Shown here one piece after another: positions 1-64,000 of a stretch of DNA of 64,000 nt. The DNA is from Octopus bimaculoides. Its lineage: Eukaryota. Within the stretch, counting starts at the first letter, position 1, and each line of letters opens with the position of its first letter. The stretch covers positions 2,914,519 to 2,978,518 of the forward strand of contig NC_068994.1 in assembly GCF_001194135.2 (NCBI RefSeq), written 5' to 3'. The position numbers were made by a program, and so were the translations under genes. The notes under the pieces were generated by a model. That model saw only the letters and a list, made by a program, of their open reading frames with translations, did no database searches and was not told where the DNA came from.

Positions 1-744
1 GTTTTTTGATATTGTTTAAGCACATGTCAACCCTGATGGGAACAGACAAATCTGTGGTCAAAGTCAAGACCTTCTCATCTTTTTTGCATGGTATATTCAG
101 GATCGAAGTGTTCAGTTCCTAAAAGAATGTGATGTAATTTGAAGGAGGGTTTACTTGCTATTTCTAGCTGGTCAAGCAACCCTATATCCAGGTTACGATG
201 TAGATTATGCATATAGGAGATTGTAATAATTTAAAGTGAGGTAATCCATTAGAAGTGAGATTTTGGTACTGCTTGTCATTAAGAAAAGTAAATATGTAAC
301 CCCAATGTTGACTTTGAAGTATATGGTACTATGCCAAGGAAATAATAATAATATGTGAAATTCAGTCTCTCTTATAAAGACAAAACAGTAGTTAGAATTC
401 ATACTTTTAGCTCTAATGTCTGTATGTATTTATAATTTTAAATGACCGAACTCTTATAGCTATGATAGTGTTACTATACTTCAGAATGTGATGTGCACCA
501 TTGGTAACATTTCAAAATGAATCTTTGATTCATTACTATAAAACAGAACAATATCTTAGCTTGATTTTGGTTCTATAACTTTAAAAGTCTTCTATTAGTT
601 TTAATTTAGGTATTCAATTGAGGTCCAGAAAATTCATGCCAACAATATATTGAGCAAAGACTTAAATTTTTAAGGAAGGCTTCCAGTGCACATGCAGATT
701 TGTAGAGAAATAATGAAATGATTATTAATATAATATGAAATAAT

Positions 745-830
745 AAGGTGGTGAGCTAGCAGAATCATTAGCATACCAGGCAAAATTCTTAGCAGCATTT
801 TGTCCATTTTTATGTTCTGAGTTCAAATTA
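745..830 (+). mobile_element. tRNA-derived SINE family A, 5' fragment
   Basis: aaggtggtgagctagcagaatcattagc...gttctgagttcaaat matches heads of copies at 4254, 14011 and 62310. Confidence 0.6.
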
Positions 831-964
831 TTTCGATAATTAAAAATATTCTCACCCTGATAAACTGGATTGAGCTGAATATCAAAGATTAATATTAATT
901 GTATGTTATACATTATGAATGTAATACTTTCAATTTATATTATTTTCTTTTCTTTTTTTTTTAG

Positions 965-1124
965 CATTGTAATGAGGATGAGACAATGAGTTCATCTGAA
1001 CAAAAATGTTATAACAGCAGTATTATGACATCAAATAACCTGAATGATACATTATCTTCTCATAAAGAACGGAAATGTGGTTGGAGTGATGGAGACATTA
1101 CACATCAAACATCTGGAGCATCAG
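965..1124 (+). CDS. Penultimate cytoplasmic exon of a protocadherin whose ectodomain exon lies upstream of the window
   Basis: Polypyrimidine+TAG acceptor at 962-964, 160-bp open frame HCNEDETMSSSEQKCYNSSIMTSNNLNDTLSSHKERKCGWSDGDITHQTSGAS, donor g|gtaaat at 1124/1125; clear paralog of 13247-13406. Confidence 0.85.
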
Positions 1125-1463
1125 GTAAATACAAAATAAATCATAAAATTGCAACAAGAATGTTAATGACATGGGAAAATGAATATCATAAGGAAATTGT
1201 TGTTTTTTTATAATGGAGAGTGAAATGTAGTATTCTGACCCATGTAGGGCAGTAACCCTGAATAAGAACTAATGTAGATCGTAATGACACATCCAATTTA
1301 TGCCAGCATTGAAAGAGGTTGAAAATGATAAGAGAACTTCATAGAATTATTATTTTCACAGGAACAGAAAAATCATACACAATTAGTAGCTTCTCTAAAA
1401 TTTTTATACATACATGTATCTTTCTCAACCCTGATCATTAGTAATTTTCATATACTTTTTCAG

Positions 1464-1543
1464 AATATGGCAACTACCGACCAAATATACTCCCGACCCC
1501 AAAGACTGTACAAGAGCAAGAAACGTATCTGGAGCCAGTATAA
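1464..1543 (+). CDS. Terminal coding exon of the upstream protocadherin
   Basis: ttttcag acceptor; phase-1 continuation gives (E)YGNYRPNILPTPKTVQEQETYLEPV*; 80 bp, same length as 13721-13800. Confidence 0.85.
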
Positions 1544-1934
1544 TGCAAACACAGTAACATCAGATTTACTTTTTAATAACCAAAGAATCAACCCCTCAAA
1601 TAATTCAATAGTGTATTAATAACATTCCATATAGCACTGTTTTCAATTAATCTTTTATTGAAAACTCTTTAACAAATACTGAAGTTATAATTTTCCAATG
1701 AAGGTCATAGGGCTGATGCTAATTTTGGTGAGGTTTTCACTACTTTTTATTAAGTAAAGTATTTTTAGTATTAGCATTATATTATACATTGATAATACTA
1801 ATAGATTTCAGTAGAGCTATATTGTGATGAATGAAAATAACTGCAGCAACTCTTTTCTTGAAACTGGAATACAAGTATCCTGAGACAAGGTACATAACTC
1901 TTCTAGAGCTTCAAATACTGAAGCAGTATGCCGT

Positions 1935-2072
1935 CTTTACATTCTGAGTTTAAATTCCGCCAAGGTCGACTTTGCCTTTCATCCTTTCATCTTTTGTGTA
2001 CTGGGGTCGATGTAATCGACTGACCCCCTCCCTAAAAATTTCGGGCCTTGTGCCTAGAGTAGAAAAGAATAT
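1935..2072 (+). mobile_element. SINE family A fragment
   Basis: Core ttctgagtttaaattccgccaaggtcgactttgcctttcatcc...ctggggtcgatgtaatcgact...gggccttgtgcctagagtagaaaagaat, nearly the same as 52585-52745. Confidence 0.75.
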
Positions 2073-2649
2073 ATATTTTCCTTTGATGACATTTTACCTG
2101 TCAAGAGCAAAACATGACTTTCTGCATATATATATATATATATATTCTTCCATTTGACAGCATGAATTTCCACATTTTCAAACAGACTTCAAACTAAGAA
2201 GATAATGCCTAAATATGGCACTAAAATAAAATGACAAAAAATCATAGAATCAAGCTCAATGATTTTAAAACTATGGACATAATAATTTTTTACATGAGAA
2301 TTATAGAAGGCAATCTTTATATAAACATAGATGAGTAGATATGCCTCTAGCAAAGATATTGGTAAAGTAAAGGAAAATGAATCTACACTATTCTTCTTCT
2401 TAACATTAAAATTATCTTTCAAATATAGCATTTTATCTAAATATCATTGCATTTATTTATTATTGTATAGGTTTTGTTGGAAGAAATGTTAATGTATCAA
2501 ATGTATCTAGCCTTATTACAAATGAGATATGAAAAGCAATCCCAAATACACATAACCACACATACATTCACATATTAAATATATTTTAAAAACATTTTAA
2601 ATACATTTATGAATTCACATTTCATTGGAACTCATTTTTGAAATATGAC

Positions 2650-2747
2650 TGCAATTTGTGAACAACAGCAGCAGTTACAGAAGAAGACTCCTACGAGATA
2701 CATGTTTTTCTTCTTTTACGACAACAACAAAAGATTAAACAATGAAG
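2650..2747 (+). other. Putative non-coding first exon of the relic unit (start approximate)
   Basis: Ends aagattaaacaatgaag|gtaaat, homologous to gattaaacaatgcag|gtaag at 50861-50880 and 59999-60018; shares cagcagttaca and gataca motifs. Confidence 0.55.
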
Positions 2748-2924
2748 GTAAATCTATTTTTATATATATACTGTCTTTTCTCATCTCAGATAATCTTTGG
2801 AGAGCAAAGTTCTTTTCATAGCTTTTAAAACAGGATAATAGCTAAAACATTTCTCATACACACACACACATATATGAACATGAACAAATATATTTATTCA
2901 TACAAATATATATATATATATATA

Positions 2925-3800
2925 TATATCATCATCATCATCATCATCATCATCACCATCATCATCATTTAACGTTCATTTTCCATGCTGGCTGGGGTTG
3001 GGCAGTGTGACTGAGGACTGACAAGCCAATAAGCTGCACCAGGCTCCAATCTGATCTGGCAAGGTTTCTACAGCTGGATGCCTTCCCTAATGCCAACCAC
3101 TCCAAGAGTGCAGTGGGTGCTTTTTATGTGCCACCAGAACAGGAGCTGGTCAGGTAGCACTGGCATCAACCACATTCAGATGGTGCTTTTTACATGCCAC
3201 CAGCACATCAGCCAGTTGGGAGGCACTGGCATTGATCACATTTGGATGGTCCTTTTTACATGCCACTGGCATGGACAGCTAGTCAGGCAGCACTGGCATC
3301 GACTCATGCTTGAATGGTGCTTATTATGTGCCACCAGCATAGTGCCAGTCAGGCAGCAGCATCACTGGCATTGGCCACAACTACGATTTCAATTTTGATT
3401 TCGATTTTACTTGATTCAATAGGTCTTGTCAAGTGTAGCATATTGCCCAACGATTCAAGGGTACTTTTAAACGGGCTGATTACGCAACAGTGGTATCAGC
3501 CATGGCTGTGATCTCACTTTACTTACCAGGTCTTCTCAATCACAGCATATCTCCAAAGGTCTCTCATTGCCTCTATGAGGCTCAACATTCAAAGGTCATG
3601 CTTCACCACCTCACCCCATGTCTTCCTGGGTTTCCCTCTTCCACAGGTTCCTTCCACTGTTAGGATGTGACACTTCTTCATACAGCTCTCCTCATCCATA
3701 TGTAGCACATGACCATACCAGTGCAGACATCTCTCTTGCATACTACATCTGATGCTTCTTATGTCCCTGTACATGGCTCGCACAGCTCTCACTGTATTTA
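2925..3800 (-). mobile_element. 3' fragment of an RTE-clade LINE (or partner SINE) with internal ~60-bp tandem repeats and (GAT)n tail
   Basis: Minus ORF 3589-3807 contains LHWYGHVLHM...GRGKPRKTWGEVVKHDL, typical of the RTE ORF C-terminus; reverse complement matches 54500-55130; (cat)n at 2928-2967. Confidence 0.75.
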
Positions 3801-3845
3801 TAATCATAAGTACAACATCCTAACCACTAAACTACACACCTCCAC

Positions 3846-3945
3846 CATACATACATACATACATACATACATACATACATACATACATACATACATACAT
3901 ACATACATACATACATACATACATACATACATACATGCATGCATA
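3846..3945. repeat. (TACA)n microsatellite
   Basis: More than 20 direct TACA units. Confidence 0.95.
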
Positions 3946-4253
3946 CATACATATATACATATAGATAAATATGGATGCATACATATATACAGATGCATAT
4001 GCATGCATACATATAAACAGATGCATATTTTTTTATGGCTGGGCTCCAATGCAGGCCATTGCAACAAAGTTCACCTACCACACTTCTCAATCCAGCATCA
4101 CTGCCTCAAGATCCTGGATATAATCCAGTCCAGTGTCTGCGATCAAGTTGTCAAAGTAAGTGTGACACCATTTTTCTCTTTTTACATCAAATTTCATATT
4201 ATTTCTTTTTCTTTGAATTATGATTTTATTATTATTATTATCATCATCATCAT

Positions 4254-4400
4254 AAGGTGGTAAGCTGGCAGAATCATTAGCACAAGTTCAAATTCTGCCA
4301 TGGTCAACTTTGCCTTTCATTCTTTCAGGGTCAATAAAATAAAGGACCAATCAAGTACTGGAGTCAATAAAATCATCTTGCCCCTCCTCCTAAAATTATA
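4254..4400 (+). mobile_element. SINE family A copy (internally deleted)
   Basis: aaggtggtaagctggcagaatcattagc...caactttgcctttcattctttcagggtcaataaa...gtactggagtcaat. Confidence 0.7.
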
Positions 4401-4801
4401 TATTATAATATTTATTCTTGGCTGTTTTTCATGTTAAGTATTTAATATGAACCATATGTTAACAAGATCGCTATCATCTTTGGAAATGAGTATTCATTCG
4501 TTCTATCAACTAAACTACCAGAAAATTGAATTAGCACGTAAATGATCGAATATTCCACAGACATGTGTGCCCTTGACATAGCCCTCAGGCAAATATCAAT
4601 GTGACAGTGTGTAACACAAACTGGAACTTTGTATCATAAGTATAATCAATCCAATGGGTTTCTTCACATTTTCCATTGACCACCTGCCCAAGAGTAATAC
4701 TGTTGTAATGAATCTTGAGTTATTATTGCATAGTGAACCATTGTCCATATAAAAACATTTCAAGTAATTTTTTTTTCATCTTATCTGTGTATTTTTTACA
4801 G

Positions 4802-4958
4802 CATTAAGATAAGAATGTGGCAATGAGTCCTGCTGATCAAAAATGTTACGGTAGTATTGAAACATCAAACAACCTTAGTGAGACATTACCCTGGAACAAA
4901 GAATGGAACTATGTCTAGAATAAAGGAGACATTAAAAATCAAGCAATGGGAGCATCAG
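4802..4958 (+). pseudogene. Degenerate copy of the penultimate cytoplasmic exon (orphan unit)
   Basis: Intact cag acceptor and g|gtaat donor; H*DKNVAMSPADQKCYGSIETSNNLSETLPWNKEWNYV*NKGDIKNQAMGAS aligns to 965-1124, with stops at 4805 (TAA) and 4916 (TAG). Confidence 0.8.
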
Positions 4959-5102
4959 GTAATAATGAAATAAACAAAAAAATTCAAACAACAAATAAAA
5001 ATTTCCCTTAAGAAACATAACCTAGATATATTCAAATATTTGTCATGGAAACAAATTAAAACATCATTAAGTAGTTTCCCCTTATTCTTATATAATTTCC
5101 AG

Positions 5103-5182
5103 AATATAGCAAGTACCAGCCAAACATACCTCTGACACCAAAGAATGAACAAGAACAAGAAATCTATTCAGAGTTTATGTAG
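5103..5182 (+). pseudogene. Terminal exon copy of the orphan unit
   Basis: ttccag acceptor; (E)YSKYQPNIPLTPKNEQEQEIYSEFM*; 80 bp, open, paralogous to 1464-1543. Confidence 0.8.
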
Positions 5183-5649
5183 TGTAGTAATTATATCTTG
5201 CTTGTTTGGTTCTCATTAACAATAGAAAGAATTTCGATATAAATTATTTGTTTCAAGCAATAATGAGTACTGCTTAAGATAATATTCAATGGTTATAAAA
5301 TTTAAACTTGATCATTTAAGGAAAAAATTCTTTTAAGATTCAATTAAGCATATTTTATTTATTTATTTATTTTTACTTTAAAACTTTTGATATTTCAATT
5401 AAAATCAAATATTGCCTAATTTTTTTAAAATACAGTAGATAAATAATATAAACTCAAAACATAAAATTGAAGATAAAATTTCTGTAAAATGGAAATGCAT
5501 TATGTGAGTCTACGCAAATTATACAGTTAAAGTCAGTTGATGTTATCTTCATTTTTACATTAAAGTTTATCAATTATATATAATAATATATTGTGCATAT
5601 ACACGCACACACATAAACACATCATTAGTTAAGCATTTATGGTCCTGAT

Positions 5650-5811
5650 TCTACCTCCCACTCCCTGATTCACACCAGCACACAGCTATTGTCAAACTAC
5701 TACATCAACAAGCAGCTATTTTAATACTACTACTATAGCAGCAAAAGCAGGCTACACCAGTATGTATCTCTCTCTCAGAATCTAAAATGGGAAAAGGATT
5801 AACCAATGAAG
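5650..5811 (+). other. Putative non-coding first exon of gene A (start approximate)
   Basis: Ends ggattaaccaatgaag|gtatgt; shares cctgattcac with 15110 and acctcccact with 50648. Confidence 0.55.
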
Positions 5812-7102
5812 GTATGTCTTTTTATATTAAATTGCTAATTTTTATTAAAATGAAATAATCTAAATTATTAACAGCTAAATTAGCTACCATGACATATATA
5901 TATACACACACATAAAACTAAATAATATATGCATATTGGGACTAGAGCAGCAAAGATTAGAAAGATTTAACCATTATTTCCATAATTACCAATAATAGCA
6001 GCAATAACATAACCACCACTAAAAGGAAGGAATATTTCCTTCTCAGTTACAATTACCAAAACAAACTGACATCTAGACAGAAGGTACTAAATTAATAAAC
6101 GTGTTATATATATTGCTATGACATGATTTTTACCCAAGCTCACAGATTTTTCACTGTGTATTTGGAAATAATGATTCCAAATAATATAATATTGATGTTT
6201 AAAGCATATTTGTGTTAGTTTGTGAATATGGAATAAATGAATGAATAATTCTATTATTTTTTAAAATATATTTTTAATTAAACATTGAATAGATTTATTA
6301 TGATAAGACTTCTTACAAACCAGCAAGAACTCTATACCTGTTAGAAATAATATCCAAATCTCCCTTAAATTCTACCTTATTGACTTGCAAATTGAAGGGA
6401 CACAGAAAAAGTAGTGCAGGGTATATATTGCCTGTAACAACATGAGATGGTGATGACATCAGAATACCTTTGATCATAGGTCTACTCTGTCAGGGAGAGA
6501 GATGGTTATGAAATCAGAATAGGTTCATCAATAGGATGGTTATGAGATCAGAATATCTTTAATCATAGGTCTGCTCTATCTGCTCTAAAAACAACTAACT
6601 TCTGTCTCATCAAACAAATCCCTTTTGATAAAGCAAAATATAGGAGCCAGATGCAAACTGAGTACAGATCTTCCTGAAATATTAAGTGATAATTACGAAT
6701 CCCTCATAAAAACAATGTCTTTACTGATGATAATATGGATAATAATAAAGCAACTTAGATATTAAAAATTAACCTAGTTCGATATTCCAAACTGTCTTAT
6801 AGAATGTTAGGATATATTTTTGCTTTTAACATTTTTTCATTGCTTAAAGATAAATGCTAAAACAACAAAAGCTTTTGCAGAATTTCAACATGAATCTGAT
6901 ACTTTTGATTCTAAATTAATTATAAAATAAATAACTGATATAATGCATTCTCATAAATATTCATTTCAATTAAAGTTAATTTACTACATAACAAATTGTA
7001 TAAGTTTTTCAATATCTGAACATCAGAAAATACTTTTGTTAGATAATATGAGGTTCTTGAGAAGACCTGCCCATATCAGTGAAGCTGAGTTCTATAAGTG
7101 CT

Positions 7103-7421
7103 GAGTGTCCCACCCACACATAAGAAAACTTCTCACACACCCTGCCACAACAAACCAAACTACATCTCTTCTCTTCATCACATTTCCACTTTATGCACTA
7201 GGTTTACCTCCCACTCCCCAATCCTGTCCTCATGTATTATTGTTTCTCTGTATTATTGATATCCAGTAGCACCCAGTCTGTGTGTTCCACCCACATGTAA
7301 CAAGAAAACTTTTCACACATCCTACCCCAACAAACCAATCTACATCTTTACACCACTTCTCTTCCTCACATTTCCTCCTTCATGCACTATGCCTACCTCT
7401 CACTCCCCAATCCTGTCCTCA
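7103..7421. repeat. Imperfect direct duplication (~130-140-bp shared core) in a CA/CT-rich interspersed repeat
   Basis: ccacccaca...aagaaaactt..cacaca...caacaaacca...cacatttcc...atgcacta...cactccccaatcctgtcctca occurs at ~7108-7231 and ~7287-7421. Confidence 0.7.
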
Positions 7422-7794
7422 CAGCCTGGTTTTTCTGTATCACACTGCTATCTAATAGCCCACCCCACCTCTCACTCTATACCCAGGTTTTCTCCACTCA
7501 CTTACCCTCTGCACTCTCTAATCATGTTTCTTTGACAATATCCTGCCACTTATATTGTGATTTTCAAACCTCAAGGATATGCTGTAGTACTTGCCACCAT
7601 TTATATCTCTCTCTGCTTTTACTCAACCATCTCATTTTTATTTTGATCATCGTCCCTTGTGAGTATGCCCAGCAGTTTGCCACCATCTCTGTCCTGATAT
7701 CTCCCATTCTCTCTCTCCTTCTCCTGCACTTCCCTCAGATTGGGTAACCATGTATTTCCTTTGCAGCAGCACACCTGTTTCTGTCCTCATTCCT

Positions 7795-7865
<71 letters not shown>

Positions 7866-8029
7866 CCCTCCCCCACCAGCTGGGTAACCTTGTACCTCCT
7901 CTTACAGCAAGACACCGGTTTCTGTTTCACTATAGCCTTTCACCATCTGACACAAGATGACCTCCTCCAATACCCACTCCCCTCTCAAAAGATTTCTGTT
8001 TTGCAGGCTACTCAGTGACCCTGTTAGTG

Positions 8030-8313
8030 CAGGTGCCACTTAGAAAGCATCCAGTCCACACTGTAAAGTGGTTGGCATTTGGAAGGGCACCCAGCTGTGA
8101 AAACCTTGGCCAAACTGACCTCACTTGTGCCACGTAAAAAGTATTAAGTCCATTCTGTTGGGTCGTTGGTGTTAGGAAGGGCATCCAGCTGTAAAAATCT
8201 TGCCAAAACAGTCACAGATATCTGGTACAGGCTTCTGCCAGGCCGGCTCCTGTCAAACCATCCTACCCATGCTAGCATGGAAGGTGGACGTTAAACAATG
8301 ATGATGATGATGA
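8030..8313 (+). mobile_element. SINE/LINE-tail family C copy
   Basis: ggaagggcatccagctgt (twice)...cccatgctagcatggaaggtggacgttaaacaatgatgatgat tail; same family as 54950-55130. Confidence 0.7.
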
Positions 8314-9224
8314 ATAACTGAATTGAATTTTGTGTTTGTTATTTGAAGATAGAATGGTGAATACTTGCTTAAGTTTAAGCAAAAGAAAATGTACTTATAC
8401 ACAAAGTACTTAGATGAAGAGAGTATAAATGTGAGAACTCAGTAAGATGGTGCCTGTATCTCACTGATGCTTTAGTAAAGAATCACAATAGGATGTAGCC
8501 TTAATGAGAATACACCCTCTTCCATCTACTTCATACACAACATTTTATATAAACTCCTAAAATTTGAATTCTAATGTAAGCATACTTTGTGTCTTGCCTA
8601 TGGATTTTGTCTTGACTTCAAGTTAATTAGAACATAAATTCTCATCCTTATGTTGAGGTTGATGATATTCATCAAATTCACTCAGATCATTTTAAAAGGA
8701 ATCTATCTGTAGTTTAAATTACTATGAATTTCAAGAGATATAATTTATTTATTATGTGCTTTAGGTGTCCTTCACTTGACTAAGAGATAACTTTTGATGC
8801 AAAAATTCTGATAAAATAATAATGTAAGCAGTAAGTAAGTTAACACAACATTAACTATACTTTATTTCTGAACTACGTAAGCTATGTTAATATTTTGGTC
8901 ATTCAATAGTGTCATACCCACAACTCGGTGCTAATTTTGCATTAATTCATCTCAATTTCATTATTTCAAATTTAAAAAAAAATTCATTAAATTTTAGTTT
9001 CATTCACCACTTCATGACATAAATTTCCAAAATAGTTCCCAATATTATTTTTGCAAAAAGAGGGGCAACACGTATTTCCCAAATATTAATTTGATGCTAC
9101 AAATATTGTGGATAAATATCATAAATGTGAAGTGATCATTCATGTTGACTGTTTTAATCTAATAATAGAATTTCCATTTGTTTTTCAAGATACTGAGAGT
9201 CTGCAGGATTTGTGAAGAATCATA

Positions 9225-11621
9225 ATGACAAAAGAGAGTGGCTTATTCATCTGTCTACTACATACTTTACTACACTGTGTTCTAAGTGTAGATATCACTT
9301 ACCATGTCAACGAAGAAGATAGTCCTCACACTTACATAGGAAACATTGCTGCTGATTCTAACTTTTCTCAATCTCTCAAACATCATCAAGGAACTCCCAT
9401 TACATTTACACAGTTGCAAAGAACAATGTCAATGGGATCTCACTTATTCAATGTCACTAATTCTGGGAAACTATACACTACACACACACTTGATGCTGAG
9501 TCTCTATGCATTTACAAAAAAGAATGTTTTAAAATTGTCAAAGTAGCTGTTAGGAAAGAAGAAGCATTCATAAAAATATTAAAGATAAAGATAATAATTG
9601 ATGATATTAACGATAACCAACCAGAGTTTCCAGAAGATCAAATTAAATTAGAATTTGATGAAACTGAAGCAAAAGGTTCAACAAAATCAATACCAAATGC
9701 TGTGGATAAAGACATTGGTATTTTCAATTCTAACATCACATATGAACTGAAAGATAAAAGTAATACATTTATATTATCAATATTCAAAGAGTTTGATGGA
9801 ATGAAAATACTTAAAATAGCACTAGAAGGTAAGTTAGACAGAGAATTAAAAGACACTTATATGTTACAGTTAGTTGCAAAGGATAGTGGTTCTCCTCCCA
9901 AAGAAGATACTCTGAACATAGAGATATCTGTTATTGATGTCAATGATAATAGACCTATGTTTTCTCAGCAGATGTACAACATCACAATTAGTGATACACA
10001 TCATACATCTTCTCCTGTTTTTGTTTTATCAGCTACAGACTTAGATTCAGGTCAAAATGGTAATATCACATATAACTTTTATCAAAAAACAAGCTCTTAT
10101 CTCAAAACACATTTCAAACTGAAACCAGATGGAGAGATATTCCTAAATGAGGATTTTTACAGAAATAATCAACAAAAATATAAATTATATATTCAAGCCA
10201 AGGATAGAGGAAAACCATCTTTAAGTTCTTCAGCCACACTAATTATCAATGTAATAAGCAATCAAAATAATCTTCCAAATATAAACATAGATTTTGTATC
10301 ACCTTTAACAGTGAATTCTGCTGCTATTTCAGAAGCAAGTAAAATTGGGAGTTTTATAGCTTATGTTATGGTCACTGACACTGATAGTGGACCTAATGGA
10401 CAAATTAAATGCAATATTCACCATAAAATGTTCCAGCTTTCTAATATGGGGTCTAAAGAGTATAAAATATTAGTCAAAGAACCTCTTGACAGAGAAACTA
10501 TAGATCATTATGTTGTTTCTATTGAATGTCATGATATGGGATCACCTCCATTGAAGACTAAGAAACAGTTTTCTGTCAAAGTAACTGATGTCAATGATGT
10601 AGAACCACATTTTACCAAAGAGACATTCCAATTCCTCACCTATGAAAACCAGAAAGTTGACTTCCCTATTGGCTTCATCAATGCTACAGACCCTGATCTT
10701 GGAGATGGAGGCCAACTTACATATTCTATCATCAATGAGAACAAAAATGATAACATTCCTTTCCAACTGACAAAATATGGATTTATTTCTACATCACAAT
10801 CAATAGATCGAGAAGTAAAAGACATCTATAATTTACAGGTTTTAGTCAAAGATAATGGGACACCATCACTGAATAACACTGCCAATATTCTTATAGAGAT
10901 TCTAGATAAAAATGATAATGCTCCATATTTTATATTTCCTAATAATGATCCTTACAATCTAGATGTCCACTACCATCCACACAGTAAGAAGGACATCTCA
11001 ATTCTGAAAGCATCTGACAAAGATTCTGGAAACAATGCTTTCCTCACATATGGAATACTGAGATCCAATGATAAAAACCTGTTTACAGTGAACTCACACA
11101 CTGGTGTGTTATCTTTCTCTCGCACAGTTTACCAAAATGATGCAGGAACATATGAGCTGCAGTTTATAGTGAAAGACGGTGGTACTCCAGTTCAATCAGC
11201 AACAACTGCTATCATATTAACACTGTTTGTTAGTAATGATACATCTCCAATGTTAACTGCTGTCCACTCAAAGTCTGGTAACAACCTGAATATGACTTGG
11301 ATAATTATTATTGTAGCAGCAGCTGTAATACTATCTGTGGCCATTGTAGTGTCAATAACACTATGTGTTTTCAGATGTATTAATCATATTAATAATTCAC
11401 AAACAACAAAAAATAATCCAAAATTTCTTTCAAGGACTGAAATGAGGCAAATATTGTATCAGACTAACAATCCTGTAGCAATAACTAGAAATGCAGAAGA
11501 CATATTTAACAGAAATCTTCAGTCAATAAACCCCAAAACTTCCTATTACCCAGAGATGGAACAGCCAGCCAATGAATGGAAATTCTCAACAACACCTAGG
11601 CGATTGCCACCAGTTCCACAG
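9225..11621 (+). CDS. Protocadherin A, large exon: signal peptide, EC1-EC6, TM, juxtamembrane tail (799 codons)
   Basis: 810-aa ORF with LDAE/LDRE, DxNDNxPxF and A/TxDxD cadherin motifs, C-X5-C in EC1, TM WIIIIVAAAVILSVAIVVSITLCVF; donor ccacag|gtaaga at 11621/11622; acceptor tttttcaag at 9189. Confidence 0.95.
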
Positions 11622-11730
11622 GTAAGATATTTATTTCCCATAGTTTTATTTAGGTAGCAATCATTATTATAATTTTTGTGAAATTTGTCCTTCTGTAACA
11701 TAATTTCTGGTGTGTTTACAACTACCCCTC

Positions 11731-11768
<38 letters not shown>

Positions 11769-11773
11769 GTATG

Positions 11774-12153
11774 TGTTGGCACTCCGTCGCTTACGACGTC
11801 GAGGGTTCCAGTTGATCTGATCAACGGAACAGCCTGCTCATGAAATTAACGTGCAAGTGGCTGAGCACTCCACAGACACGTGTACCTTTAACGTAGTTCT
11901 CGGGGATATTCAACGTGACACAGTGTGACAAGGCTGACCCTTTGAATTACAGGCACAACAGAAACAGGAAGTAAGAATGAGAGAAAGTTGTGGTGAAAGA
12001 GTACAGCAGGGTTCGCCACCATCCCCTGCCGGAGTCTCATGGAGCTTTAGGTGTTTTCGCTCAATAAACACTCACAACGCCCGGTCTGGAAATCGAAACC
12101 GCGATCCTATGACCACGAGTCCGCTGCCCTAACCACTGGGCCATTGCGCCTCC
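11774..12153 (-). mobile_element. Young full-length tRNA-derived SINE
   Basis: Minus strand begins ggaggcgcaatggcccagtggttagggcagcggactc...ggtttcgatttcc (A box and B box); CpG-rich; sits in the intron after the large exon of gene A. Confidence 0.8.
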
Positions 12154-13246
12154 TATGCATGTATGTATATATATATATATATATATGTGTATATACACAA
12201 ACACATTTCTTAAAGACATTTAGTTAACTTATTAAGAAACTTCTTACTTTCAAAAGTATTAGTTTTTTTTTTCTTTAACTCTGCTAAATGTTTTTAATAG
12301 TCATGTTGAGAAATTTAAATGCATTTATCTGCATACATACATTCATACATATTGAGAGACAGACAGATAATAGTATTGTTATATTTGTATGAATGTGTCC
12401 ATGTGAATGCATATGTGTGTGCCATTATATAGAGAAAGAGGGAGGAGAGAAAGAAATGTGATAGAGAAAGAAAGAATGGTAATTCATATTTTTTCATATA
12501 AACTTGTAAGAAGCAACTTATTTTAAAAGATCAACTGCCCAGAACCAGCTAGAAATATTGATAATTTCTGTTATGTTAGTGACCTAACCAGCAGTGGAGG
12601 TGAGTGTTGTGAAAATATAGGAACCAAAGGAAAGGCAGGTGGAAAAGTTCAGGCAGCAATTATCTTGGCAACAAAAGTCTTCCTAACGGAGTGAAGGGCA
12701 GTTTCTATGATGCTTGGGTATGAAGTGTGAAATTGCATTGTTATGTAATATGGGTAGAAGATGTGAAGGCTGGAAAGAAATGTGGTGAACATACCTTTTT
12801 GAATGTGTTATGAGTATAAATGAGAGAATGGATGCGCTAATGGAAAAATGAGCATAAAAAGAATCAGCTGTGGTATGTAGCGGGGAAGACTATAATGGTA
12901 TAGATACATGAGACATAAGATGGATGACAATTAAGGGAATGAAACTAAGGGATCCAAGTGGAAGAATTCTGCTGAAGAAGAAGACCTTTCAAAGGAGATT
13001 ATGATGGACCATAGCCAGTGTTAGGATATGCTGGAGATGAAACATCTAACTCATGTAAGCATAGAAAAATTAATGTCAAATGTTGATAATGATAAAGGCA
13101 CTGTATTCTGTATCTTCTATCTTTCCATGTTCCTTATAGTTGCATTGGAGATAGGGTATACAAATATACTTTGTGCATCAAGTTGTAATGTAAAAACTTC
13201 ATATAACTTGTTCCAAGTAACTTTCATGATTATTATTATCTGACAG

Positions 13247-13406
13247 CATTACAATAAGGATGTGGAAGAGAGTTCAACTGAACAAAAATGTTTTAATGCC
13301 AGCATTGTGACATCAAACAATCTAAATGATACACTACCCTCTCTTAAAGAACGGAACCGTGGGTGGAGTGAAAGTGACATTACATCTCAGAAATCTGGAG
13401 CATCAG
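13247..13406 (+). CDS. Protocadherin A penultimate cytoplasmic exon
   Basis: tgacag acceptor; HYNKDVEESSTEQKCFNASIVTSNNLNDTLPSLKERNRGWSESDITSQKSGAS; 160 bp; donor g|gtaatt. Confidence 0.88.
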
Positions 13407-13720
13407 GTAATTATATAGTAATTCAGAACATTCTAATTGAAATTATATAGTAATTCAGAACATTCTAATTTATGAAAGTAACAAATTTAATAAATAAATT
13501 CTGTAAATGAACTCCATAAATGAATTCAATAAATGAAATGAAATTTTATTATTTAGTAAAACAAAAAATAATTCAAAATAGCTTTTAGCATTTTAAAATA
13601 GTTAATGTTAGATTTTATTTCTAAGAAACAAAGAATCATATAGATTTAGTAAACAGTTTTACAAATGTACATGTCTCATGGAAAACAATACAGTAAACTA
13701 CGTTTTTATATATTTTTCAG

Positions 13721-13800
13721 AATACAGTAACTATCGACCAAACATACCTCCTACACCAAAACATGATCAAGAACAAGAAACTTATCTAGAGCCTGTATAG
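13721..13800 (+). CDS. Protocadherin A terminal exon
   Basis: tttttcag acceptor; (E)YSNYRPNIPPTPKHDQEQETYLEPV* ending TAG at 13798-13800. Confidence 0.88.
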
Positions 13801-14010
13801 CATGCAATCAATACATCATTAGTACTTCTGAAAAATAATGCAAAATAATCTCCCCAAAATTTTATCATTTTCTCAAACAATATTCAATTCAGTAAGATGA
13901 ATGGTTTATAAATATTATTTTCCTTAATTAACATAGAATCTAAATAGCACTTGATAGCATTCCTGTAAGTCTGTAACTTCAGTTGAATTTTATTCATTAT
14001 AATACAAATT

Positions 14011-14205
14011 AAGGTGGTGAGCTGGTAGAACCATTAGTGCACCAAGAAAAATGCTTAGCAGCATTTCGTCTCTCTTTACATTCTAAGCTCAAATTCCATC
14101 AAGGTTGATTTTGCCTTTCATCCTTTCAGGATGCACTGGGGTCAATGTAATTGACTTAACCCCTCCCCAAATTTGCTGGCCTCATGCCAAGATTTGAAAC
14201 CAATA
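14011..14205 (+). mobile_element. SINE family A copy
   Basis: aaggtggtgagctggtagaaccattag...gcctttcatcctttcagg...ctggggtcaatgtaattgac...tttgaaacc. Confidence 0.75.
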
Positions 14206-14404
14206 TATAATACAAATTATAGATAATGTTCAATTTATATACACATTATTTGAGAAAAGAATGTAATTCTAAAATATTTTGCTTAAAAAGTAATAGCAAA
14301 GGTATATTTTATCCACATACTATCAATTCCTTTCTCACCTTTCATGATCAGAACTATTTATCAATAAGTGATTAACATGAAAAGAGAGGGAGTGGATGTT
14401 GTAA

Positions 14405-14440
<36 letters not shown>

Positions 14441-15089
14441 CTGAGAGAATTATTGGAAAGATAGGTGAAGTGAAGTGAAGTGAAGTGAACTAGTTAAGTT
14501 TAGGAGCTGATGCTAGTTCAAGGACTGTTTTTAAGATTTTGTCTTCTACTTTAAGAAACTTAGGTATTTTTTTTAAATTACATTTTGTAATTTGAAAATT
14601 GTAATTGTAAAAATGAAAAGTAAAATACTTTATTAAATAATGGTTAGAGTAAAAAAATTGAAGTTAAAATCTACTGAAGAAAAATAGCACCATTTTATTT
14701 ACTTCGTAAAATTTTTATAAGCTACTTTCATAAATTTAGCCATACATACAAATTGACAGTACTCAAGATACTGTTTCAGCTTCACACCAATTATTATGTA
14801 CCAATCTACCTGGAGAAAAAAAATGGCTGAACTTAGGTTCTTGGGGAGAGAATGCAGCTCCTTAATTCATATGATAGAAATGATTATATCATTTAGAACA
14901 ATAAAATTCTCCAAGATCTTAAGATTTAAAGAATAAACAAAAGTAGATGATTTCCTTCATAACCTTGCAGGTGGCTGATCAAAATCAAGTCTAAATTAAA
15001 AAGAGAAAAAGAACATACATACAACCACACACATACATATCTATGTACATGTGTATGTATTCATTGCTTTTTGCTACTCTATCCTACTG

Positions 15090-15210
15090 CCTGATTCACA
15101 ATTCCAGTTCATCAATATATTGCTATTGCAAAATCACTGCTACACAGGAATACTATACCAGGATACATGTCTAGTTACATACTGTAACAACAATGGATTG
15201 GGCAATGCAG
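15090..15210 (+). other. Putative non-coding first exon of gene B (start approximate)
   Basis: Ends ggattgggcaatgcag|gtaagt; shares tacacaggaa(t/c)acta and caggataca with the exons ending 50875 and 60013. Confidence 0.55.
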
Positions 15211-15319
15211 GTAAGTCTTACTAAATTGTAATTTTGATTTGCTATATTTTCAGATATGCATCTTTTAATATTGAAACACAATAGATATATAACTAAAATT
15301 AAGTGTACAAGTCATTAAG

Positions 15320-15540
15320 AAAAAATTGCAGGATCTAATTGTGGACATATGATGCATATTAACGAAGACAGGTGTATAAAGAAGTGCTAATTGCTTAAAG
15401 TGTATAGCACCAGTGAAAGAGGAAGACCCAAGAAGACAAGGGATGAAGTAGTGAGGGCTGATCTCAAAATATTGGACCTCACAGAGGAAATGACAATGAA
15501 GCTAGATGCCTGGTGATATGAGGTTCTTGAGAATCCTCAC
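15320..15540 (+). mobile_element. Decayed RTE-LINE 3' fragment
   Basis: ggacatatgatgcatatt...gaggaagacccaagaagacaagggatgaagtagtgagggctgatctc resembles the GHV...GRGRPRKTW.E.V..DL region at 3589-3807. Confidence 0.6.
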
Positions 15541-18189
15541 CCACCTCATCTTCTATTCCTCACATCTCTTCTTCTTCATGTTGTACACTTATATCTCCCT
15601 CCTGCAGAAGATGATGATGATTTAAGTGTAAACTGATGTTGGGTTGCATTCTTTCTCGTCAAAAAGTACCAAATGCTAAGATCCCTATGATCAACTAAAA
15701 TGAAAACAGTACCCTAGCATTGCTGCAGTCAACTGACTAAAATCAGAAAACATTCATTTATTTTTAGGTTAATTTGATTACTCAAAAAGCAGTCACATAC
15801 TAACAGTATTGCTTCATAAACAACTATATTGACTCAAATTCTTATCTTATATACTCATAATGAATGAATCTTGTACATACTACTCTATTGTTTATAAATT
15901 ATATGTTATATAAATTATATTTATAAATTATATAAGTTCAATTATACCAACTGAATAGGTAGTTGATCACTGTGTATATATAGACTTATGGGTTGCATTT
16001 ATGAAGAATTGAATTGATTTCTTATTGGGAACTTGCTTCTTTTATATCAACATACAGCCAGCTACATGACACAAAATTCACAATGCTTCCCAGTTTCTGG
16101 AAAGTATATCTATATATTGGAATCTCTTGTTCAATATTCAGTTGGCTTCCAGTCCGCTATGTCAGCTTTTTCTCAACTATAATTTAATCATTATGCTCTC
16201 TGATGCCATTAACTGTTAACCAATGCATCCTGAGAAAAGAAAATATAAATAAATTGTCAAACTTATCCCAAACACTCTGTACATCCATATTGCTTTATTA
16301 TGCTGTGCTTATTTATTTATATCATTGCATTAAGTACAATAATTAATTAAATTATCCATTACACTTCACTTAATGTATTCTCGATGAGTTAATTAATTTT
16401 ATTACTAATTAATTAATTATATGCATAGATGACTCTCAAGTTTACAAGTATTAGAGGCATATTCATTAAAGTTTGAAAAATTATGAAAGAATTTCCAGTT
16501 TTGAAAAAAAGCAAGTATGCATTTCCGCATGCCATTTACTCAGTTGACTGAGTGTTAATCACTGTAGATTTATAGATGCTATATAACAAACATGCTACAT
16601 ATACAAATCTACTATAACTCTGAGAATGTGCTGCTAACTCTTTAAGCCTAATTCATATCAAAATGATATTATGTGATTTATAAGAAAGCAGAAATCAAGT
16701 CTCTTGGATGAAATATTTTCTCCTATATTTTTACATTTCAGAATATAAAAGCAAGCAACCAGAAGTACTTCTGAAGTAAGAAAAGAAACTATACACAGAT
16801 AGCAGATAATAATTTTCAACAAATAATCTTCCGACTCTGTTAGCATTTATGATTTGTAGATTAAATTAATAGCTAATGAGTTTCACTTAAATGTCAAATT
16901 CCAAACCAATCCTTATATGAATTATATGCAAATATTAAATTATTTTCTTTTAAGATTCTACCATACTTAACATTCTAACAAGATAATATTTTAATCTGAT
17001 GGTTACAAAAATATTTCCACTATGAAAATAATAGAAACCTTATACAGAGCAAAATGTAATTGATGTTTCCAATAGATTTATTTCCAGTTGAAAAGGAAAG
17101 ATGAATCTGAGTTTCACATAAAAAATAAACAAAAAATGTATATAAAGCACACCAAACACTCACACATGCACTAAAATATATTTCAAAATTTTCAAATTTC
17201 TGTTGTGATAATAGATATTTCAACTGAATTAATATTTATCCATGAGATAATTTCATTGCTATGTGTAGCTCATGATATGCCTTGCATATTAAAGTAATAT
17301 TGCTAACATTTGAGTTCAGTTTGATTAGGCTTCAAAATGCATCTTATATAAACTGATTGTCATAGACTTATTCAAAGTGTTTGTCACCATAAAATTGCTG
17401 TAATACATCTCATGAAATATTACACTGAGACATAATATCAGACACAGCCTTCAATAACAATAAAAAAATAAATAATATAGGTAAGCCTTTAAATTTTTTC
17501 TTCACAAATTTGCTGCAATAACGCAGTTTCTTAAAGCATTAAAAATAGCCAAGAAGCTGCAATAATATCAGGTATTCATTCTTCAAAAATTTCTGTTAAG
17601 GATAATATGAAGGTAGAATCTACAATCAGAGAAAACTAACAAGTAATCCACAAGAGTATAAAAAATGCCACACAGTATTTATTCCAACTCACTGTACTTT
17701 GAGTTCAAGTAGCATTAAAGCCGATTTTGCTTTTCATCTAAGTAGGGTTCATAAAAAAAGTACCAATTCAGGGTGGTGGTGGATTGGTGTAACTATCAAA
17801 ATGTCAGACCAGATACCTTGTAATATTTGTTCTAGATGGGCCTTGTGCTTAGAGTAGAAAAGAATATTTGTTCTAGATTTTTGTATTCTATATTCAAATC
17901 CTGCTATGGCTTACTTTGGTGGCAGACCTAATCCATTACCCAGCTTAACACCACTACCTCATACTTTGGGGGCCTTTGGTGGGATCCACTATATTGCAAG
18001 CATTTGAGTCAGGCTTTGGTTTAAGAATACCTCCTTCCCACCAATCTCAGAAACCCTGAAAAGAGTCATAAGCACTGCCTTCCATCCTGACTAAGTTTTA
18101 AAAAATTAATAAATGTAATTGCCATATGGAAAAGAACAAAAGCATTTTGAGATCAGGCCCTTAAAATTATTTAAGCCTATTTCTCATTA

Positions 18190-18331
18190 TATTATTTACA
18201 TTATTTACAAGACAGGTATTTGTCCTCATTTTGTTTGTTGTTAACACATTTCGGCTGATATACCCTCCAGCCTTCATCGGGTGTCTTGGGAAATTTCGAA
18301 TATGGGTTCTCATTCCTAAGATATTTTTCAA

Positions 18332-18369
<38 letters not shown>

Positions 18370-18692
18370 TCACTGCCTGGAATCGAACTCAGAATCTTGG
18401 GATTAGTAGCCCACGGGCATATGGCATAGTGGTTAAGAACGTAGGCTACGAACCCCAAGATTCCGAGTTCAATTCCAGGCAGTGACCTGAATAATAATGA
18501 TAATAATAATAATAATAATAATAACATTGAAAAATACTTTAGGTTTGAAATTTCCTCAAGACACCTGATGAAGGCTGGAGGGTATATCAGCCGAAATGTG
18601 TTAACAACAAACAAGATGAGGACAAATATCCGTCAACTGTAAATAATGTAAATAATGTACATAATTCCTCATCTCTTAAATATAGAACTGTA
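18190..18692. mobile_element. Head-to-head inverted pair of a tRNA-headed repeat with a Penelope-type tail
   Basis: ~18190-18412 is the reverse complement of ~18445-18660; head gggcatatggcatagtggttaag...ctacgaa...aagattccgagttcaattcc, then (aat)n, then a tail ending cttaaatatagaactgta. Confidence 0.8.
18560..18602 (+). ncRNA. Degenerate minimal type I hammerhead ribozyme motif
   Basis: gacac-CTGATGA-a-ggctg(loop)cagcc-GAAA-t-gtgtt; stems I and II pair but the stem III/cleavage triplet is shortened relative to 43192-43237. Confidence 0.5.
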
Positions 18693-21019
18693 TTATTTCT
18701 CATTAGTTTTATTAAATATACAAAAGCGATAACAAGAAAAATCACTGCTATATATATTTAAAAAACTAAAATTACAATCTTTAAGATCATAATTTGATGA
18801 TTAACATCACTAGTGATGTGTAAAGCATAGATGATTATAATTTCTTGCGATAACATATAGATGTACCATAAGTAAGTTATGTTTTCAAACATAAACATTT
18901 TCATGCTATCATGATTATAGAAAACTCTGTATTTAGCAAACTGTAAAAATATGATTTGATATTTGGTCATTATTTCGCTATTTTATTTAACTTTGTTTAG
19001 TGAATGTGGATGTATATTTAAATTAGTTCGTTTAATGAATTTGGATGTGTATTGTTTATCATATTTTTAATAATAATCTTCAAATTCCAGGCTCATATTC
19101 TTTCGATGGATTCACAACTTATATAATTGCATATAGATAATATATATATGAAAGGAAAATTTGTCTATTTCCTTAAGTTGAAACCAAAAGAAACTCACAA
19201 CATTACAAAATAAACTAGATATCTGAGATTGAACTTCTGGAAATCTTAGAGAAGTAAATTCAAAAACAATTTTTTAAATATGGACTTTTAAAACAAGTTA
19301 AAGAAAATGCATTTCATTTTCAAAATCTTTCTTTGTTAAAATCATAAACTGAATTGTTTTCAATAATGGATGTAAAATTCTTCTGTGTTGTAATTAATAC
19401 CATGCATGAAAAGATAGGTTTAAAGGAAATGTTGTTGAGCGGCATCATTAAAATTTAGTGTAAATTCATGATTTCATTAAAATTTCATTAAAACAAAACA
19501 TCTGATTCACCAATTTTTTCCAATCAACCTGATACTTTTACCCAGGCTGTGAGCTATACATAACTCAACATGTATGATGTTAACTGCCATCTTATGTAAT
19601 TAAGCCATTATAAGTTGTCTGTTGTTGTATTATAGATCTTTTTTAATTTGTAATTAAATTTTGTAAATATGGGGTGAAATGTAAAACTATTCTGATTGGC
19701 AAGCTCAATTATGCAATGCAGTTTTCCTTTTTTTAATAAACTGTTTCAAATTATGTTGATAATGATGTCAAATAAATAAATCAATATTCTATTTATGTTG
19801 AGAAAAATAAAAAAAAATTATGTACAAAGCTATTTAGTGTTTTTACATATGAAAAGTTAAATGCCTATTTGGAATTTCATATTGTAACAATATAAGAAAT
19901 TCTTGTTTAAATATTAAAGCCTTTGAAAGTCAGTACTAAATAACTATTGATATACACCATCATATTTTTCTCTTTCACAATATAATTTATTTTTTTTATT
20001 TTTTACATTTTAAGTTCACTATTTCAATGTACAAATTGTAATTTTTCTCATTAGCTGCCTTGGAATGATTCTAGATAAAATTATATGCATTCATGAAACT
20101 AAAAATATCCAACTTTAAATGAGAAGCATCTATATGAACATCATTGTTCTCTCTGAATAATGTAAGAATCCCTTGGAAATATAATAAAATATCAGTTCAT
20201 GGACAACAAAAGATATTGTTTGCAGTTGCTTCCATTCATTACACTTTTTTAATTTCACAAAATTATGAAAAAAGAATTATAATTTAAAGGTCAAATTTAA
20301 TTTTAACTGAACTATGGTGATTATTTTTCTTGCTTAATTTAAACACCTAATTAAACATGTATATAAGAAAAAACTATTTAAATTTATTTTCCAATTTGAA
20401 TGTGGAGTACCATAATCCATGAAGTAATATTGCATGTATCAAAGTGAAAGAAGACATATTTCGAATAATATGTCAATTAACATATATTTTGTTCTTGAAA
20501 ATTGGAACTTTTTTTACCTTATTAATTTGGACCTCAGGAAGGAGCTACGCCCATGGCCATTACTCCACAAGACTAACAAGAAAGATACTGCTAATATTCA
20601 GCTTAATGTGCTACAAGTCAATTATTGCAGGAACTATATGTGATGTGTAGGGAGGATATTCCAGAAAACTAATGTTCAAGGGAAGAAGGAGAGGGCATGA
20701 GAGCCAATACTGAGAATTAGTTACAATGTGGGTAATAACTGGAGAAGAGGTAAGTGAGTCAAGAGAACCTGAGTGGAGGTGATTCAACACATGCCAGCAC
20801 TGAAAAGCAAAAGCTATTGAATTAGTATCAGGAAAGGCAGAGAGAAGAGATGGCATATCAGTGGGCCAGAAGTTAAAATTTGTCAGTGACAAACTTTAAT
20901 TTCAGGCAAATGAGTCTAACTTCATATCAATCAGTCAAGAGGCTTTCCCCTTAATGCAGCTAGGATGGTTGTGTGTTGTAACAATATCATCCCTGATATA
21001 GGAGCTGTATCCATTGTGG

Positions 21020-21818
21020 AGAACAATAGGTACCAGTTGAGCACTGGGGTCAAAAAGTTAACTGGCCCCCTCCCAACAATTTCAGGTCTTGTACCTATAA
21101 TAGAAAGGATTATTATTATTATTATTATTATTGATTGAGAGACCGGTGTATGCCATCAAAGGGACACTGGGGTAAAATATACAAAGCCCAGTCTAACCAT
21201 CATGATTACCCATCTGATAAGGGTACACTAGGCACATGCATCACAACCATATGTACGCAACATAGTGATCTCATATCAAGGTAAACAGTGCATGACCTTG
21301 CAGGTGGGGCCCAGTTAGAATTTTTTTCAGGTTCAGTTGCCCATCCCGCTCAAAAGGTCCCTAAATAAGTGTTGTTTAAGGATGTTGAACAAAACACCCA
21401 TGTTTCCATAGATGAATTATCCAAACCCCAAAGAATTCCTCTCAACACATGGCTATGATGCTCCCCCACTACTTATATTGTTATTATTATTATTATTCAA
21501 CTTTGCCTTTCATCCTTCAGGGATCAATGAAATAGGTACCAGTTCAACACCGAGGTCAGTGTAATTAACTGGCCCCCTTCCTCAAAATTTAAGATCTTGC
21601 ACCTATAATAGAAAGGATTATTATTATTATTATTATTGTTATTATTATTATTATTATTATTATTTGACTTTGCCTTTTATCCTTTCGGAGTCGATTAAAT
21701 AAGTACTAGTTATGTTCTGAGGTTAATGTAATTGACTTAATCCCTTCCCCCAAATTTGAGGTCTTGTGCTTCCAGCAGAAAGAATTATTATTATTATTAT
21801 TATTTTGTTGTTGTTGAT

Positions 21819-21868
<50 letters not shown>

Positions 21869-21870
21869 TT
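21020..21870. repeat. Nest of SINE family A fragments with (ATT)n tails, an intervening repeat, and a (TAG)n run
   Basis: Three taccag/tactag...ggtc...aactggccccc...cttgt.cctataatagaaaggattattatt segments (~21030, 21500, 21665); (gta)n at 21820-21868. Confidence 0.7.
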
Positions 21871-24800
21871 AAATTAATTTATAACCACATTCCTAACAAA
21901 TAAATCTTACTGATTCCTATCCAAGCCTTCTCTAATTGAAGCTAAAGCTTTTCAGAGTAAAAACATTTTTTTCTCCTTAATATACTTGAAGTAAACTATG
22001 CTAATCATTGCAGCAATTGTGAGTAGATTACTAATAAGTCACACAATGTTAAACCTAAATAATATACTTTGACAAGTAGTGCTAAGTCAAGAAAAAAATG
22101 AAAATCCATAATCCTTAATGGGAAACAAGAAGCATGTACAGACTATTTCAGCAGCTGCAATAACAGTAGTTTGCAGCCAAAAATCAACTATAGCCTTAAA
22201 TACAAACAATCATCACAATGCAAAGTATAGCCTTAGATAGAGCCTATCATAAAGCAGACAGAAATTTGGGGAAGGGATCCTACTGTTCATGAAAGGCATA
22301 GGAGAGAACAATGACTGCAGAAGTAGGGCAAAGAGAAGAGAGACAGAGAATGAAGTAGAGGAAAAAGAAAATATTAGAATGACAAATCCTTTGTCCTTTA
22401 ATAAAAGAATGCGGAATGTTGTATTGACAAATAATCATCAATGTGAAAATTAAACAGTATGCAATAATACTGTGATATAACCTATCCACAAAGTTTGTAT
22501 AAAATATTTTAAGGGATTGTATCATTCCTAGTTCATTAGCACTCCATTACCAAAGGTATTGATGAAAATTATATCAGAACTGATGGATATACTATAACTT
22601 AAAAATTATCAAATAAGTATAACATACTCATACACATGTTTCAAATGTAATCATATCCAATATTTCCCATTATTATATTTACGTTCAAAACAGAGGAAAT
22701 TAGATATTTGCATCTTAATTATTTTTCCAACAACATTCCACAAAAAGAAAACAGTACTTCTACAAATTATCAAAAATTCTACTCTAATTTCTACTGACTC
22801 ATCATCTAAAGAGAAAAAAACTATCAAGAGAAGAATCAGATTAATCTAAAGACATATCATTAAAAATAAATATATAAATAGAACTGAAAGATTAACAATT
22901 TTTTAAAAAATTTTCCAGAAAATATTATTTTATAAAATTCCGAAGTAACATAATCTAAAACATGAATGCCAATACTATGTGTCATTAGGAAAAAAGTCAT
23001 TTCTATTAACAGGGGGAAACCAAGGGTGGAGGGGAGACAAAAACATGAGAAAATATATGGAAAGGAGAAAGAATTTGTTGAGATACCAGCATCTGGAAAT
23101 CGAGTTAAATTATTCAAACTAGTTCTTTTAAGTACATTATTCAACTTTAAAATATCTACTTAAAGGTCTAAATTTGATTTTTAAAAATATTGAATTCTCA
23201 TTAGAAAAATTGATTTAAAAACTTTTTAGTGTTTAAATATACATGAAGGCAGGAAAGTAGAAAATTGTTTCTATGCCTTAAAATGTTGAAGGGATGTTCT
23301 TGTAATACCAGCAAAAAACTCCATGTTTTATAACAATTCTTGTTTTACTTAGCTTCTAATAAAAATTATAAAAGTTTCCTCTGTCTTAAACCTATGTAAA
23401 AAAAATGAGAAAAATATTTACCCTTTGAGAACCATTATAATTAAGCTGCCATAAAGCAGTTTTATATCCCAATCTATCTTTTGTTGAAGAATGTAATGTT
23501 TGAAACTATATTTTATTGAAATATATCAAGTTTATTGAGGCAACTTAGCTTAAAGAAAATACCAATTCTATTTTCTGGTAGATATTCAACATCATTACTG
23601 GAATAACCATGAAATTTAATTTCACAGTTAAAGGATTCAAATATCACCGTTGACATTTTATATCCACTCTCCATGTTGGTATGGATTAAACAGATCATTA
23701 TGGTCTGAGTCAGTTCATATTGAATGTTACTCCCATCTTAGTTGGGTTAGAGAACCACATCTTGCTCATAAATTTAGGTTTTGGTTTGGTTTCTATGGTA
23801 AGATGGTCTTCCTGTTAACAGCCACCTCACGACACATACTGGGTGCATTTTAATGTAGGACCAGCATAAGAGAGGCTATCATGTCTCCAGCAAACAAAAG
23901 CTCTTTCACTCCCACATTCTCAACTCATTCATCAACCACTTTACTGCACATACTGGATGTATTTTATCATGGTACCAATGCAAGTGAGACTGCCTTTTAT
24001 CCCTTAAGACTAAAGAGTCTTCACTACTCTATAAAGTGGTCGTTCACTCAAGTTAATGTGCTTAAGAAAATAGAAAGAGCAATGACAGAAGAACTAGGAG
24101 GGAGCAGTTAAATATTGCAAGAGTATGATGGCAGAAACAGAGTGATTGCATGAAAGGATGGTAGAAGGGAAGAGAAAGTAATAGAAAGTATTAGAGTTGG
24201 ATGTTGACAATAGTAAGGGTGAGTGATGGATGTCAATAGCAAGTGGCTTAAGGAACAAGAGAGCGATGACTGGTAGTAATGACTGGCAGTATAGAAAGGG
24301 TGACGGTAGGGTGTATGAGATACTGTCATCCTTAGTTACTCAGATGCAATACAATAGTAAATGTAAGAGAGAAGGAGGAAGTGAGTAAAGAGAGGAGAGT
24401 AATGGAGAAATGAGTGACAGAGAAATGAGAAGATACCAAAGAGGAAGTAACACATGCAGGCTTGATGAGGACTTATTGGGTTTTGTACACAGATGAGTCT
24501 TCTCCAGCACTGCATGTTACCACTCAGCCCAGTTCTTTGTCTATCTCTTTCATGAAACTCAGTATCTAGAGGCCTTGATAGAATCCAAAATGTCTGTATT
24601 TTGATAGCTGACAAAATGCCTTTACACAAAGGAAACTGACACATTTATGCTTTCTCAACTGTATAAATGTAACCAGTGGATGATGCTACATATGTAAAAA
24701 TTCTGACAAGTTATATTTTGAGTAGAGTATGTTGTGTAAACTATAGTGTCAGAAACTTTTTTTGTTTTTTGGTAGTTTCTCAGAGAATGTTCCACGTGAT

Positions 24801-25499
24801 AGCATTTTCATTTAAATAAGGGATCTTAAGATAACAACTGTGTTACAGTGGTTTCTTTCTTTTTATCTTAGTGTTTCATTACACTCTCATAAAGATTTGT
24901 TGTGATGCAATGGTATGCCTGGGAAAGGAATAAATGTGGCAATGTCCATTTTCCCAACTCTATAAATCAAAAACTTTTATTAATATACACATAACTGTAT
25001 TTGCAATCTTTATCTATGAGGTCACTCTTAATCAAGCATAATAATACAATGGTAAATGATGGCATGTACTGATAATTGTAATATTAACTGAAGTAAATAT
25101 GAACAAAAACATTAAAAAAAACAATATGTCAGTAAATTTGTCAAATTCAACATTACATATGCATTTAACAATACTATCTGAATAACAAAAATGTTATTTT
25201 TAAGTTGTTGACTAATTTTTGTTTATTGAAATAAGTAAGAGATATACTTGCAAAATAAGTGAAAATATATTCAAATAAAATCGGTATTTCATAGATGTTT
25301 TTATCAAAATTACTTTTAAATCTATTTTTGATAGGGAAAATACATGAGAAAATGTTTTGTTTTTTTTTTTGTCAAAGGCTTTATGTATTTTATGTATTGT
25401 ACAGCAAGCTAACTGTTCTGTACTCAAGTAATTTTTCCTGTACTTAGAGTTCATGCAATAGCACAAATGAAGAGAAAAATGTTAGCTGCTGTCTCTCCC

Positions 25500-25616
25500 T
25501 ATCTGACTCACACCTCTAGTCCATCAATATTTTCACATTCTTGCTGCAGCAGTTATAAAGAACAGTACAGAGATGTAGCAGTCTTGTCACATACACTAAC
25601 TTCAACAAAAGAGCAA
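25500..25616 (+). other. Possible alternative or additional 5' non-coding exon of gene B
   Basis: Consensus donor caa|gtaagt at 25616/25617; contains gcagcagtta as in other first exons; no terminal ATG. Confidence 0.3.
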
Positions 25617-27385
25617 GTAAGTTTTTCCACATTGCATTCTTACACTTACAATTTTTAGAAAAAATATAATTTTAAAATATTTCTTTAAAAAGTATTTCTT
25701 TCAGAAAATATACAAATTTAACTTTTTTCTTTTATTATCAGAAGATAGTAATAAGTTTAGTTTGTATCTCACAAGGTGCTCACTCATCAAACAAATATTT
25801 AAATAGTTATATTACATTTATGATGCTAAAATATGAGTACTAAGTTTTTATTTACAATCAGTAATCATTTATTAGTGCCCAGAAAACAAGGAAATTGCTT
25901 TTCTTTGAGTTATTGTCTGTGAAAAAATGTTATGCATTTAAAGAGAAGTGATTTCAGTATATTAATGCATAATATGATTTATTTAAAAGTAAAAGTAATT
26001 ATTTCATTTACTCTTATTAATAAAAGAGAAAATACTGAAAGCGGTACAAATTTGTCATTATTACTCAATTTAATACCTTGCTTTTCTATCTGTTCACTAT
26101 AGACAAATTTTCCTACAAAATTAAATTGGCACAGACTTTTCTCCCCCACTAACTTTTCACATTTTCACATGCCCATAAAACTTTGTGAATAAGTTTAGTT
26201 GATCATGCTAGTATATAACTGATATTTATTTTATCAACCATTGAAGGCTGAAAGTCAATCCTGGCAGGATTTGAACACAGAACATAAAGCAATATAACCA
26301 TATACTGTGAGGAATTTTTTTTTGGCTACCTCAACTTTCTTTCATATAAAAAAATATGAAGGCTTAGCAGTTTATATTGGCATAGTTCATGGATGAGAGA
26401 ACCAGTAGGGCATCAAACAAGATATTTCATGGTATTTAGTTATGTCCTTTCTGAAGTTTTGATTTTCATCCTTCTGAAACAAGTGCCAGTCAAATACTAA
26501 GTTTGATATAATAAACTACACCCTTGAAGGCATTCAATGACTAAAAGTAATTTTTAAAAATACGACTATACAAGGCATTGGGATTACCACTTTATTGTAT
26601 TATTTGATTAACTGAGAAACTAAGATAATATCTATATAACAATTATACTTAGTGAACCTAAAACTTATTTTTTAATATTTTTGGTCCTCATACTTAGTTG
26701 TGTTACTAACCTGGTTTTAATGAGCTGGTTCTCAGAGCAAAGAAGGTTGGTATAAAACTATTAATATAGATTCTTTGATGCAAAGATCCCTTTGTTAGTC
26801 AAATAAAACAATATCAGACATAGAAGTGTTTACCTACATCAGCGTCACATTAGATGCAATCCTTTAGCCACATTGAACACAAACAGCTAGTTGTACACAA
26901 GAAAATTAAATACAAGGAAATATAAATAATTGTTTATGATTGAGAATAATTAGCAAGGTCTAAGAGGTTCAACAAAGACTGTACAAGGCTCTGAGATGTT
27001 TGTTTTGTGTTGTTACCATGGGAATTCGTAATCACAGTAACTGTCACACTCAAGAGATGTTCAGATAACTAAACTAAAACAGGAACCTGCTTACTAGTCC
27101 AGGTAATGAAATATGTGGCTTGTATACATGGTTCCTTTCTTCCAAAGTGACACCATCCCAACACAGTACTACTTTATATATAAGAATCATTATTGATAAA
27201 ATGTATGAGTGATAGAAAATTTGAAAACAAAAACAAAAGGAGTGAATCCATTGTAAATTCTTGTCAATGCTATGTAAACAAAAAGTGTGGATGAATATAA
27301 TTTTAATTTATGACCAATAATTATTATTTTTCTTTCTTTTAGATCTCAAATTAAAGATTATACTGAACTCTAGTACAAACCAAAA

Positions 27386-29785
27386 ATGATAAGAAATATT
27401 CTTTCACTATATTTGCTAGACATGCTTCTGTTCTCTGTTGTGTCTTTAGACATTACCTACCATATCAATGAAGAAAACAACCCTCATGCCTACATAGGAG
27501 ATATTGCTGCTGATTCTAATATGTCACATTTTTTTAAACATCAACAACACAATCTTGTTACGTTTACACAATTACAAAGGAAGGTGTCAAGTGGCTCTCA
27601 TCTATTTAATGTCACCAACTTAGGGAAACTTTACACAACTCAGACACTGGATGCTGAGTCTTTGTGTACAATCAACAAAGAATGTTTTAAAATTGTTAGG
27701 ATAGCAGTTCGGAAAAGAAAAACTTATGTAAAGATTTTAAAAGTCAAAGTAATCATAAAAGACATCAATGATCATGGACCTGAGTTTCCAGAAAGTGAAA
27801 TAAACTTGCAATTTGATGAAAATGATCGGGAAGGAACTAAAAAGCCCATTCCAAATGCTATTGACAGAGATATTACCATTCAGAATTCTAGGATAGCTTA
27901 TGAACTGAAGGAAAATATAGATGACCCATTTTCATTGTCTCTTTCAAAAGACTATGATGGGACTTTCATACCTGAGATAGTTCTACAAGGTAAGTTGGAT
28001 AGAGAAAGAAAGAAACACTATATGTTAAAGCTGATTGCTAAAGATAATGGTATACCACCAAATGAAAATATTTTACATTTTCAGATATCTGTAACTGACT
28101 CTAATGATAATAAACCATTATTTTCTCAAAAAGTATATAACATTTCAATAATGAATAAACACCCCAAATCAAAACCAATTTTAGTTTTAGAAGCCACAGA
28201 TTTAGATTCAGGGACAAACGGAAAGATTGCCTTTAATTATAGTCCCAAAACACCAATTGAAATAAGAAAATATTTTGAGTTGAAAAAGGCATCTGGAGAA
28301 CTGTTTGTAAATGAGTACTTCAAAATAGATACCAAAAAATCTTACAAGCTGTTTGTTGAGGCTAAAGATGGAGGGAAACCTCCCTTAAGTTCAACAACAG
28401 TGATTTTAATTTCTAAAGAAAGCAATCATAATATTGCTCCAAAAATTGATATAGACTTTGTGTTTCCTTTGTCAGAAAGTTCGACTGCTCTTTTAGAAGA
28501 CATTAAAGTTGGTAGTTTTATTGCTTATGTCATAATTACTGACAATGATATCGAAGAAAATGGACAGATTAATTGTAATTTGGAACATGAAACCTTTGGA
28601 ATATTTGAAATGGGTTCACATGAATATAAAATGACCACAAAATGTCCTCTTGACAGAGAAACAAAAGATCGCTATGATATTGTACTTGTTTGCCAGGATA
28701 TGGGATTTCCACCACTCAAATCAGAAAAACAATTTTCTATTGAAGTACTTGATGTCAATGATGTAGAGCCACATTTTACCAAAGAGACATTCCAATTCCT
28801 CACCTATGAAAACCAGAAAGTTGACTTCCCTATTGGCTTCATTAATGCTACAGACCCTGATCTTGGAGATGGAGGCCAACTTACATATTCTATCATCAAT
28901 GATAACAACAATGATAACATTCCATTCCAACTGACAAAATATGGATTTATTTCTACATCACAACCAATAGATCGAGAAATGAAAGACATCTACAAGTTCC
29001 AGGTCTTAGTGAAAGATAATGGAACACCTTCACTGAATGACACTGCTAATATTGTTATTGAGATTCTAGATAAAAATGATAATGCTCCGTATTTTACGTT
29101 TCCTAATAATGACCCTTACAATCTAGATGTCCACTACCATCCACACAGTAAGAAGGACATCACAATTCTGAAAGCATCTGACAAAGACACTGGAAACAAT
29201 GCTTTCCTCACATATGGAATATTAAAATCTAACGATAAAAACATGCTTACAGTAAATTCTTACACTGGGGTATTATCATTCTCTCGTATAATTAATATAA
29301 ATGATGCTGGAACGTATGAGCTACAGTTCATGGTGAAAGACAGTGGTACTCCAGTTCAATCAGCAACAACTGTTATCATGCTAACACTGCATGTTAGTAA
29401 TGATACATTTCCAATGCAAGCTGCAACCCATCTCTTATCTGGCAATGACTTAAACATAATTTGGGTAATAATCATTGTTGCAGCAGCAGTAATATTATCT
29501 GTGGGTATTGTAGTTTGCTTAACAATGTGTGTTTTCAGATGTATTAATCACATTAAAAGTTCACCTTCAACTTCAGATAATCATAAAATCTTGACAGGCT
29601 CTAAGATGAGGTCAATGCCATATGAAACTAAAAATCCTGTTGCATTTACAAGAAATACAGAAGACACATATAACAGAAATTGTCAGACAATGAGCTCAAA
29701 AAGTCATTATTACCCTGAGATGGAAAAGACTATCAATGAATGCAAATTTTCAGCAACAGCTAGAAAACTTCCACCAATTCCACAG
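27386..29785 (+). CDS. Protocadherin B, large exon (800 codons)
   Basis: 811-aa ORF with six cadherin repeats, TM IWVIIIVAAAVILSVGIVVCLTMCVF, RKLPPIPQ then donor ccacag|gttggt; acceptor ttctttag at 27342. Confidence 0.95.
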
Positions 29786-30334
29786 GTTGGTAAAATTTAT
29801 AACATTCATTTTATAGCTTAAATTCCCAGACATTTTAACCTCATTCTATATTTTTTAAGATTTACATTATATTTTAATTAATTTAATCCCTGAGCATATC
29901 ATGTACTACATTCCAAATATAGATGCATTTTTAAGGCTTAATCAGAGTGTTTATTTCTAATACTGAGTTTCAGACTTTTAACAACTGTGCCTCTACCCCA
30001 ACTTTTGAAATATGATACCACTTGAAACAATGTACAGCATGCATATGATATATGAAATTAATAGTACAGAAAATTTAATCATTACCACAATAACACATAC
30101 CAAAAATATAAACATATTTCTCAGATTTTTAGTTATATCTACCCTAGTTTCAAGGAATTAAAACAATGATATAGTTGTATATATCATATTTCTAAAACTA
30201 ACAAACTAGTCAAGACTAGACCAAGTCCCATTCATTTGGATTAAAATTTAGACTATGTTTGAATAATGACATAGCAGGTCAGTAAAAAATCAGGAAATAC
30301 CATTTCAAACAAAAATAAAAGAAACCTACTATTA

Positions 30335-33300
30335 TATAGGGCAACAAAAAAAAAATTTTGTCATGCTATTTAAACTTTTTCAGCTGATTTAAAGTAACTT
30401 TAGGGTGCTGAATCCGAATCTGACATCAGTTTTCAGACAGCATGTGTAGTTTTTTAGTTATTCACAGCATCAGATTTTCCAACCAATTGATTTTCATTCA
30501 TATACTCATCATTAAAACAAAAATAAGTGCTGATAGAGGGAAATGTAAGCTACCTGTTAAATTAAGGCAGTGGGGGCTAGAGGCTTCATTGAAAGAAAAA
30601 TGACAACGCTATTCAAGAGAAGATTTGCGTTTTCAAACTCAGAACTGAGAAAACTGATAAGGAGGATACAGGAGGCGGTCGAAAAAGCCAGCGTCTATAT
30701 ATGGCTGAAGCGGGAAGACCGAATATGGCTTGAAAGTCATAACATGTCTAGGTGAGACAGGCTGACACTGAAGTGGCTTCGCACCCTCCATTGTCAGTTA
30801 AAGTTCAGACAGTGTCATGTGACAACTTGCTGGGGCTACTTGCTGGACCCTAGCAGCGGGAAATTTAGACAGTGTCACGTGACAACTAGCTGGGGCTGCC
30901 TGCTGGAGCCTAGCAGCAGATATAAAAAGGAGAACTTGACATGATGATCAGTCGGACACTGACACTCGTTGATGCTTCATCGAAGAGGCCAGGGAATAGA
31001 AGAAAGAAGACATGCACCCAATACCAGAGCTGAAGACACCTCCGAAAGGAGGGGCCCCGCCACGTCAAAACGGTAGAGGAGTAGGGGCCGAAACCGGACG
31101 TGGTTCCTCCTAATGATGTCTTGAGCTAACTGGATCCTATAAAGGAGCTGTTGTGGTAGCAGACCACGAAACATGGTTGAAATTCCCCACCCAAAATGAG
31201 AATTTCTTTTACTTTGTTATCACTGTAATTATAGTAAAGTTATCCTCACACTAGGCTATTGATATTAGGTTATAGTAAGTCACTCAGACTCCCTTTTCTT
31301 GATAACTGCTAGTGCTATTAAAACAAAGTACATTAAATAAGAGAGCCAGGTTATATGAAAAGTAGTTTAGTAGTAAGTTTAGTCATTTATTAAAATGATC
31401 AATGTTTGAAATTTAGAGATGGAAAAAACTGTTTCGTGATAACCATAGCTTCAGTACATTCTATAATAATTTCAATGATTTTTTTTTGAGAAATATATTT
31501 TGATGTTTTACAGTAACATTTACAGTTAATTTCATATTTTAGTTTACTGATAGGTTTCCTTGATTGTTGATTTAGGTTATTACTGTATATATTTATGATG
31601 AGCAGAAAAGTTTGTGTTAATCACTTGGACAGCTTTTGTTATGTGTGTAGAAAATTTACACTATAAGATCAGAGAAATAAGCTTACAAAGAAATTTTAAA
31701 ATGCTTACAAGCTTCACTTTGGGTGCAAAGTTGGGGACCAAGATAAACTGTGGGAACCTCATGTTTGTTGCAAAAACTGCTACATAGCACTAACCCAATG
31801 ACTGAAATGGTAAATGGAAAAGTATGCCATTTGCAGTACCAATGATGTGGCATGAACCAACAAACCACTACACTGATTGTTATTTCTGCTTAATTTATAT
31901 CACAGGTTTCTCAAAAAAAAAAACAAATCCAAGATTGTTTATCCAGATTGCCCTTCAGCTTTAAAACCATTTGCTCATGCTGTTGAAAATATTCCAATTC
32001 CAGAACCTCCTTCATCTTTTGACAAAGATACTTTAAGTGAAGAAAGTACTGCATCTACTTCAATTGAAGGCATGCCGAGTGATACAGCAGATCACTGAGA
32101 TAAACCAGGATCTTCAAAAAAAGTTCCTCATTCATTAAGTCAACTTGAGTTAAATGATTTAGTTAGAGACTTGGGTTTAGCAAAAGAAAAGTCAGAATCT
32201 TTTACACGATGTTGTATAATGCTCATATTTTCGAAAATGGCATACAGAATTGCATGAATTTTTTACAGAGAAACAGGGTATTTGTTTTTGTTGTGATGTT
32301 GAAGGACTCCTATGTGAGATGGGGTACAGCCATAATCCTGAAGGATGGAGATTCTTCATAGATTCCAGCAAAGTAAGTCTAACAGCTGTTTTACTGCATA
32401 ATGGCAATCAAAAATCTTCAATACCACTAGCACATGCTGTTGGATAAAAGGAAACTTAATGAATCAATGAATCAATTTTGCACTTGATTAAATATTCTGA
32501 GCACAAGTGGAATATATGTGAGGACTTGAAAGTTATTGGTTTGCAAATGGAGTATACAAAGCATCAAAGCTTTTTGTGCCTTTGGAACAGCAGAAATGAC
32601 AAGCATCACTATGATCAAAAAGAGTGGCCAAAGAGAAGTGATTTCACTCCAGGGAGATACAACGTTAAATATATTCCTTTAGTTGACCCTCAGAAAATAT
32701 ACCTTCCTCCCTTACACATTAAACTTGGCTTGTTTAAGAATTTTGTTAAGGTCATGAATGAAAACAGTGAAGGATTCAAATATCTCAGTGAAAAATTTGT
32801 TTTTAGCAAGAGTGAAGCTTAGATCGAATCTGGTGTTTTTAATGAACTAGAAATTCACACACTAATTTGTGAAGAGCTTTTTCAAGAAAAATTAATCCCA
32901 ATAGAGAAAACTGCTTGGGAAAAGTTTGTTTCTCTTGGAAAAAAATTTTGGGAAATGAAAAATCATTTAACTCCATTGCAATTGTGAATGATTTTTTGAA
33001 AGCTTATAAGTAACTTGGGGCAAGAATGTCTCTAAAAATTCATTTTCTCCACTCTCATCTTTACTTTTTTCCACCCAATATGGGTGATGTAAGCGATGAG
33101 CATGGTGAATGATTTCATCAAGAAATCAATGAGTTAAAAAGCCACTACAGTGGCAGACTTACACCAAACATACGGACGGACTACTGCTGGTTTTTAAAAC
33201 GAGAAACGGACATGCAACATAAGCATAAGAAAAGACACCAAAGCTATTTTTAAAACGCATAAAATTAATAATATTCACTTTACACTTTTGCTTTGTTTTA

Positions 33301-33549
33301 TTGGTTTTAAAACTATTTGTCCACCTAGTTGCAATTGTTCTTATATCAAATAATGGTAATTTATGCTTGACATAACATTTTATTTGCCATGAATTTTCAC
33401 ACTATTGTAATTTTGATAGCAGTATAATAATGATAGCAAAGAAACGGGACATGCTAGAGCAAAAATGATTGCAGATTCAAAATCAGCACTCCCAAAATAC
33501 GTATGAGCTCCATTTCATCTAATAGTAGCAAAACTTTTGTTGCCTAGTG
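30335..33549 (+). mobile_element. Decayed Chapaev3-type (CMC) DNA transposon
   Basis: Imperfect TIRs (tatagggcaacaaaa...gtgctgaatccgaatctg / gcagattcaaaatcagcac...ttttgttgcctagtg) flanked by TTA on both sides; broken transposase with FCYVC...GDQDK.W.PH.CC..C, VPMMWHEP...DCYFC, FIDSSK.SL.AVLLHNG, LPPLHIKLGLFKNFVK and DVSDEHGE*FHQE. Family assignment is from recalled motifs. Confidence 0.8.
30560..31190 (+). mobile_element. 5'-truncated non-LTR retroelement with a restriction-like endonuclease C-terminus (HERO/NeSL-like), nested in the transposon; boundaries approximate
   Basis: ORF 30570-30755 GARGFIE...EAVEKASVYIWLKRED resembles the EVG.RGF...AE.AS.WIW.KR end of REL ORFs; GC-richer 3' UTR with an internal ~50-bp duplication (30808-30855, 30868-30916). 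Confidence 0.6.
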
Positions 33550-33614
33550 TTATGAAAGAGATCTAATAAATATACCAATTAAAATACCATACTAAATGTT
33601 TCTTTTAACTTCAG

Positions 33615-33777
33615 CCTATTGATCAGCCAAGTAAGGAATCTTCTGATGAGCATGGAGAAAATATATCTACTAAGAGTATCAATTATATGAGTAATACATT
33701 GCCATGCCAATGGCCTTCTGAAAGTACCTGGGATGAAAGATATACAAGAAATTTCAGTGATATTTCTATTACATCAG
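33615..33777 (+). CDS. Protocadherin B penultimate cytoplasmic exon
   Basis: acttcag acceptor; PIDQPSKESSDEHGENISTKSINYMSNTLPCQWPSESTWDERYTRNFSDISITS; 163 bp, phase 0 to 1; donor tcag|gtaatt. Confidence 0.82.
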
Positions 33778-34380
33778 GTAATTTGTGAATTATATTCTAT
33801 TTTTAAAGAGTTCTGTATGATCTTTAGCATTTCTCTTAGTTGTAATTAATTTCAAATGATTAATGTGAAAATTGTAAAGTTCAAAATGAGTACTTTGACA
33901 TAATGATAGAGTTTGATACTACAAAAGTAGTATACAACTACATTAGATTCATAAGAATAAATTTTGTTTGGTACAAAGGTGATCTAACATATTATTTCAT
34001 ATTTGTTTATTCACAAACTCTCATTGCACTTTAACATCTTCTGCTGCCTGATAGGTGTTAGTATGTAAGAGAATAAGTTTACAAACCAGACTGCTAGCAC
34101 TCAGTACCAAAACATATGCGTATGTAATATATTACATATATTTTTATTTAATCTAAGGATTGACAGTATCCATTGATTCTGCCAGCTCTCATACACTGAT
34201 GAAACGGATGAGGCTAATACTCAGCTTGAACTTCTGTAGATTACTGTCAGAATACAGCAGTTCTGGGAAGAAAGAATTGCGTGAAATGATTTGTAGAAAA
34301 TTTTCTTAAAAATAATTGGCTAAAATATGTAATCCAATGATTTGAGCATAAGTTTTTTTATTTTATTTTATATTTTACAG

Positions 34381-34472
34381 AGTTTGATGAATCTAAACCA
34401 GATGTTCCTCCAAAACCAAATCTTCTACAAAACCAAGATACATATTTAGAGCCAATGTATCTAACAAAATAA
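34381..34472 (+). CDS. Protocadherin B terminal exon
   Basis: ttttacag acceptor; (E)FDESKPDVPPKPNLLQNQDTYLEPMYLTK*; keeps TYLEP. Confidence 0.85.
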
Positions 34473-35579
34473 CTTTATTTGAATTCTTTGATGTCATGAA
34501 GATATGTCAAGAAATTATGAAATTCCATACAGATAGTATTGCTGATATTTCTAAATGATACATTTGATACATAGGAATACTCTTAGATTTATAGATATTT
34601 TATCAAAATTCTGTTAAAAAACAATCGTCTTAAGATGTAACCAAGCACTACATAAGTTTTAGTTCTTTATACACTGTATAATTGAAGCACCAAGGTAAAA
34701 TTAAAAGAACACAAGTTATCAAATGGAACATTTATAGCATCTTCTGCTCTAAATGCTTAATATTTTATAAATGGGAAATCTTTAAAGCCTTTCCATTTAT
34801 ATTTTCATATATTACAAAATTGAATGCTTTAGAAATTAAGAATATAGCCCCAAAACAAATTCAATTATTTCCTCTTCTGGTAGATCAAAACATTACAATT
34901 AGCACTCCTATTTTCCTACCCTAGGCAAAATATTGTACTTTTCTCTAATCTCAGCTAAGTTCCCAGCATCCGGTGTCACCTTTCTCTTTTCCATTTGGTT
35001 TCTAGTTACAGCAGTGTATAATTCACAAATAAATTTAATTCACTGATTGAAATGTACACTCTCTGAATGTCCAAGAATAGGATGGAAAATAGAAATTTGA
35101 ATGTCCAAGTACGATATATCACATTACTTAATGAAATAAGTATTTCGTTCTTTCAAAAGTGAAAAATCTTCAACACATTCCACCCTCTATAGACAGGGTA
35201 AAAAGTACATCAATCATTTCAAATATTTTCAGAACATTTCTTTCATTATATGACACTGATTATCATTGCTTTTTAATAAATTTAAATATAAATATTCTCG
35301 TGATTGACGAATGTATTTTGATATATTAAAAACTAATTTGAGATTTTAGTTTTACATAGAGTTCAAGTTTAAAACTTTCATTGCATAGTTATAGGAAATT
35401 CTATACTTCAAATCGAAAAAGCGAGTTATATTGAGTAGAAAAGGCATTATTTACAGTCAGCTTCTTTCTACAATAATTGAGTAACGATGAGGAGAATGCA
35501 TATAGGAATAAAAACAATATAACGTTATAAATCACGTAAGTTCCAAAGGAAATAACCCAGACGACACCCCCGTAGTTGG

Positions 35580-35716
35580 TTCATGGAATACACAGCAGCT
35601 GGAGCAGTCTGTTAGATAGTTACGCCTGCTATTGTGCCAATAGTTACAGTGGACTACCTGTTAAGAGGCTCTAATTACAAAGAACATTAGCAACACTAAT
35701 AAATTAATCAAACAAG
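35580..35716 (+). other. Putative first exon of unit C (start approximate)
   Basis: Strong donor aag|gtaagt at 35716/35717, 1.24 kb after the gene B stop, the same spacing as other units; weak motif sharing. Confidence 0.4.
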
Positions 35717-38059
35717 GTAAGTTTTTTCAACAGTACTATTCAGAATTATCTTTCATAACAAACCAGTAAGCCGATGATAATGGTTTGGTTTTAGAAATCA
35801 ATTTGCTTAAACTGGAATACTGAAAGTACTTTTAGAAATAAAACATAATACTTAGAAAACTGTTCAGATAAGAAACCCTAGATTTGTTACATAACTTTGA
35901 TGCGGCGAGGTTTGGAAAGAAATACATTTTTTGAAACTACTCAAAAACTTCATAGACTATATTAAATAACTAGCAAGGTGTTAGTATAGCATCTCCAAGG
36001 CATTAGTATTAGTCATTGTTTTACGATGATAAATAAAACTTTGAAGAAAATTGAAACCTGACGAGCCAATTGCGTACGTTTAAATGCAAGTGATGTTTTC
36101 GCAATCGAATATGTCAAATTATAAAGAAAATAAAGCAAATTTTATTAAATATAAACACGATTCTTTTGAAAATGCTCACAATTTACTTTCACTTTCCACC
36201 GCTTTCTATACATAAGTTTATTTTATTTTTAAGTTACAAACTTTCTAAATGTAATTACAAATAAAAAATGAAAATTCAGGTAAATAAACTTCTGTACAAT
36301 ATTGCCCAAATCCTGAGAGGGTGCTTTTGAATCATCTTCGGGTCGCGTCAAAATTACACGATATATCTGACGTGCTGGGACAATGGACAGCATCGCAAAA
36401 TTTTCGGCGATTAGAAAACTTTATCTCAGAATTTTACCATTTTCAGATTAAAGCTAAACATTACCTATTTTGAACCTGAGTAGTTCTATTTAACGGCTAT
36501 ACAATCTTTATTTGTTTATATCTTATGTATTTTGCTTTCTCATTTAAAAAGCACTAGTGTATTCATTCTCATACTTTTTGAAGGATTGAGTACTATGGCA
36601 TGAGTCTGTGAAATTGTCCAGTATAATTAAACAACCAGACTTATCCACACTCAATATTTTTTAAAATATATGCTGTCGACTTTTTTGAGAAACAGACAGT
36701 GAATCGGCTACTTTGACTCTTAATTGGAAAACTGTTGTCATTGATGTGCCACAATTAGTATGACAAGTTTATTTACCATGCTGAAAGAAGCAAGCTATGG
36801 TCACGATGTAATGATCTCTAAGTCGCATCAATCATCAAATAGAGGAATTTGATTATTGGTCAAATTGAATTCCATAAGAGAGAGACAAGTGATGACGTTC
36901 CTATTCGATGTGTGTTTGTGTGTGTGTGCGCTTGTTTCGATATCGATCCGTTTATGTCATTTTTCCCGAATCTCTATATATACTGAATAATTCGCTATTT
37001 TCCCGTTATTAGGAGCAAACTTATTTTTCCTAATTATGTCTGCGGCAAAAACAAAATTGGAAAAAGAATATTAGAAAACAGAAACAAATTGAGTTTCAAG
37101 TGATTAGCGTTTCTCATTAAAAGATGTTGGCTATATTTTGTTTTGACTTGAAAAGCTGTCATCTAGGTTCGTTAATTTCAGTAATTTTTTTTTATTTACT
37201 TACTTCTGTTTTAAAGTGAAAGAGAGGAGAAAGTGAAAAATGTATATACGCGGATATGAAATGGATGTGTGTATGTGAGGGAGAGGGGGGGGGAGAAAGA
37301 AAAGGGGTGTGTCATGTATATGTACATACATCAATACATATGCACACATCGTTTTGTATGTATATGTGCGTTGTGAGCAATTCACTCGAATATACCCCCT
37401 ATTCATTTGAGACCTCGTGCCATGCATTTAAAGAAAATAAATAAATAAATGACTATTGTAGAACAACGCTAGTTTCATAATATTCTGTTGTTACTCACAA
37501 AAAAAAAACCAGATCGATGACGTTCATTATTTAACTCCCAGAAGCTTTGGTGCCCGACCCAATTTTAACTCTCAAATGAAGCATTTTAACACATTGCTCC
37601 CTTTTTAATTTTCATAGAGAAACTAGATTTACAATAATCCTTCAAAATCGACCGCCACTTTTCTGCGGGATGTGTAGCACACAGCTGCTACAACCCTTTT
37701 TCTTGTTTCTTCGTTCTCCATCGCTTTCTACTCTTCCTCCTTGTGCCTTTCTTCTCCACATCAAATCTACAAAGTGGAGCGTCCTCGTAAAAGTCCTTTG
37801 AATGCACTTAAGTTGAATCCACGACTTATATCAAATTTGAATTATCGCTGAAAATGCTTGATTTTTACCTGTAAACGATATAAAAAAAAATTTTAAACCG
37901 TCAAGTCTTGTTTTTGTTAATGACTCTACCAATGACATATTAATTGATAAATTCAGCTGAACTGTTAAACCGAAGTTCCAACTAGTATTTACAATACTAT
38001 ATTTCTATTGGTATGCTATTTTATTTTCGGCATACAATAGGCGCAGGCGTGACTGTGTG

Positions 38060-38350
38060 GTAAGAAACTTGCTTCGGGCCTCAGGTCGACTAAATGAATA
38101 GATTTGGTAGACGGAAACTGAAAGAAGTCCGTCGTGTATGTATGAATAATGTGTGTCTTTGTATCTGTCTCCCAGCACCGCTTGACAACCGGTGTTGTGT
38201 TTAAATCCCCGTATCTTGGAGGTTTGGCAAAAGTACCGGTAGAATAAGTACCAGGCTTTAAAAAAAATAAGTACTGGGGTCGATTCATTTAACTAAAAAT
38301 TCTTCAAAGGCGGTGCCCCAGCATGACCGAAGTCTAATGACTGAAACAAA
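38060..38350 (+). mobile_element. SINE family B copy
   Basis: gatttggtagacggaaactgaaagaagtccgtcg...cgcttgacaaccggtgtt...gcggtgccccagcatgacc...atgactgaaacaaaa; reverse complement of 44295-44622. Confidence 0.75.
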
Positions 38351-38419
38351 AAGAAAACAAAAAGAAACCTACACATGTGTGTCCCTCACCCCCACTTTGT
38401 TTCCTCATGACTTCCAAGG

Positions 38420-38990
38420 AAAATGGATATTTTTAATGAAATTTTCTACAAATACGCTTCAGACAGATTAGATTCCAATATGATTGTAACTTACACACTG
38501 AAAGATATTGGTAGGAAATTTGGTTAATGTTTACATCTTGACCCGGAAATGAAAATCCCCCCCCTCCCAAAAAATACTGGAATGGGTGTAAAACAATGTG
38601 TAGAAAACGAATATGAAAAACAATGCGCGCAAAGCAATAGGAGGGTGGGGAGAGGACTTCGAAAAATTCACAAGAGCCGAGCTTTTTCCTCATAACTTTT
38701 AGGAAAATGGGGTTTTTTTCAATGAAATTTTATAGAAATACCTTTCAAACGGCATACATTTCGATTATAAAGAAATTTGTGGGAAAAATCTTTTCTAAGG
38801 GGTTGGGGAGAGGACTTGGGAAAATTCTCAAAATCCGAGTTTTTCCCTCATAGCTTTTAAGGAAATAGTTTTTTTTTTCAATGAAATTTTATATGAATAC
38901 CTTTTAACGGCATACATTATGACTATAAAGTAATTTGTGGGGGAAATCTTTTCCAAAGGGTGGGGAGAGGACTTCGGAAAATTAATTTTT
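38420..38990. repeat. ~158-bp tandem repeat, about 3 copies, with a dispersed relative at ~42720-42960
   Basis: ggggagaggactt at 38647, 38805 and 38962; recurring aatgaaatttt.ta..aatac.tt. Confidence 0.75.
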
Positions 38991-41910
38991 ACATATCACT
39001 GGAAACATAGACCTTTTCTGGACTAAGGAGCACTATGAAACAATATTTCAAAATCAATGTTCACTTCCGAAAGTTTGTAATTAAAGGTTTGGATGGCACA
39101 GCAACTTATACAGAAAAATGGCAACAATTTTCAATTACAACATAAGGAAAAACAAGGTTTGAATCAAATTATAAAAATAGTATTAAAGATATGTTCTTCA
39201 ATTAAAGCTCTTGTGTCACATTTGCTGTGACAATTTGGTGTTTTATTCAACCATAACAATGCTTGGTTTGAGACTGTTGTAGCTAAATTACATGGAAAAA
39301 GAAAGCAGGAACAGCTTGCTCCAGCTGCATTTATAAAGACTTCTGCTGATATAACCAGTGCCGTGTTAAAGGATACTAATTTTTGATGACTGGTCTGGAT
39401 GACCACAATTTAGCTTGGTTGTATGAGAGTTGTTACAAAGCTTCTTTGTTAGCTCAACTTGGGTTTTAATTTTTACTGCTGTCTAGAGCTTCAGTTGATC
39501 ATATTGTTCTCCTCTACTTATTTCAATCTGGTATTTATTTAGTCAGTATTTTTTTATTGAGTTAACAAGTTATGTTTTGATGTAAAGGAATGCAACTTTG
39601 CTACACACATGCATATACAGTAGGCTTTAGCACAGTTTTTATCAACCAAACTTCACACACAAGACATATGATTACAGAAGATATTTCTCCATGGTGCTAT
39701 GCAGTGAGATTAAACTCAAAACCACATGATTGTGAAACAAATCCTTACCACAAAACTATATCTACATAATAGAGAAAGAAATAACCAATACAGAATTGGG
39801 GAATAAAACAAAAATTGAAAGCTCTTCAGATATTTGGAAATATTAAAGAGTATTTTATTACCAAAAAATATGTACCTTACTAATTTATTAATTTTTTTAT
39901 TTTTATTTTTTTCAGAACTCAGAAACTATGAACTAAGTTGAAAAGTTATGCAAACTTTTGCTTACAAATCAACTGTTTTGCCAAACAGAGGAATAAAATC
40001 TGAGATATCTTAACCCTAGCAATATTTATAAATAAATTCCCATACATTATTATTTCAGAATAACTTGCTCATTCTTATAAACTAGACATATAAGAATGTT
40101 ATTGTCAACAGTTTCTTTTTTTATTAAACTCCTCTCATTTTCTTAATTCTATTTTTTTAAATTGTGTAGTTTCATTTCAATATCACATTGTAGCATTTGC
40201 TAAATGTAAGTAAATGACTGAAACAAGTAAAAGAATAAAAGAGTATATATATATATATATACATACATACATACACACATAGACATACATATACATGCAT
40301 ATACATATATACGTACATAAATATATATATATATTTTTCATTTGTTAGGCCTTTTCCTAATACTGTAAAAATTGGAAATCTGGAGAAAGGAAAAAATTCC
40401 GATTTAGGCGAGGCAGCTATTCCGAAAATCCCCTTCACGGGAATTTCCCATTTATAGTCATTGCTGCGTTACAAAAGAAATAGTAGTAAACACACGTAAA
40501 TTTTCTTATCAAATATGTAAAAACATGGCATAAGTAACAAAATATCCATTTTATGAACATTTTCTAAAATTATTCTATGGATTATGTAAAATTTGAAACA
40601 TAACAAGACAAAGTAAACAAACTTGCATTGACAATATAATGTTATATTTATTGACTGCTTATATTGCGCGCATGTGTGTACGTACGTGCAACTGTATTTG
40701 TGTTAGTACCCACGCGTGAATGATTCTGTGTGTTAGCATGCAAGTGTAACCGATGTTTTTTGTGTGATTGTGTCTGTGACAATGTGTGAACGTTTTGTAA
40801 TACTGGCGGCAAAATGTTGCAAGGGACATAACTTGTCGCGCACCTGAACTGTTTTATTCAAAATAGTAAAGTTTGTGAGTTGTTTTATAACCCACGAGGA
40901 ATAAATTACAAGTGCCGTTTAGAAGCTACCCCTTCCGAGAGAGGTATTAAAGTACTTTTGTCTTACAAGGTGAAATGCAGAACTGTAAGCATTTTCGTTT
41001 TCCCATGACATACGAACTTCTCCAAATTAACGAATTTCATTATTTAAATTTTGCCGATTCAGACCAAACTAGTTTTCGCGGACTGAGGCTTTTTATTGTT
41101 ACAAAAGGTGAGAAATTTTAAACTCTAACTTTAAAGCATGCTGCATATATTTTGATATATGTTGCAGCCAGGAAAAGGGATCGATTTCGATCGGCTACAG
41201 TCCCAGAAAATTCAAGGTCTTGTGCTTGTTTGAAAAAAAAATAATTAATGGGGGGGGGGGATGAGGTGTTTTATTGCATTTTTGACTGAGACAATATATC
41301 TTTTACAAAAGCGAAACCATATGTTCGGCAATTTCCGTAAAACATTTTTATTTCTTGATTTTCTTTTACATACACAGACCTATAAATATATGCAAATATA
41401 CATACACTCTGGCACACATGCATACACAACTATACGTACATGCACATGAACATAAGCCATTCGTGAAAACAAAACGTATATTTATTTATGTATGTATATG
41501 TGAGTGTTTGTGTAAATGAAAGACAATGAGTGTGTGTGCGACCGTCTTTTTCACTCTTCAGTTGCAAAAAATAAACATTAAAGAAAACAAAAAATGTTTA
41601 CGAAAGTTGCTGAACGTATAGTTTTACTTTCTCGAGACCAATACCGATTGATTGCCTCAAAAACTATATCAGCAAAGTAAATAGCCTTCCCTAAATGCAT
41701 TAAAAGCATTATAAAATATAATTTGATCACTATTTCAGAAAATTATCGCCGTCCTTTCATATGAAAGACCAATTTAGCTGGGGCAAAATGATTAAGCCAA
41801 GATAAGGTACATTTTCCTCTTCAATTTTCCAGAATTACATTTGAAAAGTGACCTATGCACATCAATATCCATCCTTAAATATCACAAAAATCAGAAATGC
41901 AACAAAACTT

Positions 41911-42105
41911 GGCGGAGGTAAAGAATGTGTACATCACCCGTTTTCAGATATCTATGTTTTCGATATAGGAGAATACGATTTTGCCCAAAAATCACGTTTT
42001 CAAAATTTTAATTTTCCTTTAAGAAACATTCAATATCTCTTCCACCCCTCCGTTTTACCCACCCATCACCGAAAACTGGTGGTGTACACATTCTTTACCT
42101 CCGCC
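41911..42105. mobile_element. Small MITE-like element with ~35-bp terminal inverted repeats
   Basis: ggcggaggtaaagaatgtgtacatcacccgttttt versus aaaactggtggtgtacacattctttacctccgcc. Confidence 0.7.
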
Positions 42106-43012
42106 CCAAGATTTAAAATATCTAGGTCAAATGGAAGAGGATCATGGAAAAATAGCACATGAAATTAATGAAACTGAACTAAATAAAAAAACAAAACTCA
42201 AAATATCTTCTATAGCTTCTTCATGATCTGCTGTAGTGGCTCTCTTCCCGATATATTTACATAGAGACGAAGTCATTGAAATTAGGCATTACTCATTTTA
42301 CCCCATTTTTAAACATCACTTTTGAAACTTGAAAATTATCAAATTAGACATTAGTGTGGAAAAAAAATTTACTTGGAATCCCACTGAAAAAAGGATGTTA
42401 ATTGTTTCACACCAAAAATTATCCAAATATTTTATTAGTAACCTCAATTACAATCAGGTCAAATTGAGGAAAAATTTCTTGAAAAGAGAAAAATACCTGT
42501 CATCTACGCTCAACCTAACTCAACTTCAGCAACAACTATATTGACCAATTTCTACTCCTTAAGATGATGCAACAGTAAAAAATATTGATGGTATTACTTG
42601 CAATATAATGATTTCAAACAGGTAGGGGAAAAAAATCCGAAGTTACTCATTTTGTCCGCTCTACAATTATTTATAAAGATAATTTAAGGTTAGGCATACC
42701 TACACAAGTAATTCAATTTCGTCATAACTTTCAGAAAAATGGCTTTTTTTAAATGAAATTTCTACTAATACACATCAGATAGCTTAAACCCTGATTATAT
42801 TGAAATTTGATGTGAAATGGAAAAAAATTCTGTGGGCGGGGAGAGGGTTTCAGAAAATTCACCTGAGTCGGATGGGTACTTTTTCTGAAATTTTTCTACA
42901 AATACCTTTCAGAATGTTAAGATTACAATTATATTGGAATTTAATATGGAAAAATAAATGGTGAACATGCACGCACACACACACATACTGACACACATCT
43001 TAATTTTTTTCT

Positions 43013-43318
43013 AGCCTGCGCCCTTAACCACTACGCCATATACCCAAGGGCATATGGCATAGTGGTTAAGGGTGCAGGCTACTAACCCCAAGATTCTGAG
43101 TTTGATTCCAGGCAGTGACCTGAATAATAATAATAATAACAACATCGAAAAATACCTTAGGAATGAGAACCCATGTTTGAAATTTCCCCAAGACACCTGA
43201 TGAAGGCTGGAGGATATATCAGCCGAAACATTGTGTTGACAACAAAGAAGATGAGAACAAATATCTGTCAAATGTATATAATGTATATAATTTCTCATCT
43301 CTTAAATATAGAACTGTA
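43013..43318 (+). mobile_element. Second copy of the tRNA-headed Penelope-tailed repeat, preceded by a short inverted head duplication
   Basis: 43013-43046 is the reverse complement of 43048-43080; (aat)n; same tail ending cttaaatatagaactgta. Confidence 0.8.
43192..43237 (+). ncRNA. Minimal type I hammerhead ribozyme motif (atypical core)
   Basis: gacac CTGATGA a ggctg[gaggatatat]cagcc GAAA c att gtgtt: stem I gacac/gtgtt, stem II ggctg/cagcc, loopless stem III, AUU as putative NUH. Confidence 0.55.
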
Positions 43319-44294
43319 GTAATAATTGCATTAACAAACAGATTATTGTCAACTTACTGAAACCTAAGATTGAACCATGTTTAGAATTCATTAAATTTAA
43401 CAGTTTCAATGCAGCCATTCATCTATCTGCAAATACTTTATAGAAGTGTGTTTAAAAGGTAAAGAAAATAGCTATTTCAAATTAAAGAGTAATTCAAAAC
43501 AATAGTTTTTGTTTCCTTTTTATATGCATTTCTATTATACAACAGATATATTGCCTGTCAGGCAAACATTTTTCTTAATACCAAACACTTTTACCATCAA
43601 ATACATCAAGGTTTGGTAAACACACAATAATTTAGTTGTTGAATCTAGTGAAAAGACCAAAACCCCAACAAATTGCACAATGTCTGAGCTAAAAATAAAT
43701 TTCCTACTTTTCAAATGATAGGATTGTCATGACTAACACTTTTCATCATAGTTTTTTGGCTACAATTGATCTAATAGTAAACAACAGAAACATTTCCTTG
43801 AACATGATGAGGAGAAATCTTCTGAAGGGCTGTGTTATCTCCTTAATATAGCAATAAATCTCATCCTATCATCTTAGATTAATAAAGTATTAAAAGTGTC
43901 ATTTGTGTAAATGTTGGTGTATCACATATGTTAGTGCATGTTCATATTTTTCACACATAATTAGTTTTACTTTTTTAATGTGATTCATTATACACATCAC
44001 CCTCTTAGAACTGAGGCTTTGTTGTAGCCAAGAGTCCAATCCCATTGGCAGTGTTGTGTTAGTTTGATTCATCTCTCTACTTATATCAGGAATCACTTTG
44101 TGCTCCATCTCTGCTTATCCACGTCAGGGATCATATTTTTGTAAAGATCTCTTCTTAAGTCCAGTTTGTATTGTTATTTGTATGTGTAGTCATGCATACT
44201 ATAGAGAGTGCCTGCTATGGAGGATAAAGAGCAACATCTAAGTTCAGTTTTCAACCTTAATTGTATACTTTTTTTTTTTTTTTTACTTTTTTAC

Positions 44295-44622
44295 TAGTTT
44301 CAGTCATTTGACTGCGGCCATGCTGGAGCACCGCCTTTAGTCGAGAAAATCGACCCCAGGACTTATTCTTTGTAAGCCTAGTACTTATTATATCGGTCTC
44401 TTTTTGCCGAACCGCTAAGTTACGGAGACATAAACACCAACATCGGTTGTCAAGCGATGTTTGTTGGTGGGGGGGGGGACAAACACAGACACAAACACAC
44501 ACACATATATATATATACATATATACGACGGGCTTCTTTCAGTTTCCGTCTACCAAATCCACTCACAAGGCTTTGGTCGGCCCGAGGCTATAGTAGAAGA
44601 CACTTGCCCAAAGTGCCACGCA
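44295..44622 (-). mobile_element. SINE family B copy, near full length
   Basis: Minus strand ...ccacatggttccgggttcagtcccactgcgtggcactttgggcaagtgtcttctactatagcctcggg...; CpG-rich. Confidence 0.8.
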
Positions 44623-44699
44623 GTGGGACTGAACCCGGAACCATGTGGTTGGTAAGCAAACATCAGTTACATACATGGGATTAATATATTCCTACAGGT

Positions 44700-45330
44700 G
44701 ATACTAAAACGAAAAGGCAATGTAATATTTCCATTAAAGCAGACGATACTAAATGATACGGCAATTTAATATTTCCATTAAAGCAGACGATATTAAAATA
44801 ATATGGCAATTTAATATTTCCATTAAAGCAGACGATACTAAAACAATATGGCAATTTAATATTTTCATTAAAGCAGACGATATCAAAACAATATGGAAAT
44901 TTAATATTTCTATTAAAGCAGACGATAGTAAAACAATATGGCAGTTTAATATTTCCATTGAAGCAGACGATACTAAAAGAATATGGTAATTTAATATTTC
45001 CATTAAAGGAAACGATATTAAAACAATAGACAATTTAATATTTTTATTAAAGCAGACGATACTAAAACAATATGGTAATTTCCATTAAAGAAAACGATAT
45101 TAAAACAATATAACAGTTTAATATTTCCATTAAAACAGACGATATTAAAACAAAATGGCAATTTAATATTTCCATTAAAGCAGACGATATTAAAACAGTA
45201 TAACAATTTAATATTTCCATTAAAGCAGACGATATTAAAACAAAATGGCAATTTAATATTTCCTTTAAAGCAGACGATATTAAAACAGTATAACAATTTA
45301 ATATTTCCATTAAAGCAGACGACACTAAAA
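44700..45330. repeat. 45-bp minisatellite, about 13-14 copies
   Basis: Unit ggcaatttaatatttccattaaagcagacgatactaaaacaatat recurs at 44-45-bp spacing; produces the 15-aa periodic ORFs in the track. Confidence 0.95.
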
Positions 45331-46959
45331 CTGCTCAAAAGTTGGGAATGGAAGTACTTCGAATTTTTTTAAGCAAAACTATATTTAAACACCGTTAATG
45401 AATGTTAGTAAAAAAACAAGTAACGAAAAACTTATGGAGGTTCTCTGAATTTCTTTTTAGCACTTTATAAAGACTTTTTTTTTTTCGATTTATGAATAAA
45501 ACTTTTTTTGATTATCAAACTATTAAATATTAACAAAACGTTGTTAAAAAAAGAAAAAAACTCATGGAAGTCCTTCGAAAAATTTCTTTTTAGCATTTAA
45601 TAAAGAATCTCCCCGCCCCCCTTTTTTTTAGATTATCAAGCATTGTGTTAGAAATTAACAAAACTCATACGATGTATCAGAAATGAATATCATTACTCAC
45701 CCTTTGCTTTTACATGTAAATATCCATATTGAAAACATTTTCCTAAATAAATTTTGCGACGATATAAAATTAGAAATCTAAGGAGACAAATTTTACGAGC
45801 CTTCATTGTCAGCGTTTCTCTCAGCAATTGCGAACGGAACGCAGACGACAAATGTTGCAAGGGAGATGACTCTTGGTTTTTTTTTTAGATTCCAGATCAT
45901 TTTTAAATATATGTGTATTTTTATTAATATTTAGCAGAGGGTTTTCGTGCGTTTAAGTACCAATGTATGAAATTCTCGGTGCTTGAGTCACTCTGTTACT
46001 TTTGTTAAATATTAATAAAACTATACGTGTGTTCATATTCTGTGTTCTATTTTTCTGTCTGCATCACCATACCTTCCATTCCCTCTGTTCCCCTGTTTGT
46101 TTCAGTCATTTGACTGCGGTTATGCTGGGGCACCACCTTTAATATATATATATATAATATGTGTGTGTGTATAGGTATATATTCTTTTATTTGTTTCAGT
46201 CGTTTGACTGTGGCCATGCTAGAGCACTGACTTAAAGGGTTTTAGTCAAATTAAGTTTAAAATGTCGATTTTGTTTCATCCTTTCTAAAGATACTAACTT
46301 TTTTTTTTAAATTTCTGCTTGCACAATCCACATATCCACTTCCCCATATTGTTTTCACATTTTAGCACAAGATCAGCAATTTGGGGGAAGGAGTAAGTTG
46401 ATTGCATCGACCCCAGCGCTCAACTGGTATTTATTTTATCTACCCTAAAAGGATGAATGGCAAGGTCAACCTCAGCGGATGCTGCTAAGCATTTTGCCAA
46501 ACATAAAAACGATTCTGCCAGCTCACAGCCTTTGTCCACTCTTCCATACTAAATACACTTTGGCATTGCTATAAATATTTTTTTATCCACTTGTTGGTGA
46601 TAAAAGTTTCTGTAACTACAAAAACACTGCTCCCAGAATTCAATGTATGTGTGAGGGTGTAGAAATTTCTGTCTTTGGTACGCACATGCACATTTAGCTT
46701 ACCAGGATTGGTCAGACTCTAACTCTCTGATAGAAAAGCTTGAGGTATGTTGTTAATTGAATTTGTGGCAAGCATTTGCTCAAACTTTCTACAATCAGCA
46801 TTTCCAAAAGGTGTGCTCATCTTAAACAAACCTTCATCACTGTAAAAAAAAATCATCTGTGTGGGTAGTCTAATGGCTATAACATTAACCATTAGACTGA
46901 AGAATCCACTAAAATATATGTGAGTGGGTGTGTATGAGTATTATATGTATGTGTGTGGT

Positions 46960-47255
46960 GCAGGCATAGCTGTGTGGTTGGAAGTTTTCTTCCCAACCAT
47001 GTGGCTCCAGGTTCACTCCCAATATGTGGCACCGTGAGTAAATGTCTTCTGCTATAGCCTTGGGCTGACAAAAGCCTTGTTAGTGGATTTGGTAGCTGGA
47101 AACTGAAAGAAGCCAGCCGTGTGTTTGTATCTATGTTTGTTTCCCACCACCTCTTGACAACCGGTGTTGGTGTATTTACATTCCATATTTCAGCAAAAGA
47201 GACTAATAGATTAAGTACTAGGCTTAAAAAAGAAGACAATAAGTACTGGGGTTAG
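46960..47255 (+). mobile_element. SINE family B copy
   Basis: tggtgcaggcatagctgtgtggtt...ccatgtggctccaggttcactccc...gtggatttggtagctggaaactgaaagaagcc. Confidence 0.7.
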
Positions 47256-47399
47256 TTAGTTCAATTATTTTAAAATTCTATCTCCAAGCTAGGTTTTCTA
47301 GAGAATTTTTTGTAACTGCTTTATTAATGTTACATTTCTTCAGATTATAGTGTCTGTCACAATTCACTGATCATTATTCTGTTTACTTTTTTAGCTTGT

Positions 47400-48835
47400 G
47401 GTACAATAATTAATAATGATATTGGACACAATGGAGATGTTACATTCTCTTATTAAAAGACACCTTGACAAAGAAACATCTGTTGTATATCATGACATGG
47501 AATCATCTCCATTGAAGACTAAGAAACAGTTTTCTGTCAAAGTAACTGATGTCAACGATGTAGAACCACATTTTACCAAAGAGACATTCCAATTCCTCAC
47601 CTATGAAAACCAGAAAGTTGACTTCCCTATTGGCTTCATCAATGCTACAGACCCTGATCTTGGAGATGGAGGCCAACTTACATATTCCATCATCAATGAT
47701 AACAACAATGATAACATTCCTTTCCAACTGACAAAATATGGATTTATTTCTACATCACAATCAATAGATCGAGAAATGAAAGACATCTATAAGTTCAAGG
47801 TCTTAGTGAAAGATAATGGAACACCTTCTCTCAATGACACTGCCAATATTGTTATTGAGATTCTAGATAAAAACGATAATGCTCCCTATTTCATCTTTCC
47901 TAATAATGACCCTTACAATCTAGATGTCCACTACCATCCACACAGTAAGAAGGACATCACAATTCTGAAAGCATCTGACAAAGACACTGGAAACAATGCT
48001 TTCCTCACATATGGAATACTGAAATCCATCATCATCATCATTTCATGTCTGTTTTCCATGCTGGCATGGGTTGCACAGTTTGACAGGAGCTGTCCAGACT
48101 CCATTTGTCTGTTTTGGCAAGATTTCTACAGCTGGATGTCCTACTTAGTACCAGCCACTTTACAGAGTGTGCTGGGTGTTGCACTTACACGCTGATGTGC
48201 TATCTTTCGCGGACAATTTACCAAAATGTTTCAGAAACATATGAGCTGACCTTAACAAGTGATGTAATAGCATTACTAGCACAATAGAACATGGTATTGA
48301 CTTATAACACCATTTACTCTACTTTGTAATATATTATGGTTGCATAACAAAATACCATGTTCTTAAAGTCATTAATATTAGCTGGAGTTTATAGTGGTAC
48401 TCCAGTTCAATCAGCAACAGCTGCTATCATACTAACATTGTTTGTTAGTAATGATACATCTCCAATGTTGACTGCTGTCCCATTCCAGTCTGGTAACAAC
48501 CTGAATATGACTTGGATAATTATCATTGTAGCAGCAGCTGTAATACTATCTGTGGCTATTGTAGTGTCCATAACACTGTGTATTTTTAGATGTATTAATC
48601 ACAAAATAACTCACCTACAACAACAGATAATCCAAACTTTCTCTCTCAGACTGAGATGAGACAATTACTGTATCAGACTAACAATCCTGTTGCAATAACG
48701 AGAAATGCAGAAGAGATATTTAACCGAAATCTTCAGACAATAAAATCTAAAAGTCAGTTTTTTCTGGAGATGGAACAGACACCAGATGAGTGGAAATTCT
48801 CCACAACACAAAGGAGACTTCCACCTGTGCCTCAG
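47400..48835 (+). pseudogene. Protocadherin C pseudogene: 5'-deleted large exon (part of EC4 to tail)
   Basis: No EC1-EC3 found upstream; deleted EC4 remnant at 47400-47505; EC5-6 near-identical to paralogs; SINE insertion at ~48025, further non-homologous sequence ~48250-48390, frameshift near 48600; donor cctcag|gtaaat at 48835. Confidence 0.88.
48025..48193 (-). mobile_element. Family C repeat fragment inserted into EC6 of pseudogene C
   Basis: atcatcatcatcatttcatgtctgttttccatgctggcatgggttg is the reverse complement of the family C tail at ~55085-55130. Confidence 0.75.
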
Positions 48836-49151
48836 GTAAATATTATTTTATGTCACTGATATCCTTTTGATTTTAAATGCAAAAGTATTTTATTGATTAT
48901 TCACATATGTTCAAACATTTCTATAAAATATCAACTTCAGAAACTCATGTGTATGAGCTGTTTTATTCCTTTGCTTAAAATTTATAGTCTATCTGCGACT
49001 TTCTGAATTAACTATTCTTTTTTGTTTAGTGATAGTTAAACAGTTACAATGCTCATTATAGAAATATAATACTCTTTATATAAAGACTGTTTTATTAGGT
49101 GTGATCTAGACTTGTATTGATATAATTTTTTATCTTTTCTATAATCAACTG

Positions 49152-49299
49152 AAATATGATTTTATCCATAGTTGAGAAGGTCACATCAGTTCCAGCATGT
49201 CTAACTACAACAGTGACTCCTTAACATCCCAAAAGGACAGAGAAGCTAGCAAGAGTAATGGCAAGACTAAACCATATGATGAGATACCTGCAGAACCAG
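49152..49299 (+). pseudogene. Inactivated penultimate exon of unit C
   Basis: Homologous to 58383-58521, but the acceptor reads caactg instead of caacag and an in-frame TGA replaces CAA. Confidence 0.8.
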
Positions 49300-49463
49300 G
49301 TAACTTTTATTGAAACATAACATATAAATGTAATTACCTTTATTACTGTAGGACAATATATAATGTTATGCTTAGTGTAATATAAGATCAATGTTTCTAT
49401 CTTTATATCTTGGAATTGTTATATTGAAATGTAATTTGTGTTTGTATATTTGATATTTTGCAG

Positions 49464-49543
49464 AATATACCAATGACAATCCAGTTGCAGCCACAATACT
49501 AAAGGGACAACAAATACAAGATACCTATCTACAGCCAACATAG
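49464..49543 (+). pseudogene. Terminal exon of unit C (open, intact splice site)
   Basis: ttttgcag acceptor; (E)YTNDNPVAATILKGQQIQDTYLQPT*; same peptide as 58687-58766. Confidence 0.8.
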
Positions 49544-50432
49544 TAGATGTTCCATGACTATTGTTAAATGATTCTCTCACACACCAAATCTTATACAATA
49601 CTTTATATTCATATAAAAATATCAACTCTTTGTTTCTTTCACACATCACACATAAATGGCCTTACATTGGTTTTTGTTATGACCCCTGATTTACATCTCT
49701 GATACCTCAAATACTAGAAATGCCCTTATCTATATTATCATTGATGACAGTATATTGGGCTCATTGAATGTTATATTTAATTTTCTAAGCTCCAGTTTTA
49801 GTGTGATTCTAATTTCTATATTTACATCTACCATTTGTAGCATAAAACAACATAAAAGTTTTGCTATTATATCATTTAACTAATGATATTAATCTGGAGG
49901 TTCTGCAGAATGTTGTCATATTTTGTAGTATCCACAGCATCTGAGAGAAGAGTAATAATAAATTTAGCATAATATGAAGTAAAGTGAAATATTACATGAA
50001 AAATGTTTACATCTAGTGTTGAATTTCGATTGAGTAAATCTTATGAATACTCCCCAAATTAAATACATTCCAACACTAAAGATTTCTAATTTGTCCATTC
50101 ACTTAAAATGTGGCTATACGAATATTTCATAGAAATAATAAAATACAGTTTTTATGCAGCAAAAGCCATTATGAATAATTTACATTTACTGTTGTTGCCT
50201 AATAGCTGTTGTTTAGATTTCTTTTTGCCACGTTTGTATCAACAATGTCTATTTCTTTAACTAACATTGAATTTTTTATTGTTACAAGAATCTTTTTATT
50301 GCTAGGATATACTACAATCAGTTTAATATTAAAAAATACTTAATAACAGAACTAAATAGGATACTCCTCGATTAATCACACTATCTATAAAATATATGAA
50401 AGATAATTACACATAATTCATCAAACAGCTTC

Positions 50433-50875
50433 TGTTTAACATGAATTCTCTTGTTTGATGTGTTTTGTGTGACACAGACAACATTGCAGTAATTTCCTAT
50501 TGGATGAGAGAGATTTTCTAGATTTCTTTCAATATTGAAAGTGAGGCTGATAGCTTTTTTCTTTGTTCATCATACACACAATTGTGTGTGTGTGTGTGGA
50601 GGACATAGAGTTGTAACTAGCACACACCAGCATCTGGCTAACATCTCACCTCCCACTACATACAGCAACTGTCACACTATTATATCAGCAGTTACACAGG
50701 AACACTACCACCACCACTACAACAACAGCAGCAGCAGTAACATAGGAACACTACTATAACAGCAGCAGTACCACTATAATACCACTTCAGCAGCAGCAGC
50801 AGTTAGAGTGGAACACTACAGCAGGATACACATCATCCATCACACACAACTACAGTGAAGGATTAAACAATGCAG
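50433..50875 (+). promoter_or_regulatory. Putative promoter plus non-coding first exon of gene D
   Basis: Reverse CCAAT (cctattgg ~50497), CA/CAG-rich exon ending gattaaacaatgcag|gtaagt; near-identical to 59575-60013. Confidence 0.6.
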
Positions 50876-52584
50876 GTAAGTCTCTCTCTTTATTATCTTT
50901 TTATATTTTCATTTCCATTATAATATTTATATTGTATGTGTTTCTAATGTAAGACAGTGTAACACTACAATGTAAAATGTTCACCATGTTGTGTGTGTGT
51001 ATATACACACAGGGACTTGGACAGTAGAGGATAGAGAGATCAAGCCATCACTTCCGCCATTAATAACAGCAACATTGGTGGTAGTAGTGGTAGTAGTGGT
51101 GGTGGTGGTGGTAGTATTAGTAGTAGTAGTTTGTCCCCTTATTTTTAAAACACATATATACACACCTTTATTTGTAAAAACCATACGAATCTGTCCACAA
51201 TCAGAGAATTTACCTTCAATTAATTCCATACTGTCTTCTAAATATTCTTTTAAACATTTTCGTAAATAGTATTGGTGTAATATAGTTTAAATAGGAGACA
51301 TGTGTTTCATTACATGTCATAAAACATATATTGATCTGCCAATAATATAGAGTTGAGTTTTATGAATTCGTTTCTCTGTGTTTGGATTATAACATTTCTT
51401 TAATAAATATAATCTCTCTTAAAAAGGTTTACATGATTAGATATTTACAATAATAATAAGAATACGAAGCATCTTATTTTACCAGATTTAATTATGAAAG
51501 AAACATTGTGTGGAGATTTACATCCAAGATGGTGGAAGACAGTGGATGATAGAAATTAACCTGGAAATAACAATTTGAAATAGAATTAAGATGAATGTTT
51601 AATGTCACATTTTCTGTGCTATATTTTTATCTCATAAGAATTTTGGCTGACTTTCTGCTGTATATTGGTTTGCAAGAACCGTTTCTTTTCCTATTAATTG
51701 TTGAACCTTTCAGTATTTATTTTTTATTGGAACTACTATTTGTTTTTTGCTAATCTGTTGTAAAATAAAAGTTTCTTGTAGTTCAGTTCACTTCCTTCAT
51801 TTGAAACTGTCTCCTTTAATTTGTAAGCATTCTAATATTTATTTTAACTCTACAAGTCTTAATTTCATTTAAAGAAAGCAATTAAAGATTTGATTGATAT
51901 TACGGTCAGAATGTAGGCCAAGATAATCCAAAGACCTCATGTGCAGCAACGAAACAATGCTTACATTGTAATATATTTCACTTCAGTGGCCTTCATGTCC
52001 TTCCTTACAAACAGAAAGACAAACTAAAATTTCAAAACAAAATACAAGGAAAATTGTAAAATTATTGATAGATTAATATGTGAATTGTTCATTGATTATT
52101 ACTGGAGTTCAATTTTAATGCATTTTTGATAGATTATTGTATGTAGCTGACGTTTCATTAACTAGTCTCTCATATCTTTAATTATATATCTTCTAGTCTC
52201 TACTAGAAATCCTCCTCTGCAATACCTATTTATTTTGAATACATGTCTACATGTCCATAATTTCACTATTTATGCACATGCATTGCTATTTAAAACTCTT
52301 GAATTTAAAATCTCTAACAAACATCATACTTCCACCAGAAACTCACATTAACATCAACATTATTGTTACATGTTTAATGTTCCATTATATTGTATTAAAT
52401 ACTTTTCATTTTGTATATGTAGTAATCACTAATTGTTCAGTGCCAACATACAGATGCAAATATTGCAGTAAGAATGGTAGAAAGCCTGTGTTATTGCAAC
52501 TACTTGGCTGTTTAGAAATTAGATTTCATTTTCCTTTATTATTTATACAATCCTTTTCTCTTTTTAATATTGTCTCTGATATTC

Positions 52585-52745
52585 GTCTGTCTTTACGTTC
52601 TGAGTTCAAATTCTGCCGAGGTCGACTTTGCCTCCCATCCTTTTGGGGTCAATAAATTAAGTACCAGTTGCGTACTGGGGTTGATCTAATCAACTGGCCC
52701 CCTCCCCCAAGATTTCGGGCCTTGTGCCTAGAGTAGAAAAGAATA
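52585..52745 (+). mobile_element. SINE family A copy
   Basis: cgtctgtctttacgttctgagttcaaattctgccgaggtcgactttgcc...agtaccagttgcgtactgggg...gggccttgtgcctagagtagaaaagaat. Confidence 0.8.
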
Positions 52746-52884
52746 TTGTCTCTGATATTAGTGTTGCTATTTTGTATTCTTATGTTAGTTTCAGCCATCA
52801 TTTCTATCAAACCTTTATCTCACAGGACATAGAGTCACAACATAAACATCACTATATTTTAGACCAGGGTAAACATAACGGTAG

Positions 52885-52932
<48 letters not shown>

Positions 52933-53172
52933 TTATATCATCCTCATTTTTGTCAGCCTTCCATTGCTGGCATGGTTTGGATGACTTGTCACAGACTGAG
53001 TCAAATCCTGTTTCAGATAAGGGACCATTCCTCTTGTCTCACTCATGCATTCCATTTCTGGCATGTTTTATATGGTTGAATGTCCTTTCTATTGCCAACC
53101 AATATTTTGGGTGCATTTTATCATGGCATCAGTGCTAGAGACATTGTCTTGTCACCAAGGATACCTCCAGTG

Positions 53173-53182
53173 NNNNNNNNNN
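53173..53182. other. 10-N assembly gap with duplicated flanks
   Basis: tggcatcagtgctagagacattgtcttgtcaccaaggatacctccagtg appears directly before and after the Ns. Confidence 0.9.
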
Positions 53183-53390
53183 TGGCATCAGTGCTAGAGA
53201 CATTGTCTTGTCACCAAGGATACCTCCAGTGTTCCCAAGGTGTGTGCAGCATTGTCCTTTAAGGATGTAGACCACTGATTGTGCTTTTCTGTTGTGTAGA
53301 ATATGTGCTGCCTGAATTGTATAATTTTGTTGGGTGGTGATTGTGTTTCTTGTGTTGAGTAATTCACTGTCAGACAGTAACTGTGTTGTG

Positions 53391-53427
<37 letters not shown>

Positions 53428-54499
53428 TCGTTTGTATGGCAGTAATAAGTTTCAGTTGTGTAGAGTGAGTTGTTGGTGTTATACAATTGTATGTCCTAGG
53501 TATAGTATGTAGAGAGAGTTGTAATCCAAACTGTGTTCTCTTGAAACATGTTGTGCATTCCAGTATGTCAGACTTGTATGTGGATCCTATATTTGTGTGA
53601 GGTATGCATAAGAGTTGAAAATACTGAGAAATATTTTCGCAGAGTAATTACATATCAAAACAGAAGATTGGAAACTAACATTTTTACTTCTTCTTAATCT
53701 CCTGTTTTGATATAGCATACATAGTATGTACATAAAGTGCTCCTGGAGGCATGAAGATAGTTTCAGTCTGTTACTGTAAGAATGGGAACACATGTCTTCA
53801 GTCCTGCAGTGTGCTTCAACTTCCATGATTTTACCACAAACCTGAAAGTAAACATTGAATATTTGTACAACATATCAGCCAAGAAGAGCTCCGTTGACAT
53901 GCACATATTCATTCTGGTAGAAACTAAATTTAAGGGAAGAATGAAATAATTTTTCATTGTTTTATGAACTTTCCCACCTTGTTTTGTTTGGCAAAATATT
54001 TACTTTTGGTTATTTCAAAATCTTTATCTTCAACTGTTTATTTTTGAGTGCCATATATCTTTATTGTAGTATTAGTTGTACAAGTTGTTCTATCAGTACT
54101 TCCATGTCAATAAAAGCCCATAGTTTTCCAACATTACATTGTTGATTTTCAGTTATATAGGAGTGTGTTTAATTTCATTGAGTATTGATGGTGTTTAATG
54201 TTACATTGTGTTATTTGGTGTTGATTCTATAGACTATGAATCTGTGTTATTATATTTTGTGCTTATTGTATTGTATATGTGCTGGTGCACTGTATGAGTT
54301 GTGCTATTGGATTCAAAGTATTTGTGTAGGATGTGGACTGTGCTACACAAAGTTACCTTGTGAACTGTGTGTAATGTTGTAAGCACTGGTGTGGCTTGTA
54401 TATTTTTGTTCATTTTTAACAAACCTAGTATTTTAATTATCATCGGTACTGTTTAATTATCATCAGTACTGTTTCAGCATGTCCCTTTATGCTAGAGAG

Positions 54500-55130
54500 A
54501 CCCCCCAGTAGAGGGAACCTGTGGAAGAGGTAAGTAAACCCAGGAAGTCCTGGGATGAGGTAGTGAAGCACAGCCTTTGAATGTTAGGACTCACGGAGAC
54601 AATGACGAGTGACTGAGACCTTTTGAGATATGTTGTGCTTAAGAAGACTTGGCAACCCAAGTGAGACCATAACGTGGCCTATGCCTGTGAAGCATAATCA
54701 GCCCATTTAAGAGTACCCTTCAATTACTGGTCAATAAACGGTGCTTGTGAAGACCTGTTGAGTCAAGTGAAGTCGTTGTCGTACCCGATGCCAGTACCAC
54801 CTGACTGGCGCCCATGTTGGTGGCACGTAAAAAGTACCATTCGAGCGCGTTCGATGCCAGTGCTGCCTAACTGGTTCTGTGCTGGTGGTATGCAAAAAGC
54901 ACCATTCGAGCATGTTTGTTGCCAGTGCTGCCAGACTGGCTCTCGTGCCGGTGGCACATAAAAAGCACCCACTACACTCTTGGAGTGGTTGGCGTAATGA
55001 AGGGCATCCAGTTGTAGAAACTTTGCCAGATCAAATTGGAGCTTGGTACAGCCTTCTGACTTGCCAGTCCTCAGTCAAACTGTCCAACCCATGCCAGCAT
55101 GGAAAGCGGACGTTAAACGACGGTGAGCAT
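54500..55130 (+). mobile_element. RTE-LINE 3' end / family C repeat
   Basis: gagggaacctgtggaagagg...cccaggaagtcctgggatgaggtagtgaagcac through cccatgccagcatggaaagcggacgttaaacg; inverse of 2925-3800. Confidence 0.75.
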
Positions 55131-55421
55131 GATATATAAAATTTTCAAAAGAACGCCTCAGATGAGTATTGTTTACAACGTCTAGGGGAGATAACTCTAA
55201 TGTAAACCCGGACTATTTCTTCACACTAATAGGAACACGTAAAAACATTTAATTTTAATGATTTTCTTTCACAATTTTCAAATCTATTTTTAATGTACAG
55301 TACTCCAAGGTTTATATTTGATGAACTTTCATGTCAAAATTTTTCTTTAAGCTGGTATTAAACCATTTCTATTATACTTGTAGAAATATTCAATAATAAT
55401 GAGGAATGAAGAGTTGCAGTC

Positions 55422-58039
55422 ATGAATGAAAACATTTTTTACTTGGTGTGTTTGCTATATACACAACAGTCTCTTGTAATGTCTGTAGACATCACCTACC
55501 ATGTCAACGAAGAAGACAGTCCTCATACCTATATAGGAGACATTGCTGTTGACTCTAACTTATCACACCCTCTCACACATCAACAACACACTCTCATTAC
55601 ATTTACACAACTACAAAGGACAGTCGAGAGTGGTTCTCACTTATTTAATGTCACCAACTCAGGAAAACTATACACTACTCAAACACTGGATGCTGAGTCT
55701 CTGTGTACATACAACAAGGAATGTTCCAGAATAGTTAAAGTAGCAGTGAGGAAAGGAAAAACTTTCATGAAGATTTTGAAGGTGAAAATAATAATAGAAG
55801 ACATCAATGACCATTCTCCAGAATTTACGGATGATGAAATAGGTATCAAGTTTGCAGAGGATAGTCTGAAAGGAAATAAGAAAAAAATTCCATATGCTAT
55901 AGACAGAGATATTACCGTCATAAATTCCCAAATTTCATATAACATAAAATACCATAAAAGAGAACCATTTTCTTTGTATATGGCAAAAGATAATGATGGT
56001 GTTTTTATACCTGAACTGACGTTAGAAGACAAATTAGACAGGGAAGTAAAGGATTTGTATATATTGACCTTAGAGGCTAAAGATGGCGGGAAAATTCCGA
56101 AAACAGCTACGCTCAAGGTACGCATATCTGTGACAGATGTTAATGATAACACACCTGTATTTTCACAGAAACTCTACAACATCTCTATAAATAATTCACA
56201 TCAAAGACATTTACCAATTCTTACTTTAAAAGCCACAGATCAAGATTCTGGACAAAATGGAAAGATATCTTATCATTTCAACCATAAAACATCTCAAAAT
56301 ATCCAGAAATATTTTGTATTGGATAAGAAAACAGGAGATTTATTTTTACATGATAATTTTCACTTTAGTAAGATGCAGTCTTTATTTATAGAAGCAAGAG
56401 ATGGAGGGAATCCACCACTAAAGTCGGTAGCCAGAATTCACATTTATGTAATTAATAACCAAAACAATGTTCCATTGATAAATATAGATTTTGTATCTCC
56501 TTTAACAGAGAGTTCCACAGCTGTTTCAGAAAACAGTGAAGTAGATAGTTTTATAGCTTATGTTATGGTCACTGACACTGATAGTGGACCCAATGGTGAG
56601 GTTATCTGTGATTTAAAACATGATAAGTTTAAACTTGCCAAAATAGATTCTAAAGAATATAAGATAATTATTAAGGGCCATCTTGACAGAGAAATAAGGG
56701 ACCACTATAAAGTATCTATTGTGTGTCATGACATGGGGTCACCTCAACTAGAAAGTAAAAAATATTTCTCTGTCAAAGTAACTGATGTCAATGATGTAGA
56801 ACCACATTTTACCAAAGAGACATTCCAATTCCTCACCTATGAAAACCAGAAAGTTGACTTCCCTATTGGCTTCATCAATGCTACAGACCCTGATCTTGAA
56901 GATGGAGGCCAACTTACATATTCTATCATCAATGATAACAACAATGATAACATTCCATTCCAACTGACAAAATATGGATTTATTTCTACATCACAATCAA
57001 TAGATCGAGAAATGNNNNNNNNNNNNNNNNNNNNNNNNNNNNNNNNNNNNNNNNNNNNNNNNNNNNNNNNNNNNNNNNNNNNNNNNNNNNNNNNNNNNNN
57101 NNNNNNNNNNNNNNNNNNNNNNNNNNNNNNNNNNNNNNNNNNNNNNNNNNNNNNNNNNNNNNNNNNNNNNNNNNNNNNNNNNNNNNNNNNNNNNNNNNNN
57201 NNNNNNNNNNNNNNNNNNNNNNNNNNNNNNNNNNNNNNNNNNNNNNNNNNNNNNNNNNNNNNNNNNNNNNNNNNNNNNNNNNNNNNNNNNNNNNNNNNNN
57301 NNNNNNNNNNNNNNNNNNNNNNNNNNNNNNNNNNNNNNNNNNNNNNNNNNNNNNNNNNNNNNNNNNNNNNNNNNNNNNNNNNNNNNNNNNNNNNNNNNNN
57401 NNNNNNNNNNNNNNNNNNNNNNNNNNNNNNNNNNNNNNNNNNNNNNNNNNNNNNNNNNNNNNNNNNNNNNNNNNNNNNNNNNNNNNNNNNNNNNNNNNNN
57501 NNNNNNNNNNNNNNNNNNNNNNNNNNNNNNNNNNNNNNNNNNNNNNNNNNNNNNNNNNNNNNNNNNNNNNNNNNNNNNNNNNNNNNNNNNNNNNNNNNNN
57601 NNNNNNNNNNNNNNNNNNNNNNNNNNNNNNNNNNNNNNNNNNNNNNNNNNNNNNNNNNNNNNNNNNNNNNNNNNNNNNNNNNNNNNNNNNNNNNNNNNNN
57701 NNNNNNNNNNNNNNNNNNATAATTATCATTGTAGCAGCAGCTGTAATACTATCTGTGGCTATTGTAGTGTCCATAACACTGTGTGTTTTCAGATGTATTA
57801 ATCACACAAATGACTCACCTACAACTGCAGATAATCCCAACTTTCTCTCTCAGACTGAGATGAGACAATTACTATATCAGACTAACAATCCTGTTGCAAT
57901 AACAAGAAATGCAGAAGAGATATTTAACCGAAATCTTCAGACAATAAAATCTAAAAGTCAGTTTTTTCTGGAAATGGAACAGACACCAGATGAGTGGAAA
58001 TTCTCAACAACACAAAGGAGACTTCCACCTGTGCCTCAG
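55422..58039 (+). CDS. Protocadherin D, large exon (EC5-EC6 partly in an N gap; integrity unproven)
   Basis: Open from ATG 55422 through EC5 to the gap at 57015; TM and RRLPPVPQ after the gap; donor cctcag|gtaaac at 58039; acceptor ttgtag at 55383. Confidence 0.85.
57015..57718. other. 704-N assembly gap
   Basis: Run of N in the EC5-EC6 region. Confidence 1.
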
Positions 58040-58382
58040 GTAAACACAATTTTAGCTGTTGTATCTTAAATCTCATGTAAATATCATTTTGGAAAAAAAA
58101 TGTTTTTGTTTTATTTCTTATTATTATAAAAATTATTTTATCCATTATTCACATCTGTACAGTTATTACTACATAAAACTCAACTTCAGTCACTTGTGTG
58201 TACAACATTTTTTATGTCTTTAGCTAATATTTATTGCAACGCTCTCACAGTTGAATTGATTATTCTTTATAATTTTAGAGATATCAAAAGACATACAATA
58301 TTCATTATAGAAATACAAACTGAATAATTAGGAGTGATCTAAACTTGTATTTATACAGGATTTCTCCTTATATAATCAACAG

Positions 58383-58521
58383 AGATGTGATTCAATCCAT
58401 AGTCAAGAACGTCGCACCAGTTGCAACTACAACAGTGGCTCCTTAACATCCCAAAAGGACAGAGAAGCTAGCAAGAGTAATGGCAAGACTAAACCATATG
58501 ATGAGACACCTGCAGAACCAG
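58383..58521 (+). CDS. Protocadherin D penultimate cytoplasmic exon
   Basis: atcaacag acceptor; RCDSIHSQERRTSCNYNSGSLTSQKDREASKSNGKTKPYDETPAEP; 139 bp, phase 0 to 1; donor g|gtaact. Confidence 0.8.
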
Positions 58522-58686
58522 GTAACTTTTATCGAAACATAACATATAAATGTAATTACCTTTATTACTGTAGGACAATATATAATGTTATGCTTAGTGT
58601 AATATAAGATCAATGTTTCTATCTTTTATATATTGGAATTGTTATATTGAAATGTAATTTGTGTTTGTATATTTGATATTTTGCAG

Positions 58687-58766
58687 AATATACCAATGAC
58701 AATCCAGTTGCAGCCACAATACTAAAGGGACAACAAATACAAGATACCTATCTACAGCCAACATAA
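58687..58766 (+). CDS. Protocadherin D terminal exon
   Basis: ttttgcag acceptor; (E)YTNDNPVAATILKGQQIQDTYLQPT*; 80 bp. Confidence 0.82.
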
Positions 58767-59574
58767 TAGATGTTCCATGACTATTGTTAAATGATTCTCT
58801 CACACACCAAATCTTATACAATACTTTATATTCATATAAAAATATCAACTCTATGTTTCTTTCACACATCACACATAAGGGCTTTACATTGGCATCTGTT
58901 ATGACCCCTAATTTACATTTCTGATGCATTAAATGCTAGAAACACCTTATTTTATATTACCATAGTACATTATTATAAAATTATTTTTTTACTTTCATTT
59001 TGGTATAGGCATTTCACTAAACATAGATAAATTAATCTGAGTCATCCAAGAATGTTTAATTGTGGCATCTTTTAGTTTCACACCAATTCTAATATGTATC
59101 TTCTGCTGTTTTATCTTTATTTACAAATTTTGTCTTTGCATTTTCTTACTGTATCAACTTTAGAAGTACTTTTACTAATTACCAAATTGATAATTGTTTT
59201 AGACGTAAATAGCTCACTTCCAGCATACTACAAATAGCTAATCATATTTTAAAATAGCAAAGTTTCATCTTTTACAAAGTGGCATATTGAAGATAAATTA
59301 GTATATTTCTAGAAAATAATTTTTGCATTCAAAATAATTTATTTGAAAATATTTTCATTTCCACACTTAAAATTAGGTTAATTTAAACTTTAATTAAAAT
59401 GAACTTTAAAAGTGATCAAATTTTGGTTATCTTTTACTAAGATTTACATCTCTCTGCAGAAATATTTAAAATTGTATAATAATAAGTTTTGAATTTCTCA
59501 AGTAAATTTTTAATTTCTGGACAGAAAATATGTAATATGGTGATATTATTACATATCAACTATGAAGTTCCTTG

Positions 59575-60013
59575 TGTTTAACATGACTTCCCTTATTTGA
59601 TGTGTTTGTGTGACACAGACATCATTGCAGTAATTTCCTATTGGATGAGAGAGATTTTCTAGATTTCTTTCAATATTGAAAGTGAGGCTGATAGCTTTTT
59701 TCTTTGTTCATCATACACACAATTGTGTGTGTGTGTGTGGAGGACATAGAGTTGTAACTAGCACACACCAGCATCTGGCTAACATCTCACCTCCCACTAC
59801 ATACAGCAACTGTCACACTATTATATCAGCAGTTACACAGGAACACCACCACCACTACAACAACAGCAGCAGCAGTAACACAGGAACACTACTACAACAG
59901 CAGCAGTACCACTATAATACCACTGCAGCAGCAGCAGCAGTTAGAGTGGAACACTACAGCAGGATACACATCATCCATCACACACAACTACAGTGAAGGA
60001 TTAAACAATGCAG
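59575..60013 (+). promoter_or_regulatory. Putative promoter plus non-coding first exon of gene E
   Basis: Near-identical to 50433-50875; ends gattaaacaatgcag|gtaagt. Confidence 0.6.
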
Positions 60014-62309
60014 GTAAGTCTCTCTCTTTCTCTTTCTTCTCTTTTCATATTTATTATAACATTTGTTTAATATGTGTTTCTAATGAAAGACGGTAAGGAT
60101 AATATCTAAAATGTCTGCCATGTTGTATATTTATATACACAGGGACTGGGATAGTGGAGGATCGAGAGATCTAGCCATCATTTCCACCATTAATAGCAAC
60201 AACCATTGCAGTAGTCATTGTAATACAATTACTTTGAACTGGATTATGTCTTTTAATGTCAGAATCACGCAAGAAACATCTATACAAGAAGTATTAAACT
60301 ATATATTTTGCTGTGATATCTCTTATATATAATGGTTTAATATTGTCCAAATAGATATATGTATATGTGGTGTGTGTGTGTATTATTTAACTGTCAAAAC
60401 ATTGATTATAGCCAATAATACTGGGTGTTAATAATGTATGTCAATATAGTTTATGTTTTGCCATAATAATTCACTAAGCTTTTAATGACTTCTAACAAAT
60501 CACTAATATCCCTATATATATATATATATATCCATTATATATCCATTATATAATCCTTCGTGCATTATAAGCAAAGAATGTTCCTCATCACCATCATCAT
60601 CCTCAATATCATTACAATGGATGATAAATATAATCTTGTCTAGCTTTCTTATTCAGATATTTTGTGTGAAATATAAACTTATTTTGTTATCATGTTGATC
60701 CATAACAGAGTTTTATTGAAACAATCCTGTTGTTCATCTGTTTCTCTCATTTGCAGTGTAAGTGAAGAGATAATGGTTGCAGTCATGTTGTCTATGACAA
60801 GTCTGATTGTAATTGTTTGGGTATATTCTCTGACTGCCTCAGTTTCTTTATCTATCCTTTTGTCTGCCTCCAATATGATTACTTCAACTTCCCAGTGCTG
60901 TTACCTATCCAGAAGAATATAGACATGACTTTTGCCTCTAAAAAGTTTAACTGCGGCTCCCCTCTTCTACACATTATACATCTACTGGCTTCATCTCTAC
61001 AATCTCTCCAGACCTAACTTTTTATTGTCTCGATCTTCCTGTTGGCAGCCCTGGAGTGATTTACCTAATAAAAGGAAGAGGATTCCTATTTTGGGGTTGG
61101 TTGTTGTTTGAAATTTCTGTTCTGTGCATTCAATAGATGACAGTTGTGGAGCTTTCTCCTGTGGTCAGATGTTTCCATCTAATGACTCCATACTGTGCAT
61201 AACATAAATATTACAAGTGTTAGTTCTATCTATGCAATGAAAGTTTTACATAATATTGGCAGCCATCATAATTTTCACATAACTCTGTTGACTGGATACC
61301 CTTCCTATGATCATCCATTTCACAGTACGAACTAGCTGCATTTTATCATGCCACCATTACTAAACAGGCTTCTGTCAAGACTAAGCTGCCCTTCTGCCTT
61401 CTGCGAGGTTATTTTTTTCCTAGATGGCTTTACGTTGCCACAGCTTACAGAGTCAACATCTCTTCAGAGTATGTGATTTTTTGAAGTAACTGTTCTCTTA
61501 GATGGATTACATTTATTGCAGCTTGTAGGGAATATGTCTCCTTTGTGCAGACTTTAATTAAGAAACTATAATGCTGCTAGATATGCTCACAAGGTATCCA
61601 ACAAAAATTAATTATAGCTCTCAGTATATTGTAGCAGATAGAGGAGAAAAAGGGTAGAGAAAAGAAACAGGAACATATGAAAGGGAGAAAGAGAGAAGAA
61701 AGTGCAAAACTAAGACACAGAGAGACGTATGGTGGAATATGAGAGGGACATTGAGACGGTGATGAAGGAGAATATCATATAAATAGAGAGAAGTGAGGAC
61801 ACAGAAATACATATAAGGGGTTTTTGCTTTGTTTCTTATTAGACTGAATTCAAATAAAGGACTCTGGAACCTAGAAATAATAATTAAAACACTATAGAAT
61901 CCTTAAAAAGTTTTTGATGCTCCCTTGTCACTGGGAGCATTCATGTTATTTATATGCATCATTTCTAAGGAAATGCCATTTTCAGAATAGAATATATGTG
62001 TGCCTGAAGGTGTTTATATTGGTGTGTGTATTGAGGAATGGAGCTTGGCTTCAGATTTCTTCAAGAAGTATTGCACACACTTCTACAATATAAAGATATG
62101 TTTTGCATTACATTTATTCTTTCAACCAGAAATAGAATCATTAACAGCAGTATCAAATAATATTTTAACATATAACTACAGTGTGGATTAAATTCTTATA
62201 CATCCAAGTTTAGATTAAACATTTGTTATTAAGTATAGCAATGTAACTTAAAGAATCTCTGATTATTTACTCAACAAATATCCTTGCTTACTTTAATAGT
62301 AAGCCATTG

Positions 62310-62510
62310 TAAGTGGCAAGCAGCCAGAGCCATCAGCACATCGGGTAAAATGCTTCGAGGTATTTCATCCATCTTCACATTCTGAGGTTGATTTACCTTT
62401 TATCCTTTCAGGGTCAATCAAATAAATACCAGTTGAGCACTAGGATCAATATATGCCAATTAACACTTACCCAAAAATTGCTAGCCATATGCCATAATTT
62501 GGAACCAGTA
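62310..62510 (+). mobile_element. SINE family A copy (old)
   Basis: gtggcaagcagccagagccatcagcacatcgggtaaaatgc...tttaccttttatcctttcagggtcaatcaaataaataccagttgagcac. Confidence 0.65.
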
Positions 62511-62841
62511 TCAAGCCATTGTCTCTTTCTAAGTACTTTCTGAATAGTAAATCATGAAACTTGTCAAACCAAAATATTCTAAATGCAATTCTAAGCACAG
62601 AAAGGTTGCTGCCTTATTCCAAGGAAGTAGCATCATCTGTATATTGTGAGTTAGCGTGTTAGATTAGAAAAAATGCAATTTTAAATTATTTAGAGCACAT
62701 GAAAAAGATATACAAACAATTATCATTTATATAATGGTTATTATAGCTTTGAATGAACTTATTTTATTCTACTTAATGTTTAACTATTTGTTGTCTTTTA
62801 TAGCAATTTCTCCTACTGAAATGTGATGAAGAATTCCAGAC

Positions 62842-64000
62842 ATGACACCATATATTGGTCTACTGTGTCTTCTACATTTACTGATCACCCTTGTACTGTC
62901 CATAGATATTACATACCATGTCAAGGAAGAAGACAGTCCTCACACCTATATAGGAGACATTGCTGTTGACTCTAACTTATCACACCCTCTCACACATCAA
63001 CAACACACTCTCATTACATTTACACAACTACAAAGGACAGTCGAGAGTGGTTCTCACTTATTTAATGTCACCAACTCAGGAAAACTATACACTACTCAGA
63101 CACTGGATGCTGAGTCTCTGTGTACATACAACAAGGAATGTTCCAGAATAGTTAAAGTAGCAGTAAGGAAAGAAGAAACATTTATGAAAATATTAAGAAT
63201 TAAAATACTCATAGATGACATCAATGACCATTCTCCAGAGTTTCCACAGAATGAAGTTGAAATTGAATTTCTTGAGAGCCACCTTAAAGGTACTAAAATC
63301 TCTCTTCTTAATGCCATTGATGAAGATATTTCAATAAACAATTCTCAAATTACATATATGATTAAAAAAAGTAATAGAGAACCTTTTTCTCTCTCTGTCA
63401 CAAAACGTGATGGTATTTTTATACCTGAACTGATTCTAGACAACAAATTGGACAGGGAAATAAAAGATTCATATATGTTGATCTTGGAAGCTAAAGATGG
63501 AGGCAACTTTCCCAAAACAGCTACACTCAAGGTACACATAGCTGTAACAGATGTCAATGATAAGGTACCTGTATTTTCTCAGAAACTTTACAACATCTCT
63601 ATAAATAATTCGCATCAAAGACATTTACCAATTCTTACTTTAAAAGCCACAGATCAAGATTCTGGACAAAATGGAAAGATATCTTTTTATTTCAACCATA
63701 AAACATCTCGAAATATCCAGAAATATTTTGTATTAGATAAGAAAACTGGAGATTTATTTTTACATGATAATTTTCAGTTTACTAAGATGCAATCTTATAA
63801 ATTATTTATTGAAGCAAGGGATGGAGGAAAACCACCCAAAAAGTCTGTTGCAGCAGTTCAGATTCATGTAGTTAATAACCAGAATAATGCTCCGTTGATT
63901 AATATAGATTTTGTATCTCCTTTATCAGAGAGTTCCACAGCAGTTTCAGAAGCAAGTAAAATTGGTAGTTTTATAGCTTATGTTATGGTCACTGACATTG
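62842..64000 (+). CDS. Protocadherin E, 5' part of the large exon (runs off the window; absent from the ORF track)
   Basis: ATG ACA CCA... gives MTPYIGLLCLLHLLITLVLSIDITYHVKEEDSPHTYIGDIAVDSNL..., continuing through EC1-EC3 into EC4; acceptor cttttatag at 62803. Confidence 0.92.
   Translation, partial: MTPYIGLLCLLHLLITLVLSIDITYHVKEEDSPHTYIGDIAVDSNLSHPLTHQQHTLITFTQLQRTVESGSHLFNVTNSGKLYTTQTLDAESLCTYNKECSRIVKVAVRKEETFMKILRIKILIDDINDHSPEFPQNEVEIEFLESHLKGTKISLLNAIDEDISINNSQITYMIKKSNREPFSLSVTKRDGIFIPELILDNKLDREIKDSYMLILEAKDGGNFPKTATLKVHIAVTDVNDKVPVFSQKLYNISINNSHQRHLPILTLKATDQDSGQNGKISFYFNHKTSRNIQKYFVLDKKTGDLFLHDNFQFTKMQSYKLFIEARDGGKPPKKSVAAVQIHVVNNQNNAPLINIDFVSPLSESSTAVSEASKIGSFIAYVMVTDI

Follow-up and report, generated by a model that had tools for sequence, protein, structure and literature searches.

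Concerted evolution, probably by gene conversion, of a membrane-proximal EC5-EC6 tract in a tandem protocadherin array of Octopus bimaculoides

In the clustered protocadherins of vertebrates, gene conversion is restricted to particular domains (Noonan et al. 2004, Genome Res 14:354, as cited in PMC4978886). The data for Xenopus, mouse, and zebrafish in PMC4978886 show the highest dS in EC2/EC3 and the lowest dS in EC5/EC6 (its Table 2). EC1 to EC4 of these proteins form an antiparallel trans dimer, and EC5-EC6, or EC6, forms a promiscuous cis dimer (PMC7811963). For the protocadherin arrays of cephalopods, "homogenization through gene conversion" was invoked for the lineage-specific clustering of paralogues (Albertin et al. 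2015, as cited in PMC6339937), and gene conversion was likewise invoked by Albertin et al. 2022 (PMC9068888). The octopus locus described here bears out the vertebrate parallel drawn in the initial annotation of this DNA. Its dS peaks in EC2/EC3 and reaches the minimum in EC5/EC6, as in Table 2 of PMC4978886.

The window, that is, the whole stretch of 64 kb analyzed here, is part of a tandem protocadherin array of O. bimaculoides. It contains five protocadherin copies, all on the + strand: A, B, C (truncated), D (interrupted by a stretch of N), and E (incomplete, as the window ends within it). The general gene plan is a large exon 1, encoding the signal peptide, six cadherin repeats, and the transmembrane helix, and two small 3' exons. 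The array consists of complete genes arranged head-to-tail, with their own exons 2 and 3 downstream of each of A, B, C, and D. The features are as follows.

9225..11621, + strand: exon 1 of gene A, encoding the signal peptide, EC1-EC6, the transmembrane helix, and the proximal cytoplasmic part; splice donor CAG/GTAAGA
~13247-13414 and ~13672-13797, + strand: exons 2 and 3 of gene A, found by tblastn with the C-terminal tails of relatives
27386..29785, + strand: exon 1 of gene B
33615-33776 and 34350-34469, + strand: exons 2 and 3 of gene B, found by tblastn in the same way
47479..48835, + strand: copy C, a 5'-truncated chimeric pseudogene
49152-49298 and 49463-49540, + strand: exons 2 and 3 of copy C, with the exon-2 acceptor changed from AG to TG
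55422..58039, + strand: exon 1 of gene D, with an N gap inside
57015..57718, no strand: assembly gap of 704 N in exon 1 of gene D, hiding the remaining EC5, EC6, and the start of the transmembrane helix
58383-58520 and 58686-58763, + strand: exons 2 and 3 of gene D, found by tblastn with the C-terminal tails of relatives
62842..64000, + strand: exon 1 of gene E, EC1 to EC4 only; the window ends before the tract of gene E

Exon 1 is a single open reading frame closing at a canonical donor, with one transmembrane helix and a short cytoplasmic part. In the gene A protein, Pfam recognizes Cadherin in five stretches (243 bits) and an N-terminal Cadherin_2, and linker motifs (DxNDxxP) are present at residues 127, 238, 455, and 561. 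The top database matches are octopod proteins named "protocadherin beta-15-like". Exon 1 of gene B is, as judged by reading, identical to the matching part of the O. bimaculoides UniProt entry A0A0L8I275, and both have the variant NEENN where O. sinensis has NEENS. EC1 of gene E is 98-100% identical to EC1 of gene D across ~270 bp. An orphan exon-2-like relic is observed at 4797-5173. The O. sinensis loci L002 and L003 are separated by 25.7 kb, against 9.3 kb for the window interval.

A, B, C, and D share a near-identical tract in EC5-EC6, and this observation of the initial annotation was confirmed. All four copies it named exist; its 45-mer matches at 10596, 28760, 47557, and 56793 with at most one mismatch, against a chance expectation of 0. 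The tract copies are located as follows.

10586..11067, + strand: core tract of gene A, covering the EC4-EC5 linker, the whole EC5, and the first ~45 residues of EC6 (residues 454-614)
11068..11335, + strand: extension of the tract in gene A, common to the C/D/E type but not B, covering the C-terminal half of EC6 and the transmembrane helix
28750..29231, + strand: tract of gene B
47547..48028, + strand: tract of copy C
56783..57014, + strand: first half of the tract of gene D, ended by the assembly gap

The ungapped identity of the tract is 93.8% for A-B, 94.4% for A-C, 96.1% for B-C, 97.4% for A-D, and 98.3% for both B-D and C-D, with exact shared runs up to 131 bp. The 482 bp directly upstream of the tract are 59-65% identical among the copies. 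Between A and B, the identity at third codon positions is 88% in the tract vs 63% over the whole exon. The copies had been described as nearly identical throughout. This is true for the first 230 bp (10586-10814), which are nearly invariant in 10 Octopus copies, but the remainder is 87-100% identical and a mosaic. Positions 10815-10934 fall into two haplotypes: A has the same one as O. vulgaris A1, whereas B, C, D, and E carry the second. This pattern indicates several overlapping events. The D copy had been described as ending at 57014. The coordinate is right, but it is not the true end of the tract, as the 704-N gap begins inside the tract.

The start of the tract corresponds to the EC4-EC5 linker DVNDVEP (residues 455-461), as placed by the DxNDxxP linkers and Pfam mapping. 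The 5' edge is constant at residues 449-454 in O. bimaculoides, O. sinensis, O. vulgaris, and A. hians. Subfamily-diagnostic sites number 17 in the 35 bp that precede 10586, and the next 230 bp are nearly free of them. The 3' edge depends on the pair. In pairs with B, the tract covers all of EC5 and only the first ~45 residues of EC6. Between A and the C/D/E type, it runs on through EC6 into the transmembrane helix, and A and C are 92-93% identical at 11175-11335. In the C-terminal half of EC6, pS is 0.08-0.11 for A vs D/E orthologues and 0.39 for A vs B. The designation "EC5-EC6" is therefore correct for EC5, but imprecise for B, whose C-terminal half of EC6 is diverged (pS 0.39-0.47). Between subfamilies, the tract has limits at both ends, spanning residues 454-611 for A-B and ~residues 450-719 for A-D. 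The 3' edge is at residues 715-719 in the A-D pairs of O. vulgaris and A. hians. The A-B similarity stops at the exon border.

As the initial annotation expected of domain-restricted exchange, dS between paralogues (Nei-Gojobori) is not uniform along the exon, being 1.0-2.9 in EC1-EC4 vs 0.11-0.25 in the tract. The EC1-EC4 range is that of A-B, for which dS in the tract is 0.25; the tract values for A-D and B-D are 0.13 and 0.11. The same drop of dS between paralogues recurs in three other species. The dN/dS ratios are alike in the tract and EC1-EC4 (0.2-0.5), that is, dN and dS drop together, which indicates a younger common ancestor of the tract and not stronger constraint on the protein. 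In permutation tests, none of 2000 column shuffles reached the best A-B segment of high identity (A residues 454-611), and the high-identity segments of A-D and B-D were likewise unmatched in 2000 shuffles. The outcome was the same for all positions and for third positions only. One clean orthologous pair served as a control, window B vs O. sinensis B; the D pair is cut by the N gap. Its dS is 0.04 in EC1, 0.08 in EC2, 0.06 in EC3, 0.03 in EC4, 0.12 in EC5, and 0.05 in EC6. This even distribution along the B exon indicates neither a low mutation rate nor synonymous constraint in the tract.

Divergence of EC2-EC4 had also been noted. It holds between subfamilies, but within subfamilies EC4 and part of EC1 are homogenized as well, and only EC2-EC3 escape. 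For pairs within a subfamily, dS is 0.33-1.48 in EC2, 0.24-1.00 in EC3, 0.00-0.13 in EC5, and 0.03-0.12 in EC6. The dN/dS of EC2-EC3 is 0.15-0.46, and positive selection is not seen at the gene-wide level. A recent duplication followed by fast protein divergence of EC2-EC4 was ruled out, because synonymous sites there are saturated (pS ~0.6) and because the subfamilies are older than the split between Octopus and Argonauta. GC3 is 0.26-0.34 in EC5, 0.34-0.47 in the N-terminal part of EC6, and 0.20-0.26 in EC2-EC4, with amino-acid composition not controlled for. The higher GC3 in the homogenized parts could weakly hint at GC-biased conversion.

The comparison across genera indicates concerted evolution of the tract. 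Within Argonauta, pS between A-like and D-like copies is 0.04-0.09 in the tract and 0.63-0.66 in EC2-EC4, and pS in the tract between Octopus and Argonauta is 0.20-0.27. Among 48 proteins, the tract is 95.4% identical between subfamilies within Argonauta and 89.6% identical within a subfamily between genera. EC2-EC4 show the opposite order (51.6% and 72.6%, respectively). In neighbor-joining trees with 200 bootstrap replicates, EC2-EC4 supports an A-like clade (100%) and a D/E-like clade (100%), with 0% for the monophyly of Argonauta. The tract supports the monophyly of Argonauta at 100% and the subfamily clades at 0%, the A. hians copies being from two subfamilies. The C-terminal half of EC6 also supports the monophyly of Argonauta (97%). 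The concerted evolution proposed for this tract is supported, and more strongly than by the window on its own: the A. hians copies unite in the tract and are split by subfamily, with those of Octopus, in EC2-EC4. Within Octopus, subfamily structure (A, B, and D) persists in the tract, and window B is closest to O. sinensis B. The A-B pS in the tract (0.17) exceeds the species divergence (0.06-0.11). The retained structure and this excess indicate that exchange between the A, B, and D subfamilies of Octopus is slow; since the split of O. bimaculoides and O. sinensis, none is demonstrable from the tract trees and pS.

Unequal crossing-over and segmental duplication, with breakpoints within the similar EC5-EC6, would lead to chimeric genes and not to short conversion tracts. 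Copy C is such a chimera. It is of the A type at all diagnostic sites at the end of EC4 and of the D type from the position equivalent to ~10815 of gene A onward, through the transmembrane and cytoplasmic parts, exons 2 and 3, and at least 1.7 kb downstream at 98-99% identity (49203-50939 vs 58425-60077). This downstream identity between C and D would be explained by a crossover or a segmental duplication rather than by a bounded conversion tract. Copy C also has a 366-bp replacement at 48029-48394, containing a dispersed repeat. Within subfamilies the homogeneity continues from EC4 to the gene end, and the relic at 4797-5173 suggests gene loss through unequal exchange. However, the tract between subfamilies is bounded at both ends (A-B, 454-611; A-D, ~450-719), and the subfamily-specific cytoplasmic tails and introns are untouched, which is beyond the reach of one crossover. 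The A-B similarity, bounded on both sides and ending at the exon border, is not a crossover product. It is unlikely that such exchange is the main homogenizing process.

Selection on the nucleotide sequence itself could also keep the tract constant, if it contained either a double-stranded RNA structure for A-to-I editing or an exonic regulatory element. Editing is reportedly enriched in octopus protocadherins (bioRxiv 10.1101/714394), and the protein conservation between distant subfamilies is somewhat higher in EC5 (69%) and EC6 (67%) than in EC2 (56%) and EC3 (54%). Such selection is nevertheless very improbable: orthologue dS is not lowered in the tract (0.12 in EC5 vs 0.08 in EC2 for window B vs O. 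sinensis B), synonymous divergence of the tract between genera is normal, and the substitutions are common to paralogues of the same genome. RNA structure was rejected as the source of the synonymous conservation, as the tract folds no better than its shuffles (z +0.89; upstream control, z +0.67). A CTCF-like motif is absent from the tract, and a relaxed motif has one match in the 64-kb window, at the chance level; an exonic CTCF-like site was ruled out, as this sole match (54505) is outside the tract. The remaining alternative is that a short-read assembler merged the copies or wrote a single consensus into several of them. The assembly of the window is in fact unreliable precisely in the tract region. 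The gap in D opens inside the tract, where the orthologous stretch of O. sinensis is 484 bp long (L003 11594-12077). The O. bimaculoides gene models of neighboring paralogues omit exactly the EC5-EC6 module. The junction that skips the gap in the older model recurs in the fused RefSeq model on the chromosome-scale record, so that the latter is no independent check of the gap. Exact runs common to the copies could also be read in this way. On the other side, the contiguous copies A, B, and C have differences from each other at 4-6% of sites, and these differences are structured and make phylogenetic sense: window B pairs with O. sinensis B, and the partner of window A is O. vulgaris A1. The O. 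sinensis loci checked (L002 and L003) contain no N. The identity step is also present in the chromosome-scale records of O. sinensis, O. vulgaris, and A. hians. With this step in three other assemblies, and with the B tract closest to its O. sinensis orthologue, the artifact raised as a caveat in the initial annotation is scarcely credible.

Concerted evolution by gene conversion between paralogues, as judged from single reference assemblies, very probably accounts for the tract. In this interlocus gene conversion, sequence would be passed repeatedly and non-reciprocally from one paralogue to another, keeping the EC5-EC6 segment near-identical, and occasional unequal crossing-over probably assists the homogenization. 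The exchanged module would begin at the EC4-EC5 linker; its far limit would be in mid-EC6 in subfamily B, and in the A and D/E types it would coincide with the end of the transmembrane helix. Among members of one subfamily, the exchange would also extend to EC4, the cytoplasmic part, and part of EC1, with EC2-EC3 always escaping. The comparisons above show a younger coalescence in the tract, concerted evolution of the tract within genomes, and a common, sharp 5' boundary; the forces that hold the boundary can be proposed. Selection may hold it, as homogenization of EC1-EC4 would wipe out recognition diversity, and the strong upstream divergence would additionally block the extension of heteroduplex. 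A common EC5-EC6 module would serve a function of all isoforms, for example lateral (cis) association, as in the vertebrate clustered protocadherins.

By this analogy, a conserved membrane-proximal cis interface may be the reason for the homogenization. The closest solved structures to gene A include non-clustered delta-type protocadherins (6vg1, and protocadherin-10, 6vg4), which are about as close as gamma-B4 (6e6b). A cis interface formed by EC5-EC6 is not known for delta-type protocadherins. It is possible, but rather doubtful, that octopod protocadherins independently reached a vertebrate-like two-part design, with a boundary at EC4-EC5 that has been held by selection since before the split of Octopus and Argonauta. 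Equally tentative is the reading of the two parts as a diversified outer recognition unit with EC2-EC3 as its core and a common EC5-EC6(-TM) unit for lateral association of any isoforms. If true, the conversion map is a genomic read-out of the functional domain map, and mixed cis complexes are predicted among all members of A, B, and D/E that have the module. Such a map bears on the question of whether the independently expanded protocadherin family of octopus acts like the neuronal self-recognition code of vertebrates. The octopus genes evolve as two modules with a break at the place of the vertebrate trans/cis split, which is indirect genomic evidence for similar molecular logic, and the module map suggests concrete constructs: EC1-EC4 and EC5-EC6 fragments, and swaps among A, B, and D. 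There are also practical consequences. The module breaks short-read assemblies, leading to fused or truncated O. bimaculoides gene models such as the 5049-residue "Fat 4" model. Alignments of whole lengths distort the counts and trees of octopus protocadherins, and EC2-EC3 are advised for phylogenies.

The Albertin papers cited above concern the same gene family and species, and their statements, in the texts consulted, address whole genes or trees. In the literature covered, no report was found of the EC5-EC6 restriction, the boundary, or the incongruence of per-domain trees across genera. Earlier suggestions of conversion among cephalopod protocadherins were of a general kind. Like the vertebrate clustered protocadherins, the octopus array contains tandem large exons with six cadherin repeats each, the C-terminal ectodomains are homogenized among paralogues, and EC2-EC3 retain phylogenetic signal. 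In contrast to the vertebrate clusters, the octopus array is an independent expansion by whole-gene duplication (PMC9068888), and its genes have their own 3' exons without common constant exons, as found here and also in PMC9068888. The octopus module moreover has a sharp 5' edge at the EC4-EC5 linker, which is common to two octopod families, and it is exchanged between subfamilies whose EC2-EC4 are only ~53% identical as protein. The variable outer repeats and the common membrane-proximal repeats of the octopus sequences match the functional split in vertebrates, and the two patterns are of independent origin.

Five protocadherin paralogues (A to E) are located on the forward strand of the AT-rich window (GC ~32%). 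Sequence search of the window recovered the four copies named in the initial annotation.

Protocadherin genes and copies in the window
965-1141 and 1460-1540: exons 2 and 3 of a further A-like gene; the window begins within its intron
9225-11621, + strand: exon 1 of gene A
27386-29785, + strand: exon 1 of gene B
47479-48835, + strand: copy C, 5'-truncated (47479-49540 with its exons 2 and 3)
55422-58039, + strand: exon 1 of gene D, broken by 704 N at 57015-57718
from 62842, + strand: gene E, cut at the window end

Exon 1 encodes a signal peptide, six cadherin repeats (EC1 to EC6) and a transmembrane helix; two small 3' exons belong to each gene separately. Read side by side, the exon-1 product of B agrees with UniProt A0A0L8I275 (O. 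bimaculoides), and both carry the NEENN variant. An orphan, degenerate copy of exons 2 and 3 at 4797-5173, with no exon 1 nearby, is 62% identical to 963-1150 and may be the remnant of a paralogue that once stood between A and the gene upstream. A dispersed repeat of ~350 bp that contains tandem units of 65-66 bp, probably a SINE-like element, is observed at 2929-3358 (+) and at 8127-8330, 48032-48178 and 54786-55139 (-). It lies a few hundred bases 5' of exon 1 in A and D and also within an insertion in C; the O. sinensis and O. vulgaris loci also contain copies, and two of the A. hians loci match it partially and more weakly. Positions 3846-3961 hold a (CATA)n microsatellite (29 units), and a second assembly gap, of 10 N, is at 53173-53182.

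Identity among the copies rises in a step along exon 1. Over 10586-11067 of A (the tract, residues 454-614) it is 93.8-98.3%, and over the 482 bp upstream 59-65%. In sliding windows, A and B are ~65% identical to 10552, 86-99% at 10553-11051 and 70-80% beyond. The 5' end of the tract is the EC4-EC5 linker DVNDVEP; in a site table, the 35 bp before 10586 hold 17 subfamily-diagnostic differences, and the 230 bp that follow hold almost none. In a maximal-segment permutation test modelled on GENECONV, the observed segment was reached by 0 of 2000 shuffles, with all sites or third positions only. As the initial annotation anticipated, dS among A, B and D is not uniform (1.0-2.9 in EC1-EC4 vs 0.11-0.25 in the tract). 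Since dN/dS is alike in both parts, dN and dS fall together.

Constraint does not explain this step. B in the window and B of O. sinensis are clean orthologues, with dS of 0.04, 0.08, 0.06, 0.03, 0.12 and 0.05 in EC1 to EC6; this evenness indicates that the tract has no reduced mutation rate and no constraint on its synonymous sites. RNA structure is rejected as a cause, as the folding of tract RNA is not unusual, and a search of the tract found no CTCF-like motif. Protein conservation between distant subfamilies (69% in EC5 and 67% in EC6 vs 54-56% in EC2-EC3) is too modest to account for 94-98% nucleotide identity. Concern about an assembly artefact is legitimate, given that the gap of D begins inside the tract, that this module is missing from published O. 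bimaculoides models of nearby paralogues, and that the chromosome-scale model has the same junction across it. The loci compared were from O. sinensis (L002, L003), O. vulgaris (L001, L004) and Argonauta hians (L005-L007), and they yielded 13 complete exon-1 sequences. L002 and L003, which contain zero N, are colinear with 21-40 kb and 49.5-64 kb of the window at 91-96% identity. The third-position identity step recurs at residues 442-471 in all within-genome pairs, and the 5' edge of the best segment is constant at residues 449-454 in the compared octopod assemblies. The tract tree joins window B to its O. sinensis counterpart and window A to O. vulgaris A1. The tracts as assembled are therefore genuine sequence of their own loci.

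The O. bimaculoides protein models P0017, P0049, P0122 (chromosome-scale RefSeq) and P0125 (older) jump the module or fuse neighbouring genes. Two fused RefSeq models contain B, C and D in that order, which, with the match of B to A0A0L8I275, identifies the window as O. bimaculoides. For example, B, C, D and genes after them are joined in a "protocadherin Fat 4, partial" of 5049 residues and in a "Fat 4-like" of 1874 residues. Just upstream of C, a tandem array of 45-bp units (44700-45331, ~14 copies, 85% matches) is read as coding sequence in the fused RefSeq model. Such models probably distort protocadherin family counts and trees for O. bimaculoides. The interval separating the B-side colinear block from the D-side one is 9.3 kb in the window (~40215-49509) vs 25.7 kb in O. 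sinensis (CM016872.1 60474585-60500290), which may reflect sequence missing from the window (collapse or deletion) or insertions in O. sinensis.

Phylogenies of the two parts are reversed. In the EC2-EC4 tree, bootstrap support is 100% for the A-like clade, 100% for the D/E-like clade and 0% for Argonauta monophyly; the subfamilies defined by EC2-EC4 are older than the Octopus-Argonauta split. In the tract tree, the Argonauta copies (A-like, D-like and one other) all fall into a single clade at 100%, and subfamily clades have 0%. The C-terminal half of EC6 also gives an Argonauta clade (97%), and a 48-protein set shows the same reversal between tract and EC2-EC4. Between subfamilies within Argonauta, pS (the proportion of synonymous differences) is 0.04-0.09 in the tract and 0.63-0.66 in EC2-EC4; tract pS between genera is 0.20-0.27. 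Species-specific tract states, including synonymous ones, are common to paralogues of different subfamilies, so sequence has been transferred among paralogues since the two genera diverged. The tract coalesces more recently, it evolves in concert, and its boundary is kept in two octopod families.

Homogenisation of EC5-EC6, as initially described, holds for EC5, and for EC6 between A and D, where the module ends at residues ~715-719, the end of the transmembrane helix. It fails for the C-terminal half of EC6 of B (pS 0.39-0.47), and B pairs end at residue 611 in O. bimaculoides and O. sinensis alike. Likewise, the described divergence of EC2-EC4 stands between subfamilies; within subfamilies it stands for EC2 and EC3, with the highest dS (0.3-1.5), and not for EC4, which is homogeneous there together with the cytoplasmic part. 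EC1 is mosaic. A block of ~270 bp in EC1 is 98-100% identical between D and E (~55500-55770 vs 62920-63190); in EC2 the two genes are just 61-76% identical. At the peptide level this EC1 block recurs in genes of other subfamilies, and the Argonauta versions of it have species-specific residues; EC1 has thus been exchanged too. More distantly related octopus subfamilies (proteins P0040, P0042, P0055 and P0060), not in the window, share a near-identical EC3-EC4 junction peptide, …SPPLSSIATVLVNVINQHNNPPSIDIDYVSAI…SFIAYVMVTDNDVG…, kept across three Octopus species, with the rest of the protein ~50% identical. The position of the homogenised module may differ between subfamilies.

Two haplotypes at 10815-10934 (A and O. 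vulgaris A1 vs B, C, D and E) indicate that events within the tract overlap. GC3 is higher in homogenised parts, which weakly favours biased conversion. Tract pS between A and B (0.17) is above the O. bimaculoides-O. sinensis divergence (0.06-0.11) and below the between-genus value; within D/E it is 0.02-0.05. Exchange among the Octopus A, B and D subfamilies is slow.

Copy C, truncated at its 5' side, is a chimeric pseudogene. Its EC4 end is of A type, and the sequence from mid-tract on, including its own exons 2 and 3 and ~1.7 kb beyond, is of D type; a 366-bp replacement at 48029-48394 contains the dispersed repeat, and the exon-2 acceptor is lost (AG to TG). C is direct evidence of recombination within the tract, and its chimerism implies that unequal exchange contributes beside bounded conversion. 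Downstream of C, 49203-50939 is 89-99% identical over ~1.7 kb, exons 2 and 3 included, to 58425-60077 downstream of D; this is a segmental duplication, not a bounded conversion tract. A 463-residue O. sinensis gene model stops at the matching place, and the fragment may be older than the O. bimaculoides-O. sinensis split.

The EC4-EC5 boundary may persist because homogenised recognition repeats would be selected against; strong divergence upstream of the tract would also block heteroduplex extension. Vertebrate clustered protocadherins form an EC5-EC6/EC6 cis dimer (PMC7811963), and we propose that the shared octopus module could provide a comparable common lateral interaction. By sequence, the octopus proteins are equally close to delta-type protocadherins and to gamma-B4. 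In the texts consulted, cephalopod genome papers raise gene conversion in general terms only (PMC6339937, PMC9068888), and the literature searched, incomplete in coverage, gave no report of domain-restricted conversion in cephalopods. Such conversion is already well known in vertebrate clustered protocadherins, whose per-domain profile agrees with that of octopus in having the highest dS in EC2 and EC3 (PMC4978886). Domain-restricted conversion in octopus is thus the known vertebrate phenomenon in an independent expansion.

What the first reader, a model, noticed from the sequence alone, without database searches (positions are those of the whole stretch)
60008..62845. Third stop-start uORF in gene E despite divergent leader sequence
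Seen: ATG CAG| (60008-60013) joined to 62804 reads MQQFLLLKCDEEFQT* with TGA at 62843-62845 overlapping ATG 62842, again 38 nt. The leader differs strongly from gene D, yet length, frame, absence of earlier stops and an acidic (N/D/C)EE end are kept in A, D and E. Inference: conserved translational coupling. Caveats: ATGA starts are common in AT-rich DNA, and gene B gives only MQISN* without overlap.
Basis: partly seen in the sequence, partly recalled or inferred. Interest (0 to 1): 0.7.

Follow-up and report, generated by a model that had tools for sequence, protein, structure and literature searches.

The report
Short upstream ORF in octopus protocadherin
An octopus protocadherin gene seems to carry a small non-coding first exon whose last six bases (ATG CAG) would, once spliced, open a 15-codon mini reading frame that stops exactly on the real start codon; the upstream ATG is shared by most related genes examined, but the exact stop-on-start overlap is not, so this is an ordinary kind of translational brake rather than a new mechanism.

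Summary
ATG CAG (60008-60013) is followed by GTAAGT. An acceptor AG at 62802-62803 is followed by a 38-nt leader. The joined reading is MQQFLLLKCDEEFQT*, and its TGA (62843-62845) overlaps the main ATG (62842).

The window is a tandem array of Octopus-type protocadherin genes. A conserved exon-1-like element ending GGATTAAACAATG[C/A]AG|GTAAGT lies 1.7-12 kb upstream of the coding exons where the flank was available. It keeps the ATG in 14 of 16 copies. Among eight E-type copies from three species, conservation starts sharply at the predicted acceptor. A cuttlefish RNA-seq contig carries the exon-1 block just upstream of its start codon. The exon pairing is therefore well supported, but I obtained no octopus transcript.

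The stop-start overlap occurs only in the A, D and E lineages (3 of 9). Five lineages stop after 3-5 codons and one runs 140 nt into the coding sequence. Keeping the frame open between D and E is not surprising (46% of simulations). Substitutions among E-type leaders are mostly synonymous in the uORF frame (6 of 8), which is suggestive but rests on small numbers.

Verdict: a real, family-wide upstream ATG and short uORF, a new member of a known kind. Selected "translational coupling" is not shown.

The parts
59906..60013 (+). Conserved 3' part of gene E's non-coding exon 1. The true 5' end (TSS) is unknown. Composition turns A/C-rich at about 59750-59760.
   Evidence: nhmmer profile hit, E=7.4e-32. 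91.6% identical to the D copy across 59571-60208 vs 50429-51077. Homologous block found in a Sepia esculenta RNA-seq contig.
60008..60010 (+). Upstream ATG (uATG), 6 nt before the donor, context AACAATGC (A at -3).
   Evidence: ATG at this position in 14 of 16 exon-1 copies. No other ATG for 363 nt upstream in E.
60014..60019 (+). Splice donor GTAAGT. The exon ends in phase 0 after ATG CAG.
60014..62803 (+). Predicted intron 1 of gene E (2790 nt).
   Evidence: Intron sequence is not conserved among E-type copies (35-45% ungapped identity).
62784..62803 (+). Polypyrimidine tract and acceptor AG (tatttgttgtcttttatag).
   Evidence: Identity among E-type copies jumps from 66% here to 93.5% in the leader.
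62804..62841 (+). Exon-2 leader, 38 nt. It carries codons 3-15 of the predicted uORF (QFLLLKCDEEFQT).
   Evidence: pN/pS is about 0.09 in the uORF frame among 8 E-type copies, with 6 of 8 variants synonymous.
62842..62845 (+). ATGA: the main start codon (62842-62844) overlapping the uORF stop TGA (62843-62845).
62842..64000 (+). Gene E protocadherin coding exon (signal peptide plus cadherin repeats). It runs off the window.
   Evidence: 88% to an O. sinensis and 86% to an O. vulgaris protocadherin.
50768..50875 (+). Gene D exon-1 element, ending ATGCAG|GTAAGT.
55384..55425 (+). Gene D 38-nt leader plus ATGA. The uORF reads MQKYSIIMRNEELQS*.
2641..2747 (+). Gene A exon-1 element, ending ATGAAG|GTAAAT.
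9190..9228 (+). Gene A 35-nt leader plus ATGA. The uORF reads MKILRVCRICEES*, with TAA at 9223-9225 overlapping ATG 9225 (TAATG).
15109..15210 (+). Gene B exon-1 element, ending ATGCAG|GTAAGT (12.1-kb predicted intron).
27343..27385 (+). Gene B 43-nt leader. The uORF is only MQISN*, and its stop lies 34 nt before the main ATG.

Best explanation
Gene E is a clustered-type octopus protocadherin with a two-exon 5' end. A short non-coding exon 1 is spliced at 60013^62804 onto the large coding exon. Exon 1 ends in a motif shared across the paralogs examined, GGATTAAACAATG[C/A]AG|GTAAGT. Its ATG sits in a good initiation context and in phase 0, so the mature mRNA carries a short uORF.

In most paralogs this uORF is 3-5 codons long. 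In the E lineage (and in D and A) no early stop occurs and the frame runs to the TGA/TAA embedded in the ATGA/TAATG of the main start.

The most likely function is generic uORF-type damping or gating of protocadherin translation. Ribosomes that start at the uAUG must terminate and reinitiate, or are lost, and the main AUG is reached by reinitiation and/or leaky scanning.

The exact stop-on-start overlap is best read as one lineage-specific form of this family-wide uORF. It is kept in E-type copies by descent and by exon-limited homogenisation (gene conversion), possibly with some selection on the peptide. It is not a family-conserved coupling device.

Shown: the sequence anatomy, conservation of exon 1 and the uATG, and the exon boundary. 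Inferred: splicing in octopus, use of the uAUG, and any effect on translation.
For: - Anatomy.
- Exon-1 element upstream of the coding exons in the window, O. vulgaris, O. sinensis and O. bimaculoides loci wherever the flank was available. ATG is 6 nt before the donor in 14 of 16 copies.
- Sharp onset of conservation at the acceptor among 8 E-type copies: intron 35-45%, leader 93.5%, CDS 95-99%.
- A Sepia esculenta RNA-seq contig carries the exon-1 block 70-160 nt upstream of its start codon, whereas in octopus genomes it lies kilobases away and is followed by GTAAGT.
- The uORF from the shared uATG ends before or on the main ATG in 8 of 9 leader lineages. It has 3-5 codons in 5 of them and 13-15 codons with overlap in 3.
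- E-type leader variants are 6 of 8 synonymous in the uORF frame, against 18-27% expected. pN/pS is 0.09, compared with 0.15 in the adjacent CDS.
- Gene conversion among cephalopod protocadherins has been reported (PMC9068888).
- uORFs of 10-30 codons are common and act through leaky scanning or reinitiation (PMC10275272).
Against: - I obtained no octopus transcript, TSS or ribosome-profiling evidence. The window's own proteins are not in the collection, and two Logan contigs turned out to be genomic.
- The whole 16-nt motif is conserved, not the ATG specifically, so the ATG could be a passenger.
- Two copies lack the ATG (L004:17347 and Sepia).
- Several exon-1 lineages have other ATGs 12-100 nt upstream, so the uATG need not be the first AUG.
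- The synonymous-bias signal rests on 8 sites, or about 5 events (p between about 0.002 and 0.07).
- Acceptors outside the E type were chosen by eye.
Confidence: 0.5

Rival explanations
1. The stop-start overlap (AUGA/UAAUG) is itself the selected feature. Ribosomes terminating the 13-15-codon uORF reinitiate on the overlapping main AUG, coupling protocadherin synthesis to uORF translation in genes A, D and E.
For: - Overlap in three leader lineages whose first 24 nt are not recognisably alike, against about 0.9 of 9 expected from my rough estimate (P about 0.05, lineages not independent).
- Leader length is 2 mod 3 in 7 of 9 lineages.
- All 10 E-type copies in three species keep the overlap.
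- Mostly synonymous variation in the uORF frame.
- Overlapping AUGA/UAAUG is the classic termination-reinitiation layout (PMC10275272, PMC5972666).
Against: - Six of 9 lineages lack the overlap, including close relatives of the D-type leader.
- 46% of simulated divergences keep the frame open.
- ATGA starts are general here (7 of 9 lineages).
- No TURBS motif 1 (UGGGA) and no significant structure in the spliced leader.
- Short-uORF reinitiation normally needs an intercistronic spacer to reacquire the ternary complex (PMC5972666), so a zero-distance overlap predicts low reinitiation.
- E-type copies are homogenised, so they do not amount to 10 independent observations.
Confidence: 0.2
2. The upstream ATG is a passenger. 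The conserved block GGATTAAACAATG[C/A]AG is kept for a DNA- or RNA-level reason, such as a promoter-proximal transcription-factor site or a splicing or RNA-binding signal at the exon end. The uORF has no selected role, and the main AUG is reached by leaky scanning.
For: - The whole block, not just the ATG, is conserved across lineages.
- From my own knowledge, GGATTA is the K50 homeodomain (Otx/Pitx-type) core and AACAATG a SOX-type core. This is a lead, not tested.
- Two copies lost the ATG while keeping the rest of the block.
- uORF lengths and positions vary freely.
Against: - The ATG and the A at -3 persist in O. bimaculoides copies whose block has otherwise drifted (GGATTTTACACAATGAAG).
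- The uORF is terminated before or on the main ATG in 8 of 9 lineages and never fuses in frame with it.
- The synonymous bias in E-type leaders is not expected for a purely nucleotide-level signal.
Confidence: 0.2
3. The exon pairing is wrong. The element at 59906-60013 is not spliced to 62804 (for example it is a separate non-coding transcript, a relic, or joined elsewhere), so no such uORF exists in mRNA.
For: No octopus transcript was recovered. A second exon-1-like copy at 5718-5811 upstream of gene A shows that such elements can be supernumerary.
Against: - A consensus donor at the element's end in all 16 copies.
- One element per gene unit, always on the gene's strand, between the previous gene's 3' end and the next coding exon.
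- A strong acceptor exactly where conservation begins.
- The Sepia mRNA contig joins the element to the leader.
Confidence: 0.08

Closest known systems
Ordinary short upstream ORFs of animal mRNAs (reinitiation 'scenario 1' of PMC10275272; GCN4/ATF4-type and DENR/MCT-1-dependent uORFs, PMC5972666)
   Same: [quoted passage not shown]
- 3-15 codons, so short enough for post-termination 40S subunits to resume.
- Neuronal genes. [quoted passage not shown]
   Different: - The start codon sits on the last six bases of a separate 5' exon, so the uORF exists only after splicing.
- In E, D and A the stop overlaps the main AUG, whereas in typical uORF reinitiation the restart codon lies downstream of the stop.
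- The uATG is shared by many tandem paralogs.
Termination-reinitiation at overlapping stop-start codons (calicivirus VP1/VP2, influenza B M1/BM2 UAAUG, victorivirus/hypovirus; cellular GAD UGAUG)
   Same: AUGA/UAAUG overlap of an upstream stop with the downstream start, out of frame.
   Different: - Those systems follow long ORFs and depend on an upstream TURBS or other structured element pairing with 18S rRNA.
- Here the upstream ORF is 13-15 codons.
- No UGGGA motif and no significant structure is present.
Conserved-peptide uORFs (CPuORFs, e.g. AdoMetDC MAGDIS, plant CPuORF families)
   Same: Among E-type copies the leader varies mostly at synonymous sites of the uORF frame (pN/pS about 0.09).
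   Different: - Peptides of the A, D and E lineages share only EE plus a few conservative pairs (BLOSUM test p=0.10).
- Other paralogs have 3-5-codon uORFs.
- There is no evidence of peptide-dependent stalling.
Vertebrate clustered protocadherin promoters with a conserved sequence element (CSE) before each variable exon
   Same: A short conserved non-coding element repeated in front of every member of a tandem protocadherin array.
   Different: - The vertebrate element is a promoter DNA motif bound by CTCF upstream of a variable exon that is spliced to shared constant exons.
- Here the element is (part of) a transcribed 5' exon with a donor site.
- Cephalopods duplicate whole genes instead (PMC9068888).
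- No sequence similarity was tested or claimed.

Membership tests
Upstream ORF (generic uORF) | An AUG in the mature 5' leader upstream of the main AUG | tested here: inconclusive
   The ATG at 60008 lies in a conserved exon-1 element with a consensus donor. Its presence in mature octopus mRNA is inferred from conservation and a Sepia transcript. No octopus RNA was seen.
Upstream ORF (generic uORF) | An in-frame stop giving a short ORF distinct from the main ORF | tested here: met
   After joining 60013^62804 the ORF is 15 codons with TGA at 62843-62845, in the +1 frame relative to the main ORF.
Upstream ORF (generic uORF) | Translated, and affecting main-ORF output | not testable with these tools
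   This needs ribosome profiling or reporters.
TURBS-type termination-reinitiation | Overlapping or closely adjacent stop and restart codons | tested here: met
   ATGA in E and D, TAATG in A.
TURBS-type termination-reinitiation | Upstream motif 1 (UGGGA) complementary to 18S rRNA within a structured element | tested here: not met
   No TGGGA in the spliced E leader (59571-60013 plus 62804-62845). Fold z-score is -0.49.
TURBS-type termination-reinitiation | The upstream cistron is a long ORF | tested here: not met
   The upstream ORF is 13-15 codons.
Conserved-peptide uORF | Purifying selection on the uORF amino-acid sequence across homologues | tested here: inconclusive
   E-type copies have 6 of 8 variants synonymous and pN/pS 0.09, but this amounts to about 5 independent events. 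D vs E BLOSUM score is 19 against 8.7+/-7.6 simulated, p=0.10. The A leader is unalignable before GAAGAA.
Conserved-peptide uORF | The uORF is present with similar length in orthologues and paralogues | tested here: not met
   Lengths are 3, 3, 3, 5, 5, 13, 15, 15 and 56 codons in nine leader lineages.
Octopus clustered protocadherin gene | Signal peptide plus tandem cadherin repeats in one large exon, in a same-strand tandem array | tested here: met
   Pfam Cadherin/Cadherin_2 hits and named Octopus protocadherins at 86-88% identity. Five same-strand units in the window.

The most novel reading that the evidence does not exclude
All or most of the more than 100 clustered protocadherin genes of octopuses share a dedicated 5' exon whose terminal, strongly placed uAUG forces every mRNA through a short uORF. 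This would be a common translational gate, possibly DENR/MCT-1- or eIF2-sensitive, for a gene family thought to give neurons their identity. In the E subfamily the uORF would have become a 15-residue peptide under purifying selection that ends on the main start codon.
Probability: 0.2. Interest if true: 0.6.

Novelty: new member of a known kind. Interest (0 to 1): 0.35.

Why it matters
Protocadherin expansion is one of the headline features of cephalopod genomes, and how these genes are regulated is essentially unknown. A shared 5' exon with a conserved upstream start codon would mean that protein output from the array is filtered at translation as well as at promoter choice. It would also give annotators a simple sequence handle (GGATTAAACAATGMAG|GTAAGT) for finding the true first exon and promoter of each gene.

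The specific stop-on-start overlap in gene E is a textbook-type arrangement. On present evidence it does not need a new mechanism.

Tried and rejected
- Exact-protein look-ups of window genes D and A, to identify the species and find transcripts. Nothing was on record. D's '766-aa ORF' spans a 704-N assembly gap.
- Logan contigs chosen as possible octopus transcripts. L007 and L010 look genomic: L007 has an intron-like acceptor and an adapter tail, and L010 has an intergenic stretch. Only the Sepia contig L003 comes from RNA-seq.
- A third protein search with the first 110 residues of E, to fish for short RNA-seq fragments. It gave only 2 hits.
- A metagenome scan for the exon-1 motif. None matched the exon-1 profile beyond the 18-mer, so all are chance matches.
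- Rfam over the whole window found no family. RNA folding of the spliced leader was not different from shuffles. The TURBS motif is absent.
- ATG depletion of E's exon 1. There are 0 ATGs in the 250 nt upstream, but P=0.105 by dinucleotide shuffles, which is not significant.
- A D-vs-E peptide similarity test gave p=0.10, not significant.
- pN/pS beyond codon 120 of the CDS was discarded, because ungapped comparison breaks down there.
- Literature search found no paper in the held library that contains 'octopus', 'protocadherin' and 'uORF' together among the top-ranked papers. Nothing on a 5' exon or UTR appeared in the three protocadherin papers I checked.
Full report
**What the window is.** The window is AT-rich eukaryotic DNA (GC about 0.32). 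It carries a same-strand tandem array of protocadherin genes:
- A: coding exon 9225-11657
- B: 27386-29821
- C: a 5'-truncated, frameshifted fragment at 47425-48838
- D: from 55422, with a 704-N assembly gap inside its coding sequence
- E: from 62842, running off the window

E's first 386 residues are 88% identical to an Octopus sinensis protocadherin, 86% to an O. vulgaris one and 67% to an O. bimaculoides one. The window's own proteins are not in the collection. The source is therefore an Octopus-type genome that I could not name.

**Check of the observation.** Every coordinate is right.
- ATG CAG is at 60008-60013, followed by GTAAGT.
- A polypyrimidine tract and AG end at 62803.
- Exon 2 begins CAATTT at 62804, with 38 nt to the main ATG at 62842.
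- TGA at 62843-62845 overlaps that ATG.

The joined reading is MQQFLLLKCDEEFQT*. The main ORF starts with a signal-peptide-like sequence and cadherin repeats.

The same construction gives MQKYSIIMRNEELQS* in D (38 nt, ATGA). In A it gives MKILRVCRICEES*, where the leader is 35 nt, not 38, and the stop is a TAA in TAATG, one codon before the TGA. In B it gives MQISN*.

**Is the exon pairing real?** ATGCAGGTAAGT occurs three times exactly, against 0.43 expected. Each occurrence is the end of an element of about 110 nt.

A profile of these elements finds one copy upstream of the coding exons wherever the upstream flank was available, 1.7-12 kb away. This holds in the window and in loci from O. 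vulgaris (L001, L004, L008), O. sinensis (L002, L009) and O. bimaculoides (L005). All 16 copies end in a donor. Their last block reads GGATTAAACAATG[C/A]AG|GTAAGT.

Among eight non-redundant E-type copies, ungapped identity changes as follows:

| Region | Identity |
|---|---|
| Intron | 35-45% |
| Polypyrimidine tract | 66% |
| 38-nt leader | 93.5% |
| Following coding sequence | 95-99% |

The conserved block therefore starts at the predicted acceptor.

One Logan contig comes from Sepia esculenta larval RNA-seq. It carries the 5' block of the exon-1 element (blastn E=0.001 to O. bimaculoides and window-A copies) only 70-160 nt upstream of its start codon. That is what a spliced 5' exon would give.

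I found no octopus transcript. Two other Logan contigs look genomic. I rate the pairing as well supported but not proven.

**What is conserved and what is not.** The upstream ATG sits exactly 6 nt before the donor in 14 of 16 exon-1 copies. That is about 6 of 8 independent lineages. It is lost in one O. vulgaris copy and in the Sepia transcript. Its context (A at -3) is favourable. In D/E-type exons it is the only ATG for about 355-366 nt upstream. That depletion is not significant by itself (P=0.105 for 250 nt), and other lineages do have further ATGs nearby.

Reading from this ATG across the junction gives the following in nine distinct leader lineages:
- Five lineages have uORFs of 3, 3, 3, 5 and 5 codons, ending 17-53 nt before the main ATG.
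- The A, D and E lineages have 13, 15 and 15 codons ending on the main ATG.
- One lineage (L004_b) has 56 codons running 140 nt into the coding sequence.

The shared feature is therefore a short uORF, not the overlap. The relatives of D's leader and signal peptide (L004_a, L007) have an immediate stop, and their internal ATG falls in other frames.

The D and E gene units align at 85-96% almost everywhere, except across the intron end, the leader and the signal peptide. That segment was evidently exchanged with another paralog type. Even so, the two leaders align without gaps, with 22 of 39 nt identical.

**Chance versus selection for the overlap.**
- The overlap needs a leader length of 2 mod 3, an A after the main ATG, and no stop in 11-13 codons.
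- ATGA starts are the rule here (7 of 9 lineages).
- At this base composition an open frame of about 12 codons has a probability of roughly 0.4 (my estimate).
- 46% of simulated D/E-like divergences keep it open.
- With a per-lineage chance of about 0.1, three of nine gives P of about 0.05, and the lineages are not independent.

Two observations lean the other way.
- First, 7 of 9 leaders have length 2 mod 3 (post hoc binomial p about 0.008, with several acceptors picked by eye).
- Second, among E-type copies 6 of 8 distinct nucleotide variants are synonymous in the uORF frame, where 18-27% is expected. Summed pN/pS is 0.09, against 0.15 in the first 120 codons of the coding sequence.

Counted as about five events, the p-value for the second observation lies between about 0.002 and 0.07. 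All synonymous changes sit in three Leu codons and one Lys codon. The 3' 20 nt are invariant even at synonymous sites, which looks more like nucleotide-level constraint or a gene-conversion tract. The D-vs-E peptide similarity is not significant (p=0.10).

**Mechanism.** Reviews separate two situations. Reinitiation after short uORFs normally uses a restart codon downstream of the stop and needs an intercistronic spacer to reacquire initiator tRNA. Termination-reinitiation at overlapping AUGA/UAAUG follows long ORFs and depends on a TURBS-like element (PMC10275272; PMC5972666).

The E leader has no UGGGA motif, no significant structure (z=-0.49) and no Rfam match. A 15-codon uORF ending on the main AUG would therefore most likely act as a brake. 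The main AUG would be reached by leaky scanning, or by inefficient zero-distance reinitiation. A DENR/MCT-1-type route, described for very short strong-context uORFs and reported as enriched in neuronal genes, remains possible.

I therefore favour a family-wide uORF brake or gate, of which E's overlap is a lineage-specific form. The alternatives are selected coupling in A/D/E, and a passenger model in which the ATG is merely part of a conserved DNA or RNA motif. From my own knowledge, GGATTA and AACAATG resemble K50-homeodomain and SOX cores, and GAAGAA resembles a splicing enhancer. These resemblances are untested.

**Novelty.** Among the top-ranked papers returned, none in the held library combines octopus, protocadherin and uORF, and the cephalopod protocadherin papers I checked do not describe a 5' exon. 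Gene conversion among these paralogs is known (PMC9068888). uORFs and stop-start overlaps are well-known devices, so this is a new member of a known kind. The conserved first exon with its terminal uATG is the more useful finding for annotation and for studying regulation of this family.

**Limits.** No orthologues of the A- and D-type leaders were obtained. The E-type copies are homogenised paralogs or orthologs, not independent samples.

Noticed in passing
window 5718-5819: A second, weaker exon-1-like element (nhmmer E=6.9e-6) ending ACCAATGAAG|GTATGT. It lies between gene A's exon 1 (2641-2747) and its coding exon (9190). It could be an alternative first exon or the relic of a lost gene unit.
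   Followed up: partly
window 57015-57718 and 53173-53182: Runs of N (assembly gaps). The first lies inside gene D's coding exon, so the '766-aa ORF' at 55422-57722 and the minus-strand ORF at 56986-57774 are artefacts. D's coding sequence resumes at about 57749-58063.
   Followed up: yes
window 47425-48838: Gene 'C' is a protocadherin fragment matching only residues 416-800 of gene A. It has a frame change near 48012-48605 and no leader, signal peptide or exon 1, so it is probably a truncated pseudogene.
   Followed up: partly
window 62804-62889 vs 55384-55472: Genes D and E are 85-96% identical across exon 1, upstream blocks and the coding sequence from 62890/55473 onward. The intron 3' end, the leader and the signal peptide do not align by BLAST. 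This mosaic suggests recombination or gene conversion with another paralog type (D's signal peptide resembles L004_a/L007).
   Followed up: partly
nine leader lineages (window A, B, D, E; L004 around 1023 and 10001; L005 10001 and 16518; L007 1949): The distance from acceptor to main ATG is 2 mod 3 in 7 of 9 lineages (35, 38, 38, 56, 26, 35, 44 nt, against 43 and 22). The shared uATG is thus nearly always in the +1 frame of the main ORF, even where an early stop makes this irrelevant. This is unexplained and post hoc.
   Followed up: partly
L003 352-390 (Sepia esculenta RNA-seq contig): The cuttlefish protocadherin leader lacks the exon-1 terminal ATG. It has its own 12-codon uORF (MDFTFALHKRSS*) whose TAA ends 2 nt before the main ATG at 393. 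This is another near-abutting uORF in a distant relative.
   Followed up: no
window 59750-60007 (also 50610-50869): The D/E-type exon 1 is strikingly A/C-rich (T 16%, G 14%) with CAG/CAA runs. A (GT)n tract and a sharp composition change at about 59730-59760 may mark the promoter/TSS. In O. vulgaris (L001 from 14213) one frame stays open for 170 codons purely because of this composition.
   Followed up: no
window 15211-27342: Gene B's predicted first intron is 12.1 kb, several times longer than those of A, D and E (2.8-6.4 kb). I did not examine its contents (possible repeats or relics).
   Followed up: no
L007 1907-1913: Tandem acceptors 6 nt apart (ttttcag|ATTTAG|AGATAT). Use of the second would remove the immediate TAG and lengthen the uORF from 3 to 7 codons, so uORF length could depend on acceptor choice.
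   Followed up: no
L002 vs L009 (O. sinensis contigs VCDQ01010532.1 and VCDQ01002641.1): The two contigs share the same layout almost to the base (coding starts at 263/264 and 10001; exon-1 ends at 4866/4867), and all leaders checked are identical. They are probably haplotigs or a very recent segmental duplicate. I counted them once in the statistics.
   Followed up: partly
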